Position numbers and translations under genes: made by a program
Shown here: positions 1-64,000 of the stretch, one piece after another
Position numbering within the stretch: the first letter of the stretch is position 1
Layout: every line of letters begins with the position of its first letter
Notes under the pieces: generated by a model
Told to the model about the DNA's origin: nothing
What the model saw: only the letters and a program-made list of their open reading frames with translations
Databases searched by the model: none
Assembly: GCA_963833505.1 (NCBI GenBank)
Contig: CAWHYG010000005.1
Span: forward strand, 318,918-382,917
Source of the DNA: Candidatus Eiseniibacteriota bacterium
GTDB taxonomy: Bacteria > Eisenbacteria > RBG-16-71-46 > CAIMUX01
Length of the DNA stretch: 64,000 bases
Direction of reading: 5' to 3'

Positions 1-2099
1 TATGCACCCGGAAACGGACCGGAACCTCGGCCGACAGGGTGGCCGGAACCAACTGACAGCATGGTACCCATATCGGGCCTTCCCTGAGCGTTCCCTGGCC
101 GCTCAGACACTTCATTGTCGTCATGTTCTTCACCGTCACCTGGTAGCATCCGGCGTCAAATTCGGTGAACCCGGCGGGATAGTAGAAGGTGATCGGTATG
201 GTCGCGCACTGATAAGCCCCCACATAGACCGTGCCGGCGTACTGCGAGAACACGGTGGGACCGTCGACCGTGCAAGGGGAGCCACCCGGACTCTTGGGCA
301 GCCCGGCGATGGTCCAATTATAGGTCACCGGCTGGAAGGTGTCGTTGCAGATCCGGAACGCCCCGTCGGCCGGCGCGTTGGGCAGGTTCCCGAACCACCC
401 TGCGTCGTTCGTGACGATGGGCGGCACGTAGACATACTCCCGGCACGGATCGCAGGGATGGCCATAGAGAGCGGCCACCTCGGAGTTGCTCAGACAGCAC
501 TTGTAGATTTGCAGCTCGTCCACCGCGCCGTCAAAGGAAGTACCGGGATTGAAGGCCGGGCACTGCTCTCCGACCTGGAACAGCCCCCAGTTGGTCAGAT
601 CGCCTTCCATCGAAGTACCGGTGTACTGGGCGTACTGGCCGTTGACCCAGACATTCAAGGTGTCCAACCCCCCAATCCCTCCGCGGCACGCCGTCACACC
701 GACGTGGCACCACTGGTTTACGGGAACGGTCAGATTCTTCGAATCGTACTGCTGGTAAAGGTTACAGCCACCCTGTTTTAGCTGAACGTATAGCTTGCCG
801 TTCTCCATGAAAAGCCAGTAGCCCGCCCAAGAACTGGTCCCATTGGGACACCAAAACATCAGGCTCGACCTGTGATCCACCAGGGTACGAACACCGAATT
901 GGGTGAAGCTGTTCATCTTGACCCAGGCAAAGATGGAGAAGCTGCCCGCGCCGAAATCCTCCTGGGGATAATCGGGCTCCGAAAGATAGCGCGGGGGGCT
1001 CGAAGCGCTCAGATCGGCCGCCCCACGGCCGCACTGGTCCTGGGTCCACCTGTATTGTGGCGGACTGCCTGCGAAGGTCAGTTCGTAACCCGATCCCGCC
1101 ACATCGGCCGCCGTCGGCGAGTTGGCGCCGTCGTCAAACGGGAACCAGGAGCTGAGGCACGGTTTGAGGGGATTGCAGTACGGAGTGTCCTCGCAGAGCG
1201 AGTTGCCAAAAGCGAAGTAGGCACTGTCCTGCTGGCAGAAGGCCGAGTCGACCACCACCGGGTACTGGCCTCCGATGCTGCCGAGAGCACGCTCGATCCA
1301 GTCCGGCCGCGTGGTCTCATTGATCGTGTAATTGCCGAATGGGATCGAACTGAAGTGGAAATTGCCGTTGTTGTCGGTCGTGGTCGTCGCAGAATAGCCG
1401 AAGGGACCGTTCAGGTTCATGGTCCAGCCGGAGAGACCGTAGTCGCTGCCGTCTCGTAGCCCATCGCAGTTCTCGTCGCTGAACTTGTTTCCGACGATCC
1501 GTCCGCAACCTTTGGGGTGGATGATGGCGTCCGTCACGAAGATGCCGTCTTCGGGTTGATAGGGGAAATTCCCAATCTGCGTAACGCTGAAGTTGTTCTT
1601 TGCCGTCCCGACCCAATGGACGTCATAGACCGGACCGTTCGGGAACGTCTCGCTGGTGACAATCAAGTCCCCCCGGTCATCGATGGGGGGGTTGTAGAAC
1701 TGTTTGCCTCCTGCCACCAGAACGGTGCCGGTGCCCCCTTGTATCGGACTTGTGAAGTTCGCTCCGTAGAACCCTTGCAGTGGATTGCTCGGATCAAGGT
1801 CGGAAGGAACAAAGCTCACTTCTTCCGCTTCCGGAATGACGAGATCTACACCATTGCTCTGGAGCGTTGTAGGCACCCCGCTGGTGCCAATTGCGCGCAA
1901 CTTGCCGCTTCCTTCTGAGGACACAATGACCTGGCCGTTGAAATTGCCACCCCAGTCCCCGGATGGAACCATATCCATTCCTTCCGCTTTTTCATGTCCG
2001 ATGTTACCCACTAGTGTAGCCTGTCCCTTGTAATTCACCCGGTAGATGTCTCCTGACTGGGTACTGACGAGCAGGTCATTTCCGAATGCTCCTCCTAGT

Positions 2100-3936
2100 C
2101 CCTGATCAAGCGCGGTTTTTCGCATAGAGAAGCGAGAAAAGGCTCGAAATGCCCGCCCTTTGCGGCTAAGAAGGTTGTGAAAGCAATACTTCTCACCACG
2201 CCAAGGAGGGCATTTCAAGTGAGTCAGAGCAAACAACATCGGGAGAGGAATTGCAAGCGGAGAATAGCTCACCGCAACCGGAGGCGGAACTACTCCGACC
2301 AGCCGGCTCCTATGTTCAAGGCCCGCAACATCCAATACGAGGGAAGCGACCGGAATCACGGCCTGGCGGTGGGCGGCATCGGCGCCATGCACCTGCTCGC
2401 GCGTCGGACGGGGCTGGTCGAAGCCATCGACGCTGATCTGCATCTTCTGAAAGCGCACGTTCCCTACCACGAGTCGGATCACGTCCTGAACATCGCGTAC
2501 AACATCCTTCTGGGCGGGACGTGTCTGGAGGATATCGAGCTCCGTCGAAACGACGAAGTCTACCTGAACGCGCTCGGTGCGGTGACGATTCCAGACCCCA
2601 CGACCGAGGGGGACTTCTGCCGACGCTTCGAGGAGCAGGATCTCGAGATCCTCATGACGGTTGTCAATCGCACCAGGCTCCGGGTCTGGCGTCAGCAGGC
2701 GGACGTTTTCTTTGACGAGGCCATTATTGAGGCGGACGGGACGATGGCCCCGACCGGCGGTGAACGTAAAGAAGGAATGGACATCGCCTACAACGGGGTC
2801 TGGGGCTATCACCCGTTGATCGTGTCGCTGGCGAACACGGCGGAGCCTCTGTATCTGGTGAACCGGAGTGGCAGCCGGCCCTCGCATGAAGGGGCCAGCG
2901 CTCGATTCGATCAGGCGATCAACCTGTGTCGCGAAGCGGGCTTTCGCCGGATCCTTCTCCGGGGAGACACCGACTTCAGCCAGACGAAGCACCTGGATCG
3001 GTGGAGCGAAGAGGGGGTGCGGTTTCTCTTCGGCATGGATGCGACATCGGCTCTCGTGAGTCTGGCCGAAACCCTGCCGGCGTGGCGCTGGGGTCGCCTG
3101 AACCGCCCGCCGAAGTACCGGCTCCGGACGAGGCCCCGAACCCGTCCTCCGCGGGTCAAGGAGCAGATCGTCCGCGAGCGGGAGTTCGAGAACATTCGGC
3201 TGCGCTCGGAAGACGTCGCGTGCTTCCCCTATCAACCCGCGGCCTGCACCAGGGCCTACCGGATCGTGGCCGTGCGGAAGAACCTCACGGTCGAGAAAGG
3301 CGATCTGGCACTCTTCGACGACGTGCGGTACTTCTTCTACATCACCAACGACTGGGCGACGTCGCCCGATCAACTGGTCTTTCTGGCCAACGATCGATGT
3401 GACCAGGAGAATCTGATCGAGCAACTCAAGAACGGTGTCAAAGCCCTGCGGATGCCGGTCGACAATCTGAACAGCAACTGGGCGTACATGATCATGGCCA
3501 CCCTGGCTTGGACCCTGAAGGCATGGTTCGCCTTGCTGCTGCCGGAGACCGGCCGCTGGTCCGAGAAGTATCAAGACGAGAAGAGGCGACTGCTCCGCAT
3601 GGAGTTCAAGGGGTTCGTCAATGCGATCATCCAGACCCCGGTCCAGATCGTCCGCACGGGCCGGAGAATCGTCTACCGACTGCTGGCCTGGAATCCCTGG
3701 CAGCATGTACTTCTCCGGGCCGTGGATCGTCTACGTGTGATCCGCTGTTGAAGACAAAGTAGGGGAGGTGTGGGGCGGACACGTTGGCAGGAACATCGAT
3801 CGATCAAGAAGGAACCGCAAGCCGCGACACTCGAGAGAACCAGTTGGCTGAATCGAAGGCCTTACAGGAAACGAATGTCTCGTAAAGACAGATTTGATGC
3901 CCGGCTACCATCGCGCGCATACGCGCTTGTTTTGGG
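2100..3936 (+). mobile_element. IS1380-family insertion sequence
   Basis: Imperfect terminal IRs CCCTGATCAAGCGCG and CCCAAAACAAGCGCG (reverse complement of right end). Direct repeat CCTAGT at 2094-2099 and 3937-3942. Confidence 0.9.
2219..3751 (+). CDS. IS1380-family DDE transposase
   Basis: Motifs IEADGT, Y..GYHPL, LRGDTDF, RCDQENLIEQLKNG, NWAYMIMA.LAW typical of IS1380 transposases. GTG at 2219 follows AAGGAGG (ORF open from 2177). Confidence 0.9.
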   Translation: MSQSKQHRERNCKRRIAHRNRRRNYSDQPAPMFKARNIQYEGSDRNHGLAVGGIGAMHLLARRTGLVEAIDADLHLLKAHVPYHESDHVLNIAYNILLGGTCLEDIELRRNDEVYLNALGAVTIPDPTTEGDFCRRFEEQDLEILMTVVNRTRLRVWRQQADVFFDEAIIEADGTMAPTGGERKEGMDIAYNGVWGYHPLIVSLANTAEPLYLVNRSGSRPSHEGASARFDQAINLCREAGFRRILLRGDTDFSQTKHLDRWSEEGVRFLFGMDATSALVSLAETLPAWRWGRLNRPPKYRLRTRPRTRPPRVKEQIVREREFENIRLRSEDVACFPYQPAACTRAYRIVAVRKNLTVEKGDLALFDDVRYFFYITNDWATSPDQLVFLANDRCDQENLIEQLKNGVKALRMPVDNLNSNWAYMIMATLAWTLKAWFALLLPETGRWSEKYQDEKRRLLRMEFKGFVNAIIQTPVQIVRTGRRIVYRLLAWNPWQHVLLRAVDRLRVIRC

Positions 3937-4279
3937 CCTAGTGGGTCAAACATGACTCCGGTTACCTGGCCTACCGTCCGCGGCAACGAGGCAAACGGGC
4001 CGGTGCCGGGGGCGGGATTCGTGATTGATCCGGTTGACCGATCGATACGGTAGATGCTCGGTCCAAGCGAGGGATCCATGTATCCGACATAGATATCCCG
4101 GTCCGGCCAGCCTGCGATGCCAAAGGAGCTGGCAACCATGTGCTCCTCGACCGAGCCGGGGATATTGTAGTAATACTGGAGGAGCTGCACGGTGTTGCCC
4201 TGCAAGTCACATTGGAACAGGAAGTTGTTGCCGCTCTTGTAGGCCGAACCCACGAACCTGTCGCCCGCATAGCAAAACC

Positions 4280-5621
4280 GGCTCCTTTCCCGAAAGTGTG
4301 ATTACGGGAGCGGGAGGTCACCGCATCCATGCCAGATGGCTGTGACATAGGTGTCGACCGTGCGATAGCCGAAGGCCCGGTGGCTGACGACCTTGACCTT
4401 GTTGTTCATTCCCTCGAGCGCCCCGTTGGTCACACGGAGCCGAGCCCACGGCAGGATCCCAAACATGTGCTTGCGGACCATGCGGGCGAAGTGTTGAAAC
4501 GGTTGCAGCCGGCTGTGACTCGCCCACCAGAGCCAGTGTGCAAGGTAGCGCGCGGCCCAAACCGGACTCCGGTAGTCCCAGAAGCACTGGAAGGCTTCCT
4601 TCAGGTAGTAGGCCCGGACGATGGGTACGTTCTTCCGGCAGAGTGCCGACAGTCGCGTCTTTTCCTCGCGGTCGAGATTCCAAGGGTTCTTCAGCCAGAG
4701 CCAGCGTGTTTTCTTGAAGGCCCGCTTCTCCGCTCCCCGGAGCAGGCGCCAGCACTCCCTGCGCACGTCGTCCACCGCCCGGTTGAGATGTTGCACGATG
4801 TGGAAGCGGTCGAAGACGATGGTCGCCCGGGGCAGGGCTTGGCATACGGCCTCGACATAGGCTCCCCACATGTCGCAACAGACCACCGCGATCGAGCGGC
4901 CACGGCGCGGTCCCAACCAGGCGAGGAACCTCTTCATGGTCTCGCCGTCCCGGTTCTCCCCGATCCAGACCAGCGTGCCTCGCTCCAGGTCGTAGATCAA
5001 CGTCAGGTAGCGCTGCCCCTTGCTCCGCGAGACTTCGTCGATCCCAATCCAATGAAGAGGACGCCACCTCCGCCGCTTCAGTCCCCATGCCACCGCCGAT
5101 CGCACCGCCGCCGCCACGGCCTTCCAGTCGAGCCCGAAATGCGCGGCTGTTTCCTTCCAGGAAAGCTGCCGAGAGAGCTGGGCGATCACCCTCGAAAGTC
5201 CGTGGGTAATGCGCTGCCAGGGACCCGCCCAGATCAGGTGCTCGATCCGTGGACCACACGCCGGACAGAGCAACCGGACGGGAGCGTAGCGGAGCACGAG
5301 CTCCCGATCTCGGATCCGCAGGTCCCGCCACTCCCGCTCGCGGCGCCGGCTGTGGATCTTGCTCGTCTCCCGTGAGCAATGGCTGCACCTCAACCGCCGG
5401 TTCGGGATCCGTTCAATCACGGCCACCAGCCGGTTCTCCTCTTCGATCACCTCCCGGACGCGATGGGCTTTCAACCCCAGGCCCTTTCTGATACATGTCT
5501 CCAGGCGCATCGGCTCCTGCCCTCCTTCCGTAGATTGAGAACTCCACGAAAGGTAGCAGATCAAGCCGGTGCGCTATGTCCCCCAAACGGTTAGGCCAAT
5601 CACACTTTCAGGAGAGCACCC
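4280..5621 (-). mobile_element. ISL3-family insertion sequence
   Basis: 24-bp IRs GGCTCCTTTCCCGAAAGTGTGATT and GGGTGCTCTCCTGAAAGTGTGATT (20/24 identical). 8-bp TSD GCAAAACC at 4272-4279 and 5622-5629. Confidence 0.93.
4302..5510 (-). CDS. ISL3-family transposase
   Basis: Zinc finger CSHC..CPAC, IGIDE, CCDMW..Y, FDRFHIV, TNGALEGMNNKVK..AFGYR. ATG at 5510 after GGAGG. Confidence 0.93.
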   Translation of the reverse strand: MRLETCIRKGLGLKAHRVREVIEEENRLVAVIERIPNRRLRCSHCSRETSKIHSRRREREWRDLRIRDRELVLRYAPVRLLCPACGPRIEHLIWAGPWQRITHGLSRVIAQLSRQLSWKETAAHFGLDWKAVAAAVRSAVAWGLKRRRWRPLHWIGIDEVSRSKGQRYLTLIYDLERGTLVWIGENRDGETMKRFLAWLGPRRGRSIAVVCCDMWGAYVEAVCQALPRATIVFDRFHIVQHLNRAVDDVRRECWRLLRGAEKRAFKKTRWLWLKNPWNLDREEKTRLSALCRKNVPIVRAYYLKEAFQCFWDYRSPVWAARYLAHWLWWASHSRLQPFQHFARMVRKHMFGILPWARLRVTNGALEGMNNKVKVVSHRAFGYRTVDTYVTAIWHGCGDLPLP

Positions 5622-6248
5622 GCAAAACCCAATAGGCCCTCCGTCATTCAACAGCCCCGGGACCAGGTTTGGATCGGTGAATGTCTTCAGGGTGATGGGA
5701 CCTATGGTCGCTTCTGCCGGAAGAGAGTGCAGGAACAGTCCGACGCTGGCCAAGGCCAGGGCGGCGAGGTACGTGAAGGACAGTGGACGTTTCATTTCCT
5801 TCTACCTTTCCGGGGTGGACCGCCGGTGCTTGGGAACGGCGTTTCAGCAGGAGCCTCCCCATTGCCGATGAGCTCAATGTCCTCAAGGTCCCCCGCGCCC
5901 GGGCATGGCTGTCTTCTTCCGGGCCTCGGGGCATGGATCACCGATTGGGAATCGTGCGAGACAGCAGAATGCCCCGAATTATTTTCGAAGAGGGGAGCTC
6001 TCCGGGGAATGACCCTGAGATGTCGCGTCTTTACAATGATCGAGGCAGGCTACGCCCCCCGCATCTCCCGGAAGGGCTCGGCTCGTGGGCAGGGCGGGAG
6101 CGGTGACGGTGCAGAGGTTCACTCCCGTGCGTACCCCCCAATCCCGTATACTCCCCAGTTCCGCCGGCAGCCGCCCGGCCCCGGGTCCTGACGGATCCGC
6201 TGTCTCCGAGGGCCCCTGCCAGCCACCGTCATTCCACTGAGGTGACCC

Positions 6249-8504
6249 ATGACCGACTCCATCGGCCGCTACTCGGTAGTCCGCAAGCTGGGCGAAGGCG
6301 GCATGGGAATCGTCTACGCCGCCCGCGACGAGGCCCTGCAACGCCTCGTTGCGATCAAGGTCATCCGCGGGCCGGAAGACCCGCGAGGGCGCGAGCGCCT
6401 GGAACGCGAGGCCCGCCTCGCCGCCAGCGTCAACCATCCCAACGTCTGCCAGATCTACGAGGTCTCAAACCACCGGGACGACATCTTCATCGCCATGGAA
6501 ATGCTCGAGGGGGAATCGCTGGCAGTGAGAATTGCCTCCGGACCCATCCCACTTGATGAGACGATCGACATCGCCATTCAGATCCTCTCGGCGCTGGAGG
6601 CGCTCCACAGCCGTTCGATCGTTCATCGCGATCTCACGCCCGGGAATGTCTTTCTCACACCTCACGGAGTCAAACTGCTCGACTTCGGTCTGGCGCGATC
6701 GTCGGATCCCGGCCGCTCGGCAACCCGGACGGTGACGCAGGCCGGCACGATCGTGGGAACGCCCCGCTACATGCCGCCGGAACAATGCCGGGGCGAGGAG
6801 GTCGGGCCGAAGGGAGATCTCTTCTCCCTCGGCGTGATCCTCTTTGAAATGGTGACCGGACGCTCACTCTTCAGCGGAAAGTCGGTGGTCGACATCCTGC
6901 ACGCGGTCCTCAATGATCCGCCTCCACCGCTGGCCGGCGGGCCGGGGGTTCGAGCGCTGGACCTGGTCATCCAGCGAGCGGTCGAGAAGGCCCCGGAGAG
7001 ACGCTTTCCGGATGCGAAGAGCATGGCGGTCGCACTCAAGAACGTCCGCCCGCTGCTCGGTGGAGACGAATCTCCCCGCATTCGCTCGGTTCGGAGGCTG
7101 ATCGTCCTCCCATTTCGGATGCTCCGCCCCGACCCGGAGATCGACTTCCTTTCCTTCAGCCTTCCCGACGCCGTCACCCTCTCGCTTTCGGCGCTGGAAT
7201 CGCTGGTCGTGCGATCGAGCCACGCGGCCGCGGCCTTCGCCGGGCCGAATCCGGACATCCGGAAGATCGCCGAGGAGGCGGCGGTCGATCTCGTGCTCTG
7301 CGGCAACATCCTTCGATCCGCCGACACTCTCCGGGTGACGACCCAGCTCATCGAGGCGCCGGCCGGCACCTTGATCAGCTCCAAGGTGGTCCAGGCTTCC
7401 GTGACCGACATCTTCGAGCTTCAGGACCTGGTGACGCGCGAGATCGTGGAGGCGATGGCGATCCCGTTGACCCCGGGCGAACGCAGCGCCTGGCGCCGGG
7501 ACGCCCCCGCGAATCCCGCCGCCTACGAGCACTATCTCCGTGCCAATCAGCTCGCCCACAGCAACCGTCGTCTGGCGGACGCACGCGACCTCTATCTCGC
7601 CTGCCTTCGGGACGATCCCGGATTCGCCCCCGCCTGGGCCCGTCTGGGCCGCGTCTATCGCGTCATGGCGAAGTACGGCCATGGCGACAGCCAGGAGAAC
7701 TTCCGTCTGGCCGAGGAGGCGTTCCGGAAGGCGCTCGAGATCAACCCCGATCTGACCATGGCGCACAATTTATACACCTATCTGGAACTGGAAGAGCTGG
7801 GCCGCTCCCAGGAATCGCTTCTCCGCCTTCTGGAGCGCGTCCGCCAGGGAAGACAGGACGCGGAGCTCTATTCCGCGCTGGTGGTGGCGGCCCGGTTCGT
7901 GGGGTTGTACGAAGTCTCCCTCGCGGCCGACCGGCTGGCCCGCCGGCTGGATCCAGCGGTCCGAACCAGCGTGGCCCACACCTACTGGATGCTGGGAGAC
8001 TATGAACGGGCCATGCTGGCGGACGACGAGGACATGCGCTGGGTGTACAACTACTCGCTCCCCTTGATCGGCCGGGAGGCGGAGGCGGTTGTACGCTACC
8101 GGGATCTCGAGGAGGGCCGCCTCCCCGGGGTCGAGCGCTCCATCTCGACTGCCCTCCGAGCGGCCATCGAGGGCAAGCGAGAGGAGTGCGTGGCCGCAAC
8201 CCGCGAGGTGCTCGCCTCGAGATTCCACGACCCCGAAGGCCTCCTGCATGCGGCCCGGGCCCTGGCACACGCCAGCGCGGCCGATGACGCGCTCGACCTC
8301 CTGGCGCGGGTCGTAGGGGCCGGATTCTACTGCGGTCCGACCCTGATGCGGGATCCCTGGCTCGTTTCGGTCCGGAGTGATGCGCGGTTCACCCAGACTG
8401 TCCAGGCGGCGCTGGCCGGACAGCGGTCCGCGGCCGCGGCCTTTTCCCGGGCGGGCGGCGAGGCGATCTTGGGGGTGAGCGTCACGGATCCGGAAGGGGT
8501 TTGA
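6249..8504 (+). CDS. Cytoplasmic Hanks-type Ser/Thr kinase with TolB-N-like domain and TPR repeats
   Basis: GEGGMGIVY, VAIK, HRDLTPGN, DFGLAR, GTPRYMPPE; LIVLPF...DIFELQD (TolB-like); AYEHYLRA..DPGFAPAWARLG (TPR). No TM segment seen. Confidence 0.9.
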   Translation: MTDSIGRYSVVRKLGEGGMGIVYAARDEALQRLVAIKVIRGPEDPRGRERLEREARLAASVNHPNVCQIYEVSNHRDDIFIAMEMLEGESLAVRIASGPIPLDETIDIAIQILSALEALHSRSIVHRDLTPGNVFLTPHGVKLLDFGLARSSDPGRSATRTVTQAGTIVGTPRYMPPEQCRGEEVGPKGDLFSLGVILFEMVTGRSLFSGKSVVDILHAVLNDPPPPLAGGPGVRALDLVIQRAVEKAPERRFPDAKSMAVALKNVRPLLGGDESPRIRSVRRLIVLPFRMLRPDPEIDFLSFSLPDAVTLSLSALESLVVRSSHAAAAFAGPNPDIRKIAEEAAVDLVLCGNILRSADTLRVTTQLIEAPAGTLISSKVVQASVTDIFELQDLVTREIVEAMAIPLTPGERSAWRRDAPANPAAYEHYLRANQLAHSNRRLADARDLYLACLRDDPGFAPAWARLGRVYRVMAKYGHGDSQENFRLAEEAFRKALEINPDLTMAHNLYTYLELEELGRSQESLLRLLERVRQGRQDAELYSALVVAARFVGLYEVSLAADRLARRLDPAVRTSVAHTYWMLGDYERAMLADDEDMRWVYNYSLPLIGREAEAVVRYRDLEEGRLPGVERSISTALRAAIEGKREECVAATREVLASRFHDPEGLLHAARALAHASAADDALDLLARVVGAGFYCGPTLMRDPWLVSVRSDARFTQTVQAALAGQRSAAAAFSRAGGEAILGVSVTDPEGV

Positions 8505-8588
8505 GCCCACGGGATCGCGCTGCGCAGTTCGTGCCCAGGACCGCGAGGCTTTCGGCAACCAGACGTTGGTCTCACCCCGCACGTGACC

Positions 8589-10574
8589 TCAGGGATGGAT
8601 CATGATCGGGCGGTCCCGGAAGATCACCCGCCAGTCGAGAACCTCGTCGGCCATGAGCTGGGCGGTCGGGGCCACCAGGCCCGCGACCTGGCTCAGCCGA
8701 AGCGGATTCCGCTCGGGGTCGGCCGCCTCCCTCAGCTCCTTGATCTCGTGCAGGACATGCGCGAGTCGATCATGCATGGCCCGACATCGCTTGGACACGC
8801 GAGCGAACTCCCCCTGCTCATTGATCGCGGCGAGGGCCGCGCCCAACGCCGGCATGACGGCGCAGGCGACTGTGAGCCATCCTTCCCACCGGCCGGGAAG
8901 CGGTCGCGCGTGCAGGAGAACGGGTCGGAGATGGATCAGGATGCAGATCAAGATCGCGCCGACCAGGGCCAGCACGGTCACATCCAGGGTTTTCCGGATC
9001 CTCTCGTATCTCTCCAAGGTTCGGTGATGGAACGCGGCCTGCTCGCGCACGAGGCTCTCGAAATACCCCAGGCATTGATCCAGATGATTGTGATCGACCC
9101 TCGCCGTGGGGAGTCCGCACGCGCGCTCGACTGCGAGTTTGTGCCAGAACATCCAGGTCATGGAGGGATCGCCGTAGGCGCCGAGATAAGCCGGTTGCCG
9201 CGTCCGGGAGCGGGCGCCGCCCAGCGGGATCTGGAAGCGCATCTGACGGATCATTTCCGCCAGAGTCCGGTAGTCGATCCAGCCTGCATGCCAGCGCCGG
9301 ACGCGCGCCCAGATGAAGGCCAGCACGATTCCGAGCACCAGAACGAACTCACCTAGGTAGAAAATCGCGGGGCGGGGATCTCCCTCCCGGGGCCACCCGG
9401 CCGCTCCGGGAACCAGCACCAGGAAGACCGCCATCGCCGCCGCCAGATAGGCGTACACGAACGCGCTCCGGTAGGCGTCGGCGTGAAGGTCCGCGAGGCG
9501 GTCGGGCCAGGCGAAGTGCGCCCGAAGGCGCAGGTTCACCCAGCGGGCGATCGCCGGGATCTTGTCCGGCGGTTCGGTGGGCCAGCTTTCCCGAACCGTC
9601 TCCTCGATCGGCGGCACCCGGAGCGGCTGGATCGTGAGCTTCCCGGACCCGATGAGGTCCCGGAAGAACTTCCAGATGAACGCCAGATTCCACCCGGGCT
9701 TGTGCGCGCGCAGGTATCTCAAGTGAAGCCGGGTCTGCTCCCAGAGCCGTTTGGGGTCCGCGTGCTGTCCACGTTCGGGTGGCCACTCGATCATGCCGCG
9801 GACCACCTCCGCCAGTTCCGGACCCTTGGGTGCGCCGCTCGCATCCGGAGTCGCGCGTACCGCGGTCCGCAGGCTCGGAATCTCGTGGGTCGAGCGCAGA
9901 AGCCGCCAGGAATGAGGGCTCCACGCGTCGATCCAGACCACGGGCAGATGGGACCGCAGCGCCTCGTACATCGTTTCCACCGTGCCCCCGGAACCCTGGG
10001 CCTCGCCGCCGTCCCACACCACGATCAGCAGATCCGACTGGATCAGGACTACGCGGCCGGCCGCCCCGTAGGCCGCGCCGGCCTCTTCCCGACGACCGTC
10101 CAGCTCGAAGGTAACCAGTCCCGCTCCGGAACGGGCCTTCTCCAGGATCGCGCGAAACTCCCGGATGGATCCTTCCCCGCAGCATCGCAGGTCGGTGAAA
10201 TCCCTTTCGTACTCCTCCTTGGGAAAGGGCATAGGGCAGCAGAGGGCATAATCACGAGCCAGCGCCTCCTGCGCGAAGATCCGGTCCGTTCCTTCGGCCA
10301 GGGGAGAGATGGCTCGAAGCACCGGAGGATCTGGAGCGTAGTGTGGGCTGGCCTCTCCGTGGCAGGACTCCACCGTATCGTGCACGGTGGACAGCACCGA
10401 ACCGATGGTCGCGGCCAGCCTGCTGGGGTCGGCATGGAGAAGCCGGTTGGGCCGGTGTCCGACGATGCCCACGCGAAAGGCGAGGACCGGCGGTGGGGGC
10501 GTCGTCCAGACCCCAGGCTCGAGAGATTCCCGGACGGGCCTCACCGGAAGAACGGTCTGAGCGGCCTGGTGCAT
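8589..10574 (-). CDS. SLOG (YpsA-like) nucleotide-binding domain fused to two SLATT-like 2TM modules
   Basis: ATG at 10574 after GGGAGG. SLOG motifs VGIVGHRP, SPLAEGTD, SDLLIVVWDG..GSGGT. First TM pair followed by WHAGWIDYRTLAEMIR; second TM pair followed by PALGAALAAI..EF.R and EVLDWR. Confidence 0.8.
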   Translation of the reverse strand: MHQAAQTVLPVRPVRESLEPGVWTTPPPPVLAFRVGIVGHRPNRLLHADPSRLAATIGSVLSTVHDTVESCHGEASPHYAPDPPVLRAISPLAEGTDRIFAQEALARDYALCCPMPFPKEEYERDFTDLRCCGEGSIREFRAILEKARSGAGLVTFELDGRREEAGAAYGAAGRVVLIQSDLLIVVWDGGEAQGSGGTVETMYEALRSHLPVVWIDAWSPHSWRLLRSTHEIPSLRTAVRATPDASGAPKGPELAEVVRGMIEWPPERGQHADPKRLWEQTRLHLRYLRAHKPGWNLAFIWKFFRDLIGSGKLTIQPLRVPPIEETVRESWPTEPPDKIPAIARWVNLRLRAHFAWPDRLADLHADAYRSAFVYAYLAAAMAVFLVLVPGAAGWPREGDPRPAIFYLGEFVLVLGIVLAFIWARVRRWHAGWIDYRTLAEMIRQMRFQIPLGGARSRTRQPAYLGAYGDPSMTWMFWHKLAVERACGLPTARVDHNHLDQCLGYFESLVREQAAFHHRTLERYERIRKTLDVTVLALVGAILICILIHLRPVLLHARPLPGRWEGWLTVACAVMPALGAALAAINEQGEFARVSKRCRAMHDRLAHVLHEIKELREAADPERNPLRLSQVAGLVAPTAQLMADEVLDWRVIFRDRPIMIHP

Positions 10575-10630
10575 CGAAGAACCTCCCTGCCGTCGGCCCC
10601 GCCCGCCGATTGCCCGCTTCCGCAGGCCGG

Positions 10631-13600
10631 CTATATCCCGAATCCCAGGAAGGCGCCGTCGGCCCCGTATCGCCGCTTCTCGATCAACTCCCCGGTGCGA
10701 CCATAGGAAGCGGTCCACCGCGCACACGGATTCCGGTTCCTGATCTCCTTGCCTTCGACGTACACCAATCGGCCCTCTAGGTCGAAGTAAGCCTCTTCGA
10801 TCTGGTTTCCCCGGAGGTCGTATTTCTTGTCCACCCGGGCGTTGCCGTCGATGTGGTTGATGGGATTCCCATCCCGATCGAAGTACTCCCGGCGGATCTG
10901 TCGCCCCCATCGATCATAGGTGTCCCGCCACATCCAGTATCCCCATTTCATGCGGGTCGGCTGTTCGTCTTCATCGAAGAAGCGCCGCTCGATCAGATGC
11001 CCCCGGGAATCGAAGCGCTCGCGCAGCTCGGCGAATCCCTCATCGCCGCGCATGGGATGACCGGTCCGGTCGCACAGGAGGATCCGGATCGGATTTCCAC
11101 AGTGATCGTATTCCCGCTTGATTCCGAAGACCTCCTGGTCGCTCTTGGTGGGCTCGTCGTCCACATCGAAGTAGCGGACTTCCAGCTCATTTCCGTAGGC
11201 GTCGACCGTCGAGCGGCTCACGGGAACGGCTCCGACGGGCGGACCGCCATAAAGCCCGAGTCTACGGAGCAAGGTCTGGTACCCGAGAGCGTTGTACCCC
11301 ATCTCCTCCGACGCGTCTCCATCGGTCGAAAGCGCGGGCAGACCCAGGGGGTCGAAGTAGTCGTTTCGGGTTTCGTCCCCCAGGCTGTCATGGCTGACCA
11401 TGACATAGGAGTAACGGCGCGGACCCGTGCAGGGAGAACCTTCGGCGTCGAGATAACGGATCGAAAGCAGGCTTCCAAACTCATTGTATTCGTACCACTG
11501 CATCGCCCCGGGAGAGGTCACCGGATTGTTCAGTGAATCCAGGTAGACACATCCCAGCTCGCGGCCTCCTTCATCGTAGACGGACCGGCGGGTCACGTAA
11601 TTCCCGGCCGTCACCACGGGATGCCCGGCGCTATCGCAGTAGGTGCGCTCGACCTCGTTGCCGGCTGGGTCATACCTGCACCGATAGAGCGCAGAGCCGT
11701 CCTGCAGGATGAACGGATGTCCGGCCTCATCATAGAAACGCTTCTCCTTGCAGTTGCCCAGAGAGTCGAACCGACAGCGTTCAATGGTGTAGCCCGCCGA
11801 GGTCGGAGCGGGAGCGCCGGTCGTGTCCAGAAACGCCACCTCGACCTCGTTCCCTTGCCCGTCATACCTGGACCGGGTGCCTGAGTGATTGTCCGTGGTC
11901 GTCGTGATCGCGCCGGCGGTGTCATGGTGGATCACCTGGACCTTGTTTCCGTGACGGTCGAACTTCGCGGTCCAGGAGAAATAGCCATTGCGGTTCAAGG
12001 TCGGCCGACCATCGAGGTCGTATTGAGCAGCCCCGGTCCGATTGCCGTAGCGGTCGTACTCGAACGTCCGTCGAAACCATCCGTCCCGGGTGAGGGTCGG
12101 TCGGTCCTGATCATCGTAGGCCGTTTCCCCCAGGACCCACCCCTCTTTCGGGCTGAGCTTGATCCGATAGCGCGCGTTTCCATATCGATCCACCATGGGA
12201 TTCCCCCTGGAATCGAGGGACAGGCAGCTGACCTCGCGGCCCAGGGCATCATATTCACGACTCTGGCCGTAGGCGTGGTCGGGGCCGGGGCGCGGATGGC
12301 CCCTCCGGTCCGTATAGTCCCGGCGGATCTCGCGTCCGAGCGAATCGTAGGTGAAGGCGATGTACTGCGCGGACGAGGTGATCTGGGCCTGGGGAAAACC
12401 GGACGGCCCGACGAAGGTGGCGCGGGCGTGGAAACGGTCGGTTCGGGGCGCATAGATCATCCCGGAAATCAGATGCCCGACGCGATTGTATTGCTTCTCG
12501 TAGACGACCCGGCCGTTGTCGTCATGGACGAACTCCCAATCACATTCGTTCAGGGCAGGGTTGTCCTGGTCGGCGGGTTCGCGAAGAAAGGACTTGAGAT
12601 CGTGATCCGTGGTCAGAGCGCCCGAGCCGTTGACGGCCTGAACCCGAGTCACGGGGTGTTTGCGACCGGCGCGCACGAAACGGTAGGTAAAGGCGCGATG
12701 GCTCGCCTCCTCGCGGCTGATGCGGTTGATCCCGCGGGGAAGACCCCACTGGTAGTCGAATCTGGTGTAGTACTCGACATGCACCCGACTGTAGGTGTCG
12801 TAGTACCACCAGGCGCCGGCCAGAACCGCCAGCAGCGCGACCCCGGCGATGAGGGTGGCATGAAGGACGCCGCGCCAGAAGGCTTCGCGCTGGCGGATCA
12901 CCTCGCTATCCGGCAGGTTGGCCGTGATCCAGGCTCGATCGAAGACCCGCCGGTAGATCGGGTTTCGCAGCAGGTGGACGCCGGCCACCACGCGGGTGAT
13001 CCCGGAGAGGCGGAGCGCGGAATGCGCCGGGTCGGCGTCGTCGTTCGGCACCCGTCTTCCGCGCAGCACCTTGGCATAGAGGTCGAGCACGGCGGCGCGA
13101 TCGACCTCGCTCCGAAGAAGCCGTTCGCGGACGAAGGTGAGGTTGTCGTCGCGCTCCCGAGCTTGGGACGAAAGAAAGTGGGTTCGGCAGACCCGGTCGA
13201 CCCCGGCGTCGCCGGACACGGCGGGGTCCTCGGCCACCGCCTGGCAGAGCTGTTGGGTGAGATAGGGATGACCGCCGGTCCAATGGTGGATCCGGCGGAG
13301 TATCGCCCGCGCCTCCCGGTGCGGGCGGCCCAGACCGGGGGCCAGGATCTCCATCTCTGCCGGCGTGAAATCGTCCAGCTCGATTCTCCGGCCGACGTTG
13401 AAGGGGGTGGTGCGGGAGTCGCGAATCAGGTCCGACGGCGTCGTAACGCCGATCAGGCAGAAGGTGAGCCGGGCCAGCGGAGGCTCGTCCGCGCGCCGGT
13501 TGTAGATCTCGCGGATGGCCGCGAAGAACTCGTCCACCGCGAAGGGCAGACTCCGGACATAATCGATCTCGTCGATGAAGATGGCGATCCGACCGTCGAG

Positions 13601-13993
13601 CCGGGGCAAAATGGTTTCGTGCAGCACGCGGGTCCACCGCTGCAGAGGCGGGAGATCGCTGCCCGAGGTCCAGGCCTCTTCGACCTCGGTCTCCAGGTCA
13701 AACTGACGCCCGAGCCGCGAGAGGATCCCTTCATACCACTGTTCGGGCGTGAGGTTCTGGCCCAGGGAGGTGAGATCGACCACGGCGACGGCTGTTCCTT
13801 CGCCGCGAAGCCGCGTGGCCACGCGAACCATGAGCGAGCTCTTGCCCGACTGGCGGCTCGTCAGGACGTGGCAAAGCTCCCCGTGGGCCAGGGCGTCGTG
13901 CAGGATCATGTCGGCCTGTCGCGCAACGTAGCATGGAGCGTCGCGCGCCAGGGTTCCGCCCAGGACATAGAACGGACGCGCAGCTTCCGTCAT
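10631..13993 (-). CDS. AAA_35 P-loop NTPase, single TM helix, and ectodomain of about 18 YD-like ~32-aa repeats
   Basis: ATG at 13993 overlaps the upstream stop (ATGA). GGTL..YVAR.AD, Walker A TSRQSGKSS, Walker B IFIDEID, PFNVG, TGGHPYLTQ. TM GVLHATLIAGVALLAVLAGAWWYY. Repeats YDxxGNxxxxxYxDxxGxP. Confidence 0.85.
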   Translation of the reverse strand: MTEAARPFYVLGGTLARDAPCYVARQADMILHDALAHGELCHVLTSRQSGKSSLMVRVATRLRGEGTAVAVVDLTSLGQNLTPEQWYEGILSRLGRQFDLETEVEEAWTSGSDLPPLQRWTRVLHETILPRLDGRIAIFIDEIDYVRSLPFAVDEFFAAIREIYNRRADEPPLARLTFCLIGVTTPSDLIRDSRTTPFNVGRRIELDDFTPAEMEILAPGLGRPHREARAILRRIHHWTGGHPYLTQQLCQAVAEDPAVSGDAGVDRVCRTHFLSSQARERDDNLTFVRERLLRSEVDRAAVLDLYAKVLRGRRVPNDDADPAHSALRLSGITRVVAGVHLLRNPIYRRVFDRAWITANLPDSEVIRQREAFWRGVLHATLIAGVALLAVLAGAWWYYDTYSRVHVEYYTRFDYQWGLPRGINRISREEASHRAFTYRFVRAGRKHPVTRVQAVNGSGALTTDHDLKSFLREPADQDNPALNECDWEFVHDDNGRVVYEKQYNRVGHLISGMIYAPRTDRFHARATFVGPSGFPQAQITSSAQYIAFTYDSLGREIRRDYTDRRGHPRPGPDHAYGQSREYDALGREVSCLSLDSRGNPMVDRYGNARYRIKLSPKEGWVLGETAYDDQDRPTLTRDGWFRRTFEYDRYGNRTGAAQYDLDGRPTLNRNGYFSWTAKFDRHGNKVQVIHHDTAGAITTTTDNHSGTRSRYDGQGNEVEVAFLDTTGAPAPTSAGYTIERCRFDSLGNCKEKRFYDEAGHPFILQDGSALYRCRYDPAGNEVERTYCDSAGHPVVTAGNYVTRRSVYDEGGRELGCVYLDSLNNPVTSPGAMQWYEYNEFGSLLSIRYLDAEGSPCTGPRRYSYVMVSHDSLGDETRNDYFDPLGLPALSTDGDASEEMGYNALGYQTLLRRLGLYGGPPVGAVPVSRSTVDAYGNELEVRYFDVDDEPTKSDQEVFGIKREYDHCGNPIRILLCDRTGHPMRGDEGFAELRERFDSRGHLIERRFFDEDEQPTRMKWGYWMWRDTYDRWGRQIRREYFDRDGNPINHIDGNARVDKKYDLRGNQIEEAYFDLEGRLVYVEGKEIRNRNPCARWTASYGRTGELIEKRRYGADGAFLGFGI

Positions 13994-16002
13994 GACAAGT
14001 GACTCCGTAAATACGAAGCATAGGCCCGGCATCGCAGCCGGGCGTGGTCCCGATCGTTGCCGAGGATCACGCCTGAGCTCCGCAGTCGGTAGAAACTGTC
14101 GAAATCCGGGCAGGAGGCGCCGCGCAACAAGGCTCGGACCGCATCGCAGAGCGATGCGTCCTTCACCAGGAGAACGAGCATCCTCCGGAGATGATCGCCC
14201 AGAGGTCCGTCGTCCCGATCCGCCACCGTTTCGAACTGATCCAGCTTGAGGCCTCGACTCGAGATCTCGTTCAGGCTTCGACGAACGAGATAGGGCTGTC
14301 CCCCCACGATGTCGTAGAGGCGCTCGACTTCTCCGGCCGAGAGCGGCGAGCCGTATCGCCCGTTCAGATCCGACACCTGGTCCAGGGTGAAATCATCCAG
14401 GGCGACCCGCGTTCCGACGTTGAACGGGGATTGGTTCGGATCGCTGATGAACAGGTACGCTTCGGTGGCATAGGCGATGGCCAGAGTCAACCTGGACCAG
14501 GGTCCGGAAGGATCCAGCGCCCGCTCATTGTGCCAGGTCCGGAAGAGCGCGAACACCTGGCTACCGAACGGGCAACTGAACAGCCGGTCCACCTCGTCCA
14601 TGGCCCAGACCAGATGCCGTTGGGCTTCGGCGAGCACATTCCGACGGATGAACCGCTCGAAATTGCTGTTCGGTCCCCGGGCGGGGGTCCATCCTTCCCT
14701 GGGAGAGACCTCGAGGTCGAGTTGATCGGCCATCAGCTCGCCGAGAGCGATCAGGAAATTCTCGTGGGTTTCAAGCTGGACATTGGTGAGCTTCTGGTAG
14801 TCGCTGAACACCACCCTGCATCCGGCTTCCCGCGCCGTCTTGAGGCCCCGGGCCAGAAGCGAGGTCTTGCCCATCTGGCGGGCGCCTTTGATGAGGATGG
14901 TCGCGTCTCCGCGAAGCAGGGCGGTGTGAAACTCCCCGTCGGGCGGCCGCACGACATAGAAGGCGGAGTCGAGCGGCACGGCTCCTCCGGCCGCCTCGAG
15001 CTTCTCCCGGCGGGGGGCGAAGGAGGCGGGCGCGTTCAAGGCCTCGAGGATGGCCGAGACCAGCTTCTCGTCGTTCTCCGATCCCTCCCAGAGGAAGTAC
15101 TGGAGGTGACCGAGGCAGTTCTCGAGTTCCGGAGGAAGCGGGCCTTCGAAACCGATGCGGACCGGAAGGACTTTCGGCTTCCCCCCGCGCTGTTGCGCCG
15201 CTTCATTGGCGACCTGGACCTCATAGGCCAGCATCTCGCTTTTCACGGCATCGGGGGAGAGGAGAACAACGACCGCGTCCGCTTGTTGAACCTCCTCGAC
15301 GATCTGTTTCGCCCATTCGGTTCCGACGCTCAGGTGTCGATCGATGAAGACCCGGTGACCGCTGACGCGGAGACGGTTCTCGATCAGCCCCAGGAGGCGT
15401 TCGTCCGGATCGCAGTTGCGCTTGTAGAGCAGGACGGTCCTCTGGCAGCCAGGAGCAGGCCCGGACGGAGCCGGTTGATGCTTCGCCGCACCTGCCGGTT
15501 CGGGGAGCGGAGATCGACCGGCAAGAGACGGCGGGGTGGACAATCCTGGCGCCGCCGGCGCCCCGGACCCGGGCTGGCCATCCCGGTCGCGAGCGGACGC
15601 GGCCAGCATGACTTCCAGAGCTGTGATCATGGGCTCCAGGTAATGGTCCAGGGGTCCCCCGAACGCATCCAGCCACTGGGGCAGCGAGACGAAGAACTCC
15701 AGCTCCTTGCACGGCTGAACGTCCTCGAGACGCAAGATCAGCATGGGTTTCTCGTGGTGAAACGCGCGTTCGACCTCGCTGTGGACGAACTTCGAGGCGT
15801 TCGAGGCGCGCGAAAGGAGCAACAGGAAGGCGCGGCAGCTTGGTATGGCGTCCACCAGGGCTACGGAGTACTTCGTTCCGGGTGAAACGTCCCGGGGGGC
15901 CATCCAGCAGTCGATGCCCCGCGACTCGAGCGCGGAACTGATCGCGAGCGCGAACTTCATGTCCTCAGGGTTCGCGTAACTGATGAATATGGTCTTTGCC
16001 AT
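13990..16002 (-). CDS. TIR-TIR-AAA_35 protein
   Basis: TIR1 IFISYA..D..CW..D..G..AI..LLS..S.FVHSEVERA; Pro/Ala linker; TIR2 VFIDRHLSVGTEW..ADAVVVLLS..SEMLAYEV; AAA_35 GGAVPLDS.FYV.R, GARQMGKTSL, MDEVD, SPFNVG, GGQPYLVR. Confidence 0.9.
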   Translation of the reverse strand: MAKTIFISYANPEDMKFALAISSALESRGIDCWMAPRDVSPGTKYSVALVDAIPSCRAFLLLLSRASNASKFVHSEVERAFHHEKPMLILRLEDVQPCKELEFFVSLPQWLDAFGGPLDHYLEPMITALEVMLAASARDRDGQPGSGAPAAPGLSTPPSLAGRSPLPEPAGAAKHQPAPSGPAPGCQRTVLLYKRNCDPDERLLGLIENRLRVSGHRVFIDRHLSVGTEWAKQIVEEVQQADAVVVLLSPDAVKSEMLAYEVQVANEAAQQRGGKPKVLPVRIGFEGPLPPELENCLGHLQYFLWEGSENDEKLVSAILEALNAPASFAPRREKLEAAGGAVPLDSAFYVVRPPDGEFHTALLRGDATILIKGARQMGKTSLLARGLKTAREAGCRVVFSDYQKLTNVQLETHENFLIALGELMADQLDLEVSPREGWTPARGPNSNFERFIRRNVLAEAQRHLVWAMDEVDRLFSCPFGSQVFALFRTWHNERALDPSGPWSRLTLAIAYATEAYLFISDPNQSPFNVGTRVALDDFTLDQVSDLNGRYGSPLSAGEVERLYDIVGGQPYLVRRSLNEISSRGLKLDQFETVADRDDGPLGDHLRRMLVLLVKDASLCDAVRALLRGASCPDFDSFYRLRSSGVILGNDRDHARLRCRAYASYLRSHLS

Positions 16003-16534
16003 GGAATCTATCGGGTGATTTCACACTCCGTCCGCATGGTCGACGCGTGGAAGCTATCGGCAGCCAGCATAGCGGCGCGGCCGGTTCGGCGCCATGTCTT
16101 TCTCGGTCCCGCCGGCCTGCGACCCGGTCTTCCGTGCGGCCTGGCCCTGAACCAGCACCCCTCCTCCATCCGGCCCGGGCCCTGGCCCACGCCGGCGCGT
16201 CCGGGAAGAGGCCGACCCCGGGTCGGTCGACGTCCAGATTCTGGTCAGGAGAGCTGTAAGGGCCTCAGCGATCGGTCCATCGGCTCCGTCCGGAACCGGC
16301 CCCGATTTCACGCGAGTCCGAACAGCCACGCTCCTTCAGGCAGGTTCAAACGCTGCCACGCGCGATCCTTCCGAGCACCGAGACGAACAACAGCGCCAGG
16401 ACGAGTTCGCTTCCGAGAGAAAGAAATGTGCAGTCTCGAAGCAGGACGGAGGGCGACGGCGAGACCGTCACGACGATCCCCGCCCGCCAATGGAGCTCCG
16501 GCCCCGCGCGTGGCGACCCGGACAGCCCCCTCGC

Positions 16535-17250
16535 TCAGTAAGTCGACTTTACGCGCCCCCAAGTCGACCTCTCCACTGGGACTGGACAGCAGAGGGTGTA
16601 GGCGTCGATCCCGATGGCTGCCGTCGGACCCCAAATGACGGAAACGTTGTTCCAGCCGGTCGGGTAACCGATTCCGGGGGCGATGTTCGTCCGAGGCATG
16701 CCGCCGAAGCCATTGAGGTCAGCGCCGATGAACCAGCCGGCCATCGCGCCCGGCCACTCACCCCAGTAACCCACGAAGAAGCCACCGTTGACCATCTGGT
16801 CCGACGTGTCGATGTCGGCCAGCGTGATGCTCGGCCAGATCGCGGGCGTAGAGACGCTCATGCCGTAGTCGACGTTGATGACGCTGGTCGGGTTGGTGCC
16901 GTCGGAGTTCCAATGTAGGCATCGGCCTTCTGACCGAAATACATGCCGGACTCGGTCGTGATGGCCCATTGCTGGCCGCACACGGTACCAATCGTGTTGT
17001 AGCCTTCCGCGAATGCGCCGTAGTACGGAGCCACTTGACCGCCGTACCACCAGGTGTAGCCGTTCTCATAGCTGCCGTCCGCATTCTGCAAAAGGGTGGC
17101 ACCTGGGCACGGGCTCGTTCTTCCTCGCTGCGGGGCGATGCCATGGCCCGGGCCGATTGACCCTCGCACCGATTTTGCCATCGTGGAATGCGCTCCCCCG
17201 CACACCAGCGTGAGACCGAGGAGGACAAGGATCGAGAATCGCGTCTTCAT
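16535..17250 (-). pseudogene. Small secreted protein with C-terminal PVERSTWGRVKSTY motif; 1-nt frameshift near 16912
   Basis: Signal peptide MKTRFSILVLLGLTLVCG after GGAGG. The two ORFs join as KADAYI|WNSDGTNP if one base is added at ATTGG. May be an assembly error. Confidence 0.7.
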
Positions 17251-17378
17251 ATTCGGACCTCCTTTTGCGCTTGGGAGCTACGTTTCCCGAGCGGATACGA
17301 TCTTACCATGATCCGGACGCATCATCAAGGGTTACGCGGACGTCGAGCCCAGACGGCGGGCCGCGGGCCCTCCGGTGA

Positions 17379-17756
17379 TCAGAGCTCCCATCCGAGCGCG
17401 AAAAAGGCGATCCATTGGGAAAGTCCGCTTACAGCGCCCTGAGACGCGACGAAATCGATCCGACCGGGGGAAGCTGCGGAAACGTGACCCAAGCCGATCT
17501 CGTCGCGAAGGTGCGGCGCGGGGTGGAACTCAAAGCCGACGTTCACGGCAAGGCCTCGCTCTCCCCGGACCGCCGTCTCGCGATACGTGTAGGAGACACG
17601 CCTTCCGGCAAGCTGGTAGTCCTCAGTGAGAAGCGATTCCCACCTGGACAGACAGAACACCGGGGCCAGGTCGAGGAACGGACGGGCGACCTCGGTTCCA
17701 GCCATCCAGGGATAGAACCGTGCTCCCGCGGACAGCGTGATGAAATCCGCGGTCAA
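17379..17756 (-). pseudogene. Possible C-terminal fragment of an outer-membrane beta-barrel protein
   Basis: Alternating beta-strand pattern (LSAGARFYP, VNVGFEFH, WIAFFALGWEL). In-frame stop directly upstream and no signal peptide. Confidence 0.3.
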
Positions 17757-17993
17757 TCAATCCTGGGCATCGGACGGGCTTTGATAATCCTGCTCGTCTC
17801 AGAAGCAATACGGAGCCACCCGGCAAGAGATTTGGATAATCTTTCTGTGCTTTCCGCACCTGCCGTTCGTTTATATTCCGTTCTCTGTTCCGGTTTAGGC
17901 GGTTCCATGGCGAAGTCTTGTTCGGCCGCCCGACGGAACCGTTTCCCTCAAATCGCAGAGTCGCTTCCCAGCACCCTATCGCGGAGGTTTTTC

Positions 17994-20471
17994 ATGCTGT
18001 GTTACCGAGGGATCGCGCGTGCCGGCCGGGCCCTGCCGGCGGTTCTCGCGATCGTCCTGCTCACGATTCTGCCAGGCCGGCCGGCTCTGGCCGCGGTTCC
18101 GAGACCCATGCTGACGGCGCCCTACCTCTCGTTCGATGTCGGCATGGCCCCCCAGGGGCTCGCGGTGGCCGACTTCAACGGAGACGGCGTGCCCGATGTC
18201 GCCCTGGCCGACCTGAACGGCAACACGATGACGGTGCTGCTCGGTAACGGCAACGGCACTCTGGGCTCCCGCACCGATCACCCGACCGGCAGTTATCCCA
18301 ACTACGTCGCGGCCGGGGATCTCAACGGCGACGGGCGGCCGGACGTGGTCGTGACCGACTATGGCAGTGACGCCGTGTCCGTCTTCCTGGGCAACGGTGA
18401 TGGCACGTTCTCTTCGGAGCATGAGTCCGCAGTGGGCACGAGCCCCTTTGGTGTGGTCATCGCCGATCTGAACGGGGATGGGCATCCGGACGTCGTGGTG
18501 GCCAATGGAGGCTCCGAGACCATGTCCGTGCTGCTCGGCAACGGCGATGGCACCTTCGCCCCGCAAACGGAGTACGCGACCGGCACCTACCCGAGCTCGG
18601 CGACCGTGGCCGACTTCAACTCCGACGGCATTCCCGACATCGCCGTGTCCGACTACTCCGATGGAACCATCTCCATCTTCTTCGGACACGGGGATGGGAC
18701 CTTTGCTCCGGCGACCAACATCGACGGCGGCGGCGAGCCTTGGTTCCTGGTCTCCGGCGATTTCAACGGCGACGGCAAGCCGGATCTGGCGGTGACCGAG
18801 GCCGGCGATGGCACGGTCGCGGTCATGCTCGGGCACGGCGACGGCACCTTCGCCGGCCGGGTCGAGTACGTCACGGGATCGGCGCCCTTCTCCGTGACCG
18901 TGACCGACGTCAACGGGGACGGCCACCCGGACCTGGTGGTGGGAGTCTGGAACGGCGCCGAGGTCGCGACTCTGTTGGGCCGCGGCGACGGCACCTTTGA
19001 TCCGGAACGGACATCCGCCTCGGGGGAGACTCCCGCGGCGGTCACCGCGGCGGACTTCAACAGCGATGGCAAGCTCGACCTGGTCATGACCGACCAGTAC
19101 ACCAACACTGTTTCCGTCCTCCTCGGGCACGGGGACGGATCCTTCGGCACGAACGCGGAGTTCTACGCCGGCCAGACGCCGGAGGCGATCGCCATCGGCG
19201 ACTTCAACCGGGACGCCCGTCCCGACCTGGCCACGGTTGACGCTGCCGCCGACTCGGCAATCGTGCTCCTCGGCGTGGGCAACGGCACCTTCGGTGGCCC
19301 CTCGTACAACGTGACCGGCGCCCGTCCGCGGGCGTTGGCCGTGGCCGACTTCAACGGCGACGGCAAGCTCGACCAGGTGGTAGCCAACTTCAGCTCCAAT
19401 ACCGTCTCGCTGCTGGCGGGCAACGGCGACGGCACTTTCTCCACGCACGTGGACAACGCGACCGGTGTGGGCCCGCGGGGCATCGCCGCGGGTGATCTCA
19501 ACGGGGACGGCAAGCCGGATTTGGCCGTGGCGGACATGGCCTCCAATACGGTTTCGATCCTGCTGAACAACGGCAGCGGCAGCTTCGCGCCCAAGGTCGA
19601 CTACGCCACCGGCGCCGGTCCCAGCGCCGTCGCGGCCGGCGACTTCAACGGCGACGGCAAGCTCGACCTCGCGGTGGCCGACTCGCTCTCGAACACCCTT
19701 TCGGTGCTGCTGGGCAACGGCAACGGGACCTTCCAGCCCAAGGTCGACTACGCCACCGGATCCGGTCCTTGCGCGGTGGTTGCCGGTGACTTCAACCGGG
19801 ACGGACACCTCGACCTGGCCGTGGCGTGCGCCGGATCGAACGCGGTTTCGATCCTGCTTGGCAGCGGCAACGGCACCTTCCAGCCCGAGGTCGAGTACGG
19901 CGTGAGCGCCGGGCCGCGCTCGATCGCTTGTGCCGACCTCGACGCCGACGGCGCGCTCGATCTGGTCGTGGCCAACTACGGATCCAAGTCGGTCACGGTG
20001 TTGTCGGGCAACGGCGACGGGACGTTCGGCGCCCGCTTGGACTATGGTGTGAACTACAACCCGGCCGGGGTCGCCATCGCCGACCTGGATGGAGACGGCA
20101 GGCCTGACTTGGCCGTGGCCAACGCCGGGGCCCACTCCGTCTCGGTGCTGCTGAACACCAGCCCGTCGGCGTCGGTAGCGGGCACCGCGCCGGCGGCGCG
20201 CAAGCTGACCGTGGCGCCGAACCCGTTCGCGGGAGCCGCGTCGCTCGAGTTCGAGGCGGCCGCGAACGCCCCGGTGACCCTGGAGATCTTCGACCTCTCC
20301 GGCCGGCTGACCCGCACGCTCGCCTCGGAAATGCGCCTCTCTGCCGGACCCCATTCGTTGATCTGGGACGGCCGCGACGCCGCGGGAGCAACAGTCGCCA
20401 ACGGGCTTTATGTCGCGCGTCTCTCCACGGGGGGACGGCAGGAGACGCGAAAGCTGATGCTGGCGAGATAG
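17994..20471 (+). CDS. Secreted FG-GAP/VCBS repeat protein with C-terminal FlgD-Ig/T9SS-like domain
   Basis: ATG at 17994 after CGGAGG; signal peptide; about 14 repeats of DFNGDGxxDLAV..VSVLLGNGDGTF; tail PNPF..IFDLSGRL..WDGRD..G..V.NGLY. Confidence 0.9.
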   Translation: MLCYRGIARAGRALPAVLAIVLLTILPGRPALAAVPRPMLTAPYLSFDVGMAPQGLAVADFNGDGVPDVALADLNGNTMTVLLGNGNGTLGSRTDHPTGSYPNYVAAGDLNGDGRPDVVVTDYGSDAVSVFLGNGDGTFSSEHESAVGTSPFGVVIADLNGDGHPDVVVANGGSETMSVLLGNGDGTFAPQTEYATGTYPSSATVADFNSDGIPDIAVSDYSDGTISIFFGHGDGTFAPATNIDGGGEPWFLVSGDFNGDGKPDLAVTEAGDGTVAVMLGHGDGTFAGRVEYVTGSAPFSVTVTDVNGDGHPDLVVGVWNGAEVATLLGRGDGTFDPERTSASGETPAAVTAADFNSDGKLDLVMTDQYTNTVSVLLGHGDGSFGTNAEFYAGQTPEAIAIGDFNRDARPDLATVDAAADSAIVLLGVGNGTFGGPSYNVTGARPRALAVADFNGDGKLDQVVANFSSNTVSLLAGNGDGTFSTHVDNATGVGPRGIAAGDLNGDGKPDLAVADMASNTVSILLNNGSGSFAPKVDYATGAGPSAVAAGDFNGDGKLDLAVADSLSNTLSVLLGNGNGTFQPKVDYATGSGPCAVVAGDFNRDGHLDLAVACAGSNAVSILLGSGNGTFQPEVEYGVSAGPRSIACADLDADGALDLVVANYGSKSVTVLSGNGDGTFGARLDYGVNYNPAGVAIADLDGDGRPDLAVANAGAHSVSVLLNTSPSASVAGTAPAARKLTVAPNPFAGAASLEFEAAANAPVTLEIFDLSGRLTRTLASEMRLSAGPHSLIWDGRDAAGATVANGLYVARLSTGGRQETRKLMLAR

Positions 20472-20720
20472 GGAAACGCCCGCCTGCGCAACCGGACGCC
20501 ATCCGGCTGGAGAGGGGCGGCACGCAGCGCTCGTTGACGTGTCTTCTACGCAGGAGGGAGCCGGGCCGGCTGCCGCCGGTTCGGTTCCCCCGATCGCGGT
20601 CTCGGGTCGTTTACCTGAGGATCAGGAGCCGCTGGGCGATTCGCCCCCCCCGCACGGAGCCCGCAGACGTATAGACCTCAGCTCCGGCCCCGCGCCCGGT
20701 GAGCTCTGCGCGCGCAGGAA

Positions 20721-23213
20721 CTAGCGCACGATCACCAGCGGTCGGACCAGCCTCTCTCCGCCCGTCTGGAGCTGAAGGTAGTAGACGCCTGACGGCACAG
20801 GGTGACCACGGCGATCGCAAGCATTCCAGCTCAGAGAATGAACGCCGGACGCCGTGGTCATTTCAATGGTTGACCAGACGACTCGCCCGGTTGCGTCTTC
20901 AATCCTCAGATCGACCTTTCCCATATCGGGCAGGTCGAGCCGGACATTCACCGGTCCGGGCGTCGGGCTCGGAAAGGCCTGCAAACGCTGGATATTTCCG
21001 ATCGGTTGCCGGGGGGCAACATCGGTCAGCGAGCCTGTGTTCAGCAGCACTTCGACCGTACTGGCGCCTGGGTTCGCTGTTACAAGATCCCGCTTCCCAT
21101 CCCCGTTCAGGTCCCCGATCGCCACGGAGTTGGGATACCATCCCGTTCCGTAGTCCTGCTTCGTCTGGAGGGTCCCGTCCCCGCGGCCGAGCAGCACGGA
21201 CACGGTGTTCGAGGCATTGGTCGTCACCACGTCCAGCTTCCCGTCCCCGTTCAAGTCCCCGATCGCCACGGAGGTGGGATACGGTCCCGTCCCGTAGTCG
21301 TGGTGGACCCCAAAGGTCCCATTCCCGTTGCCGAGCAGAATGGACACGGTAAACGCGTTCGCGTTCACCGTCGCCAGGTCCGGCTTCCCGTCCCCGTTCA
21401 AGTCCCCAATCGCCACGAACGAGGGTTCCGATCCCGTTCCGTAGTCCTGCTTCGTCTGGAAGGTCCCATCCCCGTTGCCGAGCAGAATGGACACGGTATC
21501 GTGGCCGTCGTCCGCAACGGCCAGGTCCGGCTTCCCGTCTCCGTTTACGTCCCCGATCGCCACGGAGGCCGGATACGATCCCGTCCCGTAGTCCCGCTTC
21601 GTCTGGAAGGTCCCGTCCCCGCTGCCGAGCAACACGGAAACGTTGGAGGAGGTGCTGTTCGCCGACACCAGATCCGGCTTCCCATCCCCATTCAAGTCCC
21701 CGATCGCCACAGAGACGGGCGCCGTTCCCGTTGCGTAGTTCTGCATCGTCTGGAAGGTCCCATCCCCGTTGCCGAGCAGCACCGACACACTATTCGAGGA
21801 TTGGTTCGCCGTCGCCAGGTCCGGTTTCCCGTCCCCGTTCAAGTCCCCGATCGCCACGGAACTGGGTTCGTATTGGGTGTTGAACTCACGCTCCGTCCCG
21901 AAAGTCCCGTTCCCGTTGCCCAGCAGCACCGACACGGTATGGATGCCGACGTTCGCCGCCGCCAGGTCCGGCTTCCCGTCCCCGTTCAAGTCCCCGATCG
22001 CCACGGACATGGGTTCCCGTCCGGTCGGGTAGGCCAGCGTCGCTCCGAAGGTCCCGTTCCCGTTGCCCAGCAGCACCGACACGGTATTGGAGATGTGGTT
22101 CGCCACGGCCAGGTCCGGCTTCCCGTCGCCGTTCACGTCCCCGATGGCTACGAAATACGGATACGTTCCCGTTCCGTAATCCTGCCTGGTCCCGAAAGTC
22201 CCGTCCCCGTTGCCCAGCAACACCGACACGCTACTGGAGTCAAAGTCCGCGGTCGCCAGGTCCGGCTTCCCGTCCCCGTTAAAGTCCCCGATCGCCACGG
22301 AGTGGGGATCTGCTCCCGTTCTGAAATCATGCGCCGTCCCGAAAGTCCCGTCCCCGTTGCCCAGGAGCACCGACACGGTGTTGGAGCCGGAGTTCGCCGT
22401 TTCCACGTCCGGCTTCCCGTCCCCGTTTGCGTCCCCGATCACCACGGAGTAGGGATTCAGTCCCGTCAGGTGGTCCTGCTTCGTCCGGAAGGTCCCGTCC
22501 CCGTTGCCCAGCAGCACCGACACGCTACAGGAGTCGAAGTTCGCCGTCACCAGGTCCGGCTTTCCGTCCCCGTTCAAGTCCCCGACCGCCAGGGAGTAGG
22601 GAGACACTCCCGTCGCATAGTCCTGCTTCGTCTGGAAGGTCCCGTCCCCGTTGCCCAGGAGCACCGACACGGTCCTGGAGCCATGGTTCGCCGTCGCCAG
22701 GTCCGGCTTTCCGTCCCCGTTCAGGTCTCTGCTTGCCACGGAGTAGGGATACGCTCCCGTCGGGAAATTATGCGCCGTCCTGAACGTGCCGTCCCCGTTG
22801 CCCAGCAGCACCGACACGGCACTGGAGTTCGTGCTCGCCACCACCAGGTCCGGCTTCCCGTCACCGTTCACGTCCCCGATGACCACAGAATTGGGGGCGC
22901 TTCCTGTGCCGTAGACCTGCTGTCCCCCGAAAGTCCCGTCTCCGTTGCCGAGCAACACCGACACGTCAGAGGAGCCCGAGTTCGCGATCACCAGGTCCGG
23001 GATCCCGTCCCCGTTCAAATCACCAATCGCCACGGAGTGGGGGGACGGTCCGGAATCGAACGAAAGAAAGGGCGCGGCGAAGAGAATCTCCGCCCTGGCC
23101 ACGGGGACTCCCAGTCCCGCGACGCCCGCGAAACCGGCCACGAGCAGCAGCCATCCGGCGCAGACCGAAGACCTTGCGGTCGACAGGAATTGATTCCCGT
23201 TCCGAATCCTCAT
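20721..23213 (-). CDS. Secreted FG-GAP/VCBS repeat protein with C-terminal FlgD-Ig-like domain
   Basis: ATG at 23213 after AAGGAGG; about 14 near-identical 49-aa repeats SVAIGDLNGDGKPDLATAN..VSVLLGNGDGTF; tail PSP..W..CDRRGHPVPSGVYY. Confidence 0.9.
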   Translation of the reverse strand: MRIRNGNQFLSTARSSVCAGWLLLVAGFAGVAGLGVPVARAEILFAAPFLSFDSGPSPHSVAIGDLNGDGIPDLVIANSGSSDVSVLLGNGDGTFGGQQVYGTGSAPNSVVIGDVNGDGKPDLVVASTNSSAVSVLLGNGDGTFRTAHNFPTGAYPYSVASRDLNGDGKPDLATANHGSRTVSVLLGNGDGTFQTKQDYATGVSPYSLAVGDLNGDGKPDLVTANFDSCSVSVLLGNGDGTFRTKQDHLTGLNPYSVVIGDANGDGKPDVETANSGSNTVSVLLGNGDGTFGTAHDFRTGADPHSVAIGDFNGDGKPDLATADFDSSSVSVLLGNGDGTFGTRQDYGTGTYPYFVAIGDVNGDGKPDLAVANHISNTVSVLLGNGNGTFGATLAYPTGREPMSVAIGDLNGDGKPDLAAANVGIHTVSVLLGNGNGTFGTEREFNTQYEPSSVAIGDLNGDGKPDLATANQSSNSVSVLLGNGDGTFQTMQNYATGTAPVSVAIGDLNGDGKPDLVSANSTSSNVSVLLGSGDGTFQTKRDYGTGSYPASVAIGDVNGDGKPDLAVADDGHDTVSILLGNGDGTFQTKQDYGTGSEPSFVAIGDLNGDGKPDLATVNANAFTVSILLGNGNGTFGVHHDYGTGPYPTSVAIGDLNGDGKLDVVTTNASNTVSVLLGRGDGTLQTKQDYGTGWYPNSVAIGDLNGDGKRDLVTANPGASTVEVLLNTGSLTDVAPRQPIGNIQRLQAFPSPTPGPVNVRLDLPDMGKVDLRIEDATGRVVWSTIEMTTASGVHSLSWNACDRRGHPVPSGVYYLQLQTGGERLVRPLVIVR
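21050..23040 (-). repeat. Intragenic tandem repeat array, unit about 147 bp
   Basis: Recurrent plus-strand text CAGGTCCGGCTTCCCGTCCCCGTTCAAGTCCCCGATCGCCACGGA and GTTGCCCAGCAGCACCGACAC at about 147-bp spacing. Confidence 0.85.
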
Positions 23214-23296
23214 TGGTGTCACCTCCTTGATTCGCAACCGGAGACAACGGGATCGGACCCATGGACACTGGAATGTGTCACTCCAGACCGGCGGTA

Positions 23297-24001
23297 TTAT
23301 ACCACACAGCGTTTCAGGAAAGCCAGGGGCTTCCTTCGCCGGCCCCGCCACGTCCAGCTCACTCGATTGATCTGCCGGGCGTCGTCGTACCGGGTTTGCT
23401 GATCAATCGTCACCCGCGTCCCGTTCGGGAGCCGGAAACGGGACACTCCCCTCTGCAATTTGCGCCCTCGGACGATGACGTCGATGCTCGGGTTGAAGAC
23501 ATCGACGATGAAGCGGCCGCCCGGCTCGAGGTGCCGCCTGACCCCGGAGAAGACGTGTTCGAGATCCGCGAGCCGGTAGGTGTTCTGCAGGGAGTTGAAT
23601 GGGATGAAGATCAACTGGAATCGCGTCTTCAGCGAGAGCCGGCGCATGTCCTGGCGATGGAAGGGGATCTTGAGCCCAGCGGCGCGCGCCTTGGCCTTGG
23701 CATGGTCGAGCATGGAGCTCGCCAGATCGACCCCCGAGATGTCGATGCCGGCCTTGGCCAGCGGCACGGTCAGGCGGCCGGTGCCGCAGCAGAGCTCGAG
23801 CACCGGTCCGCGGGCGCGCCGGGCCTGGGCGAGATAGAAGGGCAGATCCCAGTCGAAGTCGTTGTCCGCGTCATACAGGGTGCCATCATGGACCAGCACG
23901 CCGACGCCGAAGTCGCCGCTGGCGCCGGGGGCCAGGCGGGGGCGCTTCGCAGCTCTGCGATTCGACGGGGTCTTCCTGGTGGTTCTCTTTGTCGCTGCCA
24001 T
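23297..24001 (-). CDS. Class I SAM-dependent methyltransferase, C-terminus probably truncated
   Basis: VLELCCGTGR, GVDLASSML, QDMR, LEPGGRFIVD. Ends abruptly after WTWRG. Confidence 0.75.
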   Translation of the reverse strand: MAATKRTTRKTPSNRRAAKRPRLAPGASGDFGVGVLVHDGTLYDADNDFDWDLPFYLAQARRARGPVLELCCGTGRLTVPLAKAGIDISGVDLASSMLDHAKAKARAAGLKIPFHRQDMRRLSLKTRFQLIFIPFNSLQNTYRLADLEHVFSGVRRHLEPGGRFIVDVFNPSIDVIVRGRKLQRGVSRFRLPNGTRVTIDQQTRYDDARQINRVSWTWRGRRRKPLAFLKRCVV

Positions 24002-24252
24002 CTTCGCCTCCTCGTCAATTCGACGGATGATCCCCGCCCCATCGACCGGCTATGATCCTAGGTGGCAGGGGCCGTCCGCCGCAATGGCAAGGAACGCGAA
24101 AGACGATTCCGAGCCGGATCCGATCCAGCGCGGGGGATTGCCCGACGTGGAGACCCGGGGGCCGGTTTTGCACTCTGCCCGGTTCCGAGGAGTGGCCGGT
24201 TGCGCTCGGCCCGGTTCCGAAGCATGAAGCATCACCCAGGAGGGATCACACA

Positions 24253-24627
24253 GTGAGAGCACTTTACGTCAGAGCATCCATGTGCCTGGCGGTCGGCCTG
24301 GCGTTTTCCGGGATTCTCGGATGCGGCAAGAGCGGCAATTCCACCAAGACGACGCCTCCGCAGACGAGCCACACCGCACACTACCACGCCGTGTCGATCC
24401 AGAACTTCGCCTTCTCGCCCTCGGCGCTTACTGTCTCCGTCGCCGATACCGTGGCGTGGACGAACAACGACACGACGACCCACACCGTGACCTCCGATTC
24501 CGGGAGCGAGCTCGGCTCGACCGTCAATCAAGGCCAGACCTACGTGCACGTCTTCGCCCAGGCCGGGAGCTATCCTTACCACTGCGCCATCCATACCACC
24601 ATGCACGGGTCGGTCACCGTGCAATAG
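24253..24627 (+). CDS. Cupredoxin (plastocyanin/amicyanin-like) lipoprotein
   Basis: GTG after AGGAGG; lipobox ILGC; FAFSP..WTNND...HTVT; type-1 copper ligands YHCAIHTTM. Confidence 0.88.
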   Translation: MRALYVRASMCLAVGLAFSGILGCGKSGNSTKTTPPQTSHTAHYHAVSIQNFAFSPSALTVSVADTVAWTNNDTTTHTVTSDSGSELGSTVNQGQTYVHVFAQAGSYPYHCAIHTTMHGSVTVQ

Positions 24628-24635
24628 GAGCCGTC

Positions 24636-24992
24636 ATGGCAAGGCTGATTCGGGGACCTTCCCTCGTGGAGGCGGCGGGAGTTCCGCCCAAGCGAATCGA
24701 GGAATTCATCGGCCGGGTGAATTCCTCGGACAAGACGGTGAGCATCGCTCGGATGAAGAGCCCTCCCGGGTGGATGGAACCGGGCCAGACACCCGAATTC
24801 GACGAGTACACGATCGTGCTCGCGGGCGCGCTCCGCGTCGAGACGAAGGAATCCATGCTTCAGATCGAATCGGGCCAGGCGGTCCATGTTCGCGCCAAGG
24901 AGTGGGTCCGCTATAGCACTCCCGCGGGCGCGGAGTACATCTCGGTGTGCTTGCCGGCGTTCTCGTTGGAAACCGTGCACCGCGATGACTGA
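24636..24992 (+). CDS. Cupin-domain protein (EutQ-like)
   Basis: IEEFIGRVNS..SIARM.SP.GW.EPGQTPEFDEYT.VL.G..EWVRYSTP; ATG after AGGAG. Confidence 0.85.
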   Translation: MARLIRGPSLVEAAGVPPKRIEEFIGRVNSSDKTVSIARMKSPPGWMEPGQTPEFDEYTIVLAGALRVETKESMLQIESGQAVHVRAKEWVRYSTPAGAEYISVCLPAFSLETVHRDD

Positions 24993-25030
24993 TTCCCCCC
25001 GCCGGCCCATCCGGTCGTCCGGCGAGTCCG

Positions 25031-25096
25031 TCAGCTGATCGCTGTCTCGGCCGCTTCGATCATGTGTTCGATGCGGATCCGATCTTCAGGCTGCAA
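25031..25096 (-). pseudogene. HEPN/DUF86 (HepT-like) toxin remnant, 21 codons
   Basis: TTG-QPEDRIRIEHMIEAAETAIS* overlaps the MNT end and resembles DUF86 N-termini; no RxxxxH motif follows. Confidence 0.65.
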
Positions 25097-25389
25097 ACTG
25101 CACCTCGGCTTTTCCGCAGAACATCCTCGCGAAAGTGTGGGCTAAGGTCCTGGGCTGTGCGCAGGTCGACACGCCTCCCTCCGAGAAGGGTGGACAATTC
25201 CATCTCTATGCCGGCCAGGGCGATCAGGCCCGGGATCGCATGAGGCGCAAACTCGACCAGCAGATCCACGTCACTGTCAGGCCGCCCCGTTCCCGTGAGG
25301 ACGGAGCCGAAAAGTGCCAAACGGACGATGCTGTGTCGCTCGCAGAACTCTCTGAGAGCGGACGGGGCTACTTTGAGCCGGTTCTCCAT
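25060..25389 (-). CDS. Minimal nucleotidyltransferase (MNT/MntA-type antitoxin); extra A near the 3' end
   Basis: LALFGSVL...RPDSDVDLLVEF, RRVDL. Removing one A from CGGAAAAGCC gives the typical ending RKAEVQFAA* at about 25086. Confidence 0.85.
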   Translation of the reverse strand: MENRLKVAPSALREFCERHSIVRLALFGSVLTGTGRPDSDVDLLVEFAPHAIPGLIALAGIEMELSTLLGGRRVDLRTAQDLSPHFREDVLRKSRGAVCSLKIGSASNT

Positions 25390-25753
25390 TTTAACGATCT
25401 CCGACGCCGGTCTCTGCTTGCCCGTGGATTCCTACCGCGACCGGCACGCTCGCTCCTGACCTCTAGACCTGGCCGCCCTGGTTGCGGCCCTCCTCCGCCT
25501 CGTAGGATGCGCGCCTCCCAACTCCGGACGACGTCATTGTAGCCGATCACGAACTGCCGGGTCGAGCACCCCCTGTTGCCCCATTTGCCTCGGCGCAGTA
25601 TACTCAGGTACGCCAGACTGATCGTGTTTCCTCTTCTGCGAGGAGGGTGCGCCTTGAGAACCTCGATGGCCAGCGTCGTTCTCGCCGGGCTCGGACCGAC
25701 GCGGGATCCCGTGCGCTCGATGTCTGAGGCCCGGCGGAACGCGGAGGCCTGAC

Positions 25754-28468
25754 ATGAGGTGTTCGGCCGGATCTGGCGTCAACGTCCTCCGAAGGGTTCT
25801 CCGGAGCCCTCTGGCTCAAGGCATGGCTCTGGCGCTCGTTCTGGCTCTGGCCGGTCTGATCAGTTTCGCCGCAGCGGCCGCCGCGCGCCAGGTATCCCGT
25901 CCAAGAGGCCTCTTGGCGTCGGGATCCGCCGGCACCACCGGCGCATGGAGCACCGCATTCGCGCCGCTCGGGCTCAATGATTTCGTCGACGCCCTGCTGG
26001 TTCACGACAATTCCCTCTTCGCGGGAGGCGAGTTCACCGCGATCGGCCCGGTCGTAGCGGCTCGGGTGGCGCGGTACGACGGACAGAACTGGTCCGCGGT
26101 CGGGCAAGGGATGAATGGAGCGGTCTACGCCTTGGGTGAATACCGGGGAGATCTCATCGCCGGAGGCGCGTTCAGCCGGGCTGACGAACAGCCGGCCCAG
26201 AACGTGGCCCGCTGGACCGGATCGAGCTGGGATTCGCTCGGAACCGGCTTGAACGGTACGGTAGGCTCTCTGGCCGCGCTCGGTGATGACCTGGTCGCCG
26301 CCGGAACCTTCCAGGCCTCGAACGCCAAGGGAACGCGCGTGGCCTGTTGGAACGGGGTTTCCTGGCGCGCCCTGGGAAGGAACCTGCCGGACGCGTCCGG
26401 CTATAGCCTGGCCGTGTACCACGACTCGCTGTACGTCGGGTGCTCCTGCGTGGGAACGGACAGTCTGGGAAATCACGCGGGCTTCGTGTTGCGCTGGAAC
26501 GGGAGCGCCTGGTCCCCGGTTGGGTCCGCCCCGGAAGGATTTGGCTTCAGCATCAACGGTTTTTCTGTCGACGAGGACCATCTCTACGTCTTCGGCGACG
26601 AGACCGGGAACATCGGAGTGACCGGCGGACTTTTCATGGTCCTGGACGGCGACCATTGGCGCGATCTCGGCTATGGCGACGGTTGCGGGGATCCTTACTA
26701 CAACGAATACGAATCCGTCGAGGCGGCCCTGGAGTGGCAGGGACATCTCGTCGTTTCCGGTTGCTTCGCCGGCCCCGAGAGATGCAACTCCCGTTCGATC
26801 TGCTTGTGGCCTGGAACTCCGATGCCCGGTGGAGGCACGGAGGAGGGAGGAGACCTCTGGCCGCTGGCGGTTTTCCAGGGGGATCTCTACGCGGCCGGCG
26901 CGTTCTCGGTGCCGCAAGGCGTCTCGATGCCCGATCTCAAGCGTTCGGACGGTTCTGCCTGGACCTCCGTCACGGGCGCCGGCCAGGGGATCACGGGCGA
27001 GGTGGACGCGTTGGCGTATCTGGGCCCGGACCTCATTGCCGCGGGCTCATTCCTCGAGGCGGGGGATCAGGCGGTCAACGGGGTCGCCCGGTGGGACGGC
27101 TCCGCGTGGCACGCGATGGGAGCGGGGTTCAGCGAGAAGATCGCCCACCTGGTTCCGTTCAATGGGGGTCTGGTCGCGGTCGGAGACTCCACCTCCGATG
27201 AATCGGCGCTCGCCTTCTGGGACGGACAAAGCTGGCAGCCCATCGGCCACGGGTTGGAACGCGGCTGGATCGGAGATGTCACCGTCTATCACGGCGAGCT
27301 GATCGCCGGCGGATGGTTCAGCCGCTCCGGAAACGATCCCATCGGAGTCATTGCGCGATGGGACGGCGCTGCGTGGCGATCGATGGACGACGGCGTCGAA
27401 GGCGCCGTTCGCTGCTTCGGGACCTATCAGGGCCATCTCCTGGCGGGCGGGGAGTTTCACGGCCGCCTGGCCGTCTGGAACGGCTCTTCCTGGCAACCAT
27501 TCGCAGGCGGCGCGGAATCGCCCGTGATCGCGATCCAGGAGTATGGCGGCAACGTCTTCATCATTCGGCAAAATGGGCAGAGCTCAGTCCTGGAATGGTG
27601 GGATGGCACTGCCTGGCATTCCTGCGACTTGAACGGCTCTTCCGGCATGGTCCGCTCGTTCGCTGTGTACGGAGGCCACCTCATCGCGGCCGCAAAGACC
27701 GGTGCCCCGAGCCTCGACCTTTCTTCGCTCTTCGTCTGGGATGGATCCACCTTTGTTCCGTTCGAGGCCGAGACGGAGCAGACGGTCCTCGCGCTGGCGG
27801 TCCGCGGCTCGGAGCTTGCGGCGGGAGGCACCTTCCAGTTGGCGGGGGAGACTCCATCGAGCGCCATCGCCGTGTGGACGGATCCGGCGGTGCCGGCGGC
27901 TCCGCTCTCCTTCCGCGTGACCGGCCGGGACGGCGGCGCGACCATCCATTGGGACACAGCGCCGGGATGGGATTCCATCGGCTGGCGACTTCACGCTCAG
28001 GACCCTGGCGCCGAACCGGTGACTCTGACTTTGACGCCCCGTCAAGGTAGCTCATCCTATGTATATGACGACGCGTACCCGGGCGTCCGGAATCGCCAGT
28101 ACTGGCTGGAGCAGATCCGTCCGGACGGGCTGGATTGCGCCTGGTACGGACCGGTGACCGCCCAAGCGAGCCTGGCCGACGCGGGAGCATCGGTCGTTCA
28201 AGGGCTTGCCGTCTGGCCGAATCCCGGAGTCGGGTCGACGACCATCGCCTTTCGCGTGGCCTCTCCTTCGCGGGTGCGATTGACGGTCGTCGACGCAACC
28301 GGGCGCACCGTGAGGGTGCTGGCCGACGGGCGTTCCAAAGCCGATTCCGGCCGGACCGACTGGGACGGAAAGGACGCCAATGGGCGCCGCGTCCCATCCG
28401 GCGCCTACTGGATCCGGTTTGACTCCGGAAGCGAGGTCCGCTCGGCCCGTGTCATTCTCGTGAACTGA
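25754..28468 (+). CDS. Secreted beta-propeller protein (WDG-xx-W repeats) with C-terminal FlgD-Ig-like domain
   Basis: Hydrophobic signal MALALVLALAGL; repeats LIAGG.F..VARWDG..W..G.G; tail PNP..DATGR.VR..WDGKD.NG..V.SG.Y. True start may be 25823. Confidence 0.85.
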   Translation: MRCSAGSGVNVLRRVLRSPLAQGMALALVLALAGLISFAAAAAARQVSRPRGLLASGSAGTTGAWSTAFAPLGLNDFVDALLVHDNSLFAGGEFTAIGPVVAARVARYDGQNWSAVGQGMNGAVYALGEYRGDLIAGGAFSRADEQPAQNVARWTGSSWDSLGTGLNGTVGSLAALGDDLVAAGTFQASNAKGTRVACWNGVSWRALGRNLPDASGYSLAVYHDSLYVGCSCVGTDSLGNHAGFVLRWNGSAWSPVGSAPEGFGFSINGFSVDEDHLYVFGDETGNIGVTGGLFMVLDGDHWRDLGYGDGCGDPYYNEYESVEAALEWQGHLVVSGCFAGPERCNSRSICLWPGTPMPGGGTEEGGDLWPLAVFQGDLYAAGAFSVPQGVSMPDLKRSDGSAWTSVTGAGQGITGEVDALAYLGPDLIAAGSFLEAGDQAVNGVARWDGSAWHAMGAGFSEKIAHLVPFNGGLVAVGDSTSDESALAFWDGQSWQPIGHGLERGWIGDVTVYHGELIAGGWFSRSGNDPIGVIARWDGAAWRSMDDGVEGAVRCFGTYQGHLLAGGEFHGRLAVWNGSSWQPFAGGAESPVIAIQEYGGNVFIIRQNGQSSVLEWWDGTAWHSCDLNGSSGMVRSFAVYGGHLIAAAKTGAPSLDLSSLFVWDGSTFVPFEAETEQTVLALAVRGSELAAGGTFQLAGETPSSAIAVWTDPAVPAAPLSFRVTGRDGGATIHWDTAPGWDSIGWRLHAQDPGAEPVTLTLTPRQGSSSYVYDDAYPGVRNRQYWLEQIRPDGLDCAWYGPVTAQASLADAGASVVQGLAVWPNPGVGSTTIAFRVASPSRVRLTVVDATGRTVRVLADGRSKADSGRTDWDGKDANGRRVPSGAYWIRFDSGSEVRSARVILVN

Positions 28469-28624
28469 TTCGGAATCACCTCGGGCGGAGCCGCAAGGTA
28501 ATAGAGCCGGTGTACGTATGCCGATCCTCGGATCCTGCGCCAGGAGCCGGACGACTTGATCGCGGCGGTCAGCAACACCGGCTACCTGGACCGGGCGCCC
28601 GCGGGGAGCTACAAGCTCAACGGC

Positions 28625-30107
28625 TCACCGCACGACCGTGATCCTGCCCACCGTCACCAGCGCACCCGAAACCGCCCTGACGTAATACACACCCGGAGCC
28701 AGCCCGCGCACGTCCAGGGACGCAGTGATCTCGCCACTCAAGCCGGCCAACCGACGCCCGAGCACCTCCCGCCCGGAGGCGTCGAAAACCCGCACGGTGA
28801 CCGGCCCGATCCCCGGACGGCGCAACACCAGCGTGATCCGATCGCGCGCCGGCACCGGATAGACGGAAAGAGCCACCGGCGCATGCGCCGCTGTTTCCGG
28901 CGCGCCGGAGTTCCCGCTCAGGTCCGCCATCCGCAGCCCGTCTCCGAAACTCGCGACCCAGAGCTGGCTCGTCGCCTCGGGATTGAAGAAGCAGCGTATC
29001 GGATGGGCGAACGGGTAGCTGTCCACCAGGGAGAACGTGGGACTGGCGCCGCCGATATTCTCGCTCACCCAGAGTCCCTGGTCTTCGGTGGTCACGTAGC
29101 ATTCGTTGTTGTTCGTGGGGTTGAAGGCTTCCCGCATCGGTGGTCTTCATGATCTCCGGGTTCCCGGCGGAACTTCCCCCGGCCACATAGGCGGTGTTGA
29201 TGTCGTCGCGCGCCATGGCGGCGTAGAAGGGAAAGTCGTTGGAGAGATTGATCCCGTGTGATCTCGGCACCCAGGTTCCGGCGCCGGTGTCATAGGTGTA
29301 GATTCCGGTGCAGAGGCCATAGTAGTCGCTTCCCGGAATTCCGGTGTAGATGTTGGAGGTGTCGGCCACCGTGGCCACGAAGCGCGTGGTGTTCCCCTCT
29401 TTCGCCGCGGCCATGGAGAGAAGCGCCTGTCCCGCCGGGATCCCAGGGAGAGATCCCAGATGGAAGCTGTCGCCGCCGTCGGTGGAGGTAAGCATCCCCT
29501 CGTTCGTCCCGACGAAGATGTTGGTTCCGTCGAACCAGACCCCGGCGATATAGCAGCCACCCGGAGATCCCGTGCTGTACTTGGGCGCGCCGAAGGTATT
29601 GCCGCCGTCGGTGGAGAGATAGAGGCGACCGTAGTCGGTCACGATCACCCGCGTCGTGCTTTCCGGATCCGCCGCCAGCCCCCAGGCGCCTCCACCGGTG
29701 GGATCGCCCGGAAGCGCGGTCCAGTGAACGCCTCCGTCCGTGCTTTTGTATGGAGTGTAGCCGTTGTTGTTGTTGTGCAAACTGTAGAGGACCGAGGGTT
29801 CGGCCGTGAACTGCACGTCCGTGAGATCACCGCCCTGGATCTGCGAGAAGGGAAGGACGGTCCAGGTCGCTCCCAGGTCGGTGGTGTGGAACATCTCCCC
29901 CATGTCGCAGGCGATGTAGGCCTCATCGCTCTGGTACGGGCTGAAGCTCGGGCAGAAGAGCGATCCGCCGCCGCCGACCCCGCTTGGCGTCCAGACGGTG
30001 GGTTGGGCGAGAGCAGCCCGCGGGGGAAGCAGGAGCGCCGGAAGAAGCGCCAGACCGGACAGCAGGATGGACGTCGACCGTCGGCGTGCCATGGATGACC
30101 TCCTCAT
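28625..30107 (-). pseudogene. Secreted BNR/Asp-box (VPS10/sialidase-like) protein with T9SS-like tail; out-of-frame internal deletion near 29131
   Basis: Asp boxes STDGG/TTDLG. The sequence jumps from IMKTTDAG to AFNPTNNNECYVTTEDQG in another frame. Tail YPVP..FDASGR..GLAPGVYYVR. Confidence 0.7.
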
Positions 30108-30386
30108 GGTGGGCGAACGCGGCCGGCACCATGTCTGAGCCTACCGGACGGGGACGCCCGGGAACAAACCGGCGGGAGGGGGCTGCGCTGCTGCGCGTGA
30201 AGTGAGGGTGTCGGATGCAGGTTTGCGCTTCTAGAGCCGGGGATTCCTGCGGGATCCGGAGAGCTGAAACAGAGTCGCGATGGACCGAACCCCTTGCCGA
30301 CCAGCCCAAACCCGCCTGTCGGGCGACAAGGTGTCCCGACGACGACAAGCTTCCCGTGATTACTGCCCGCGACTCCCTGGGGGACG

Positions 30387-30677
30387 GTGGGGGGACAGCC
30401 GAATTGGCACCTCGGGCCGACCCCGAATCCGGCGATCGGACCGGTGACGATCGGGTACCGCATGGCGGCGGCCGGAAGCGCCGCGATCGAAATCTTCGAC
30501 AGTGCGGGCAGGTTGGTGAGGCGGATCGAAGCGGGCACGCATCTCGCGGGCCGTTACTCGGTCACGTGGGACGGGAGGGACGATGCGGGACGGACGGTGC
30601 CCGCTGGGTTGTACTTGACGAGGGTCGAGGCCGGAGGCGCGGTGATGGGAGCGAGGGTCGTGATCGGAGTCCGGTGA
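30387..30677 (+). pseudogene. Orphan FlgD-Ig/T9SS-like C-terminal domain
   Basis: PTPNP..IEIFDSAGRLVR..WDGRDDAGRTVPAGLY with no signal peptide or passenger domain. Confidence 0.65.
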
Positions 30678-30743
30678 GCTGCAGAGGGTGCGGCACCCTC
30701 CGCACGGGTCTGCAGCCGCACCCGCGTCGGCCCCTGCGGCCGG

Positions 30744-33700
30744 TCAGTGCCGGGCCGGCTTCTGCGCGGTGTCCGGCAACGCCGGCGCACCTTGGGGCGC
30801 AGCCGGCGGTGCTGGGGCGGGTGTCGCCGGAGCGGCCCCCGGATTGGCCGCCGGCATCGTGGGCGATATCGACGGCGCTGCCGGCGTCGCTGATCCGGTC
30901 CCGGTCGCGGAGGCCGGAGGCGCGGCCGATGCCGCCGCTGATCCGGCCGCAGGCGCTGTCGCTCCGGTGGCCGATCCCGGTGCGGAACCGGGGGTTCCGG
31001 AGGGCGCGGTCGATCCGGGCGTTGTGCCCTGCCCTGCTCCCGGGGCAGGCACAGTAGCCGGCGCCCCAATCCCCTTGAACCACGCCGCCGTGGTGGAATC
31101 GCAAAGGTCGAATCCGTAGATTCGCCGGAAATGACCGCGTTCCGCGTCCATCGAGATTCCCGGACGGAGCTGCGTCGCCTTCGCAAATGCCGAAGCGGCC
31201 TTGTCCTTCTTTCCCGTGACGTACAGCGCGACCGCTTCCATCTCATGGCGGAGCACGGCGGCGCGGACGTCGGCGGTATCCGCAGTCGCCCCGGCAGGCA
31301 CGTGCTCGAGGTGGCTCGCCAGACCCCCGTAGTTCCGTTGCTGAAGTAGAACGAACGGCACGACGAACCGCGGGCGAATGTGGGTCGCCTCCTGGGTGTC
31401 GGCGAAGGCCTCACGGAGCGTGGCCAGGCTGTCCGGGAGCAGCGAAGCCAGACCCGTGAGGAACGCGAAGCCGCCGCTGGTGTCCTGCACCGCCAGTTGA
31501 TCGTGGTAGGTGCGGAAGACCAGGCGAACCACGCTCGTGTCCCTGAAAGTCGCGCTTGTTTTCTCCTGCCGGGCCAGATCGAGCAGCTCCCGCGCCGCGG
31601 CCGGGTGTTTCTTCGCGCCGAGCCAGGCCCGGATCATCGCCTTCTGAAAGCGCACCCGATGGCCGGCCGGAACGTCGGCACGCAGGGAGTCGCCCACCGA
31701 GAGAACGGCATCCCACATCCCCCGGCGATCGAGCTCATAAAGCCGGATGAGCTTGAACGCCGAGATCGCGGCGGGTTCGGCCTGGAAGGCCTGCGCGTCG
31801 CGAAGCTGCAGCAGGGCCGCCTCCGCCTTTTCCGGCGCTCCGGTGATCCGATCCGACTCCAGCCATTTCAGGGCCGCGAGCCCGGGCAGCGGGATCTCCG
31901 GACCTGCCTCGCCGCCGCTGCCCGAGGCGGTCATCGGCACGATCTGCACCGCTTCCGGCGTCTCGCCCCGGGCGTCTGTGGTCGGGATGTGAGCCGTGAG
32001 CCCGGTCGCCTTCGCCAGCACCCGCCAGGTCCCCGCGGCTGCTTTCTCGCGGACCAGGTAACCCCGCGTAAACGCGCCCGGGCTGGCCTTCCAGCTCAAG
32101 TCGACGCCGTTCGTCGTGTATCGGACGACACCGGCCCCCGGAGCCGGGGCGAAGAGCGACCAGTGATAGACGTAGGTCTGGTCCGTTCCCCGGTCGGGAA
32201 GGTAGAGGTTGCCCAGGCCGTCCGTGAAAATTCCGGAAGCCTCCTTGTACAAGGTGGCCGGCCCGAAGGATGGGATCAGGGATAGCCCGTCCGGTCCCAC
32301 GACGTGGATCCGCCCGGTCGCGGCATCAAGGACGAAGGAGTTTCCGAGCCGATCGAAGGCCACTCCGCCCACCCTCGCGGGATAATCGGGGGGCGAAAGC
32401 GGCTGGGTCGCCGCGGTCTTGGGATCGATCCGGACTCCGTTGCCCCCATTCTCCGACCACACCAGGATCTCGCCTCCGGGGGAGATCCTGACCCCGGAAG
32501 GATCCTTCATCGGCGCCAACCGGGAAGAGAAGGTCGTCCCGTCGATGGCGACGAAGCAGATCCGGCCCTTCGCGGGATCGGTCACGACCACGCGGCCATC
32601 GGGCAGAAACGCCGCGGCCCCCGGCTTGAATCGCCGTTCGTCCGTCCAGTTGTCTCCGACGGAACGCAGGAACGCGCCGTCCCGAATCCGGAGGACGTCG
32701 AAGCGCTGCGCTCCCGGATCCGCGACGGCCACCAGGCTGTCTCCCAGATCGACCGACGCGACGGAAGAGATCCCCTGGGTATACAAAACCGACCCCTTGC
32801 CTTCTTCGGGACGCAACCCGATGGCGCTGTCTCCATACGCGGTCACGTACGGGACGCTGCGGGCCGGGCGCGAGACCAGGCCGCCCTTCTGACCAAGGAA
32901 GAAGAACCGGCAGGGGCCCGCGGAATCCGCCCGGACGGCCACGATCGCGCCGGGAATGACCGACGGCTGCGACGAGCAGATCCGCACTTCCAGCGGTGGC
33001 GCGGCGAGAGGCTTGAGTTCGGCCTCGGTCAGGAGGCTGATCCGCTCGACCTTTCGGAGCTCCGCATCCAGGATGACGAGCTGATCTCCGGCCAGGGACA
33101 GCGCGACCGGCTTGTCGAAGGAGCCGGGACCCTTGCCCTGACCTCCATACATGAAGCCGTCCTTGAGAGTTTCCGAAGGCGGACCGCAGCGCCAGAGCCT
33201 TCCCTTCGCCCCTTCCAGGACGAGAACGGCGCCATCGGCGTGCCCGACCGCCGCGACGATTTCGGCCGTCGGCGTCTCTCCGCCTCCACTCGCCGGGATC
33301 GGCATCTCGTGGACCAGATTGTCGGGAAGAGGCCCTGATTCGGGTGCCTGTTCGAAATCCGGGATCTGGTAGATCCGGCCGAGCGCCTTCCGATCGCAGA
33401 TATAGACCGATCCGTCGGGACTCGAGGCGAGGCATCCGGGATCCTTCAGGAACGCGGGCAGCAGGACCTCGCGAAGAAAGAGACCGTCGGGAGAGAAGAT
33501 CAGCACGGCTTTCCGGCCGGAATCGAACACGAACAGGTGGCCACCCGGTCCGAACGCCAGTTGCTCCGGGCTGTCGAAGGTGCCGAGTCCGCCTCCTTCC
33601 TGGCCGAATTCGCCGATTTTCTCCCCGGCGGCGGAGAACACGAAGACCCTCCGGCTCTTGGCGTCGACCACGAAAGCCCGACCGGCCGGAGAGATGAGCA

Positions 33701-33968
33701 GGGCGACCGGCCGGATCAGAACGCCTTTGCCGTAGGAGTGGACGAACTTGCCCTGCCCGGTGAAGACCACGATCTGGCCGTCCTGATCGGCGACCTGGAC
33801 ATTGCCGTCCGGGGCCAGGGCGATCGCGCTGGGATGGGAGACGAATCCGGCGGAGGATTGGGCCGGAAGAGCGAACGAGCCCTCGGGAAGATACTTCGAT
33901 TGCTGGGCGGCGCCCACGCCGGGAAGGGACACGGCGACCGCCAGAACCAACGCGACTGCTGCTTTCAC
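30744..33968 (-). CDS. Secreted NHL-repeat protein with Fn3-like and helical regions and a Pro/Ala-rich tail
   Basis: GTG at 33968 after GGGAGG; signal KAAVALVLAVAVSLPG; NHL motifs G.G.F..P..LA..G.LFV.D; low-complexity C-terminus. Confidence 0.8.
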   Translation of the reverse strand: MKAAVALVLAVAVSLPGVGAAQQSKYLPEGSFALPAQSSAGFVSHPSAIALAPDGNVQVADQDGQIVVFTGQGKFVHSYGKGVLIRPVALLISPAGRAFVVDAKSRRVFVFSAAGEKIGEFGQEGGGLGTFDSPEQLAFGPGGHLFVFDSGRKAVLIFSPDGLFLREVLLPAFLKDPGCLASSPDGSVYICDRKALGRIYQIPDFEQAPESGPLPDNLVHEMPIPASGGGETPTAEIVAAVGHADGAVLVLEGAKGRLWRCGPPSETLKDGFMYGGQGKGPGSFDKPVALSLAGDQLVILDAELRKVERISLLTEAELKPLAAPPLEVRICSSQPSVIPGAIVAVRADSAGPCRFFFLGQKGGLVSRPARSVPYVTAYGDSAIGLRPEEGKGSVLYTQGISSVASVDLGDSLVAVADPGAQRFDVLRIRDGAFLRSVGDNWTDERRFKPGAAAFLPDGRVVVTDPAKGRICFVAIDGTTFSSRLAPMKDPSGVRISPGGEILVWSENGGNGVRIDPKTAATQPLSPPDYPARVGGVAFDRLGNSFVLDAATGRIHVVGPDGLSLIPSFGPATLYKEASGIFTDGLGNLYLPDRGTDQTYVYHWSLFAPAPGAGVVRYTTNGVDLSWKASPGAFTRGYLVREKAAAGTWRVLAKATGLTAHIPTTDARGETPEAVQIVPMTASGSGGEAGPEIPLPGLAALKWLESDRITGAPEKAEAALLQLRDAQAFQAEPAAISAFKLIRLYELDRRGMWDAVLSVGDSLRADVPAGHRVRFQKAMIRAWLGAKKHPAAARELLDLARQEKTSATFRDTSVVRLVFRTYHDQLAVQDTSGGFAFLTGLASLLPDSLATLREAFADTQEATHIRPRFVVPFVLLQQRNYGGLASHLEHVPAGATADTADVRAAVLRHEMEAVALYVTGKKDKAASAFAKATQLRPGISMDAERGHFRRIYGFDLCDSTTAAWFKGIGAPATVPAPGAGQGTTPGSTAPSGTPGSAPGSATGATAPAAGSAAASAAPPASATGTGSATPAAPSISPTMPAANPGAAPATPAPAPPAAPQGAPALPDTAQKPARH

Positions 33969-34305
33969 ACCCGCCTCCCGCTCGCCGAGCCGGGCGCGCG
34001 TGCGCCGGCTCGAATGCTCAGCTACATCCGGCTCGTCGAACGGCGGAGCGCACCGCCGGCCGCGACCGTTCACTCATCCGTGACAGAACGCCCATGGAGA
34101 GACCGAAAGAGTGGTAAACCAAGGAGATGCCTGCGTCAAGGACCCAGTGGCGGCCAGCGGCCGGCCGACGGCTGAGGGCGCCTTCGCCAAGGCCCGGGAT
34201 CGCATCGCGAGCTCGCCCCCAAGGCCTTCCGCGGGGCGCATCACGAGTGCCGCCGTGGACCAGTTCGCTGCCCGCCTCACCGCCAGCGGACTCGGCGCGC
34301 CGTGG

Positions 34306-35163
34306 TCAAAACAGGCCGAGGGCCATCCCGGGATAGTGCGCGTGCAGGATCGCCGCAACCAGGAAGACGTCGATGATCAGATGAACGAGCAGCACGTAGA
34401 TCAGGGATCGCGACCCCTCATACATCGCTCCTTGAGTCAGGGCGAGGAGGTAGACCAGGAAGGGGCCAAGACCGGTGAAGGCCATGGTCGTGAGCACGGA
34501 GGCGTAGACCACCCCCTGGGCGGCGATGGCGGGTCTGCGCGGGTAGACCGAGCGAAGCAGCGCGTAGACCGTATTGATGAAAAACAGCTCGTCCCAGATT
34601 CCCACCAGATTGATCCCGACGATGAGGCGCCAGCTTTCTTCCCGGAAAGGCAGGGCCGGAAGGACCCAGTGATAGGGCACGCCGGGGTTGACCCGGAAAT
34701 AGAAGAGGAAGACAGCCCAGGACAGCGGAATCGAAATGAGCACGTAGATGACGTCCCGCCAGCGAAACCTCCTCGGAAGGATCCTCCAGGTGATGACTCC
34801 GGGATCGCTTCGCCGCAGGAGCAGCGCGGGCGCCAGGAGGACCGCGAGAAAGAAGCCTGCCAGGACGAGGAAATGACGGTTGCCGGTGCCGGTGTTGATC
34901 GGCGCCAGGGCCAGGACGAGGATCACGCCGAGAAGAACGGCCATCCGCCGGCGCAAGGCGGGATCCCGATCCAGCAGGACCAGAAAGAGAGCCGCGCTCC
35001 AGAGGACAAGCCCGGGCCACACCAGCGGACCGCAAACCCGGGCGCGCAACGGAAGAAGCGGCGGCACGGCCAGGCCGGTTGCAATCAGGATCGCGGCGCG
35101 CCGAACCCGGTCCGGCGCGGCCGACACGGTCGATTCCGTGTGCAAGTGTTTTTCCAAACCCAT
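34306..35163 (-). CDS. CPBP (CAAX/Abi) family intramembrane protease
   Basis: Multiple TM helices; GIWDELFF and VHLIID motifs. Confidence 0.75.
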   Translation of the reverse strand: MGLEKHLHTESTVSAAPDRVRRAAILIATGLAVPPLLPLRARVCGPLVWPGLVLWSAALFLVLLDRDPALRRRMAVLLGVILVLALAPINTGTGNRHFLVLAGFFLAVLLAPALLLRRSDPGVITWRILPRRFRWRDVIYVLISIPLSWAVFLFYFRVNPGVPYHWVLPALPFREESWRLIVGINLVGIWDELFFINTVYALLRSVYPRRPAIAAQGVVYASVLTTMAFTGLGPFLVYLLALTQGAMYEGSRSLIYVLLVHLIIDVFLVAAILHAHYPGMALGLF

Positions 35164-35497
35164 TCCAGGCTCGAAGGAGCCCGTGATCCCCCTGGCCCCG
35201 GCGCCGTCAGCGAGGGCGGCAGGCGCGATTCGCCCCGAAGCGCAAGCGCTCCGCCGGCGACCGGCTCAGCGGGCCATCGATCGGTCGCTAGTTCCGCCGG
35301 CAGCCAGATCGTCGGCCCACCGGCCTCCGGTCGAATTCGGCCATTTCCCCCGGCTTGATCCGGGTTCCAACGCGGTCCCGTAATTCGCGGCCGCTGGGAC
35401 TGTTCCGGCAAGAAGATAGCCTGCTTGGGGGGCCACAGGCAATTCCCGAGGTTGATCCCGTTGCGGGGCGGCGCGCGTCCGAGTGATCTCATATCCA

Positions 35498-35527
35498 TTG
35501 ACAATCCCTGACCCGTTGTCTTATTCT
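35498..35527 (+). promoter_or_regulatory. Sigma70-type promoter with overlapping inverted repeat
   Basis: TTGACA-N18-TATTCT in an AT-rich island; GACAA-N11-TTGTC at 35500-35520. Confidence 0.5.
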
Positions 35528-35800
35528 TGTTGTACTAAGAAACGACGAGCCGATCTTGCTCCGGTGGACCAGATCCTCTTCCGGCTCGTTCGAGTGAATC
35601 GACGGCGATTGCTTCGGGCCAGACGGCCCGCTCGCAAGCTCCGGCGCACTCCAGTCAGGGAAGAACCCGGTTCGTCTCAAACGAAGTGGCAGCCGCGGGC
35701 AGGTCCGCACGGTTCCGGACCGCATGTGAAGGACGACAGCGCAACTCGCGCTCGAGTCCTCATCGAGGCCCGTCCGTGACCGCGGCATCTTCAGGAGGTC

Positions 35801-36964
<1,164 letters not shown>

Positions 36965-37182
36965 CGCAACGCGCTCCCGGTCCGAGCGGGCATCGGCTCC
37001 CGCCCCGCTCTCCTGACGCCACCGGCGACCGCGCAGGCCCAAACGGGGCGGGCGTTGAATCCCGAGTCGCTCCCGTTCCCGACATCCACGAGAACGCCGG
37101 ACGCTGGCCCCCGCGAACACCCCTTCCGCCGCCCGCGGCAAGGCGCTATCCTCGCAGCGCGTCAGGACTGAGGAGGTGTCCC

Positions 37183-37347
37183 ATGCCCGAGTATGGTTAC
37201 CGATGCGCCAAGTGCGGGAAGAGCTTCAATCTGGTGATGGGGGTCATCGAACACGAGAAGGCCAAGGTGAAGTGCCCCAAATGTTCATCCTCCACCGTGG
37301 TTCAGAAGGTCAGTGCGTTCGTGCCCATCACCTCGAAGAAGAGTTGA
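37183..37347 (+). CDS. FmdB-family zinc-ribbon protein
   Basis: MPEYGYRCAKCG..CPKCSS..QKVS; ATG after GAGGAGG. Confidence 0.88.
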   Translation: MPEYGYRCAKCGKSFNLVMGVIEHEKAKVKCPKCSSSTVVQKVSAFVPITSKKS

Positions 37348-37397
37348 CGATCGGGCGCCGGCCTGCGATCCGAACTGGATGAACCAAGGAGTCCTCC

Positions 37398-39822
37398 ATG
37401 GATGAGGCGAAGCGGCATTTTCCGCTCGGCGCGGTGGTGGGCCAGGACTCGCTCAAGACGGTCTATCTGGCCAACATCGTGGATCCCGAGATCGGCGGCC
37501 TCCTCATCAGCGGGCCGAAGGGCACGGGAAAGAGCATGGTCGTGCACTCGGTGGTCGATTTGCTTCCCCAATATCCGGCGGTCGACGGCTGCCCCTTCAA
37601 CTGCGATTCCGCTCGTGAGGAGCGTCTTTGTTCGTTGTGTCGCGAGAGACTGGATTTCCGTCCGGATCCGGACTCGCGTGCGGATTCCCGTCCGACCAGC
37701 GCTCCAACCGGTGCACCGTCCCTTCCCACCCGGAACCGGCGGATGGTGATCGTCAATCTCCCGCTGAGCTGCACGGAAGACCGTCTGATCGGCAGCATCA
37801 ACATCGAGTCCCTGCTCCATTCGGGCAAGAGCGAGGTGCAAGTGGGCATCCTCGGCGCGGCCAACCGGAACATCCTCTACGTGGATGAGGTCAATCTCCT
37901 GCCCGATCATCTGGTCGACGACATCCTGGACGCGGCCGCCAGCCACTGGAGCACGATCGAGCGGGAAGGGCTGTCGGTCTCGCACCCGGCGGAATTCGTT
38001 CTGATCGGCACGATGAATCCGGAGGAGGGGGACCTCCGCCCGCAGATCCTGGATCGGTTCCCGCTCTGCATCCGGCTGGAGTCGGTGCGCGACCCGCGGG
38101 AGCGGGTCGAGATCGTGAAGCGAAACCTCCTCTTCGAGAGCGATCCGGCTGCGCTCCACCGGCTTTTCGCGGGAGAGCAGGATACCCTGCGCGCAAGCCT
38201 GGTCGAGGCCCGCCGCCGCCTGCGCGAGATCCAGGTCTCCGATAGCGTTCTTTTCGCCATCTCGGCAGCCTGCGCGGACCTCAAGGTGGATGGGCAAAGG
38301 CCGGACATCGTCATTGCGAAGACCGCTCGGGCCGTGGCGGCTCTGGACGGTCGGCCCGAAGTCGGCCCCGAGCACGTCCTTCTCGCCGGACGCGCGGCGC
38401 TCAACCACCGCACGCGCGACGGAGGGCTCCTGGATCCTCCTTCCTTCGAGGAGATCCAGACGGTCTTTCACAAACATCTGGCGACGATCCCTGAAGCGAA
38501 CGGATCCCGGGAGCAGGTCGCTCGCGCCGCCGGGGAAAGCGGCGCGGCCCCTCAGAAGCCGAGCGCGGCGGCGCCCCCCGGACCTGGACCCGCCTCCGAG
38601 CGGATGCCGGATTCGCGTCACGGGATCGACAAGACCATCGGGGCGTTTGCCGCCGCCGATCCCGAAAGAACGGACTCGGGGACCGGAAAGCGCTTTTCAA
38701 AAAAGAATGGGCCTGGCCTCCGGCGCCGCGATTCGGAAGAAACCGGCGTCGCTCGGGGCCAGGCTCAGAGAGCGTTTGAGAGATCTCTTCCGGCCGAAAA
38801 CGCGGTTGGCCATTCCCATCGATCCGGGCCCGCTGCGCTTGTCGCTCGAGGATCCTCTGGCCGACGCCGGACGCTCCGCGCTCTCGTCTCTGTACAAGTC
38901 CTATCGGCGGATGTTCCACCGGATGCTCCGGTCGTTCCGCACCGTCCGGAGAGGCGCCATCCGAGGTCGACGACGCCGGCCGATCGTGAACCGGCAGGCC
39001 GGGCGGAACATCCGCGTCGTCGACTATCGCCCGGGGGAGAACCTGCTGGCGCCGCTTCCCACCGTCCTTCGGGCCTTTCGGGATGGCCGCGCGCGGCCGG
39101 CTCAGGGCAGGATCGTGCTGAGAAAGCGGGATCTCCTGGGTTGGGACAAGGTCGAGTCGGAAAGCCTGACCCTAATCCTTCTCGTCGACCTGAGCCGGTC
39201 GACCCATCTCTATCTCTCCGCGCTGGTCAAGATCCTGCGGTCCTTGACCGGCCACTTTCACCGGAAGCGCGACCGGATGGGTCTGGTCTCGCTCCAGGGC
39301 CGGCAGGCTCGGATTCTCAATCACCCGACGCACAACTACCGCGTCGTGACGAGAAGCCTGGCCGGGCTCGCGGTCGCGGGGGAGTCTCCGCTGGCCGACG
39401 GTCTCTCCAAGGCCCTGGCCATGGCGCGACTCGAGAGGCTTCGCAATCCGGGATCGCGGCCTCTCGTCATTCTCGTGAGCGATTGCTATCCCGAACCGCT
39501 TACGATGAAGGTTCCGGATCTTCTCGACGAGCCCGCCTTCAAGAAGGCGATGAACGCCGCCGCCCTGTACCGCAAGGAGAAGGTTCATCTGCTGGTGATC
39601 CAGCCGAGTCTTCAGTCGCGAGAGGCCGCCGATCGCCCCGCGCCGGCCGGCGATCGCCTGGCGAACGCCATCACCCGGTTGGCGGGCGGCCGGCTCGTCT
39701 CCTTCGCCCCGGCGGGCGGAGCGGACATTCCCAAGGAGCGGCTGTCCGTCATGCTCGGAGAGATCGAGGCCGCCCTGGAGGGACTTCCGCGGATGGCTCG
39801 GGTCGAGAGCAGGCTCACCTAG
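37398..39822 (+). CDS. ChlI/ChlD-like chelatase-family AAA+ ATPase plus vWA domain, split by a frame break near 38700
   Basis: AVVGQ, GPKGTGKS, CPFNC, TEDRLIGS, LYVDEVNLL, MNPEEG.LRPQILDRF in frame 0. vWA MIDAS LLVDLSRS..GESPL..ILVSD lies in the +1 frame and ends at 39822. Confidence 0.8.
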
Positions 39823-39996
39823 GGAGGGGCGAGGGCAAGCGCAACGTAGTCATGGGGGCAGATCCGAAGCCGCATCAGGAGGTTCACGAATGTCGCCGGG
39901 CTGGCATCCTCGCGTCGCGCCCTTGGTTTCCGCGTCGCGCTGTGCCACGATGAAAGCGAGGGGCGCGCAACGCCCGACGATTCGAGAGGAGCCCGC

Positions 39997-40257
39997 ATGA
40001 GAAGGGATGGGAGTTTCGCCGCGATGCTGTTTCGCCTCCTTCTGGTCGTGATCGGAGTCCTGATCGCCCGTTCTCTTCTGCGGGTCGTGGCCCGTCTGTT
40101 CCAAGGACGGCAGGAGCCCGGTGTCCGGGGCGCGGCGTTTGAACCGAGATCGAGCGAGACCCGCTTTGACGTTTCCGAAGGTGACGTTCTGGACGTGCCT
40201 TTCACCGAGGTTGAGACCACTCCCGAAGCGGCGAAGAGGAGCGGCTCCGGCAGCTGA
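39997..40257 (+). CDS. Small membrane protein of unknown function
   Basis: ATG after GAGGAG; N-terminal TM segment; acidic tail DVLDVPFTEV. Confidence 0.55.
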   Translation: MRRDGSFAAMLFRLLLVVIGVLIARSLLRVVARLFQGRQEPGVRGAAFEPRSSETRFDVSEGDVLDVPFTEVETTPEAAKRSGSGS

Positions 40258-40663
40258 CGGCTTTCTATTCCTGTGTCTATTCCCGGGCCGACCCATCGAC
40301 ACGGCGAGAGCGGTTCCGGCGCCTGACGGTTTGCACTTCCAGATCCGACCCACCGCGACCCGCGATCTCGGCAGCTCTCCTGAGCAGTCCTTGCTCTTGA
40401 GTGAAATCGCGCACATGAAGAGTGGGACTGTTGGCGCCATCGTGATCCTGATGCTAGATTGGACTCGTGATGGTCGGCGTGCGACTCGACCCCAGGCGGA
40501 CTTCAACCCGACACCGCAGGACATTCGCGCGCCAGTCCATTCCTTCCCCAGCTCAACCTCGTCCTGACCGCAAGAGGTCGCTGACCACAGCAGTGATATT
40601 CAACGGGCGGTTGCGAACTCCCGTTCCCGGTGCTCGCCCAAAGGCACTCAAGGGAGGTTCCTC

Positions 40664-41834
40664 ATGAACGGCAGACACCAAATCACACGGGACGACCTGA
40701 TGACTCTTCTGCAGAAGAGCTCGGCGTCCGGGATCCTCAGTGTTCACGTCGGTCTCGATCACTCCAGTCCGCACGAGCCGCAGAAGTGGCTCTCTTCCGT
40801 GCGCTCGGGCCTGCGGGATCTGGGTCATCGATTCACCGGCTCCGGTTCTGCTCGAAACGGCCCTGACCGAAATTTCCGAGCTGCCGCTCGACGCGAGGCA
40901 TCGGACCCTGGTCTACTATCGTTCGCTCGATCCAGACTGGCAATTCTGGAGAAGTCTGCACCTCCACGTTTCCGATCTCTTCGCGTTCGACTCCTCGCCG
41001 CAGGTGCTCCACCTGGTGGCGCTGCTCGACGAAGCGCCCGTTCTCGGCGTGGCGGTGCTCTCGCAGGAAAAGGCCCGCGCGCTGACCTGGACCAACGGCC
41101 AGGTCGAGGAGCACGAGATTCCCGGCCTCGAGGCCGATGTCGTCCATGCGACCGCGCCTGCAGGAACCCTCGCGGCCGGCCCCGGCGGCGCCCGCGTCGG
41201 CGCTCTGCCTGGCCGGGTCGCGGACCGGAATCGGCGCCGGCTTTCTCTTGTGGCCCAGCGCCTCGGCGAGTTGGGCCGAAGCCATGGCTGGGCCCGGCTG
41301 CTTTTGATCGGAAGTCCCGCCGTGATCGAAGCGGTCGTCGCGGCGCTGCCCGACCGGCTCCGGCGACTTCTCATTGATCCCTTCGACCGCAACCTTATCA
41401 ATGCTCCTTCATCCGAGATCGCGGTGGCCGCCGGCCGCCGGCTGCATGATTGGAAGAGGACGGACGAGCTGCGTGAAGTGAATCAGTTGATCGACGAAGC
41501 GACCGCCGCCGGGCGCTCGCGTCTGGGGCTCGCAGCCAGTCTCGATCATCTGAATGAGAAGAGGGTCGAACGGCTCTACTTCTGCAGGGGATTGCGCGCG
41601 AGCGGATTCCGCGACGCCTCCGGTCGCCTTCGCCTGCAGCCGTCGGAGCCATCGGGAACGGGCGCCACCGTGCCCGAGCCGCGTCTGGTCAATCGCATGG
41701 TGGTGGCGGCTCTGGAAGCCGGCGCTCAGGTCGTCCCGTTGGAAGGAGAATCGGCCCACCGCCTGGCTGGCGCCGGCGGCTGCGGCGTGCGCCTGCGATG
41801 GAGGGGCAACGGAGCGTTTCCGGAACCCATCTGA
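40664..41834 (+). pseudogene. baeRF (bacterial aeRF1/eRF1-like release factor family) protein, frameshift near 40835
   Basis: ATG after GGGAGG; N-terminus GILSVHV; in the second frame LLLIGS and an eRF1 domain-3-like end GLAASLDHLNEKRVERL..ALEAGAQV..GGCGVRLRW. Confidence 0.65.
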
Positions 41835-42032
41835 GAGCGAGCAGAGCCGTCGGGATCGACGCAGGAACATCCCGGCAGTCGTTCACGCTGGGAAGCCGGA
41901 CGGGCCCGGATTCAGCGTCGCACCCGGCATTGGGCTCGGCCTGAATGGCCGAGCGGGTCGTGGGAGCGCGGAATCGGCGGCAACGGCAGTCTCGGCTGTT
42001 CATGAGACGAACGTCCTTCACAAGGCACGGAG

Positions 42033-42068
42033 AAAATACTTTACAAAAGTGTAGTTATTTTAGAGAAT
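42033..42068 (+). promoter_or_regulatory. suf promoter with probable Rrf2 operator
   Basis: AT-rich imperfect palindrome AAAATACTTTACA-AAAG-TGTAGTTATTTT overlapping TTTACA-N17-GAGAAT. Confidence 0.55.
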
Positions 42069-42162
42069 GGGCCGATGGCCGGAATGGGTGGTCGGGTTTG
42101 GTGGGGCCGTCGGCCCCTTTTGCGTGAGACCTACCCTTTCCACCGGAACAGCGGTCGAGAAT

Positions 42163-42663
42163 ATGAAGATCACAGCACTGGAAGAATACGGTCTCAGGTG
42201 CCTGCTCCAGCTTGCCCGTCCGGCGCCGGAGGAGTCGCTGACGATCGCGGAGATCGCCGGGCGGGAGGGCCTGTCGACGGCGTACGTGGCCAAGCTCTTG
42301 AATCTCCTGCGGGTGGCCGGCCTCGTGCGAAGCGTGCGAGGACGCAGCGGGGGCTATACACTCGATCGGGGCATCGACCAGATCTCGGTGGCGGAGGCCC
42401 TGGGCGCCTTGGGAGGCCAGGTCTGGGAGCCGACCGGTTGCCGGCGCTATCCGGGTGCACTGGAAGTCTGCATCCACGACGGCGGATGCGCGATCCGGTC
42501 GCTCTGGGGCACCGTGGACTCGATGGTCGATGAGCTTCTCCGCAGCGTCACGCTGGCCGACCTGCTGGGGACCTATGGCACCCGCATCCGTGTGCGCATG
42601 GAGCGGGAGGAGTTTCCGGGAAAGTCCCGAATCGCCCTCGTGGCCGACACCAACGGCGACTGA
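42163..42663 (+). CDS. Rrf2-family (IscR-like) regulator
   Basis: MKITALEEYGLRCL..EIA..EGLS..Y..K..LVRSVRG.SGGY; three Cys (C..C..CAIRSLW). Confidence 0.9.
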   Translation: MKITALEEYGLRCLLQLARPAPEESLTIAEIAGREGLSTAYVAKLLNLLRVAGLVRSVRGRSGGYTLDRGIDQISVAEALGALGGQVWEPTGCRRYPGALEVCIHDGGCAIRSLWGTVDSMVDELLRSVTLADLLGTYGTRIRVRMEREEFPGKSRIALVADTNGD

Positions 42664-42693
42664 GCCGCGCCCTCGCGCGGGGAGATTGACTAG

Positions 42694-43470
42694 ATGAACG
42701 CAGCGAAACAGCTCCTGGTCTGCGAGGACCTCCACGTTTCGGTTCAGGGGAAGGAGATCGTCAAAGGTGTCAGCCTGACCCTGTCGGCGGGCGAGAAGGT
42801 CGCCTTGATGGGGCCGAACGGTTCGGGCAAAAGCTCGCTGGCCAATGCCATCATGGGGAATCCGGGATATCAACTGACGGAAGGGCGCATCTGGTTGGAT
42901 GGCGACGAGATCACCGCCATGCCCCCGGATGAGAAGGCGCGGCGGGGCCTCTTTCTCGCCTTCCAGTACCCGGTGGCCATCCCCGGAGTCTCCGTGGCCA
43001 ACTTCCTGCGCTCGGCGGTCAACGCGCGCCGCGGGCGGGACGTTCCCATCCGCGAATTCCGGAAGGAGCTGACCGAGGCGATGCAGGCCCTGGACGTCGA
43101 TCCGTCCTTCGCCGGACGCTACCTCAACGAGGGCTTTTCCGGCGGCGAGAAGAAGCGGATCGAGATCCTCCAGATGGACATGCTCAAGCCGACCGTGGCG
43201 CTCTTGGATGAGACCGACTCGGGGCTCGACATCGACGCGCTTCGCACCGTGGCGGACGGGATCAACCGCGTCATCGGCGCCGAAACCGGAGCCCTGGTCG
43301 TGACGCACTATCAGAGGCTTTTGAACTACGTCAAACCGGATCGGGTCCACGTCCTGATGGACGGCCGGATCGTCCGGAGCGGCGGCCCCGACTTTGCGCT
43401 CGAGCTGGAAGAGAAAGGTTACGAGTGGATCGAGCGCGAGGTCATGAGCGGATCCGGAGAGACCGCCTGA
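42694..43470 (+). CDS. sufC: Fe-S assembly ATPase SufC
   Basis: [44 protein letters not shown]. Confidence 0.97.
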
Positions 43471-43495
43471 AGACCATAGAGGAAGGCAGGACAAG

Positions 43496-44932
43496 ATGGC
43501 AAACCCAGTCACTCAAGGCCCCGTCCGGAAGGAAGTCAACATCCGGGACGACTATGCGTCCCAATGGGGCTTCCATGACCCGGAGCAGTACTTTCACAAA
43601 GGGGCCAAGGGAATCAACCACGAAGTCGTCGAGATGATGTCGCGGATGAAGAAGGAGCCGGCCTGGATGCGGCTCCGCCGCCATGAAGCGCTCGACATCT
43701 TCCTGGCCAAGCCCATGCCGAAGTGGGGGGACACCGAGCTTCTCGGCTCCATCGACTTCAACGACATCTACTATTACATCCGCCCGATGGAGGAGCAGGG
43801 CAAGACCTGGGACGACGTCCCGGAGTACATCAAGAAGACGTTCGATCGGCTGGGCATCCCTGAAGCGGAACGCAAGTTCCTGGGCGGCGTCTCGGCGCAG
43901 TACGAGTCCGAAGTCGTCTATCACTCCATCCGGAAGGACCTGGAGCAGCTCGGGGTGCTCTTCCTCGACATGGATTCGGGGCTCAGGGAGCATCCCGAAA
44001 TCGTCCAGAAGTACTTCGGCACCGTGATTCCGTCGGCGGACAACAAATTCGCCGCCCTCAACACCGCGGTCTGGTCGGGCGGGTCGTTCATCTACGTTCC
44101 CAAGGGGCTCAAGGTGGAGATCCCGCTGCAGGCCTACTTCCGGATCAACGCGGAGAACATGGGGCAGTTCGAGCGCACCCTGATCATCGCCGACGAGGGC
44201 TCCCGGGTGCACTACATCGAAGGGTGCACGGCGCCGATCTACTCCTCGAACAGCCTGCACTCCGCGGTGGTCGAGCTGATCGCCTTCGACGGCGCGTACA
44301 TCCGGTACACCACGATCCAGAACTGGGCCAACAACATCTTCAACCTCGTGACCAAGCGGGCGGTGGCCCACCGGAACGCGACGGTCGAATGGGTGGACGG
44401 AAACATCGGGTCCCATCTGACCATGAAGTTTCCCTGCATCTACCTGGTGGGCGAGGGCGCGCGGGGCGAGGTGCTTTCGGTGGCGTTCGCCGGCACCGGG
44501 CAGCACCAGGACACGGGCGCCAAGGTGATCCATGCCGCGCCGAACACGTCATCGACGATCACGAGCAAGTCGATCTCCAAGGGCGAAGGCCGCTCGTCGT
44601 ACCGCGGACTGGTCAAGGTCCATCCGAAGGCGACCGGATGCAAGGTGAGCGTGCGGTGCAATGCCCTTCTGATCGGGGAAGGCGCCCGATCCGACACCTA
44701 TCCGACCATGGAGATTGATGAGGAAAACGTCCAGATCGAGCACGAGGCCCGGGTGAGCAAGGTCGGCGACGAGCAACTCTTCTATCTCATGAGCCGCGGG
44801 ATCACCGAGGAACAGGCGCGGCTCCTGATCGTCAACGGTTTCATCGAGCCGTTCACGAAAGAGCTGCCCATGGAATACGCGGTGGAGCTGAACCGCCTGA
44901 TCGCGATGGAAATGGAGGGGAGCGTCGGGTGA
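43496..44932 (+). CDS. sufB: Fe-S assembly protein SufB
   Basis: [53 protein letters not shown]. Confidence 0.97.
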
Positions 44933-46413
44933 GCGGGAAGATGGATCAGAACGCGCTCGGGGAGAGCTCCCGCGGGACAGGGCCGCGCGGAGAGAACGGG
45001 CGGGAGCAGCCAGGCGCCGCCGGCCGGGAACAACCGGGTACCGTGGGTCGGGATGCCGGCGCGAGCCGATCTGGAAAAGCGCACATGCTGGCGAGCGCCA
45101 CTCCGGAAGTGGTCACCGCCTTCTCGCGACGGCGCGATGAGCCCGACTGGCTCGCGGCGTGGCGACGCCGGGGTTATGAGATCTACCGGGAACTGCCTCT
45201 CCCGATCCGGGCCGATCACCTCTGGCGATACACCGATCCGGAGCTGTTCGAGCCCACGGTCGATCCCTTTGACGGCGGTGGATCGAGCGTGAACGGCGGG
45301 CCGAGTGGGAACGGCGCCGGAGCGGCGGAATGGCCGGACGACCTCGCCGCCGGGATTTCCGGCAAGGACCTGGGCGGCGTCGCCCTGGTGCATGACGGCA
45401 CCCTGGGTCCGACCTGGCTGGATCCGGAAGTCTCCGCTGCCGGAATCGTCCTGACGGATCTTCGCACCGCCGCCCGCGAGCGGCCGGACGAGCTGCAACG
45501 GGTCTTCGGCGCCGCCGTCGGCCTCGAGTTCGGGAAGTTCGAAGCGTTGAACGCCGCCACTTTCCGCGGAGGGGTCTTCCTGCGCGTTCCCCGCGGCGCA
45601 GCCCCTTCCCGGCCGATCCACCTGCGCCGGTTCTTCGACCAGGCGGGGTTAGGCGCGAGCCGCCTCGCCGTCCTCGTCGAGGACGGTGCCTCGCTCACGT
45701 TGATCGATGAGCTGGAGAGCGGCCCGACGGCGGGCCAGGCGCAGATCTACGGCGTCGTCGAGATCGTGGCCGGCGCCGGAAGCCGGGTCCATTTCGTGTC
45801 GGTCCAGAATCTCGCCCGCACCGCGACTCTTCATCTGACGCAGCGCGCGCGTCTCGGGCGAGGCGCGTCGTTCGTTCCGGTCATCGCTTCCTTCGGCGCG
45901 GGGCTGGCCAAGATCGACGCCGGCACCGTCCTCGAAGGCGAGGGCTCCGAGACCGAGATGATCGGCTTCGTGTCGGGAATCGGCCGCCAGCGCTTCGATC
46001 ATCACACCGTCCACCTCCACCAGGCGCCTCACACCCGGAGCAACCTCGACTTCAAGACCGTGCTCAAGGACAGATCCCGCTCCGCCTACACCGGCCTGAT
46101 CCGGATCGAACGTGAATCCCGGTTCACGGAGGCCTACCAGGAGAATCGCAACCTCCTCCTTTCGGAGAACTGCCGGGCCGAGTCCATCCCGGAGCTGGAG
46201 ATCCTGAACGAGGAGGTCCAGTGCAAGCATGGCGCGACCGTCGGGCCGCTGAATCCGGACCACCTCTTCTACCTGATGAGCCGGGCCATTCCCCGGGCGG
46301 AAGCGATCCGGATCATCGTCGAAGGCCACTTCGAGCCGGCGCTGCGGCGCTTGCCGACCGGGCTTCGGGAGCGGTTGACGCAGGCTCTGCGCGACAGGCT
46401 CAAGGAGCTTTGA
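44929..46413 (+). CDS. sufD: Fe-S assembly protein SufD
   Basis: [32 protein letters not shown]; GTGA overlap with sufB. Confidence 0.93.
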
Positions 46414-46444
46414 GGATTCCGCCCCGCGGGGGCAAGGGGGCAGC

Positions 46445-46774
46445 ATGACCAGGACGTTCGTGAAAGTCGCCCGGGAGTCCGAGATCGCCGAGGGCGAAGC
46501 CCGGGACTACTCGATCGAGGGAACCGGAATCCTTCTCTGCCGGGTGGACGGGAAGATCTACGCGATCGAGGACATCTGCAGCCACGACGACGGCCCGCTC
46601 GGACTGGGCGAGCTGGACGGCTGCGAGATCGAGTGCCCGCGGCACGGAGCGCGTTTCGACGTTCGCACCGGCGAGGTCCGGCGAATGCCGGCGATAGCGC
46701 CGATCGCCTCCTTCCCCGTGCGAATCGAAGAAGGAGACGTCCTGGTCGAGCTGGAGGTGGATGAACCGCGATGA
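46445..46774 (+). CDS. Rieske-type ferredoxin
   Basis: CSH...ECPRHGARFD..TG. Confidence 0.93.
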   Translation: MTRTFVKVARESEIAEGEARDYSIEGTGILLCRVDGKIYAIEDICSHDDGPLGLGELDGCEIECPRHGARFDVRTGEVRRMPAIAPIASFPVRIEEGDVLVELEVDEPR

Positions 46775-48258
46775 GCCGGAAGGAACAGACTGCGGCGGAG
46801 ACGCCGGACCGGCGCGCGGCTGAAACGCCCGGCCGCGGAGCGATCGCGCCGGCTGACTCCGGGAAGGACCGGCCGGGCTCCGGTCGGCCGAACTCCGACG
46901 CGTCGAGCCCGGAACGACCGAGCGCGGACTCGCCAGACACTGGTCGGCTCGGCTCCGAACAATCGCCGGAGACGCAGGACTCCGATACGCCGTTGTCCCG
47001 GCTCCACGGGACCGCGAGCGCGGACCTGGGCGCTCAGCGGCTGGACGTAGCCGCGGTGCGGCGCGACTTTCCCATCCTGACCCGAAAGGTCCACGGAAAC
47101 CGTCTGGTCTATCTCGACAACGCGGCGACTTCGCAGAAGCCGCTCGTCGTTCTCGAGCGGCTGAACCACTACTACCGCCAGATGAACGCCAACATCCACC
47201 GGGGCATCCACCGCCTGGCCGAGGAGGCCACCCAGCAATTCGAAGCGACCCGGGAACGCGTGGCCCGCTTCATCAACGCGCCGGATCCACGGGGCGTGAT
47301 CTTCACCAGCGGGACGACCGGCTCCCTGAATCTGCTGGCGCATTGCTGGGGAAACGAGCTCAAGCCTGGCAACGAGATCCTGCTGTCCGAGATGGAGCAT
47401 CACAGCAATCTCGTCCCGTGGTTCCTGACGGCGCGCGCGACCGGAGCGGTCATCCGTCATATCCCGGTGACCGGAGAGGGGAAGCTCGATCTTGCCGCTC
47501 TTCCGCTTCTGATCAACCCGCGCACCCGGATCGTGTCGATCGCGCACGTGTCCAACGTTCTCGGAACGATCAACCCGGTGGCCGAGATCGCCGAAGCCGC
47601 GCACCGCGCGGGCGCGCTCGTGTCGGTCGACGCCGCGCAGAGCGCTCCGCATCTGCCGCTCGACGTGCAAAGGCTCGGCTGCGACGCCATTTCCTTCTCC
47701 GCGCACAAGATGCTCGGGCCGACCGGCCTCGGCGTGCTTTGGGTGCGGCCGGATATCCTCGAGAAGATGGAACCGTACCAGGGAGGCGGAGAGATGATCC
47801 GCGAGGTGCGGCTCGACACGGCGACCTGGGCGGAGATTCCCCACCGGTTCGAGGCCGGGACGCCGAACATCGCCGCGGTCATCGCCTTCGGACCGGCGCT
47901 CGACTATCTGGATCGGATCGGTTTCGCTGCGCTCCAGCGCCATGACGACGAGCTGATGCGCTACGCTCTGGAGAAGCTGCGGGCGCTGGGCGGCCTGCGC
48001 ATCCTCGGCCCTACCCAGGCGGGGGATCGCACCGCGGTGATCGCCTTCGCCGATCCGGTGGTTCATCCGCACGATCTCAGCACCGTGCTCGACCAGCGGG
48101 GCATCGCGATCCGCGCCGGCCACCATTGCGCGCAGCCGCTGCATCGGAAGCTGGGGCTGGTGGCCTCCTCCCGGGCCAGTTTCTATCTGTATAACGATCG
48201 AGACGACGTGGACGCGCTTTCAGAGGGTCTCGTCGAAGCGAGGAAGTACTTTGGTTAG
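46771..48258 (+). CDS. sufS: Cysteine desulfurase SufS with N-terminal extension of about 90 aa
   Basis: YLDNAATSQKP, EHHSN, SAHKM.GPTG, EAGTP, RAGHHCAQPL. Confidence 0.96.
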   Translation: MSRKEQTAAETPDRRAAETPGRGAIAPADSGKDRPGSGRPNSDASSPERPSADSPDTGRLGSEQSPETQDSDTPLSRLHGTASADLGAQRLDVAAVRRDFPILTRKVHGNRLVYLDNAATSQKPLVVLERLNHYYRQMNANIHRGIHRLAEEATQQFEATRERVARFINAPDPRGVIFTSGTTGSLNLLAHCWGNELKPGNEILLSEMEHHSNLVPWFLTARATGAVIRHIPVTGEGKLDLAALPLLINPRTRIVSIAHVSNVLGTINPVAEIAEAAHRAGALVSVDAAQSAPHLPLDVQRLGCDAISFSAHKMLGPTGLGVLWVRPDILEKMEPYQGGGEMIREVRLDTATWAEIPHRFEAGTPNIAAVIAFGPALDYLDRIGFAALQRHDDELMRYALEKLRALGGLRILGPTQAGDRTAVIAFADPVVHPHDLSTVLDQRGIAIRAGHHCAQPLHRKLGLVASSRASFYLYNDRDDVDALSEGLVEARKYFG

Positions 48259-49051
48259 CGGGAGCACGGAACGCGGATCCGACCGGACGCCGGATCCGGG
48301 GAACCCGGACCGGCGGAACGGGTCGGAGCGCCCGAACCAAACGACCGGATCGGAAGACCCGCACCCGGCACAGGCGCGCCCCGAGCGGCCGAACGGGTCG
48401 GAAGAGCGGGAACCGCGACACGGATCGGAGAGCTCGAGGCGAACCAGCGGATCGGAAGACGCCAGCCGGCTCGAAGGCCCTGGGAACGCCCCGATCAACC
48501 GCCAGTTGCCTCGGTTGGACGACCTCTATCGCGAGGTCGTGATCGACCACTACCGCCATCCGCGAGGGCGCAAGGAGCTGGCCGACGCCGACGTGAGCGC
48601 GGAAGGCTACAACCCGACCTGCGGAGACCAGGCGCGGGTCGCCCTGGCGGTCGAAGGGGACCGGATCAAGGACATCCAGGTGGAATGCCACGGATGCTCC
48701 ATCAGCGTCGCGTCCGGTTCGATGATGGCAGAGCTGCTGGTGGGCAAGTCCCGAAGTGAGGTTGCACAACTGACCGAGAGCTTCAAATCCGTCATGCATG
48801 GTCGCGAGCCCGAGCCGGGCCTGGATCTCGGCGATCTCGAAGCGCTCGAGGGAGTGCGCCAGTTCCCGGTTCGAATCAAGTGCGCGCTTCTGGCTTGGAC
48901 CACGCTCCAGGAAGCGCTGGCCTCCTTCGCGGACAAGACCGACCAAGGCGACGAGATGGCGCCCAAAGACGCAAAGGAGACGGATGCCGCCGGCACGAAT
49001 GCCTCCGAAACCAGCGAGACGGGCACCGCCGGCGGAAAGGAGAACGGCTGA
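48251..49051 (+). CDS. sufU: SufU (NifU-like) scaffold/sulfur-transfer protein with N-terminal extension
   Basis: LYREVVIDHY..P, NPTCGD, GCSIS.AS.S, RIKCALLAW. Start uncertain (TTG 48251 or TTG 48515). Confidence 0.9.
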   Translation: MVSGSTERGSDRTPDPGNPDRRNGSERPNQTTGSEDPHPAQARPERPNGSEEREPRHGSESSRRTSGSEDASRLEGPGNAPINRQLPRLDDLYREVVIDHYRHPRGRKELADADVSAEGYNPTCGDQARVALAVEGDRIKDIQVECHGCSISVASGSMMAELLVGKSRSEVAQLTESFKSVMHGREPEPGLDLGDLEALEGVRQFPVRIKCALLAWTTLQEALASFADKTDQGDEMAPKDAKETDAAGTNASETSETGTAGGKENG

Positions 49052-49052
49052 A

Positions 49053-49655
49053 ATGACACCTCAACCCGACTTCTCGAATCAAACGGATCCTTCCAGGAAG
49101 TCCGACTCCACCCCGGAGAGCCGGCCGGCCAAGGACTCCGCGGGTGAGAGTTCGGGCCAGCCTGCGGGTTCGGGGTCCGGCGAGCCAACGGACCGGCGTC
49201 CCAAGGTGCAGGCGGACCAGCATCCCGACAAGCCGGCGGGCCAGGGGCCCGACGAGACTACGGGACCGGTTGACCGGGAGCCCCGCGCGGAACCGGTGGA
49301 TCAGCACGCCCCGGGAGACGCCAGCGCATCGCCCGCCCCGGCTGGAAAGCTCTCGGCGCAAGACGTCCTGGAGATCCTGCGCCCGGTCGAGGATCCGGAG
49401 ATCGGCCTCAGCATCGTAGACCTCGGCCTCATCTACGGCGTCGACATCAGCGAGGACGGCAAGACGATCGAAGTTTCCATGACCTTGACCACGCCCATGT
49501 GTCCTTACGGCCCGGAGCTGATCGCCCTCGCCGAAACGGCCCTCAGAACCATCCCCGGTATCGCCCAATCGAGCATCAAGCTCGTCTGGGTCCCCCGCTG
49601 GGATCCGCGCGAGCACGCGTCGGAAGACGCCAAGGCCATGTTGGGGATCTGGTAG
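49053..49655 (+). CDS. sufT: SufT/DUF59 metal-sulfur cluster biosynthesis protein with N-terminal extension
   Basis: V.DPEIGLSIVDLGLIY..MTLTTPMCP..VW.P.W..SE.AK..LG; ATG after AAGGAG. Confidence 0.88.
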   Translation: MTPQPDFSNQTDPSRKSDSTPESRPAKDSAGESSGQPAGSGSGEPTDRRPKVQADQHPDKPAGQGPDETTGPVDREPRAEPVDQHAPGDASASPAPAGKLSAQDVLEILRPVEDPEIGLSIVDLGLIYGVDISEDGKTIEVSMTLTTPMCPYGPELIALAETALRTIPGIAQSSIKLVWVPRWDPREHASEDAKAMLGIW

Positions 49656-49841
49656 TCCCGCCTGGAACTTCCCGCTTGGATGTCGGGCAACAAGCCTGGG
49701 ATCCACTGCCGTCTCCAGATCCTGGATCGACCGTTGCCGGAGGGGTCTGACTCGGAGCGATCCAGAGCGATCTGATCTGGCATGACGCCCGGAAGGCCCC
49801 AGCGCTAGACTAGAATCGGCATGGGCCTGGACGGGGGCGTG

Positions 49842-50036
49842 ATGCAAACCTGTGCTCTGCTCGTCCTGCTGATTCCGCTGTTGCTCGCGCCGGCCGTTCC
49901 GGCGGCCGGACCGAACAGCGAGAGCAATGGTGGCGGTATCTTCTCCACACCTGGAAACAGGGGCAACAACGCGCCCGATACGACGCTTGCCAACGTGGAT
50001 ACGACCTTCGTCAAACCAGCGCTAACCCGCTCATGA
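49842..50036 (+). CDS. Short signal-peptide ORF, probably a gene remnant
   Basis: MQTCALLVLLIPLLLAPAVPA followed by about 40 aa. Confidence 0.3.
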   Translation: MQTCALLVLLIPLLLAPAVPAAGPNSESNGGGIFSTPGNRGNNAPDTTLANVDTTFVKPALTRS

Positions 50037-50061
50037 TCGCCCCGTTGCGAGGCACGACGCC

Positions 50062-52545
50062 TCACCCCCCGAGCACCCGCGATCCGATCTGGTAGAAGAC
50101 GAGGCAAGCCACATAGGCCAGGCCGTTCATGTAGACCAGCATGAAGATCGGCCACCGCCAGCTTCGCGTCTCCGCCCGAACCACCATGACGGTGCTCAGG
50201 CACTGCATCGCGAGCACGAACCAGAGGAGCAGACTGCCCGCGACGAGAGGCGTCCAGACGGAGCTGCCGTCCGGGCGACGGTCGGAGCGCATGGCCGCGG
50301 CCAGGGTGCCGTTCTCGCCGCCGGCCTCGCCGGTGCCGTACACGATCGCGAGCGTGCTCACGAAGACTTCCCGGGCGGCGAAGGCGCCGATGCACCCGAC
50401 CCCCATCTTCCAGTCGAATCCCAAAGGACGGATGCCCGGCTCGATCGCCCGGCCGAAGCGTCCCGCCAGGCTGTAGGCGCGCTGCGCCGCCGCCTGCGCG
50501 TTGGCGTCTGGCCACTGCGCCATCGCGGCCGCGTTCGCATCCGGAAATCGCGCGGCGGCGCTCGCGGGCAATCGCGGATAATACGAAATCGCCCAGAGCG
50601 CCAGGCAGATGGCGAAGATGGTCGTGCCGGCGCGGGTCAGGAACCGCCCGCTGTTCGACCACACCTGGCGAGCGACCAGCGACGCTTGCGGCACTTTGTA
50701 AGTAGGAAGCTCGAGGATGAATCCGGAATCCCGGCCCCGAAGGAACGTGCGCCGGAAGACAAACGCGGCCGCGGCGGCGAAGAGGATGCCGAGGATATAG
50801 AGCGCCAGCATGATCCCGGCCTGGCGGAGCGGGCCCAGGCTCGCGAAGAAGGTCCCGACAAGAAGCCCGTAGATCGGCAGGCGGGCGCTGCACGTCATGA
50901 AGGGAAGCACCAGGATCGTGGCCAGGCGCCCGCGGCGATGCTCGATCGTCCGCGTCGCCATGATGGCGGGAATGGCGCAGGCGAATCCGCTCAGGAGCGG
51001 GATGAAGCTCTTGCCGTGGAGCCCGACGCGCGCGAGCAGTCGATCCATGAGAAACGCGGCCCGCGCGAGGTATCCGCTGTCCTCGAGCACCGCCAGGAAC
51101 AGGAACAGGATGGCGATCTGCGGCACAAAGACCACCACCGAGCCGACGCCGGCAAAGATGCCGTCCCGCACCAGGCTTTGCAGCGCAGCCCCGGGCGCGA
51201 GCCCCGCGACCAACGAACCGAGGGCGCTGATCCAATCGGTGAGATGGTCCTGGATCGGCTTGGCCAGCCAGAACATCGAAACGAACATCGATCCCATCAC
51301 GAGCAGGAAGATGAGGAGGCCCCACACACGGTGCAAAAGAACCGCGTCGACCCGCTCCGTGAGGGGAACGGACCAGGGGGATGCGAGGTTCGCCGGTTGA
51401 CGCAAGGCCTGAACGCGTCCGGGATCCTGACTTCGAGACTTGAGGCGCGCAGGATTGCGATGTTGGGACGCAAGGTGTAAAGGAGCCTCATGCCGGGACG
51501 CGACGCGAGTGGGATCCGAACGCGCGGACTCGACGCGTCCTAGCTTCAGCGCCTTGGACCGGAGCCAGCGGGGCTTCAGAGGTCCGGAGGGCTCTGCCTC
51601 GACCCGCCCCAACCGGAGTCGCCTGGGATCGAGACCGGGCCAGAGACGCCGGGGTTCCACGCGCCCGGCCCCGACGCGCCCGGACGGCACAGGCCCGGTT
51701 TCCTGAGGCGCGAACTCGAGGCGCCCGGACCGCGCCGGCCCGGTTTCCTGAGGCGGGGACTCGACACGCCCGGATCGCAGACGCTCGGGTTCGGGGCCCG
51801 CGGCTTCGAACGAATCCGCGTCCGCCGGCACGCCGCGCTGCGCGACGCAGACCTCCGCGATCTCCTCGATCCATTGGTATCGCGCTTCGATGTCCGCCTG
51901 CATCGGGTCCAGCCCGGCGGTCAACTCCACGCGGGTCCAACCGTCCGCCGCGGTCAGACGAGCCTGGTCGATGGCGGCCACCAGCTCGGCGATCCCTCGC
52001 CTCTTGTGGCCGATGACCGGCACGACGGGAAGGCCGAGGCGGCGGCTCAGCTCCGCCGCGTCCACCGCCTGTCCGCGGCGCTCCGCCACGTCCACCATGT
52101 TGAGGGCGATGACGAGCGGCCGCTCGAGGTCGATGAGCTGGCTCACCAGATAGAGATTCCGCTGGAGATTGCTCGCGTCGACGACGGCGACGATGACGTC
52201 CGGCGCCGGCGTTTCCGGTCGCAGTCCCTTCAAGACCTCCAGCGCGACCAGCTCGTCGGGCGAGCGGGAGACCAGACTGTACGTTCCCGGCAGATCGACC
52301 AGCGTGACGAAGCCGCGTCCGGGCACGTGGACGAGACCGAGCTTCCGCTCCACGGTCACGCCGGGATAGTTCCCGACCTTCTGTCGAAGCCCGGTAAGGG
52401 CGTTGAAGATCGTAGTCTTTCCGCTGTTCGGATTGCCCGCCAGCGCGATCGTGAATCGGGCCGAGCCGTTCGAGGCGTCACCGGGCCGACAAGGCTGGCC
52501 CCGATTCACTTTCGAGAGGGAGCAATCGTCACAGCAGGCCGACAC
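50062..52545 (-). CDS. feoB: Ferrous iron transporter FeoB with a repeat-rich internal insertion
   Basis: GNPNSGKTT, GNYPGVTVE, DLPGTYSL, LEDSGYLAR, GFACAIP, MTCSARLP, ELP.Y, AREVFV. Confidence 0.95.
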   Translation of the reverse strand: MSACCDDCSLSKVNRGQPCRPGDASNGSARFTIALAGNPNSGKTTIFNALTGLRQKVGNYPGVTVERKLGLVHVPGRGFVTLVDLPGTYSLVSRSPDELVALEVLKGLRPETPAPDVIVAVVDASNLQRNLYLVSQLIDLERPLVIALNMVDVAERRGQAVDAAELSRRLGLPVVPVIGHKRRGIAELVAAIDQARLTAADGWTRVELTAGLDPMQADIEARYQWIEEIAEVCVAQRGVPADADSFEAAGPEPERLRSGRVESPPQETGPARSGRLEFAPQETGPVPSGRVGAGRVEPRRLWPGLDPRRLRLGRVEAEPSGPLKPRWLRSKALKLGRVESARSDPTRVASRHEAPLHLASQHRNPARLKSRSQDPGRVQALRQPANLASPWSVPLTERVDAVLLHRVWGLLIFLLVMGSMFVSMFWLAKPIQDHLTDWISALGSLVAGLAPGAALQSLVRDGIFAGVGSVVVFVPQIAILFLFLAVLEDSGYLARAAFLMDRLLARVGLHGKSFIPLLSGFACAIPAIMATRTIEHRRGRLATILVLPFMTCSARLPIYGLLVGTFFASLGPLRQAGIMLALYILGILFAAAAAFVFRRTFLRGRDSGFILELPTYKVPQASLVARQVWSNSGRFLTRAGTTIFAICLALWAISYYPRLPASAAARFPDANAAAMAQWPDANAQAAAQRAYSLAGRFGRAIEPGIRPLGFDWKMGVGCIGAFAAREVFVSTLAIVYGTGEAGGENGTLAAAMRSDRRPDGSSVWTPLVAGSLLLWFVLAMQCLSTVMVVRAETRSWRWPIFMLVYMNGLAYVACLVFYQIGSRVLGG
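51676..51775 (-). repeat. 45-bp tandem repeat inside feoB
   Basis: Plus strand GCGCCCGGAC..GGCCCGGTTTCCTGAGGCG..ACTCGA twice plus a partial copy (SGRVESPPQETGPAR / SGRLEFAPQETGPVP). Confidence 0.8.
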
Positions 52546-52562
52546 GCGGGCGTTCCTTCCCT

Positions 52563-52949
52563 TTACTTGTGCGCCGGGCCATCATCAGGGGCATCGGATT
52601 CCGCGACGACGAGCACGCAACCGGCTTCGTCCCTCCTCAGCGATACGAAATAGCCGCGAACGGAGAACTCCGTCGGGTCGCCCAAGGGAGCCCGGCGAAT
52701 GGCCGTGACGACCGCGCGGTTGCAGAAACCCATCTCGAGCAGTCGCCGGCGAAGATCCTCGGCCCCGCTCACCGAATCCACTCGCGCGCCGGTACCGAGC
52801 GGAAGGTCGCTCAGGGGAAAGGGCGCGCCGCTGCGTTCTTCCGCCGGGCGGAGGTCCCGTCGGGGCAGGCAGTCGGGAGTCGCCGGGCGAAGACCCTGTT
52901 GTGGCGAGCAAGCAGAACTCGTCGTGCGCTGGTTCGTCTTCCGGTCCAC
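52563..52949 (-). CDS. feoA: FeoA
   Basis: LSDL..G..RRLLEMGF..RAPLGDP..VRGY.VSLRR.EA. Confidence 0.92.
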   Translation of the reverse strand: MDRKTNQRTTSSACSPQQGLRPATPDCLPRRDLRPAEERSGAPFPLSDLPLGTGARVDSVSGAEDLRRRLLEMGFCNRAVVTAIRRAPLGDPTEFSVRGYFVSLRRDEAGCVLVVAESDAPDDGPAHK

Positions 52950-53003
52950 TTCTCCACCTCTATGCGCCGGCCTATCGACGTGCGCCGGCAGGGTTCGCCC
53001 GGA

Positions 53004-53537
53004 TCAAGCCATGTCCGCGGCGTCGTCGTTGCGCGGCTCCAAATGCAGGACGTTCGGCTCGGACGGATCCGGTTCGCCGCTCTCGGCCGCCCCGTGAAAC
53101 GCCCGGAAGCCCTCCACGAACGCTCGGTGTCCGTTGACCTCGGTGGCGAATCGATGGAGCTCGCGCAGCCGGTCGGCGGCGTCGTGGCTGATCACGTGCT
53201 CCCACCGGCACGCTTCGGCCGCGGCTCGTTCCGGAGAGAAATCCAGGATGTCGGTCAGAAAGGAGAGGACGACGCGGTAGCGTCCGCGGACGTCCTGAGC
53301 CACGCGTCGGCCAAATGGCGTGAGCGTCGGGAAGTGGGCCTGATCGAACCGGACCAGGCCTTTCTGAGCGAGCTGGGCCAGTGCGACGGAGACCGATCCC
53401 TTCGTCACGCCGACTCGCGTCGCGATGTCGACGACGCGGGCATAGCCGCGCTCTTCGCGCAGCTCGAGGATCGCTCGGAGGTAGTGCTCCGTGCTGACCG
53501 CCAGATCGTGTCGCTGCCGCAGGGGCCGGGATGTCAT
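53004..53537 (-). CDS. DtxR/MntR-family metal-dependent repressor
   Basis: EHYLRAI..ARVVDIA..VTKGSVS..LTPFG..EACRWEH.IS; ATG after AGGAGG. Confidence 0.92.
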   Translation of the reverse strand: MTSRPLRQRHDLAVSTEHYLRAILELREERGYARVVDIATRVGVTKGSVSVALAQLAQKGLVRFDQAHFPTLTPFGRRVAQDVRGRYRVVLSFLTDILDFSPERAAAEACRWEHVISHDAADRLRELHRFATEVNGHRAFVEGFRAFHGAAESGEPDPSEPNVLHLEPRNDDAADMA

Positions 53538-53569
53538 GGCAACCTCCTGTTCGCCGTCTTGAATTGGGG

Positions 53570-53610
53570 TTTGAGATAACAAACCTAACCCGGATAGAGA
53601 TGCAAGTCAA
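53570..53610 (-). promoter_or_regulatory. Promoter of dtxR-feoAB with overlapping DtxR-like box
   Basis: Minus strand TTGACT-N17-TAGGTT. The 19-bp TTAGGTTTGTTATCTCAAA matches the left half of the DtxR/IdeR consensus (TTAGGTT). Confidence 0.65.
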
Positions 53611-53816
53611 ACAAGAACCCTGCAGGCTCCGTTCCGGCTCGAATCGAAGGTGGTCGATCGGGTCGTCCAAGGTCGTAACTATTTGAAATATATGATTGTT
53701 ATCCTGGATAGGCCACTTCGAACGGCCACGACAGCAGGGCGCGGGGCCTTGTTTGAACCGAGGCCAGAACTTCGTCAACCGGACCGGGGCTCGGGCATGG
53801 GGCGTCCCCCATGATG

Positions 53817-54278
53817 TCACTCCCGCCCGAACGACGCTTCCACCGCGATCTTCTCCTGCCCGTTCGGCGTGATGTTGAACATCTCGAGGCGCAGCGCGCG
53901 CGCCTCGACCGGATGAAGGACGATGCGCCATCCCCAGTCAGGGCCAGGACGCACGGCGTAAGACCCGGTGAGTGAGAGCGCACCACCGTCCCGCCGCTCG
54001 CCACGGCAGGCCAAGACCATCTCCCCCATGTGCCAGGTGTCGATCCAGTGGGCGCTCAGCACGCCGGTCTTCGTCACGCAGCCGAGGAGCAACGAGCCCT
54101 CCTGCGGCGCGCCCTGGTAGCTCCAGGCGTAATCCAGGCGCAGGAAGCGCCCCCCCAGTACCGGTGAGACCTTCGCCGTGGCGGCGGAATCCTCCGGCCG
54201 GTTGGTCGTCGGATCGTACAGGCGGTTGCTGCCTCGCCAGCTCCCTGCGCAGGCGGCGAGCTCGCTCAGTTGGGACAT
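53817..54278 (-). CDS. DUF1579-like protein
   Basis: G.W.G..GGRFL..Y..WIDTWHMG..WGWR; ATG after GGAGGA. Confidence 0.7.
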   Translation of the reverse strand: MSQLSELAACAGSWRGSNRLYDPTTNRPEDSAATAKVSPVLGGRFLRLDYAWSYQGAPQEGSLLLGCVTKTGVLSAHWIDTWHMGEMVLACRGERRDGGALSLTGSYAVRPGPDWGWRIVLHPVEARALRLEMFNITPNGQEKIAVEASFGRE

Positions 54279-54431
54279 GTTGGCTCCTCCGGTATATGCT
54301 GCGCGACTCGAGGCCGATCAGACCGGGATACCATCTCGCGGCTCAGCCTTCACGACGCCGGAAGCGGCATCGGGGCGCCGCCGTCGCCGGCCGCGCCCCG
54401 ATGCTTCCCTTTCACAGTCGTTCGATCAGGT

Positions 54432-56083
54432 TCACCTGCTCAGAACCATCTTCCTTGTCTGGCTGAAGCCGTTGACCTCGAGCCGCGCGTAGTACACCCC
54501 GGAGACGGCCTGATGCCCGTGCGCATCCCGGCCGTCCCAGACCGCCGTATGCTCCCCCGGCCCGAGCTGGTCCTCGACGAGGTTTTTGACCACGCGGCCG
54601 CCGACGTCAAAGACGCGCAGCGCGACCCGCGCCCCCGATCCCGGAAGGACGAAGTGCAACGACGTCTCCGAGCGGAACGGATTCGGAACGTTGTCCTGGA
54701 GGGCAAAGCCGGACCTGGATCCGGTTGGCGCGGTGCCCTCGGCTCCAGGCGATGGAATCGGATCAACTCCCGAAGTCGGCGACGTCCACTCCAGCGTCCA
54801 GGTGTCGTTGAAAAGATAGGCGGACTCGGCGCCGGCGAAGATCACGAGCTGGTCACGGGCGGCATCATAGACTCCGGTGGCGCCGTAGCGCGCCGGCGGG
54901 AGATCTCCCGACGGCGCCAGCTCGCTCCAGGCGGGCTCGCCGGCGAGAGCCAGCGACCAGGAATCGTTGTGGTAGGGATAGGACCCGTCGTTGCCGCCGA
55001 AGATCACCATGCGATCGCGGATCGGATCGTAGATCGCCGGCGCGGAGGTCCGTCCGATCGGCAGCAGCCCCGACGGCGCGAGCTGATTCCAGGACAGCCC
55101 CCCGGAGAATGAGAGCGCCCAGGTATCGTTGAGGTACTGGATGGCGGCATCCACGCCGCCGAAGATCAGCATCCGATCGCGAACGGGGTCATAGATCGCG
55201 GCCTCGAGGTACCGTGCAACGGGTGCCGTTCCCGCTGGCGCAAGCTGGCTCCAGGACGGCGCACCGGCGAAGGAAAGCGCCCAGACGTCGCCAAGATATC
55301 CATGGGAACCGTCCAGTCCTCCGAAGATCACCATGCGGTCGCGGATGGGGTCATAGATCGCGTTGCCGTACGCCCGCGTTGACGGCGGATTCCCGGACGG
55401 CGAGAGCTGCGTCCAGGCCGGCGGGTCGGCGAGCGAGAGTGCCCAGGCATCGTTGTAGAACGACCCCGGGGTTGCCGACTCGCCCGGGGGGCCGGCAGGA
55501 TTCCGGCCGGCGCAAGCTGACTCCAGGCCGGGATGCCCTCGAGCGACAGCGTCCACGTGTCGTTGTACCGATTGCCGTGAGCATCCGTCCCCCCGAAGAC
55601 GATCATGCGGTTCTTCAACGGGTCGTAGACGGCGGTGTGGCCGGTCCGTGCTCCGGGCGTCGACCCTGAAGGAGTCGCCTGGCTCCAATCTCCGTCCTCC
55701 GGGTTGGGTCCGCCGAGCGGTCGATTGAGGATTCCGGGGGTCTCGTCGGGCGAGGATGCGGGCGGGTGCCCGTCCTGGGCCATCCTCAACATGAAATCCC
55801 GCTTCCATCCTTGCAGCCCGGGGGCGGCGGCGGCCGACCGCAGCCGGTTGGAGAGGTTCGAGCTGATCGGCAGACTGCCGGCTGAGCTCGATTCGCCGGC
55901 GGCCGGACCGAACCACGCGAACGCCAGACAGGCGATCATCGCGATGCACGCAGCAAACAGAAACCGGCGGTGGGGCTTCTCGGACGGTCGTCCGTAACCG
56001 GCGGCAAGACCCGTTACAGGCTCGCCCTGACCGGGATCCTGCTCGCGGCGTCGCCATCCTGCTCCCGTTCTATCCAACATCAT
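54432..56083 (-). pseudogene. Secreted Kelch-repeat protein with FlgD-Ig tail; out-of-frame deletion near 55480
   Basis: Repeats P..R....AIYDPIRDRMVIFGG..ND.W.L; the second repeat lacks its core and changes frame; tail QDNVPNPF..WDGRD..G..SGVYY. Start uncertain. Confidence 0.72.
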
Positions 56084-56498
56084 GAAACGCCTCCTTTGGC
56101 CCTGATTGACCATTGCCTTTGGTAGCTCCCGCGTCGTTTCCGACTTGTGAACGTGGGCACATGCTTCCGACTGGCCTATCGTTTGCCGGGTCAGTCCCAT
56201 GGGATCGGAGGGGGCCTGCCCCCCGGGCTTCGCGAACGACTCGCGAACCAGCCTCGCCGGCCCACGTTTCCACGTCTTCAAGCGCAAGACGGCCATGCCA
56301 CCCTTACTCGTTTCGGACGCGCCCCGACCGCGGACGGCGCCGCTCCGACCCAGGGACTCCGCCCTCCGTCGAATCGCGCTGGACAGGTCCAGGATGTCGC
56401 GTACACCATGAACCAGCGCGATCGTCCTCTTTCATGCCCAAGGGATCCCAAAGCGCGCGTTCCTTCTGATTTTTCCCGGTCCTCGTGAGGAGAGCTTC

Positions 56499-57047
56499 GT
56501 GTCCGAAGACATCGAACATGACGTCACGAGAATGCTGGCGGATCTCGATCGCGGGGATCCGGACGCAGAGAGGGCGCTGGTCGATCGGATCTACCAGGAG
56601 CTGAGACGGTCGGCCGGAGCGATGATGAAGCGCGAACGACAGGGCCACACGCTGCAGCCGACCGCGGTCGTCCATGAAGCCTGGCTTCGGCCCCACTTGA
56701 CCGATGCTGCCAACCGTCGCCAGCTCTTCGCCGCCGCTCACAATGCCATGCGGCGGGTTCTGATCGACCACGCGCGGGCGCGGGGAGCCCGCAAGAGAAC
56801 GCCGGGCCCGCCGGAGGATCCGCCGGTCCAGCAGGCTTTTGAGCCCTGGCATCTCGACCTCGCGGAAGCCCTCGAGGAGTTGGGCGAGATCGACCCTCGG
56901 CAACGCTCGATCGTTGAATACCGCTTCTTTCTCGGCTTGACGGTCGAGGAGGTGGCCGATCAGCTCGGTTTGTCCAAGTCCCAGATCGAAAAGGACTGGC
57001 GCTCGGCCCGGGCGTTGCTGTTCCGTCGGCTGAATCCCGAACCGTGA
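56499..57047 (+). CDS. ECF sigma factor, TIGR02999 (planctomycete kinase-associated) type
   Basis: YQELRR.A..ER.GHTLQPTA.VHEA..AMRR.LIDHAR..RFF.GLT.EE.A..DW..ARA.L. Confidence 0.9.
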   Translation: MSEDIEHDVTRMLADLDRGDPDAERALVDRIYQELRRSAGAMMKRERQGHTLQPTAVVHEAWLRPHLTDAANRRQLFAAAHNAMRRVLIDHARARGARKRTPGPPEDPPVQQAFEPWHLDLAEALEELGEIDPRQRSIVEYRFFLGLTVEEVADQLGLSKSQIEKDWRSARALLFRRLNPEP

Positions 57048-59773
57048 ACCCTGCGCTCTGGCCAAGAGCCAAGGAGATTTTCTCCGCCGCGCTGCTGCTG
57101 GCGGAGGGCGACCGGAACAGGTTCGTCGCCGCGTCCTCGGAAGGCTTGCCCGAGCTTCGCGTCCTCGTCGATCAGATGCTCCAAGATGACCGCGAGGCGG
57201 AACGGGCCGATTTCCTGGCCGATCCCCCTTCGGCGTTCCAGGAACTGATGCAAGGCCCGACCAACCCCGATGGCCCGGGCTGGCTCCTCTCGGGTGGTAG
57301 ACCTCAGGGCGCCGGCCTCGCCCCCGGGGACCTGCTGGCCAACCGGTACCGAATCGAATCGCTCATTGCTCGCGGAGGGATGGGAGAGGTCTACCGGGCC
57401 ACGGATCTCGAGCTGGCCGTTCCGATCGCGCTCAAGACCATTCGCCGTGAGATCTCTTCGGATCCGGCGTCGCTCGACCGATTCAAGCAGGAGGTTCTCC
57501 TCGCAAGGTCCGTCTCCCACCCGAACGTATGCAGGATCTTCGACCTCGGCCGGGATGACTCCCGGGACGTCTCGTTCCTCACCATGGAGTTCCTTTCCGG
57601 CGGAACCCTGGCGTCGCGAATCCACGAGAGGGGAACCTTGGAGCCCGCCGAGGTCCTCGCGTTGATCGCGCCGCTGGCGGGTGCGCTCGACGCGGCCCAT
57701 CGCGCCGGTGTCGTCCATCGCGATCTCAAGAGCGCGAACGTCATGCTGGTTCCGGACGAGACGGGAGAGCGGGCGGTCGTCACCGATTTCGGATTGGCCG
57801 TGGCGGTCGGCGAAGAAGGCGGCGCGGCCTGGCGAGGGCCGGACGCGGGCCCTTCAGCCGGCCGGGCCGCAATGTCGATCGGCCTGATGGATGAAGCACG
57901 AGGCGCGGATTTCCCCTCACTTGTGGCCAACAGCCGGGCATCGGAAGATTCGGATGGCGGGACCGTCCTGGGTCGGTTTCCGGACCTGTCATCGGTCGGG
58001 CAGGAGCCGCGGGGCGCCGGAGCGGATCCTCTCCCTCGGATCTACGGGCTCGTGGGAACGCCTGCCTACATGTCCCCTGAGCAGGTCATGGGCGGCCGCG
58101 TGGGCCCGGCCAGCGACCTCTATGCCCTGGGCGTGATGATCTACGAGATGTCGACCGGGCGTCTGCCGTTCCGGGGATCAAGCCCGCTGGAAACCGCGCG
58201 CGCGCAGATCACCAGGGAAGCCCCCGCTCCGAGCCTGTTCGCTCCCGTGGATCCGAGATGGGAGCGGGTGATCCTCCGCCTTCTCTCGAAGAACCCTTCG
58301 GAACGATATGCCTCGGCGCGCGAGGTCGTCCTCGCCCTCGAGGCCGTGCTTGACGGCGCCGAAGGCATCCCCGTCACCGTTCCGTCGAGATCCTCGCCCC
58401 GAACCCGGCTGACTCGAATGCGTCCGCTCCTGATCTCCCTTCTCGGACTCGGAGTCGCCGCGACGATCGGGACCGCTGCCCTGGCGCATCACCGGCGCGT
58501 GGAGGTGTCCTTCAGCGGTCCCGCGAAAGCGGACCGTTTCGGCACCTCGGTGGCGGATGCCGGGGACGTGAACTGGGACGGCTATCAGGATCTCGTGGTC
58601 GGAGCCCCGGAGGCGAACCACGGCGCGGGCGCGGTCTATGTCTATCTCGGAGGCCACAGGGAACACACGGAACCCGATGTCATCCTTGAGGGAGAGCCGA
58701 AAAGCCGATTCGGGTGGGCGGTTGCCTCGGCCGGAGACGTGAACGGAGATGGTCGCACGGACATCATCGTGGGAGCGTTCAGCTACGGCGCTGATACGGG
58801 TCGGGCCTACATCTTCTTCGGAGGGGCCTGGCTCAAGGAAAAGGGCCGGATCATCGATGCTTCGCATGCCGATGTGATCCTGACCGGCGAAGCCAAGGGA
58901 GACCTGTTCGGCTACTCCGTGGCCACCGCGGGGGACGTCAATCGGGATGGCAGAGCCGATGTCATCGTCGGGGCCTGCGATCACGATGCCTTCATCGGCC
59001 GCGCCTACCTGTTCTATGGGGGTTCCGCGCTTTCCGGCGCCCGGCCGGCGGGGAGCGCGGACGTGATCCTGACCGGTGAGGAGCGCGAGGATCGCTTCGG
59101 CATCTCCGTCGCCTCGGCCGGAGACGTGAATGCCGACGGCAACCCCGACCTGATCATCGGCGCATGCGGACACGATCACTTCACCGGCCGGGCCTATGTC
59201 TTCCTCGGAGGGCAGTCCCTCCGTTCCAAGGAGGCGGCGGGCGCCGACGTGATCTTGAACGGAGAACAGCCCAACGACAACTTCGGCACGTCCGTCAGCG
59301 CGGCCGGCGACATGAACGGCGATCGATTCACCGACCTGATCGTGGGCGCCCCCGGATATGCCGACAACACCGGCCGGGCCTATGTCTTCTACGGAGGGCG
59401 CGATCGGCGCGCCGGAAACGCCGCCGACGCCGACGTGATCCTGACCGGTGAAACCAGCAGGAATGATTTCGGATACTCGGTGGCATCGGCCGGGGATGTC
59501 GACGGGGACGGCCGTGGAGACGTCATCGTCGGAGGCTATGGGTTTCAATCCAACACGGGCCGGGCCTACGTGTTCCTGGCGCGTCCGGGCTTGAAGGACG
59601 AGAACGCCGCCGCCGCAGACCGGATCCTGACCGGTAAAGGACGGAACACGTTGTTCGGCATCTCGGTCTGCCGCGCGGGATCCGCCTATCGCGACGGCTT
59701 CCACGACGTCTTCGTGGGAGCCTGGGGGAACGACTCCGGTCCCGGGAGAGCCTACGTCCACGCCTTGAAGTAG
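57044..59773 (+). CDS. Membrane Ser/Thr kinase with a 7-blade integrin-alpha-like FG-GAP ectodomain
   Basis: GTGA overlap with the ECF gene; RGGMGEVY, HRDLKSAN, DFG, GTPAYMSPE; TM LLISLLGLGVAATIGTAAL; seven FGxSVAxAGDVNxDGxxDxIVGA repeats. Confidence 0.9.
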   Translation: MNPALWPRAKEIFSAALLLAEGDRNRFVAASSEGLPELRVLVDQMLQDDREAERADFLADPPSAFQELMQGPTNPDGPGWLLSGGRPQGAGLAPGDLLANRYRIESLIARGGMGEVYRATDLELAVPIALKTIRREISSDPASLDRFKQEVLLARSVSHPNVCRIFDLGRDDSRDVSFLTMEFLSGGTLASRIHERGTLEPAEVLALIAPLAGALDAAHRAGVVHRDLKSANVMLVPDETGERAVVTDFGLAVAVGEEGGAAWRGPDAGPSAGRAAMSIGLMDEARGADFPSLVANSRASEDSDGGTVLGRFPDLSSVGQEPRGAGADPLPRIYGLVGTPAYMSPEQVMGGRVGPASDLYALGVMIYEMSTGRLPFRGSSPLETARAQITREAPAPSLFAPVDPRWERVILRLLSKNPSERYASAREVVLALEAVLDGAEGIPVTVPSRSSPRTRLTRMRPLLISLLGLGVAATIGTAALAHHRRVEVSFSGPAKADRFGTSVADAGDVNWDGYQDLVVGAPEANHGAGAVYVYLGGHREHTEPDVILEGEPKSRFGWAVASAGDVNGDGRTDIIVGAFSYGADTGRAYIFFGGAWLKEKGRIIDASHADVILTGEAKGDLFGYSVATAGDVNRDGRADVIVGACDHDAFIGRAYLFYGGSALSGARPAGSADVILTGEEREDRFGISVASAGDVNADGNPDLIIGACGHDHFTGRAYVFLGGQSLRSKEAAGADVILNGEQPNDNFGTSVSAAGDMNGDRFTDLIVGAPGYADNTGRAYVFYGGRDRRAGNAADADVILTGETSRNDFGYSVASAGDVDGDGRGDVIVGGYGFQSNTGRAYVFLARPGLKDENAAAADRILTGKGRNTLFGISVCRAGSAYRDGFHDVFVGAWGNDSGPGRAYVHALK

Positions 59774-59926
59774 CAGCCTCGCGCGACGGACACCGCATCC
59801 GCCCACTCGAGCGCGATCAAGGTCCCGCGGGCACGACCTCCGAGGCTCCATTCGGACTTCCTGCGGCGGACGGGCGGCGATCAGCGCCGGCCGGACCATC
59901 TTGACCGTCCCGCCCAATAACGACCT

Positions 59927-61921
59927 CTACCGCCGCACGATCTTGACCGCTCTGGTGGTTCCGCCGGCCTCGAGCCGGGCCAGATAGACGCCGGGGCCGA
60001 CGAGGTGGCCGGCGAGGTCGCGGCCGTCCCAGGGAGCGACATGGTCGCCGGCATTCTCGAACCGGTCCACCAGAAGTCGAACCGGCCGCCCAGCCACGTC
60101 GAAGACGCCGAGCCTGACCAGCCCCGCGTTCTTCACGGAATACTGGATCGCGCAACTCCCGCCCGCCGGATTGGGCGCCGGAGTCCGCAACCAGGAGGCC
60201 GAGTCGCGCCCTGCCTCACCCGGCACGCCGGCCGGGCCGCAGGGATCGAACGCTGGGATCGGATCCGTGCTGGTCCAGACGAACTGGAAAAGGTGCCAGT
60301 CGTCGCAGTCGACGTCGCCGTCCCCATCGAAATCTCCGGCCGCGCACTCCGGTCCCACTGGACCGCCGTTGTAGCCGGTGAAACAGGCCGAGAAGCGCGC
60401 GAAGTCCGCCATGTCCACGGTGCCGTTGCCGTCGAAGTCTCCGGCGCCGCCCTTCCCGCTCATCACGTCGATCTGGTTGAGGTTGTTGGTGACGGTGTAG
60501 CCGGCGGCGAGAAGCTGGCTCATGGAGTTGTCCAGATATTCGCGAAACGCGCTCGTGGGCAGGTCGGGATCCGCGCTGGGCGAGGGCCACGGGGGCGAAT
60601 AGCCGTTGCTGATGAACCCGGGAACCAGGATGTTCTTCACTGCCCAGATGTCGAGGGCGATCGGGTCGCGGCCGGCCACCAGCTCGTCGCGCCGCGTGGC
60701 GCCGTCGTAGGTGGTGGAGGGACCGGAGTTGGGATTGGCGTTGATCCAGATGGCATCGATGATGTTGAGGTCGGCCATCTGGATCTCGCCCATGAGCGCT
60801 CCCATGATGCCGTAATGGATGCCGGCGTGGGAATTGGTCGAGAACTGGTCCGTGACCACTCCCATGTAATGCTTGGTGCTGGCGGTGGCGCCGTAGGTCG
60901 CATGATGCGATTTCAGCACCGGGACATTGATGAACTTGAGGCGCGAGCGATCGTAGGTGTGTTTCACTGGATCCCAGACGCCGTAGCGGATGCTGATGTC
61001 CGTGCCGGCCGCGGAACGGAACTTGGCATAAGAGAGCTTCCCCTGATAGTTGGAGTTGTACGAACCGACGATGTAGCCGTCGTTCATATCGCCGGACGAA
61101 TACTCGTTCACCTGCACGGTGCGAATCGAAGTCCAATCGTATTGGGAGACATTATAGCCAAGCTGCTGGAAGCCGACGACCACCCGGTGAGGCGAGAGAG
61201 CGTGGTCCTGGGCGTTGTTCAGCGGGCGGTCGAAACCATCGGCGGAGTTGAACTGCGCGTTCTCGCAGACCACCACCTCGCCGGTGAAGCCGTCCGGGTG
61301 GTTGACGATGCAGCGGATGAGCCCGCGGAGCACATCGGTGTTGGTCCCGCCGCGCTCGTCCCACTGATAGTTGATCTTGATCACGACCACGTCGTTGGCG
61401 GCCACGATCCCGTCCGGTCCCGCCACCGGCGACGCGGTGGACGACTTGTAGAACTTCAGCCCCCCGCGTCCCATGACTCCGAGCAGGTTGCTCAGGCCGA
61501 GAAAGTGGTCTCCGGCGGTATCCTGCGGGCAGGAGGTGACGTGGTAGAGCTGGGCCCGATAGTCCCGCGGCGGCGACAACACCGGCCCGTGATAGGCGGC
61601 GTGGGCCAGATAGATGGTCAATCCCGCGGTCAGCAACAGCCCGGTGGATGCCGCCGTCATCAGGGCCGCGCGGCGCGAACCCAGGCCCAGCCGACGGCGC
61701 AGCGCTACCACCGCGGCCACGATCGGGATGCCGAAGGCAGCGGATGCGGTTCCCATGGCGGCGCGCTGGCAGGGGTAGGAGAGCCGACTCGGCTTGGTTC
61801 CGCTGCGGAGGATCAGCCAGAGCAGCGCGAGCACGCCGCCGGCCACGGTGTGACCAAGATGTCGGCTGATCCAGGATCCGTGCGCGGCAGAAGCTCCCTC
61901 GTGATGCCGGTGGGTGTGCAT
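59927..61921 (-). CDS. DUF362-like protein with dockerin/EF-hand-like repeats and FlgD-Ig tail
   Basis: VVIKIN..TNTD, INVPVLKSH..T..KHYMG, D.IA.D; GDFDGNGTVD..DF..GDFDGDGDVD; PNP..WDGRD..G.Y. ATG after AGGAGG. Confidence 0.75.
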   Translation of the reverse strand: MHTHRHHEGASAAHGSWISRHLGHTVAGGVLALLWLILRSGTKPSRLSYPCQRAAMGTASAAFGIPIVAAVVALRRRLGLGSRRAALMTAASTGLLLTAGLTIYLAHAAYHGPVLSPPRDYRAQLYHVTSCPQDTAGDHFLGLSNLLGVMGRGGLKFYKSSTASPVAGPDGIVAANDVVVIKINYQWDERGGTNTDVLRGLIRCIVNHPDGFTGEVVVCENAQFNSADGFDRPLNNAQDHALSPHRVVVGFQQLGYNVSQYDWTSIRTVQVNEYSSGDMNDGYIVGSYNSNYQGKLSYAKFRSAAGTDISIRYGVWDPVKHTYDRSRLKFINVPVLKSHHATYGATASTKHYMGVVTDQFSTNSHAGIHYGIMGALMGEIQMADLNIIDAIWINANPNSGPSTTYDGATRRDELVAGRDPIALDIWAVKNILVPGFISNGYSPPWPSPSADPDLPTSAFREYLDNSMSQLLAAGYTVTNNLNQIDVMSGKGGAGDFDGNGTVDMADFARFSACFTGYNGGPVGPECAAGDFDGDGDVDCDDWHLFQFVWTSTDPIPAFDPCGPAGVPGEAGRDSASWLRTPAPNPAGGSCAIQYSVKNAGLVRLGVFDVAGRPVRLLVDRFENAGDHVAPWDGRDLAGHLVGPGVYLARLEAGGTTRAVKIVRR

Positions 61922-62129
61922 GCGGACGCCTCCTGAAGCCGGGGCGCCGGCGGTGGAGAATTCACAGAGAATCCAACGGACCGAGGCCACAGCGGTTGTG
62001 GGTGAACAGCGCACCTTATGGAATGCCACTCAATGCTATCACGCAAGGGACATTCCAGCAACCCGCGGCCGTCGCGCCGTCGCGCGCCCGTCGCGTAGAC
62101 ACGGTCTCACCGGGCAGGGTCGGACCTAG

Positions 62130-62385
62130 GCATTCTGCCCTCATCCTCTTCGGATCACGGGCCCGCGGCGACTCCGACGAGGCGAGCGACGTTGATCTCA
62201 TCTTGGTCTACGACACCTCCAAGCGGTTCCTCGATCGGTTGGAAGAGCTGTACCGCCTGTGGGACCTTCCGATCGCGGTGGACATCCTGGCCTACACTCC
62301 GGCGGAGTTCGAAGACATGCGCCTGAATTCCGGCTTCGTGGCCGATGCCGTCGAACATGGGAGGGTGATCTTTGAGGCGGCCTGA
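62130..62385 (+). pseudogene. Minimal nucleotidyltransferase (MNT), N-terminus apparently lost
   Basis: ILFGSRARGD...SDVDL..VDILAYTP.EF..G.VIFEAA; no convincing start codon with RBS. Confidence 0.7.
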
Positions 62386-62492
62386 GTACGAAGGGATGCG
62401 TTGGCAGGCCCAGGCCGAGGATGATCTGAAGTTCGCCCGCTGGGTGCTGAACGAGGATCAATTCTTCGACAAAGGATGTTTCATCGCCCAGC
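62372..62492 (+). pseudogene. HEPN-domain toxin remnant (about 40 codons)
   Basis: RWQAQAEDDLKFA....F...CFIAQ, after which homology stops before the usual QxAEKxLKA. Confidence 0.7.
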
Positions 62493-62558
62493 GGCTCCGG
62501 TTCCGGGTAGCGGAGCGTCCGAGCCGGCCAGGGTCGCTTGGTCCGATTCGAACTCGGC

Positions 62559-63724
62559 TCACTCCAGCACGATCAACGTCCCGCGGACGCGGGCTCCCGC
62601 GCTTCCAGCGACCACCGCGTAGACCCCCGAAGCCACGGGTCGTCCCTGGCCGTCGCGCAGGTCCCACTCAGCGCTCGGACCGGCGCTGTCGATCGACCGC
62701 ACCAGCCTTCCGTTGACGTCGAAGATGCGGAAGGCTGACCGTCCGGCCGGAACGCCGGTCAGCAGCAACTCTGCCTTGCCGTGACACGGATTGGGATCGA
62801 GGCGAAGAGCGACCCGGCCGACTCCCCTTGAAGCCTCGACTCCGGTGATATTCGAGCAGTGCGTTCCGACCAACGCCTGGACGATCGCGACGTCGGCAGA
62901 ATCGACGATCCCGTTGCCGTCCAGATCGGCGCAGAAGTTGTTCGTGCCGATGGCTTTCTTGACGGCGTTGACGTCATCTTGTCCGACGATGCAGTCGCCG
63001 TTCAGGTCGGGGGACTTCGCCCCGCTCCATTGGGTGAGATAGTCGTCCCCACCGCAGTCCGCGGTGGCGCCGCCCGCCTGCGAGCAACCGCCTCCGCGCA
63101 GAACGAAGATCGCTCGTCCTTGCGCGTCGGAATAGTCGTACAGGTCGGGATGCTTCTGGGTCGGATCCCACGTCAGGTGCTGGTTGAGCTGGCTGCTGAA
63201 AGACAGGTGCACGTCGACGCCCGGCACCGGAAGACTTGCGCAGGTGTCCATGACCCGGAGGGTGTCCGCGGGAACGCCGCCGGGATAGAGGACCAGCGGA
63301 GGCGGTCCGCCGATCCCAGCCAGACCTCGGGAATCCCGGTCCGGTTGTCTTCCCACACGACGTAGAGGCTCGTTCCATCCCAGGCCGCATGCGGATTGGA
63401 CGCCGAACCCGGTACCGTGCTCACCGTCTCGACCGGCAGCCAGAACGCGGTCGAACGAGCGCGATGCATCACCTGACCGCCGCGGCAGTATACGACGTGC
63501 CAGAGGCCGTTCCCGAACTGCACCGAAGAGCTGGAATTCGAGGACACGGCAATGGAGCCCTGGTCGACGACCTCGGCGGGGCCCCAGACGATGCCGGCAT
63601 TGGCCCGATGGGCCGTGGCGGTGGCCAACATCATTGCGGCCACTGAAAAGACCCGGCAGAGACGCCGCAGAGTGGTCGACCGCGGGATCGGCCCCGCCTG
63701 GGAGTGGGACGCAATGATGGCCAT
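62559..63724 (-). pseudogene. Secreted protein with dockerin-like repeats and FlgD-Ig tail; out-of-frame junction near 63320
   Basis: Signal region, then VVWEDNR..EVW, then a frame switch to AGIGGPPPLVLYP; SPDLNGDCIV..ADLDGNGIVD; PNP..FDVNGRLVR..WDLRD..SGVY. Confidence 0.65.
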
Positions 63725-64000
63725 GCTTCACCTGCCCGAGAAAGAACCGCCCATCTACCCACCAAGAATGATACCCCTATGCTCACTTGAGAACAAGCGT
63801 CGACGCGGGTAGGCGCAACAGGGCATCGGCACCATGGGACGGAGGGGCTTCGGTCCGCCGCGATCCGGGGACTTTCTTTCCCTGCCGGAAGGCGGAGTAT
63901 CTTCGCGTGGCGACGTCCTCCTCTTGCCTCGGTTCGCGGATTGTGGGCAGGTTCCTCCTCGGCTCGGCGTAGATCCCATTCGAGAGCAGCGCCGCCCGGG

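What the first reader, a model, noticed from the sequence alone, without database searches (positions are those of the whole stretch)
8589..16002. Candidate new system: TIR-TIR-AAA_35 + AAA_35-TM-repeat receptor + SLOG-2xSLATT effector (surface-sensing, Thoeris-like operon)
Seen: three co-oriented genes; genes 1 and 2 overlap by ATGA (13993-13990), and gene 3 starts 56 bp after gene 2 with a GGGAGG RBS. All three are intact in a window with many decayed genes. Known: bacterial TIR domains cleave NAD+ and can make ADPR-derived signals; in Thoeris the ThsA SLOG domain binds such a signal; SLATT 2TM domains are predicted membrane effectors associated with SLOG/SMODS; AAA_35 genes often occur as adjacent pairs, one with an effector and one with a repeat sensor. 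Inference: the ectodomain detects an outside or periplasmic cue, the two AAA_35 domains co-assemble and cluster the TIRs, and the TIR product opens the SLOG-gated 4TM protein. This would be a split Toll-like receptor wired to a second-messenger channel. I do not recognise this combination as a named system.
Basis: partly seen in the sequence, partly recalled or inferred. Interest (0 to 1): 0.92.

Follow-up and report, generated by a model that had tools for sequence, protein, structure and literature searches.

The report
Membrane-sensor TIR operon with SLATT effector
Three intact, tightly packed bacterial genes encode a membrane-anchored sensor, a partner protein with two TIR immune-signalling domains, and a four-helix membrane protein that probably answers the TIR product. 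This looks like an undescribed variant of Thoeris-type signalling whose trigger may be sensed outside the cell.

Summary
Three intact minus-strand genes lie at 16002..8589 with the stated ATGA overlap, 56-bp spacer and GGGAGG.

- **Domains.** Pfam confirms TIR-TIR-AAA_35 (g1) and AAA_35 plus one TM helix plus a YD-like repeat tail (g2). In g3, DUF4231/SLATT is confirmed; "SLOG" is only weakly supported.
- **Two modules.** The operon joins two separately widespread modules.
  - (i) An AAA_35 A-then-B gene pair is adjacent in 68 of 80 metagenome loci. B has exactly one TM helix after AAA_35 in 60 of 69. A carries TIR, kinase, wHTH or cyclase outputs.
  - (ii) The g3 family has 870 50%-identity clusters at E<=1e-30. 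A TIR gene lies in its flanks in 46 of 80 genomic loci.
- **TIR types.** g1's TIR2 is the AAA_35-chassis type. Its TIR1 is the type found beside g3 homologues.
- **Recurrence.** The full triad recurs in L160, and in part in L179.
- **Precedent.** TIR+SLATT is already described (Thoeris type VII, Shaseng), but those effectors are described without a SLOG.

Verdict: a new variant of a known kind. The mechanism is inferred, not shown.

The parts
13990..16002 (-). g1: TIR1-TIR2-AAA_35 (A-type) protein, 670 aa
   Evidence: Translation; Pfam. Walker A GKT at aa 373-380 and hhhhDE at aa 464-470. 46% identical over its full length to the L160 A protein.
15655..15990 (-). g1 TIR1 (aa 5-116), the TIR type found beside g3 homologues
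   Evidence: Pfam TIR_2. The catalytic-Glu column is kept. All 26 of 26 phmmer-detected TIR domains in g3 loci are closer to TIR1 than to TIR2. In the tree it sits in a clade of 14 with 12 g3-neighbour TIRs, support 0.865.
15010..15441 (-). g1 TIR2 (about aa 188-331), the chassis TIR of AAA_35 A-type proteins
   Evidence: Pfam TIR at aa 201-283; local HMM at aa 193-331. The Glu column is kept. 34 of 37 TIR domains in the AAA_35-pair loci are closer to TIR2. It sits in a clade of 30 with 29 A-type TIRs, support 0.871.
14005..14985 (-). g1 AAA_35 NTPase module (aa 340-666)
   Evidence: Pfam AAA_35, E 5.8e-69. 55-62% identical to 40 A-type modules.
13990..13993 (-). ATGA stop/start overlap of g1 and g2
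   Evidence: Sequence. The same overlap is deduced in L160 from ORF coordinates.
10631..13993 (-). g2: AAA_35 (B-type), one TM helix, YD-like repeat tail, 1120 aa
   Evidence: Translation; Pfam AAA_35 E 2.7e-27. The N-terminal module matches more than 3665 proteins, about 60% identical among the closest.
12878..13957 (-). g2 AAA_35 module plus conserved helical region (aa 13-372)
   Evidence: invariant GK51, D141-E142. The predicted interface with the g1 module touches aa 47-53 and 142-145.
12812..12868 (-). g2 single transmembrane helix (aa 376-394)
   Evidence: Kyte-Doolittle score 2.22; basic N-side flank. Exactly one TM helix after AAA_35 in 60 of 69 B-type relatives; N-side flank more positive in 58 of 66.
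10634..12811 (-). g2 predicted extracytoplasmic YD/RHS-like repeat domain (aa 395-1120)
   Evidence: 20 [YF][DN]xxG motifs. RHS_repeat 18.3 bits, below cut-off. Homologous repeat tails occur in L112, L113, L122 and L081. The L081 copy scores RHS_repeat 26.2 bits, above the 22 cut-off.
10582..10587 (-). GGGAGG ribosome-binding site of g3
   Evidence: Sequence.
8589..10574 (-). g3: Rossmannoid N-domain (SLOG-like) plus two 2-TM SLATT-like hairpins, 661 aa
   Evidence: Translation. 529 full-length homologues. 870 50%-identity clusters at E<=1e-30.
9870..10502 (-). g3 cytoplasmic N-domain (aa 25-235), putative ligand sensor
   Evidence: Invariant GHR, AEGxDR, D181, D188 and GGT motifs. No Pfam family. 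hhalign against DprA P=0.0043 and against TIR P=0.00036. Atlas leads to YpsA/DprA SLOG clusters at 0.82-0.86.
9312..9467 (-). g3 first TM hairpin (aa 370-421), DUF4231/SLATT
   Evidence: Pfam DUF4231 at aa 368-448, 27.6 bits against a 24.7 cut-off. Hydropathy.
8823..8990 (-). g3 second TM hairpin (aa 529-584), weak SLATT_1
   Evidence: Hydropathy. Pfam SLATT_1 at aa 504-613, E 0.22 for this protein; 14 of 30 family members match at E<=1, best 0.001. NCBIfam SLATT_1 matches two stretches.

Best explanation
The operon is a three-part signalling or conflict module made by joining two widespread units.

**Sensor pair.** g2 is a single-pass membrane protein. Its AAA_35 NTPase module sits in the cytoplasm and its roughly 725-aa YD-like repeat domain sits outside. 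g1 is its soluble paralogous partner.

**Proposed steps (all inferred).**
1. Ligand binding by the g2 ectodomain drives NTP-dependent co-assembly of the two AAA_35 modules.
2. Assembly brings the g1 TIR domains together. Clustered TIR domains are the active NAD+-cleaving form in characterised TIR enzymes (established knowledge, recalled).
3. The N-terminal TIR1, which is of the type that accompanies g3 homologues elsewhere, makes an ADP-ribose-derived product.
4. That product is read by the cytoplasmic Rossmannoid (SLOG-like) N-domain of g3.
5. The two SLATT-type hairpins of g3 then open or oligomerise in the inner membrane. The result is depolarisation, and growth arrest or death.

**What is shown.** Domain identities, gene packing, the A-B pairing rule, B topology by prediction, g3-TIR linkage, TIR1/TIR2 affiliation, recurrence of the triad, retained catalytic and Walker residues, and a predicted A-B interface.

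**What is inferred.** The ligand, the TIR product, its binding to g3, pore opening, and the biological role (defence or other).
For: - **Packing.** ATGA overlap, and a 56-bp spacer with GGGAGG.
- **A-B rule.** An A-type AAA_35 gene lies directly upstream, on the same strand, of a B-type gene in 68 of 80 loci fetched with the B module.
- **A-B fold.** ipSAE 0.65 against a best control of 0.00. That mark was reached by 58 of 80 solved complexes and 2 of 110 mismatched pairs. The runs share at least 86% of contacts, and the partner's pLDDT is at least 82.
- **B topology.** Exactly one TM helix in 60 of 69; N-side flank more positive in 58 of 66. A-type proteins have a TM helix in 2 of 59. B tails include families that, from recall, are typical of periplasmic proteins: PD40, FGE-sulfatase, CarboxypepD_reg, TonB_C.
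- **g3-TIR linkage.**
  - 46 of 80 loci have a TIR ORF in the flanks, and 34 of 80 have one within 600 bp.
  - Of the 51 loci with at least 3 kb on both sides, 32 have one.
  - 58 of the 61 ORFs scanned are Pfam TIR_2.
  - The window's own genome has only 2 TIR ORFs in 5.6 Mb.
- **TIR affiliation.** TIR1 is the g3-linked type (26 of 26). TIR2 is the chassis type (34 of 37). The TIR1 type appears in pair loci only in the three double-TIR proteins. The tree agrees.
- **Recurrence.**
  - L160 has a double-TIR A protein 46% identical to g1, the same ATGA overlap, a B protein 59% identical over AAA_35, and a g3-like gene about 20 bp after B.
  - L179 has a B gene followed by a g3-like gene with a weak SLATT_3 match.
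- **Catalytic residues.** The Glu column is kept in both TIRs; Walker A and Walker B are kept in both NTPases.
- **g3 N-domain relatives.** The same fold is also found fused to NUDIX and standing alone.
- **Precedent.** TIR+SLATT systems defend against phage and use cADPR (passages of bioRxiv 10.64898/2025.12.03.692087).
Against: - **The pair usually works without g3.** 78 of 80 AAA_35 pairs have no g3 homologue in the DNA fetched. Third genes vary: of 25 co-oriented downstream ORFs, only 2 are g3-like.
- **Double TIR without g3.** L139 has a double-TIR A protein but no g3 homologue within 10 kb.
- **g3 without TIR.** 19 of the 51 well-flanked g3 loci show no TIR gene. By my count from the rows, 16 of the 34 adjacent TIR genes lie on the opposite strand, so co-transcription is not the rule.
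- **The sensor identity of the g3 N-domain is weak.**
  - 0 of 30 members match a Pfam SLOG family, and there is no PDB hit.
  - hhalign against DprA gives P=0.0043 and probability 8%; against LOG P=0.37. The best score is to TIR, P=0.00036.
  - Atlas scores are below 0.9, which the tool calls leads only.
- **The A-B fold has a caveat.** Both chains are paralogous P-loop oligomerising modules, so the pass may reflect likeness to solved NTPase assemblies.
- **Defence is not established.**
  - By my count from the tally, about 9 of 116 non-TIR neighbours of g3 homologues match PADLOC models at E<=1e-8.
  - The window's neighbours are a kinase, a transposase and surface proteins.
  - A-type outputs such as Trans_reg_C (14 of 57) and cyclase (5 of 57) point to signalling in general.
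Confidence: 0.5

Rival explanations
1. The AAA_35 A-B pair is a complete two-gene system in which the TIR domains are terminal NAD+-depleting effectors. g3 is then a separate, merely adjacent membrane protein, or at most an auxiliary second killer.
For: - 78 of 80 A-B pairs lack g3, and third genes vary.
- TIRs fused to NTPase-repeat proteins are treated as NAD+-depleting effectors and were excluded from the Thoeris census. This is stated in section 5 of bioRxiv 10.64898/2025.12.03.692087.
- L139 has two TIRs without g3.
Against: - g3 follows g2 by 56 bp with its own strong RBS.
- The g3 family is TIR-linked in 46 of 80 loci.
- The extra TIR1 in g1 is precisely the g3-linked type.
- The arrangement recurs in L160.
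- The genome holds one copy each of g1, g2 and g3, and only one other TIR ORF.
Confidence: 0.2
2. The operon is an envelope or environment signal-transduction device, not an anti-phage suicide system. The external repeat domain reads a surface or periplasmic cue, and g3 is a reversibly gated ion channel tuned by a TIR-made messenger.
For: - The B tails are predicted to lie outside the cytoplasm.
- A-type outputs include Ser/Thr kinase (29 of 57), OmpR-type Trans_reg_C (14), BTAD (5) and cyclase (5).
- Known defence genes are few around g3 homologues: about 9 of 116.
- A TrkA_N plus RyR-domain membrane protein recurs beside g3 homologues in 9 loci.
Against: - The distribution is patchy. g3 is found in 5 of 41 relatives, own genome included. 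The B type is found in 2 of 206 genomes of the phylum, own genome included.
- An ISL3 transposase lies 3 kb away.
- CHAT, SIR2 and phospholipase neighbours occur.
Confidence: 0.2
3. The g3 N-domain is a divergent TIR-like adaptor. It is recruited to the clustered g1 TIRs by direct TIR-TIR type contact rather than by a diffusible small molecule.
For: - The best profile-profile score of the N-domain is to the local TIR alignment: P=0.00036, probability 37%, 76 columns.
- TIR, DrHyd and SLOG form one Rossmannoid assemblage (passage of bioRxiv 10.64898/2026.10.19.760177).
Against: - The match covers only the C-terminal half, and the TIR catalytic Glu aligns with a Thr.
- The motifs AEGxD and the Gly-rich GGT loop align in register with DprA motifs.
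- All ten best named Atlas clusters are YpsA/DprA SLOG families.
- The same domain is fused to NUDIX, which fits a nucleotide ligand.
- By my count from the rows, 16 of 34 adjacent TIR genes are on the opposite strand. The TIR partners also have very varied architectures.
Confidence: 0.1

Closest known systems
Thoeris type VII (TIR + SLATT effector ThsH; bioRxiv 10.64898/2025.12.03.692087) and Shaseng (bioRxiv 10.1101/2024.12.27.630466)
   Same: A TIR protein lies next to a SLATT-type 2-TM membrane effector. The TIR is the signal maker and the SLATT protein is the membrane-breaching effector. The signal is canonical cADPR in type VII (passages read).
   Different: - The passages read mention no SLOG in ThsH. 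The Shaseng preprint states that SLATT effectors lack SLOG and Macro domains.
- g3 has an extra 210-aa Rossmannoid N-domain and two 2-TM hairpins.
- The TIR here is fused to an AAA_35 NTPase that pairs with a membrane sensor.
- I could not compare sequences with ThsH or the Shaseng proteins, because supplements were closed.
- The figure listing further candidate effectors could not be seen either.
Thoeris type I (ThsB TIR + ThsA SIR2-SLOG) and type III (several TIRs + SLOG effector)
   Same: The logic is the same: a TIR-made ADPR isomer is read by a SLOG domain that switches on a fused effector (passage). g1 TIR1 weakly matches the ThsB/ThcB4 models.
   Different: - The effector module is a membrane SLATT pair, not SIR2.
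- The g3 N-domain matches no SLOG model.
- NCBIfam ThcB4 scores 40 bits against a 220-bit cut-off.
TIR-STAND / NLR-like bacterial proteins (Avs, bNACHT)
   Same: The order is output domain, P-loop NTPase, repeat sensor. TIR partners of g3 homologues often carry NB-ARC (6), nSTAND1 (4), AAA_16 (8), TPR and WD40.
   Different: - Here the NTPase is AAA_35.
- The sensor and the output sit on two paralogous chains.
- The sensor chain crosses the membrane.
- PADLOC does not match the NTPase parts.
Animal Toll-like receptors (analogy only)
   Same: The layout is an external repeat domain, one TM helix, and an intracellular TIR output that is activated by clustering.
   Different: - The TIR is on a separate chain joined through NTPase modules.
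- The repeats are YD-like, not LRR.
- The output is presumed to be enzymatic. No homology beyond the TIR domain is claimed.
TRPM2 channel, whose N-terminal SLOG-type domain binds ADP-ribose (recalled, not checked here)
   Same: A SLOG-type domain is fused to a membrane permeation module gated by an ADPR-type ligand.
   Different: The membrane modules are unrelated, and the SLOG assignment of g3 is itself uncertain.

Membership tests
Thoeris (generic) | TIR-domain protein with the catalytic glutamate | tested here: met
   Pfam TIR_2 and TIR. The Glu column is kept in both domains.
Thoeris (generic) | Effector gene conserved next to the TIR gene across genomes | tested here: met
   46 of 80 g3 loci have a TIR ORF in the flanks; 34 of 80 have one within 600 bp. 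58 of 61 are Pfam TIR_2.
Thoeris (generic) | Effector carries a domain that binds the TIR-made signal | tested here: inconclusive
   The N-domain has no Pfam or PDB match. hhalign against DprA gives P=0.0043. Atlas leads to SLOG clusters score 0.82-0.86.
Thoeris (generic) | Phage-triggered signal production and protection from phage | not testable with these tools
   This needs experiments.
Thoeris type I / III curated models | Match above cut-off to ThsA/ThsB/Thc models | tested here: not met
   NCBIfam ThcB4 scores 40 bits against a 220 cut-off. g3 has no Thoeris hit. PADLOC ThsB hits reach only E 3e-6 or weaker, and g2 and g3 have no hit.
Thoeris type VII / Shaseng | SLATT-domain membrane effector beside a TIR gene | tested here: met
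   DUF4231 scores 27.6 bits, above the 24.7 cut-off. SLATT_1 and SLATT_3 match 14 and 8 of 30 family members.
Thoeris type VII / Shaseng | Sequence relatedness to ThsH / Shaseng SLATT proteins | not tested
   Their sequences are in supplements that were closed.
SLOG superfamily (g3 N-domain) | Significant match to a SLOG family profile or fold | tested here: inconclusive
   0 of 30 members match in Pfam. The PF02481, PF06908 and PF18178 genome searches did not hit g3. hhalign gives DprA P=0.0043 and LOG P=0.37, while the DprA-LOG positive control gives 5e-7.
SLATT (Pfam clan of 2-TM effectors) | A 2-TM hairpin with flanking helices that matches a SLATT/DUF4231 model | tested here: met
   The first hairpin is above the Pfam cut-off. 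The second is weak (E 0.22; NCBIfam second stretch). hhalign of the two halves gives P=0.14, so it shows no duplication.
AAA_35 A-B pair (unnamed) | An A-type gene directly upstream of a B-type gene; B has one TM helix and a repeat tail | tested here: met
   68 of 80 loci; exactly one TM helix in 60 of 69. The window fits, and the fold supports contact.
RHS/YD repeat proteins (g2 tail) | Match to RHS_repeat / YD repeat models above cut-off | tested here: not met
   RHS_repeat scores 18.3 bits against a 22 cut-off. NCBIfam gives no hit. The homologous tail in L081 scores 26.2 bits.
STAND NTPases (NACHT / NB-ARC) | Match to NACHT, NB-ARC or nSTAND models | tested here: not met
   Only AAA_35, plus sub-threshold AAA_16, AAA_22 and ATPase_2.

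The most novel reading that the evidence does not exclude
The AAA_35 A-B pair is a widespread, so far undescribed class of bacterial transmembrane receptor. It reads a ligand outside the cytoplasm through a variable repeat ectodomain and passes the signal inward by NTPase hetero-assembly. In this operon the output is a TIR-made nucleotide messenger that gates a SLOG-like/SLATT membrane protein. That would be a true outside-in TIR pathway in bacteria, working like a split Toll-like receptor wired to a second-messenger-gated pore.
Probability: 0.25. Interest if true: 0.9.

Novelty: new variant of a known kind. Interest (0 to 1): 0.62.

Why it matters
- **Where the trigger is sensed.** As far as I recall and from the passages read, characterised bacterial TIR signalling (Thoeris) has the TIR protein detect phage inside the cell. 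Here the TIR output is bolted to a partner whose sensor domain is predicted to lie outside the cytoplasm. That would extend TIR signalling to extracytoplasmic cues.
- **An unrecognised effector family.** The g3 family has 870 50%-identity clusters at E<=1e-30, no Pfam model for its N-domain, and no PADLOC or NCBIfam name. It is a candidate TIR-linked effector class that joins a ThsA-like sensor idea to a SLATT pore.
- **A large unstudied two-gene chassis.** The A-B AAA_35 pair, with interchangeable outputs (TIR, kinase, wHTH, cyclase, CHAT), is abundant. My searches for PF14516, 'AAA_35', 'AAA-like domain'+'TIR domain' and 'DUF4231'+'TIR' turned up no description of it.
- **A precise genetic handle.** The split of g1's two TIRs into a chassis type and a g3-cognate type allows the model to be tested by mutating TIR1 against TIR2.

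Tried and rejected
- **Structure.** Structure prediction of g3 was switched off, so no fold search was run.
- **PDB.** A profile search of PDB sequences with the g3 family gave only chance-level hits, E>=0.19.
- **SLOG families for comparison.** Searches for YpsA (PF06908) and PF18178 in the phylum's 206 genomes found nothing to build comparison alignments from. PF18178 rang in no control genome either. The LOG comparison was negative, P 0.2-0.37.
- **Internal duplication of g3.** hhalign of the two g3 membrane halves gave P=0.14.
- **Promoters and terminators.** The scan found 0 promoter-like sites and no minus-strand terminator between the genes. This is uninformative for this organism.
- **Expression.** No RNA holder was listed for the stretch, so co-transcription is untested.
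- **Defence-island signal.** Around g3 homologues it was weak: about 9 of 116 neighbours by my count.
- **Housekeeping neighbours.** RsmB, IMPDH and beta-lactamase beside g3 homologues in Caulobacteraceae-labelled MAG loci looked like shared synteny, so I set them aside.
- **First metagenome scan.** The scan with g2 alone found no relative. The permitted second scan used an alignment.
- **Literature.** The 'AAA_35' search matched unrelated accession-like strings. Burroughs et al. 2015, which defined SLATT and SLOG, is not held, so what I say of it is recalled. The supplements of the Thoeris census, which list all candidate effectors, were closed. The g3 family may therefore already be among its 29 types.

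Full report
**Observation.** The region 8589-16002 holds three co-oriented minus-strand ORFs with no internal stop: g1 at 16002..13990 (670 aa), g2 at 13993..10631 (1120 aa) and g3 at 10574..8589 (661 aa). The g1 stop and the g2 start overlap as ATGA at 13993-13990. g3 starts 56 bp after the g2 stop, and GGGAGG lies 7 nt upstream of its ATG. Contigs of one public run bridge both junctions without a difference, though that run may be the sample of origin. I did not check the remark about decayed genes elsewhere in the window.

**Domains of g1 and g2.** g1 is TIR_2 (aa 5-116, E 8e-38), a second TIR (aa 201-283, E 1e-13) and AAA_35 (aa 340-666, E 6e-69). Both TIRs keep the conserved catalytic-Glu column, and g1 has Walker A GKT and an hhhhDE Walker B. 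g2 starts with AAA_35 (E 3e-27) with GKS and DE motifs. It then has one hydrophobic helix (aa 376-394) with a basic N-side flank, and a 725-aa tail with 20 [YF][DN]xxG motifs. Pfam RHS_repeat is below cut-off for that tail (18.3 against 22 bits). A homologous tail in L081 is above it (26.2 bits).

**Domains of g3.**
- It has four hydrophobic helices in two hairpins: aa 370-388/403-421 and aa 529-547/566-584.
- The first hairpin matches DUF4231 above cut-off. The second matches SLATT_1 only weakly.
- The 210-aa N-domain has invariant GHR, AEGxDR, D181, D188 and GGT motifs but no Pfam family in any of 30 members.
- It has no PDB sequence relative, and no Pfam family in 106 shorter relatives.

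**Is the g3 N-domain a SLOG?**
- Profile-profile comparison with a DprA alignment gives P=0.0043 over 102 columns. AEGxD aligns on the DprA GxD motif, and the strand plus GGT loop aligns on the DprA strand plus SG loop.
- The comparison with LOG is negative (P=0.37). The DprA-LOG positive control gives 5e-7. Negative controls against membrane segments give 0.06-0.6.
- The best score is to my TIR alignment (P=0.00036), but only over the C-terminal half, and the TIR Glu aligns on a Thr.
- For the homologue P0038, all ten best named ESM-Atlas clusters are YpsA/DprA/cpYpsA SLOG families. Their scores are 0.82-0.86, which the tool calls leads only.
- The same fold is also seen standing alone and fused to NUDIX.
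- I read it as a member of the TIR/DrHyd/SLOG Rossmannoid assemblage, most likely SLOG-like (about 0.7). This is not shown.

**The g3 family and its neighbours.**
- Size. g3 has 529 homologues in the word-indexed search; the 120 listed are 38-61% identical over 90-100% of the query. It has 870, 2815 and 5357 50%-identity clusters at E<=1e-30, 1e-10 and 1e-3. It has 391 places in species genomes.
- TIR in the flanks. In the 80 loci kept, a locally built TIR HMM finds a TIR ORF in the flanks of 46, and within 600 bp in 34. Among the 51 loci with at least 3 kb on both sides the figures are 32 anywhere, 28 within 3 kb and 21 within 600 bp.
- Confirmation. Pfam confirms TIR_2 in 58 of the 61 ORFs scanned.
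- Background. The window's own genome has only two TIR ORFs in 5.6 Mb, one of which is g1.
- Partner architectures. The TIR partners vary: TPR (13), AAA_16 (8), NB-ARC (6), SIR2_2 (5), nSTAND1 (4), WD40/PD40 and cyclase.
- Orientation. By my count from the rows, 16 of the 34 adjacent TIR genes lie on the opposite strand.
- Exceptions. 19 of the 51 well-flanked loci show no TIR gene.
- AAA_35 near a g3 homologue occurs in only one of the 80 loci (L078).

**The AAA_35 pair.**
- The N-module of g2 is a very large family: more than 3665 hits, about 60% identical among the closest. The C-terminal tails vary: TPR, WD40, PD40, FGE-sulfatase, CarboxypepD_reg, Sel1, RHS.
- In 80 metagenome loci fetched with it, a gene whose AAA_35 is g1-like (A type, E about 1e-120 to 1e-139) lies directly upstream on the same strand in 68. 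Most of the other loci are cut at the contig end.
- B-type proteins have exactly one predicted TM helix after AAA_35 in 60 of 69. The N-side flank is more positive in 58 of 66. A-types have a TM helix in 2 of 59.
- The N-terminal parts of 57 A-types carry TIR_2 (32), Pkinase (29, mostly together with TIR), Trans_reg_C (14), BTAD (5), cyclase (5) and CHAT (1).
- Folding the two window modules together gives ipSAE 0.65 against a best control of 0.00. That mark was reached by 58 of 80 solved complexes and 2 of 110 mismatched pairs. Contact agreement is at least 86%, and the partner's pLDDT is at least 82.
- The interface puts conserved g1 residues 441-446 and 485-494 onto the P-loop region of g2. 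Both chains are paralogous oligomerising NTPase modules, so the pass may owe something to likeness with solved assemblies.

**How the two modules meet.**
- g3 homologues follow the A-B pair in only 2 of 80 loci.
- L160 repeats the window closely. Its A protein has two TIRs and is 46% identical to g1 over the full length. It has the same ATGA overlap. Its B protein is 59% identical over AAA_35 with one TM helix. A g3-like gene starts about 20 bp after B and is cut by the contig end.
- L179 has a B gene followed by a g3-like protein with weak SLATT_3/DUF4231 matches.
- The two TIRs of g1 have different kin. Of 37 TIR domains in the pair loci, 34 are closer to TIR2. All 26 TIR domains that phmmer detects in the g3 loci are closer to TIR1.
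- TIR1-type domains occur in pair loci only as the extra N-terminal TIR of L122 (contig cut), L139 (no g3 within 10 kb) and L160 (g3 present).
- A FastTree of 98 TIR domains agrees. TIR1 sits in a clade of 14 with 12 g3-neighbour TIRs (support 0.865). TIR2 sits in a clade of 30 with 29 A-type TIRs and no g3-neighbour TIR (0.871).
- So g1 looks like a TIR2-AAA_35 chassis that has acquired the g3-cognate TIR.

**Distribution and context.**
- The genome has one copy each of g1, g2 and g3.
- g3 homologues occur in 5 of 41 relatives, counting the window's own genome. The B type occurs in 2 of 206 genomes of the phylum, counting the window's own. The other genome, G022, also has an A-like gene beside it.
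- The window's neighbours are a convergent Ser/Thr kinase-TPR gene, an ISL3 transposase and FG-GAP/FlgD_ig surface proteins. This is not an obvious defence island.
- PADLOC names nothing for g2 or g3.

**Mechanism.** The most likely course, at about 0.5 overall, runs as follows.
1. The g2 ectodomain binds a cue outside the cytoplasm.
2. The g1 and g2 AAA_35 modules co-assemble with NTP.
3. The g1 TIRs cluster, and TIR1 converts NAD+ into an ADPR-type messenger.
4. The g3 N-domain binds that messenger.
5. The SLATT hairpins breach or gate the membrane.

Only the anatomy, the linkage statistics and the predicted contact are shown. All chemistry and physiology is inferred. The rivals are: the TIRs as terminal NADases with g3 incidental (0.2), a non-lethal envelope-signalling device (0.2), and direct TIR-like adaptor recruitment of g3 (0.1).

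**Comparison with what is known.**
- TIR plus SLATT is described as Thoeris type VII, with cADPR as signal. I read passages and section 5 of bioRxiv 10.64898/2025.12.03.692087. It is also described as Shaseng; I read passages of bioRxiv 10.1101/2024.12.27.630466. The latter says SLATT effectors lack SLOG and Macro domains.
- The census paper removed TIRs in Avs-type proteins, so NTPase-fused TIRs like g1 may have been outside its scope. Its supplements and figures could not be seen, so g3 may still be among its 29 effector types.
- TIR-SLATT neighbourhoods were also noted computationally (passages of PMC7159879 and PMC9503650). The name SLATT itself records an association with SLOG (Pfam description; Burroughs 2015 recalled, not held).
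- I found no paper naming PF14516, none with DUF4231 plus TIR, and one unrelated genome paper with 'AAA-like domain' plus 'TIR domain'.

**Verdict.** The finding is real and the reading is partly right. It is a new variant of a known kind: Thoeris-like TIR signalling to a SLATT effector. Two features I did not find described are an effector that adds a SLOG-like sensor and a second hairpin, and a TIR generator mounted on a transmembrane AAA_35 sensor pair.

Noticed in passing
L025:11921-13741, L081:5296-7206, L073:8102-9913 (also L011, L036, L056, L072, L082, L086): A membrane-anchored protein of about 600 aa with TrkA_N and RyR domains recurs beside g3 homologues in 9 of 80 loci. In L081 the order is repeat protein, g3, TIR, TrkA_N-RyR. 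It is not found in the window's own genome or in the AAA_35-pair loci.
   Followed up: partly
window 6249-8504 (+): A Ser/Thr kinase-TPR gene lies convergent to g3 and ends 85 bp from its stop. Its kinase domain is about 40% identical (E about 1e-58) to the kinase domains fused to TIR-AAA_35 in A-type relatives. It could be a detached module, or just a generic kinase.
   Followed up: partly
window 4302-5564 (-): An intact ISL3-family transposase (DDE_Tnp_ISL3, E 9e-77) lies 3 kb from the operon.
   Followed up: no
L112-L191 (A-type genes): The A partner of the AAA_35 pair swaps its N-terminal output: Pkinase (29 of 57), TIR_2 (32), Trans_reg_C (14), BTAD (5), cyclase (5), CHAT (1). Pkinase-TIR-AAA_35 is the common TIR form, and TIR-TIR-AAA_35 is rare.
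   Followed up: partly
homologue P0038, residues 5-215 (ESM Atlas): The g3 N-domain fold also occurs as stand-alone proteins of 240-290 aa and fused to a NUDIX hydrolase (a cluster of 60 members). This hints at an ADP-ribose-type ligand.
   Followed up: no
L078:2898-9502: Near a g3 homologue in a Pyrinomonadaceae-labelled MAG locus lies a TIR-AAA_35 gene. It is followed by an AAA_35 protein fused to asparaginase domains, a second asparaginase, and an Asp/Glu racemase-like gene.
   Followed up: no
g1 aa 441-446 and 485-494 against g2 aa 47-53 and 142-145: In the predicted A-B complex, conserved basic and aromatic residues of g1 (R442, R488, R494 and W490 are invariant or near-invariant) sit on the g2 P-loop and Walker B region, as a trans-acting finger would.
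   Followed up: no
window 17415-20471 (+), 20721-23351 (-), 25754-28468 (+): Several large FG-GAP or beta-propeller proteins end in a FlgD_ig-like domain. They are likely secreted surface proteins and are unrelated to the finding.
   Followed up: no
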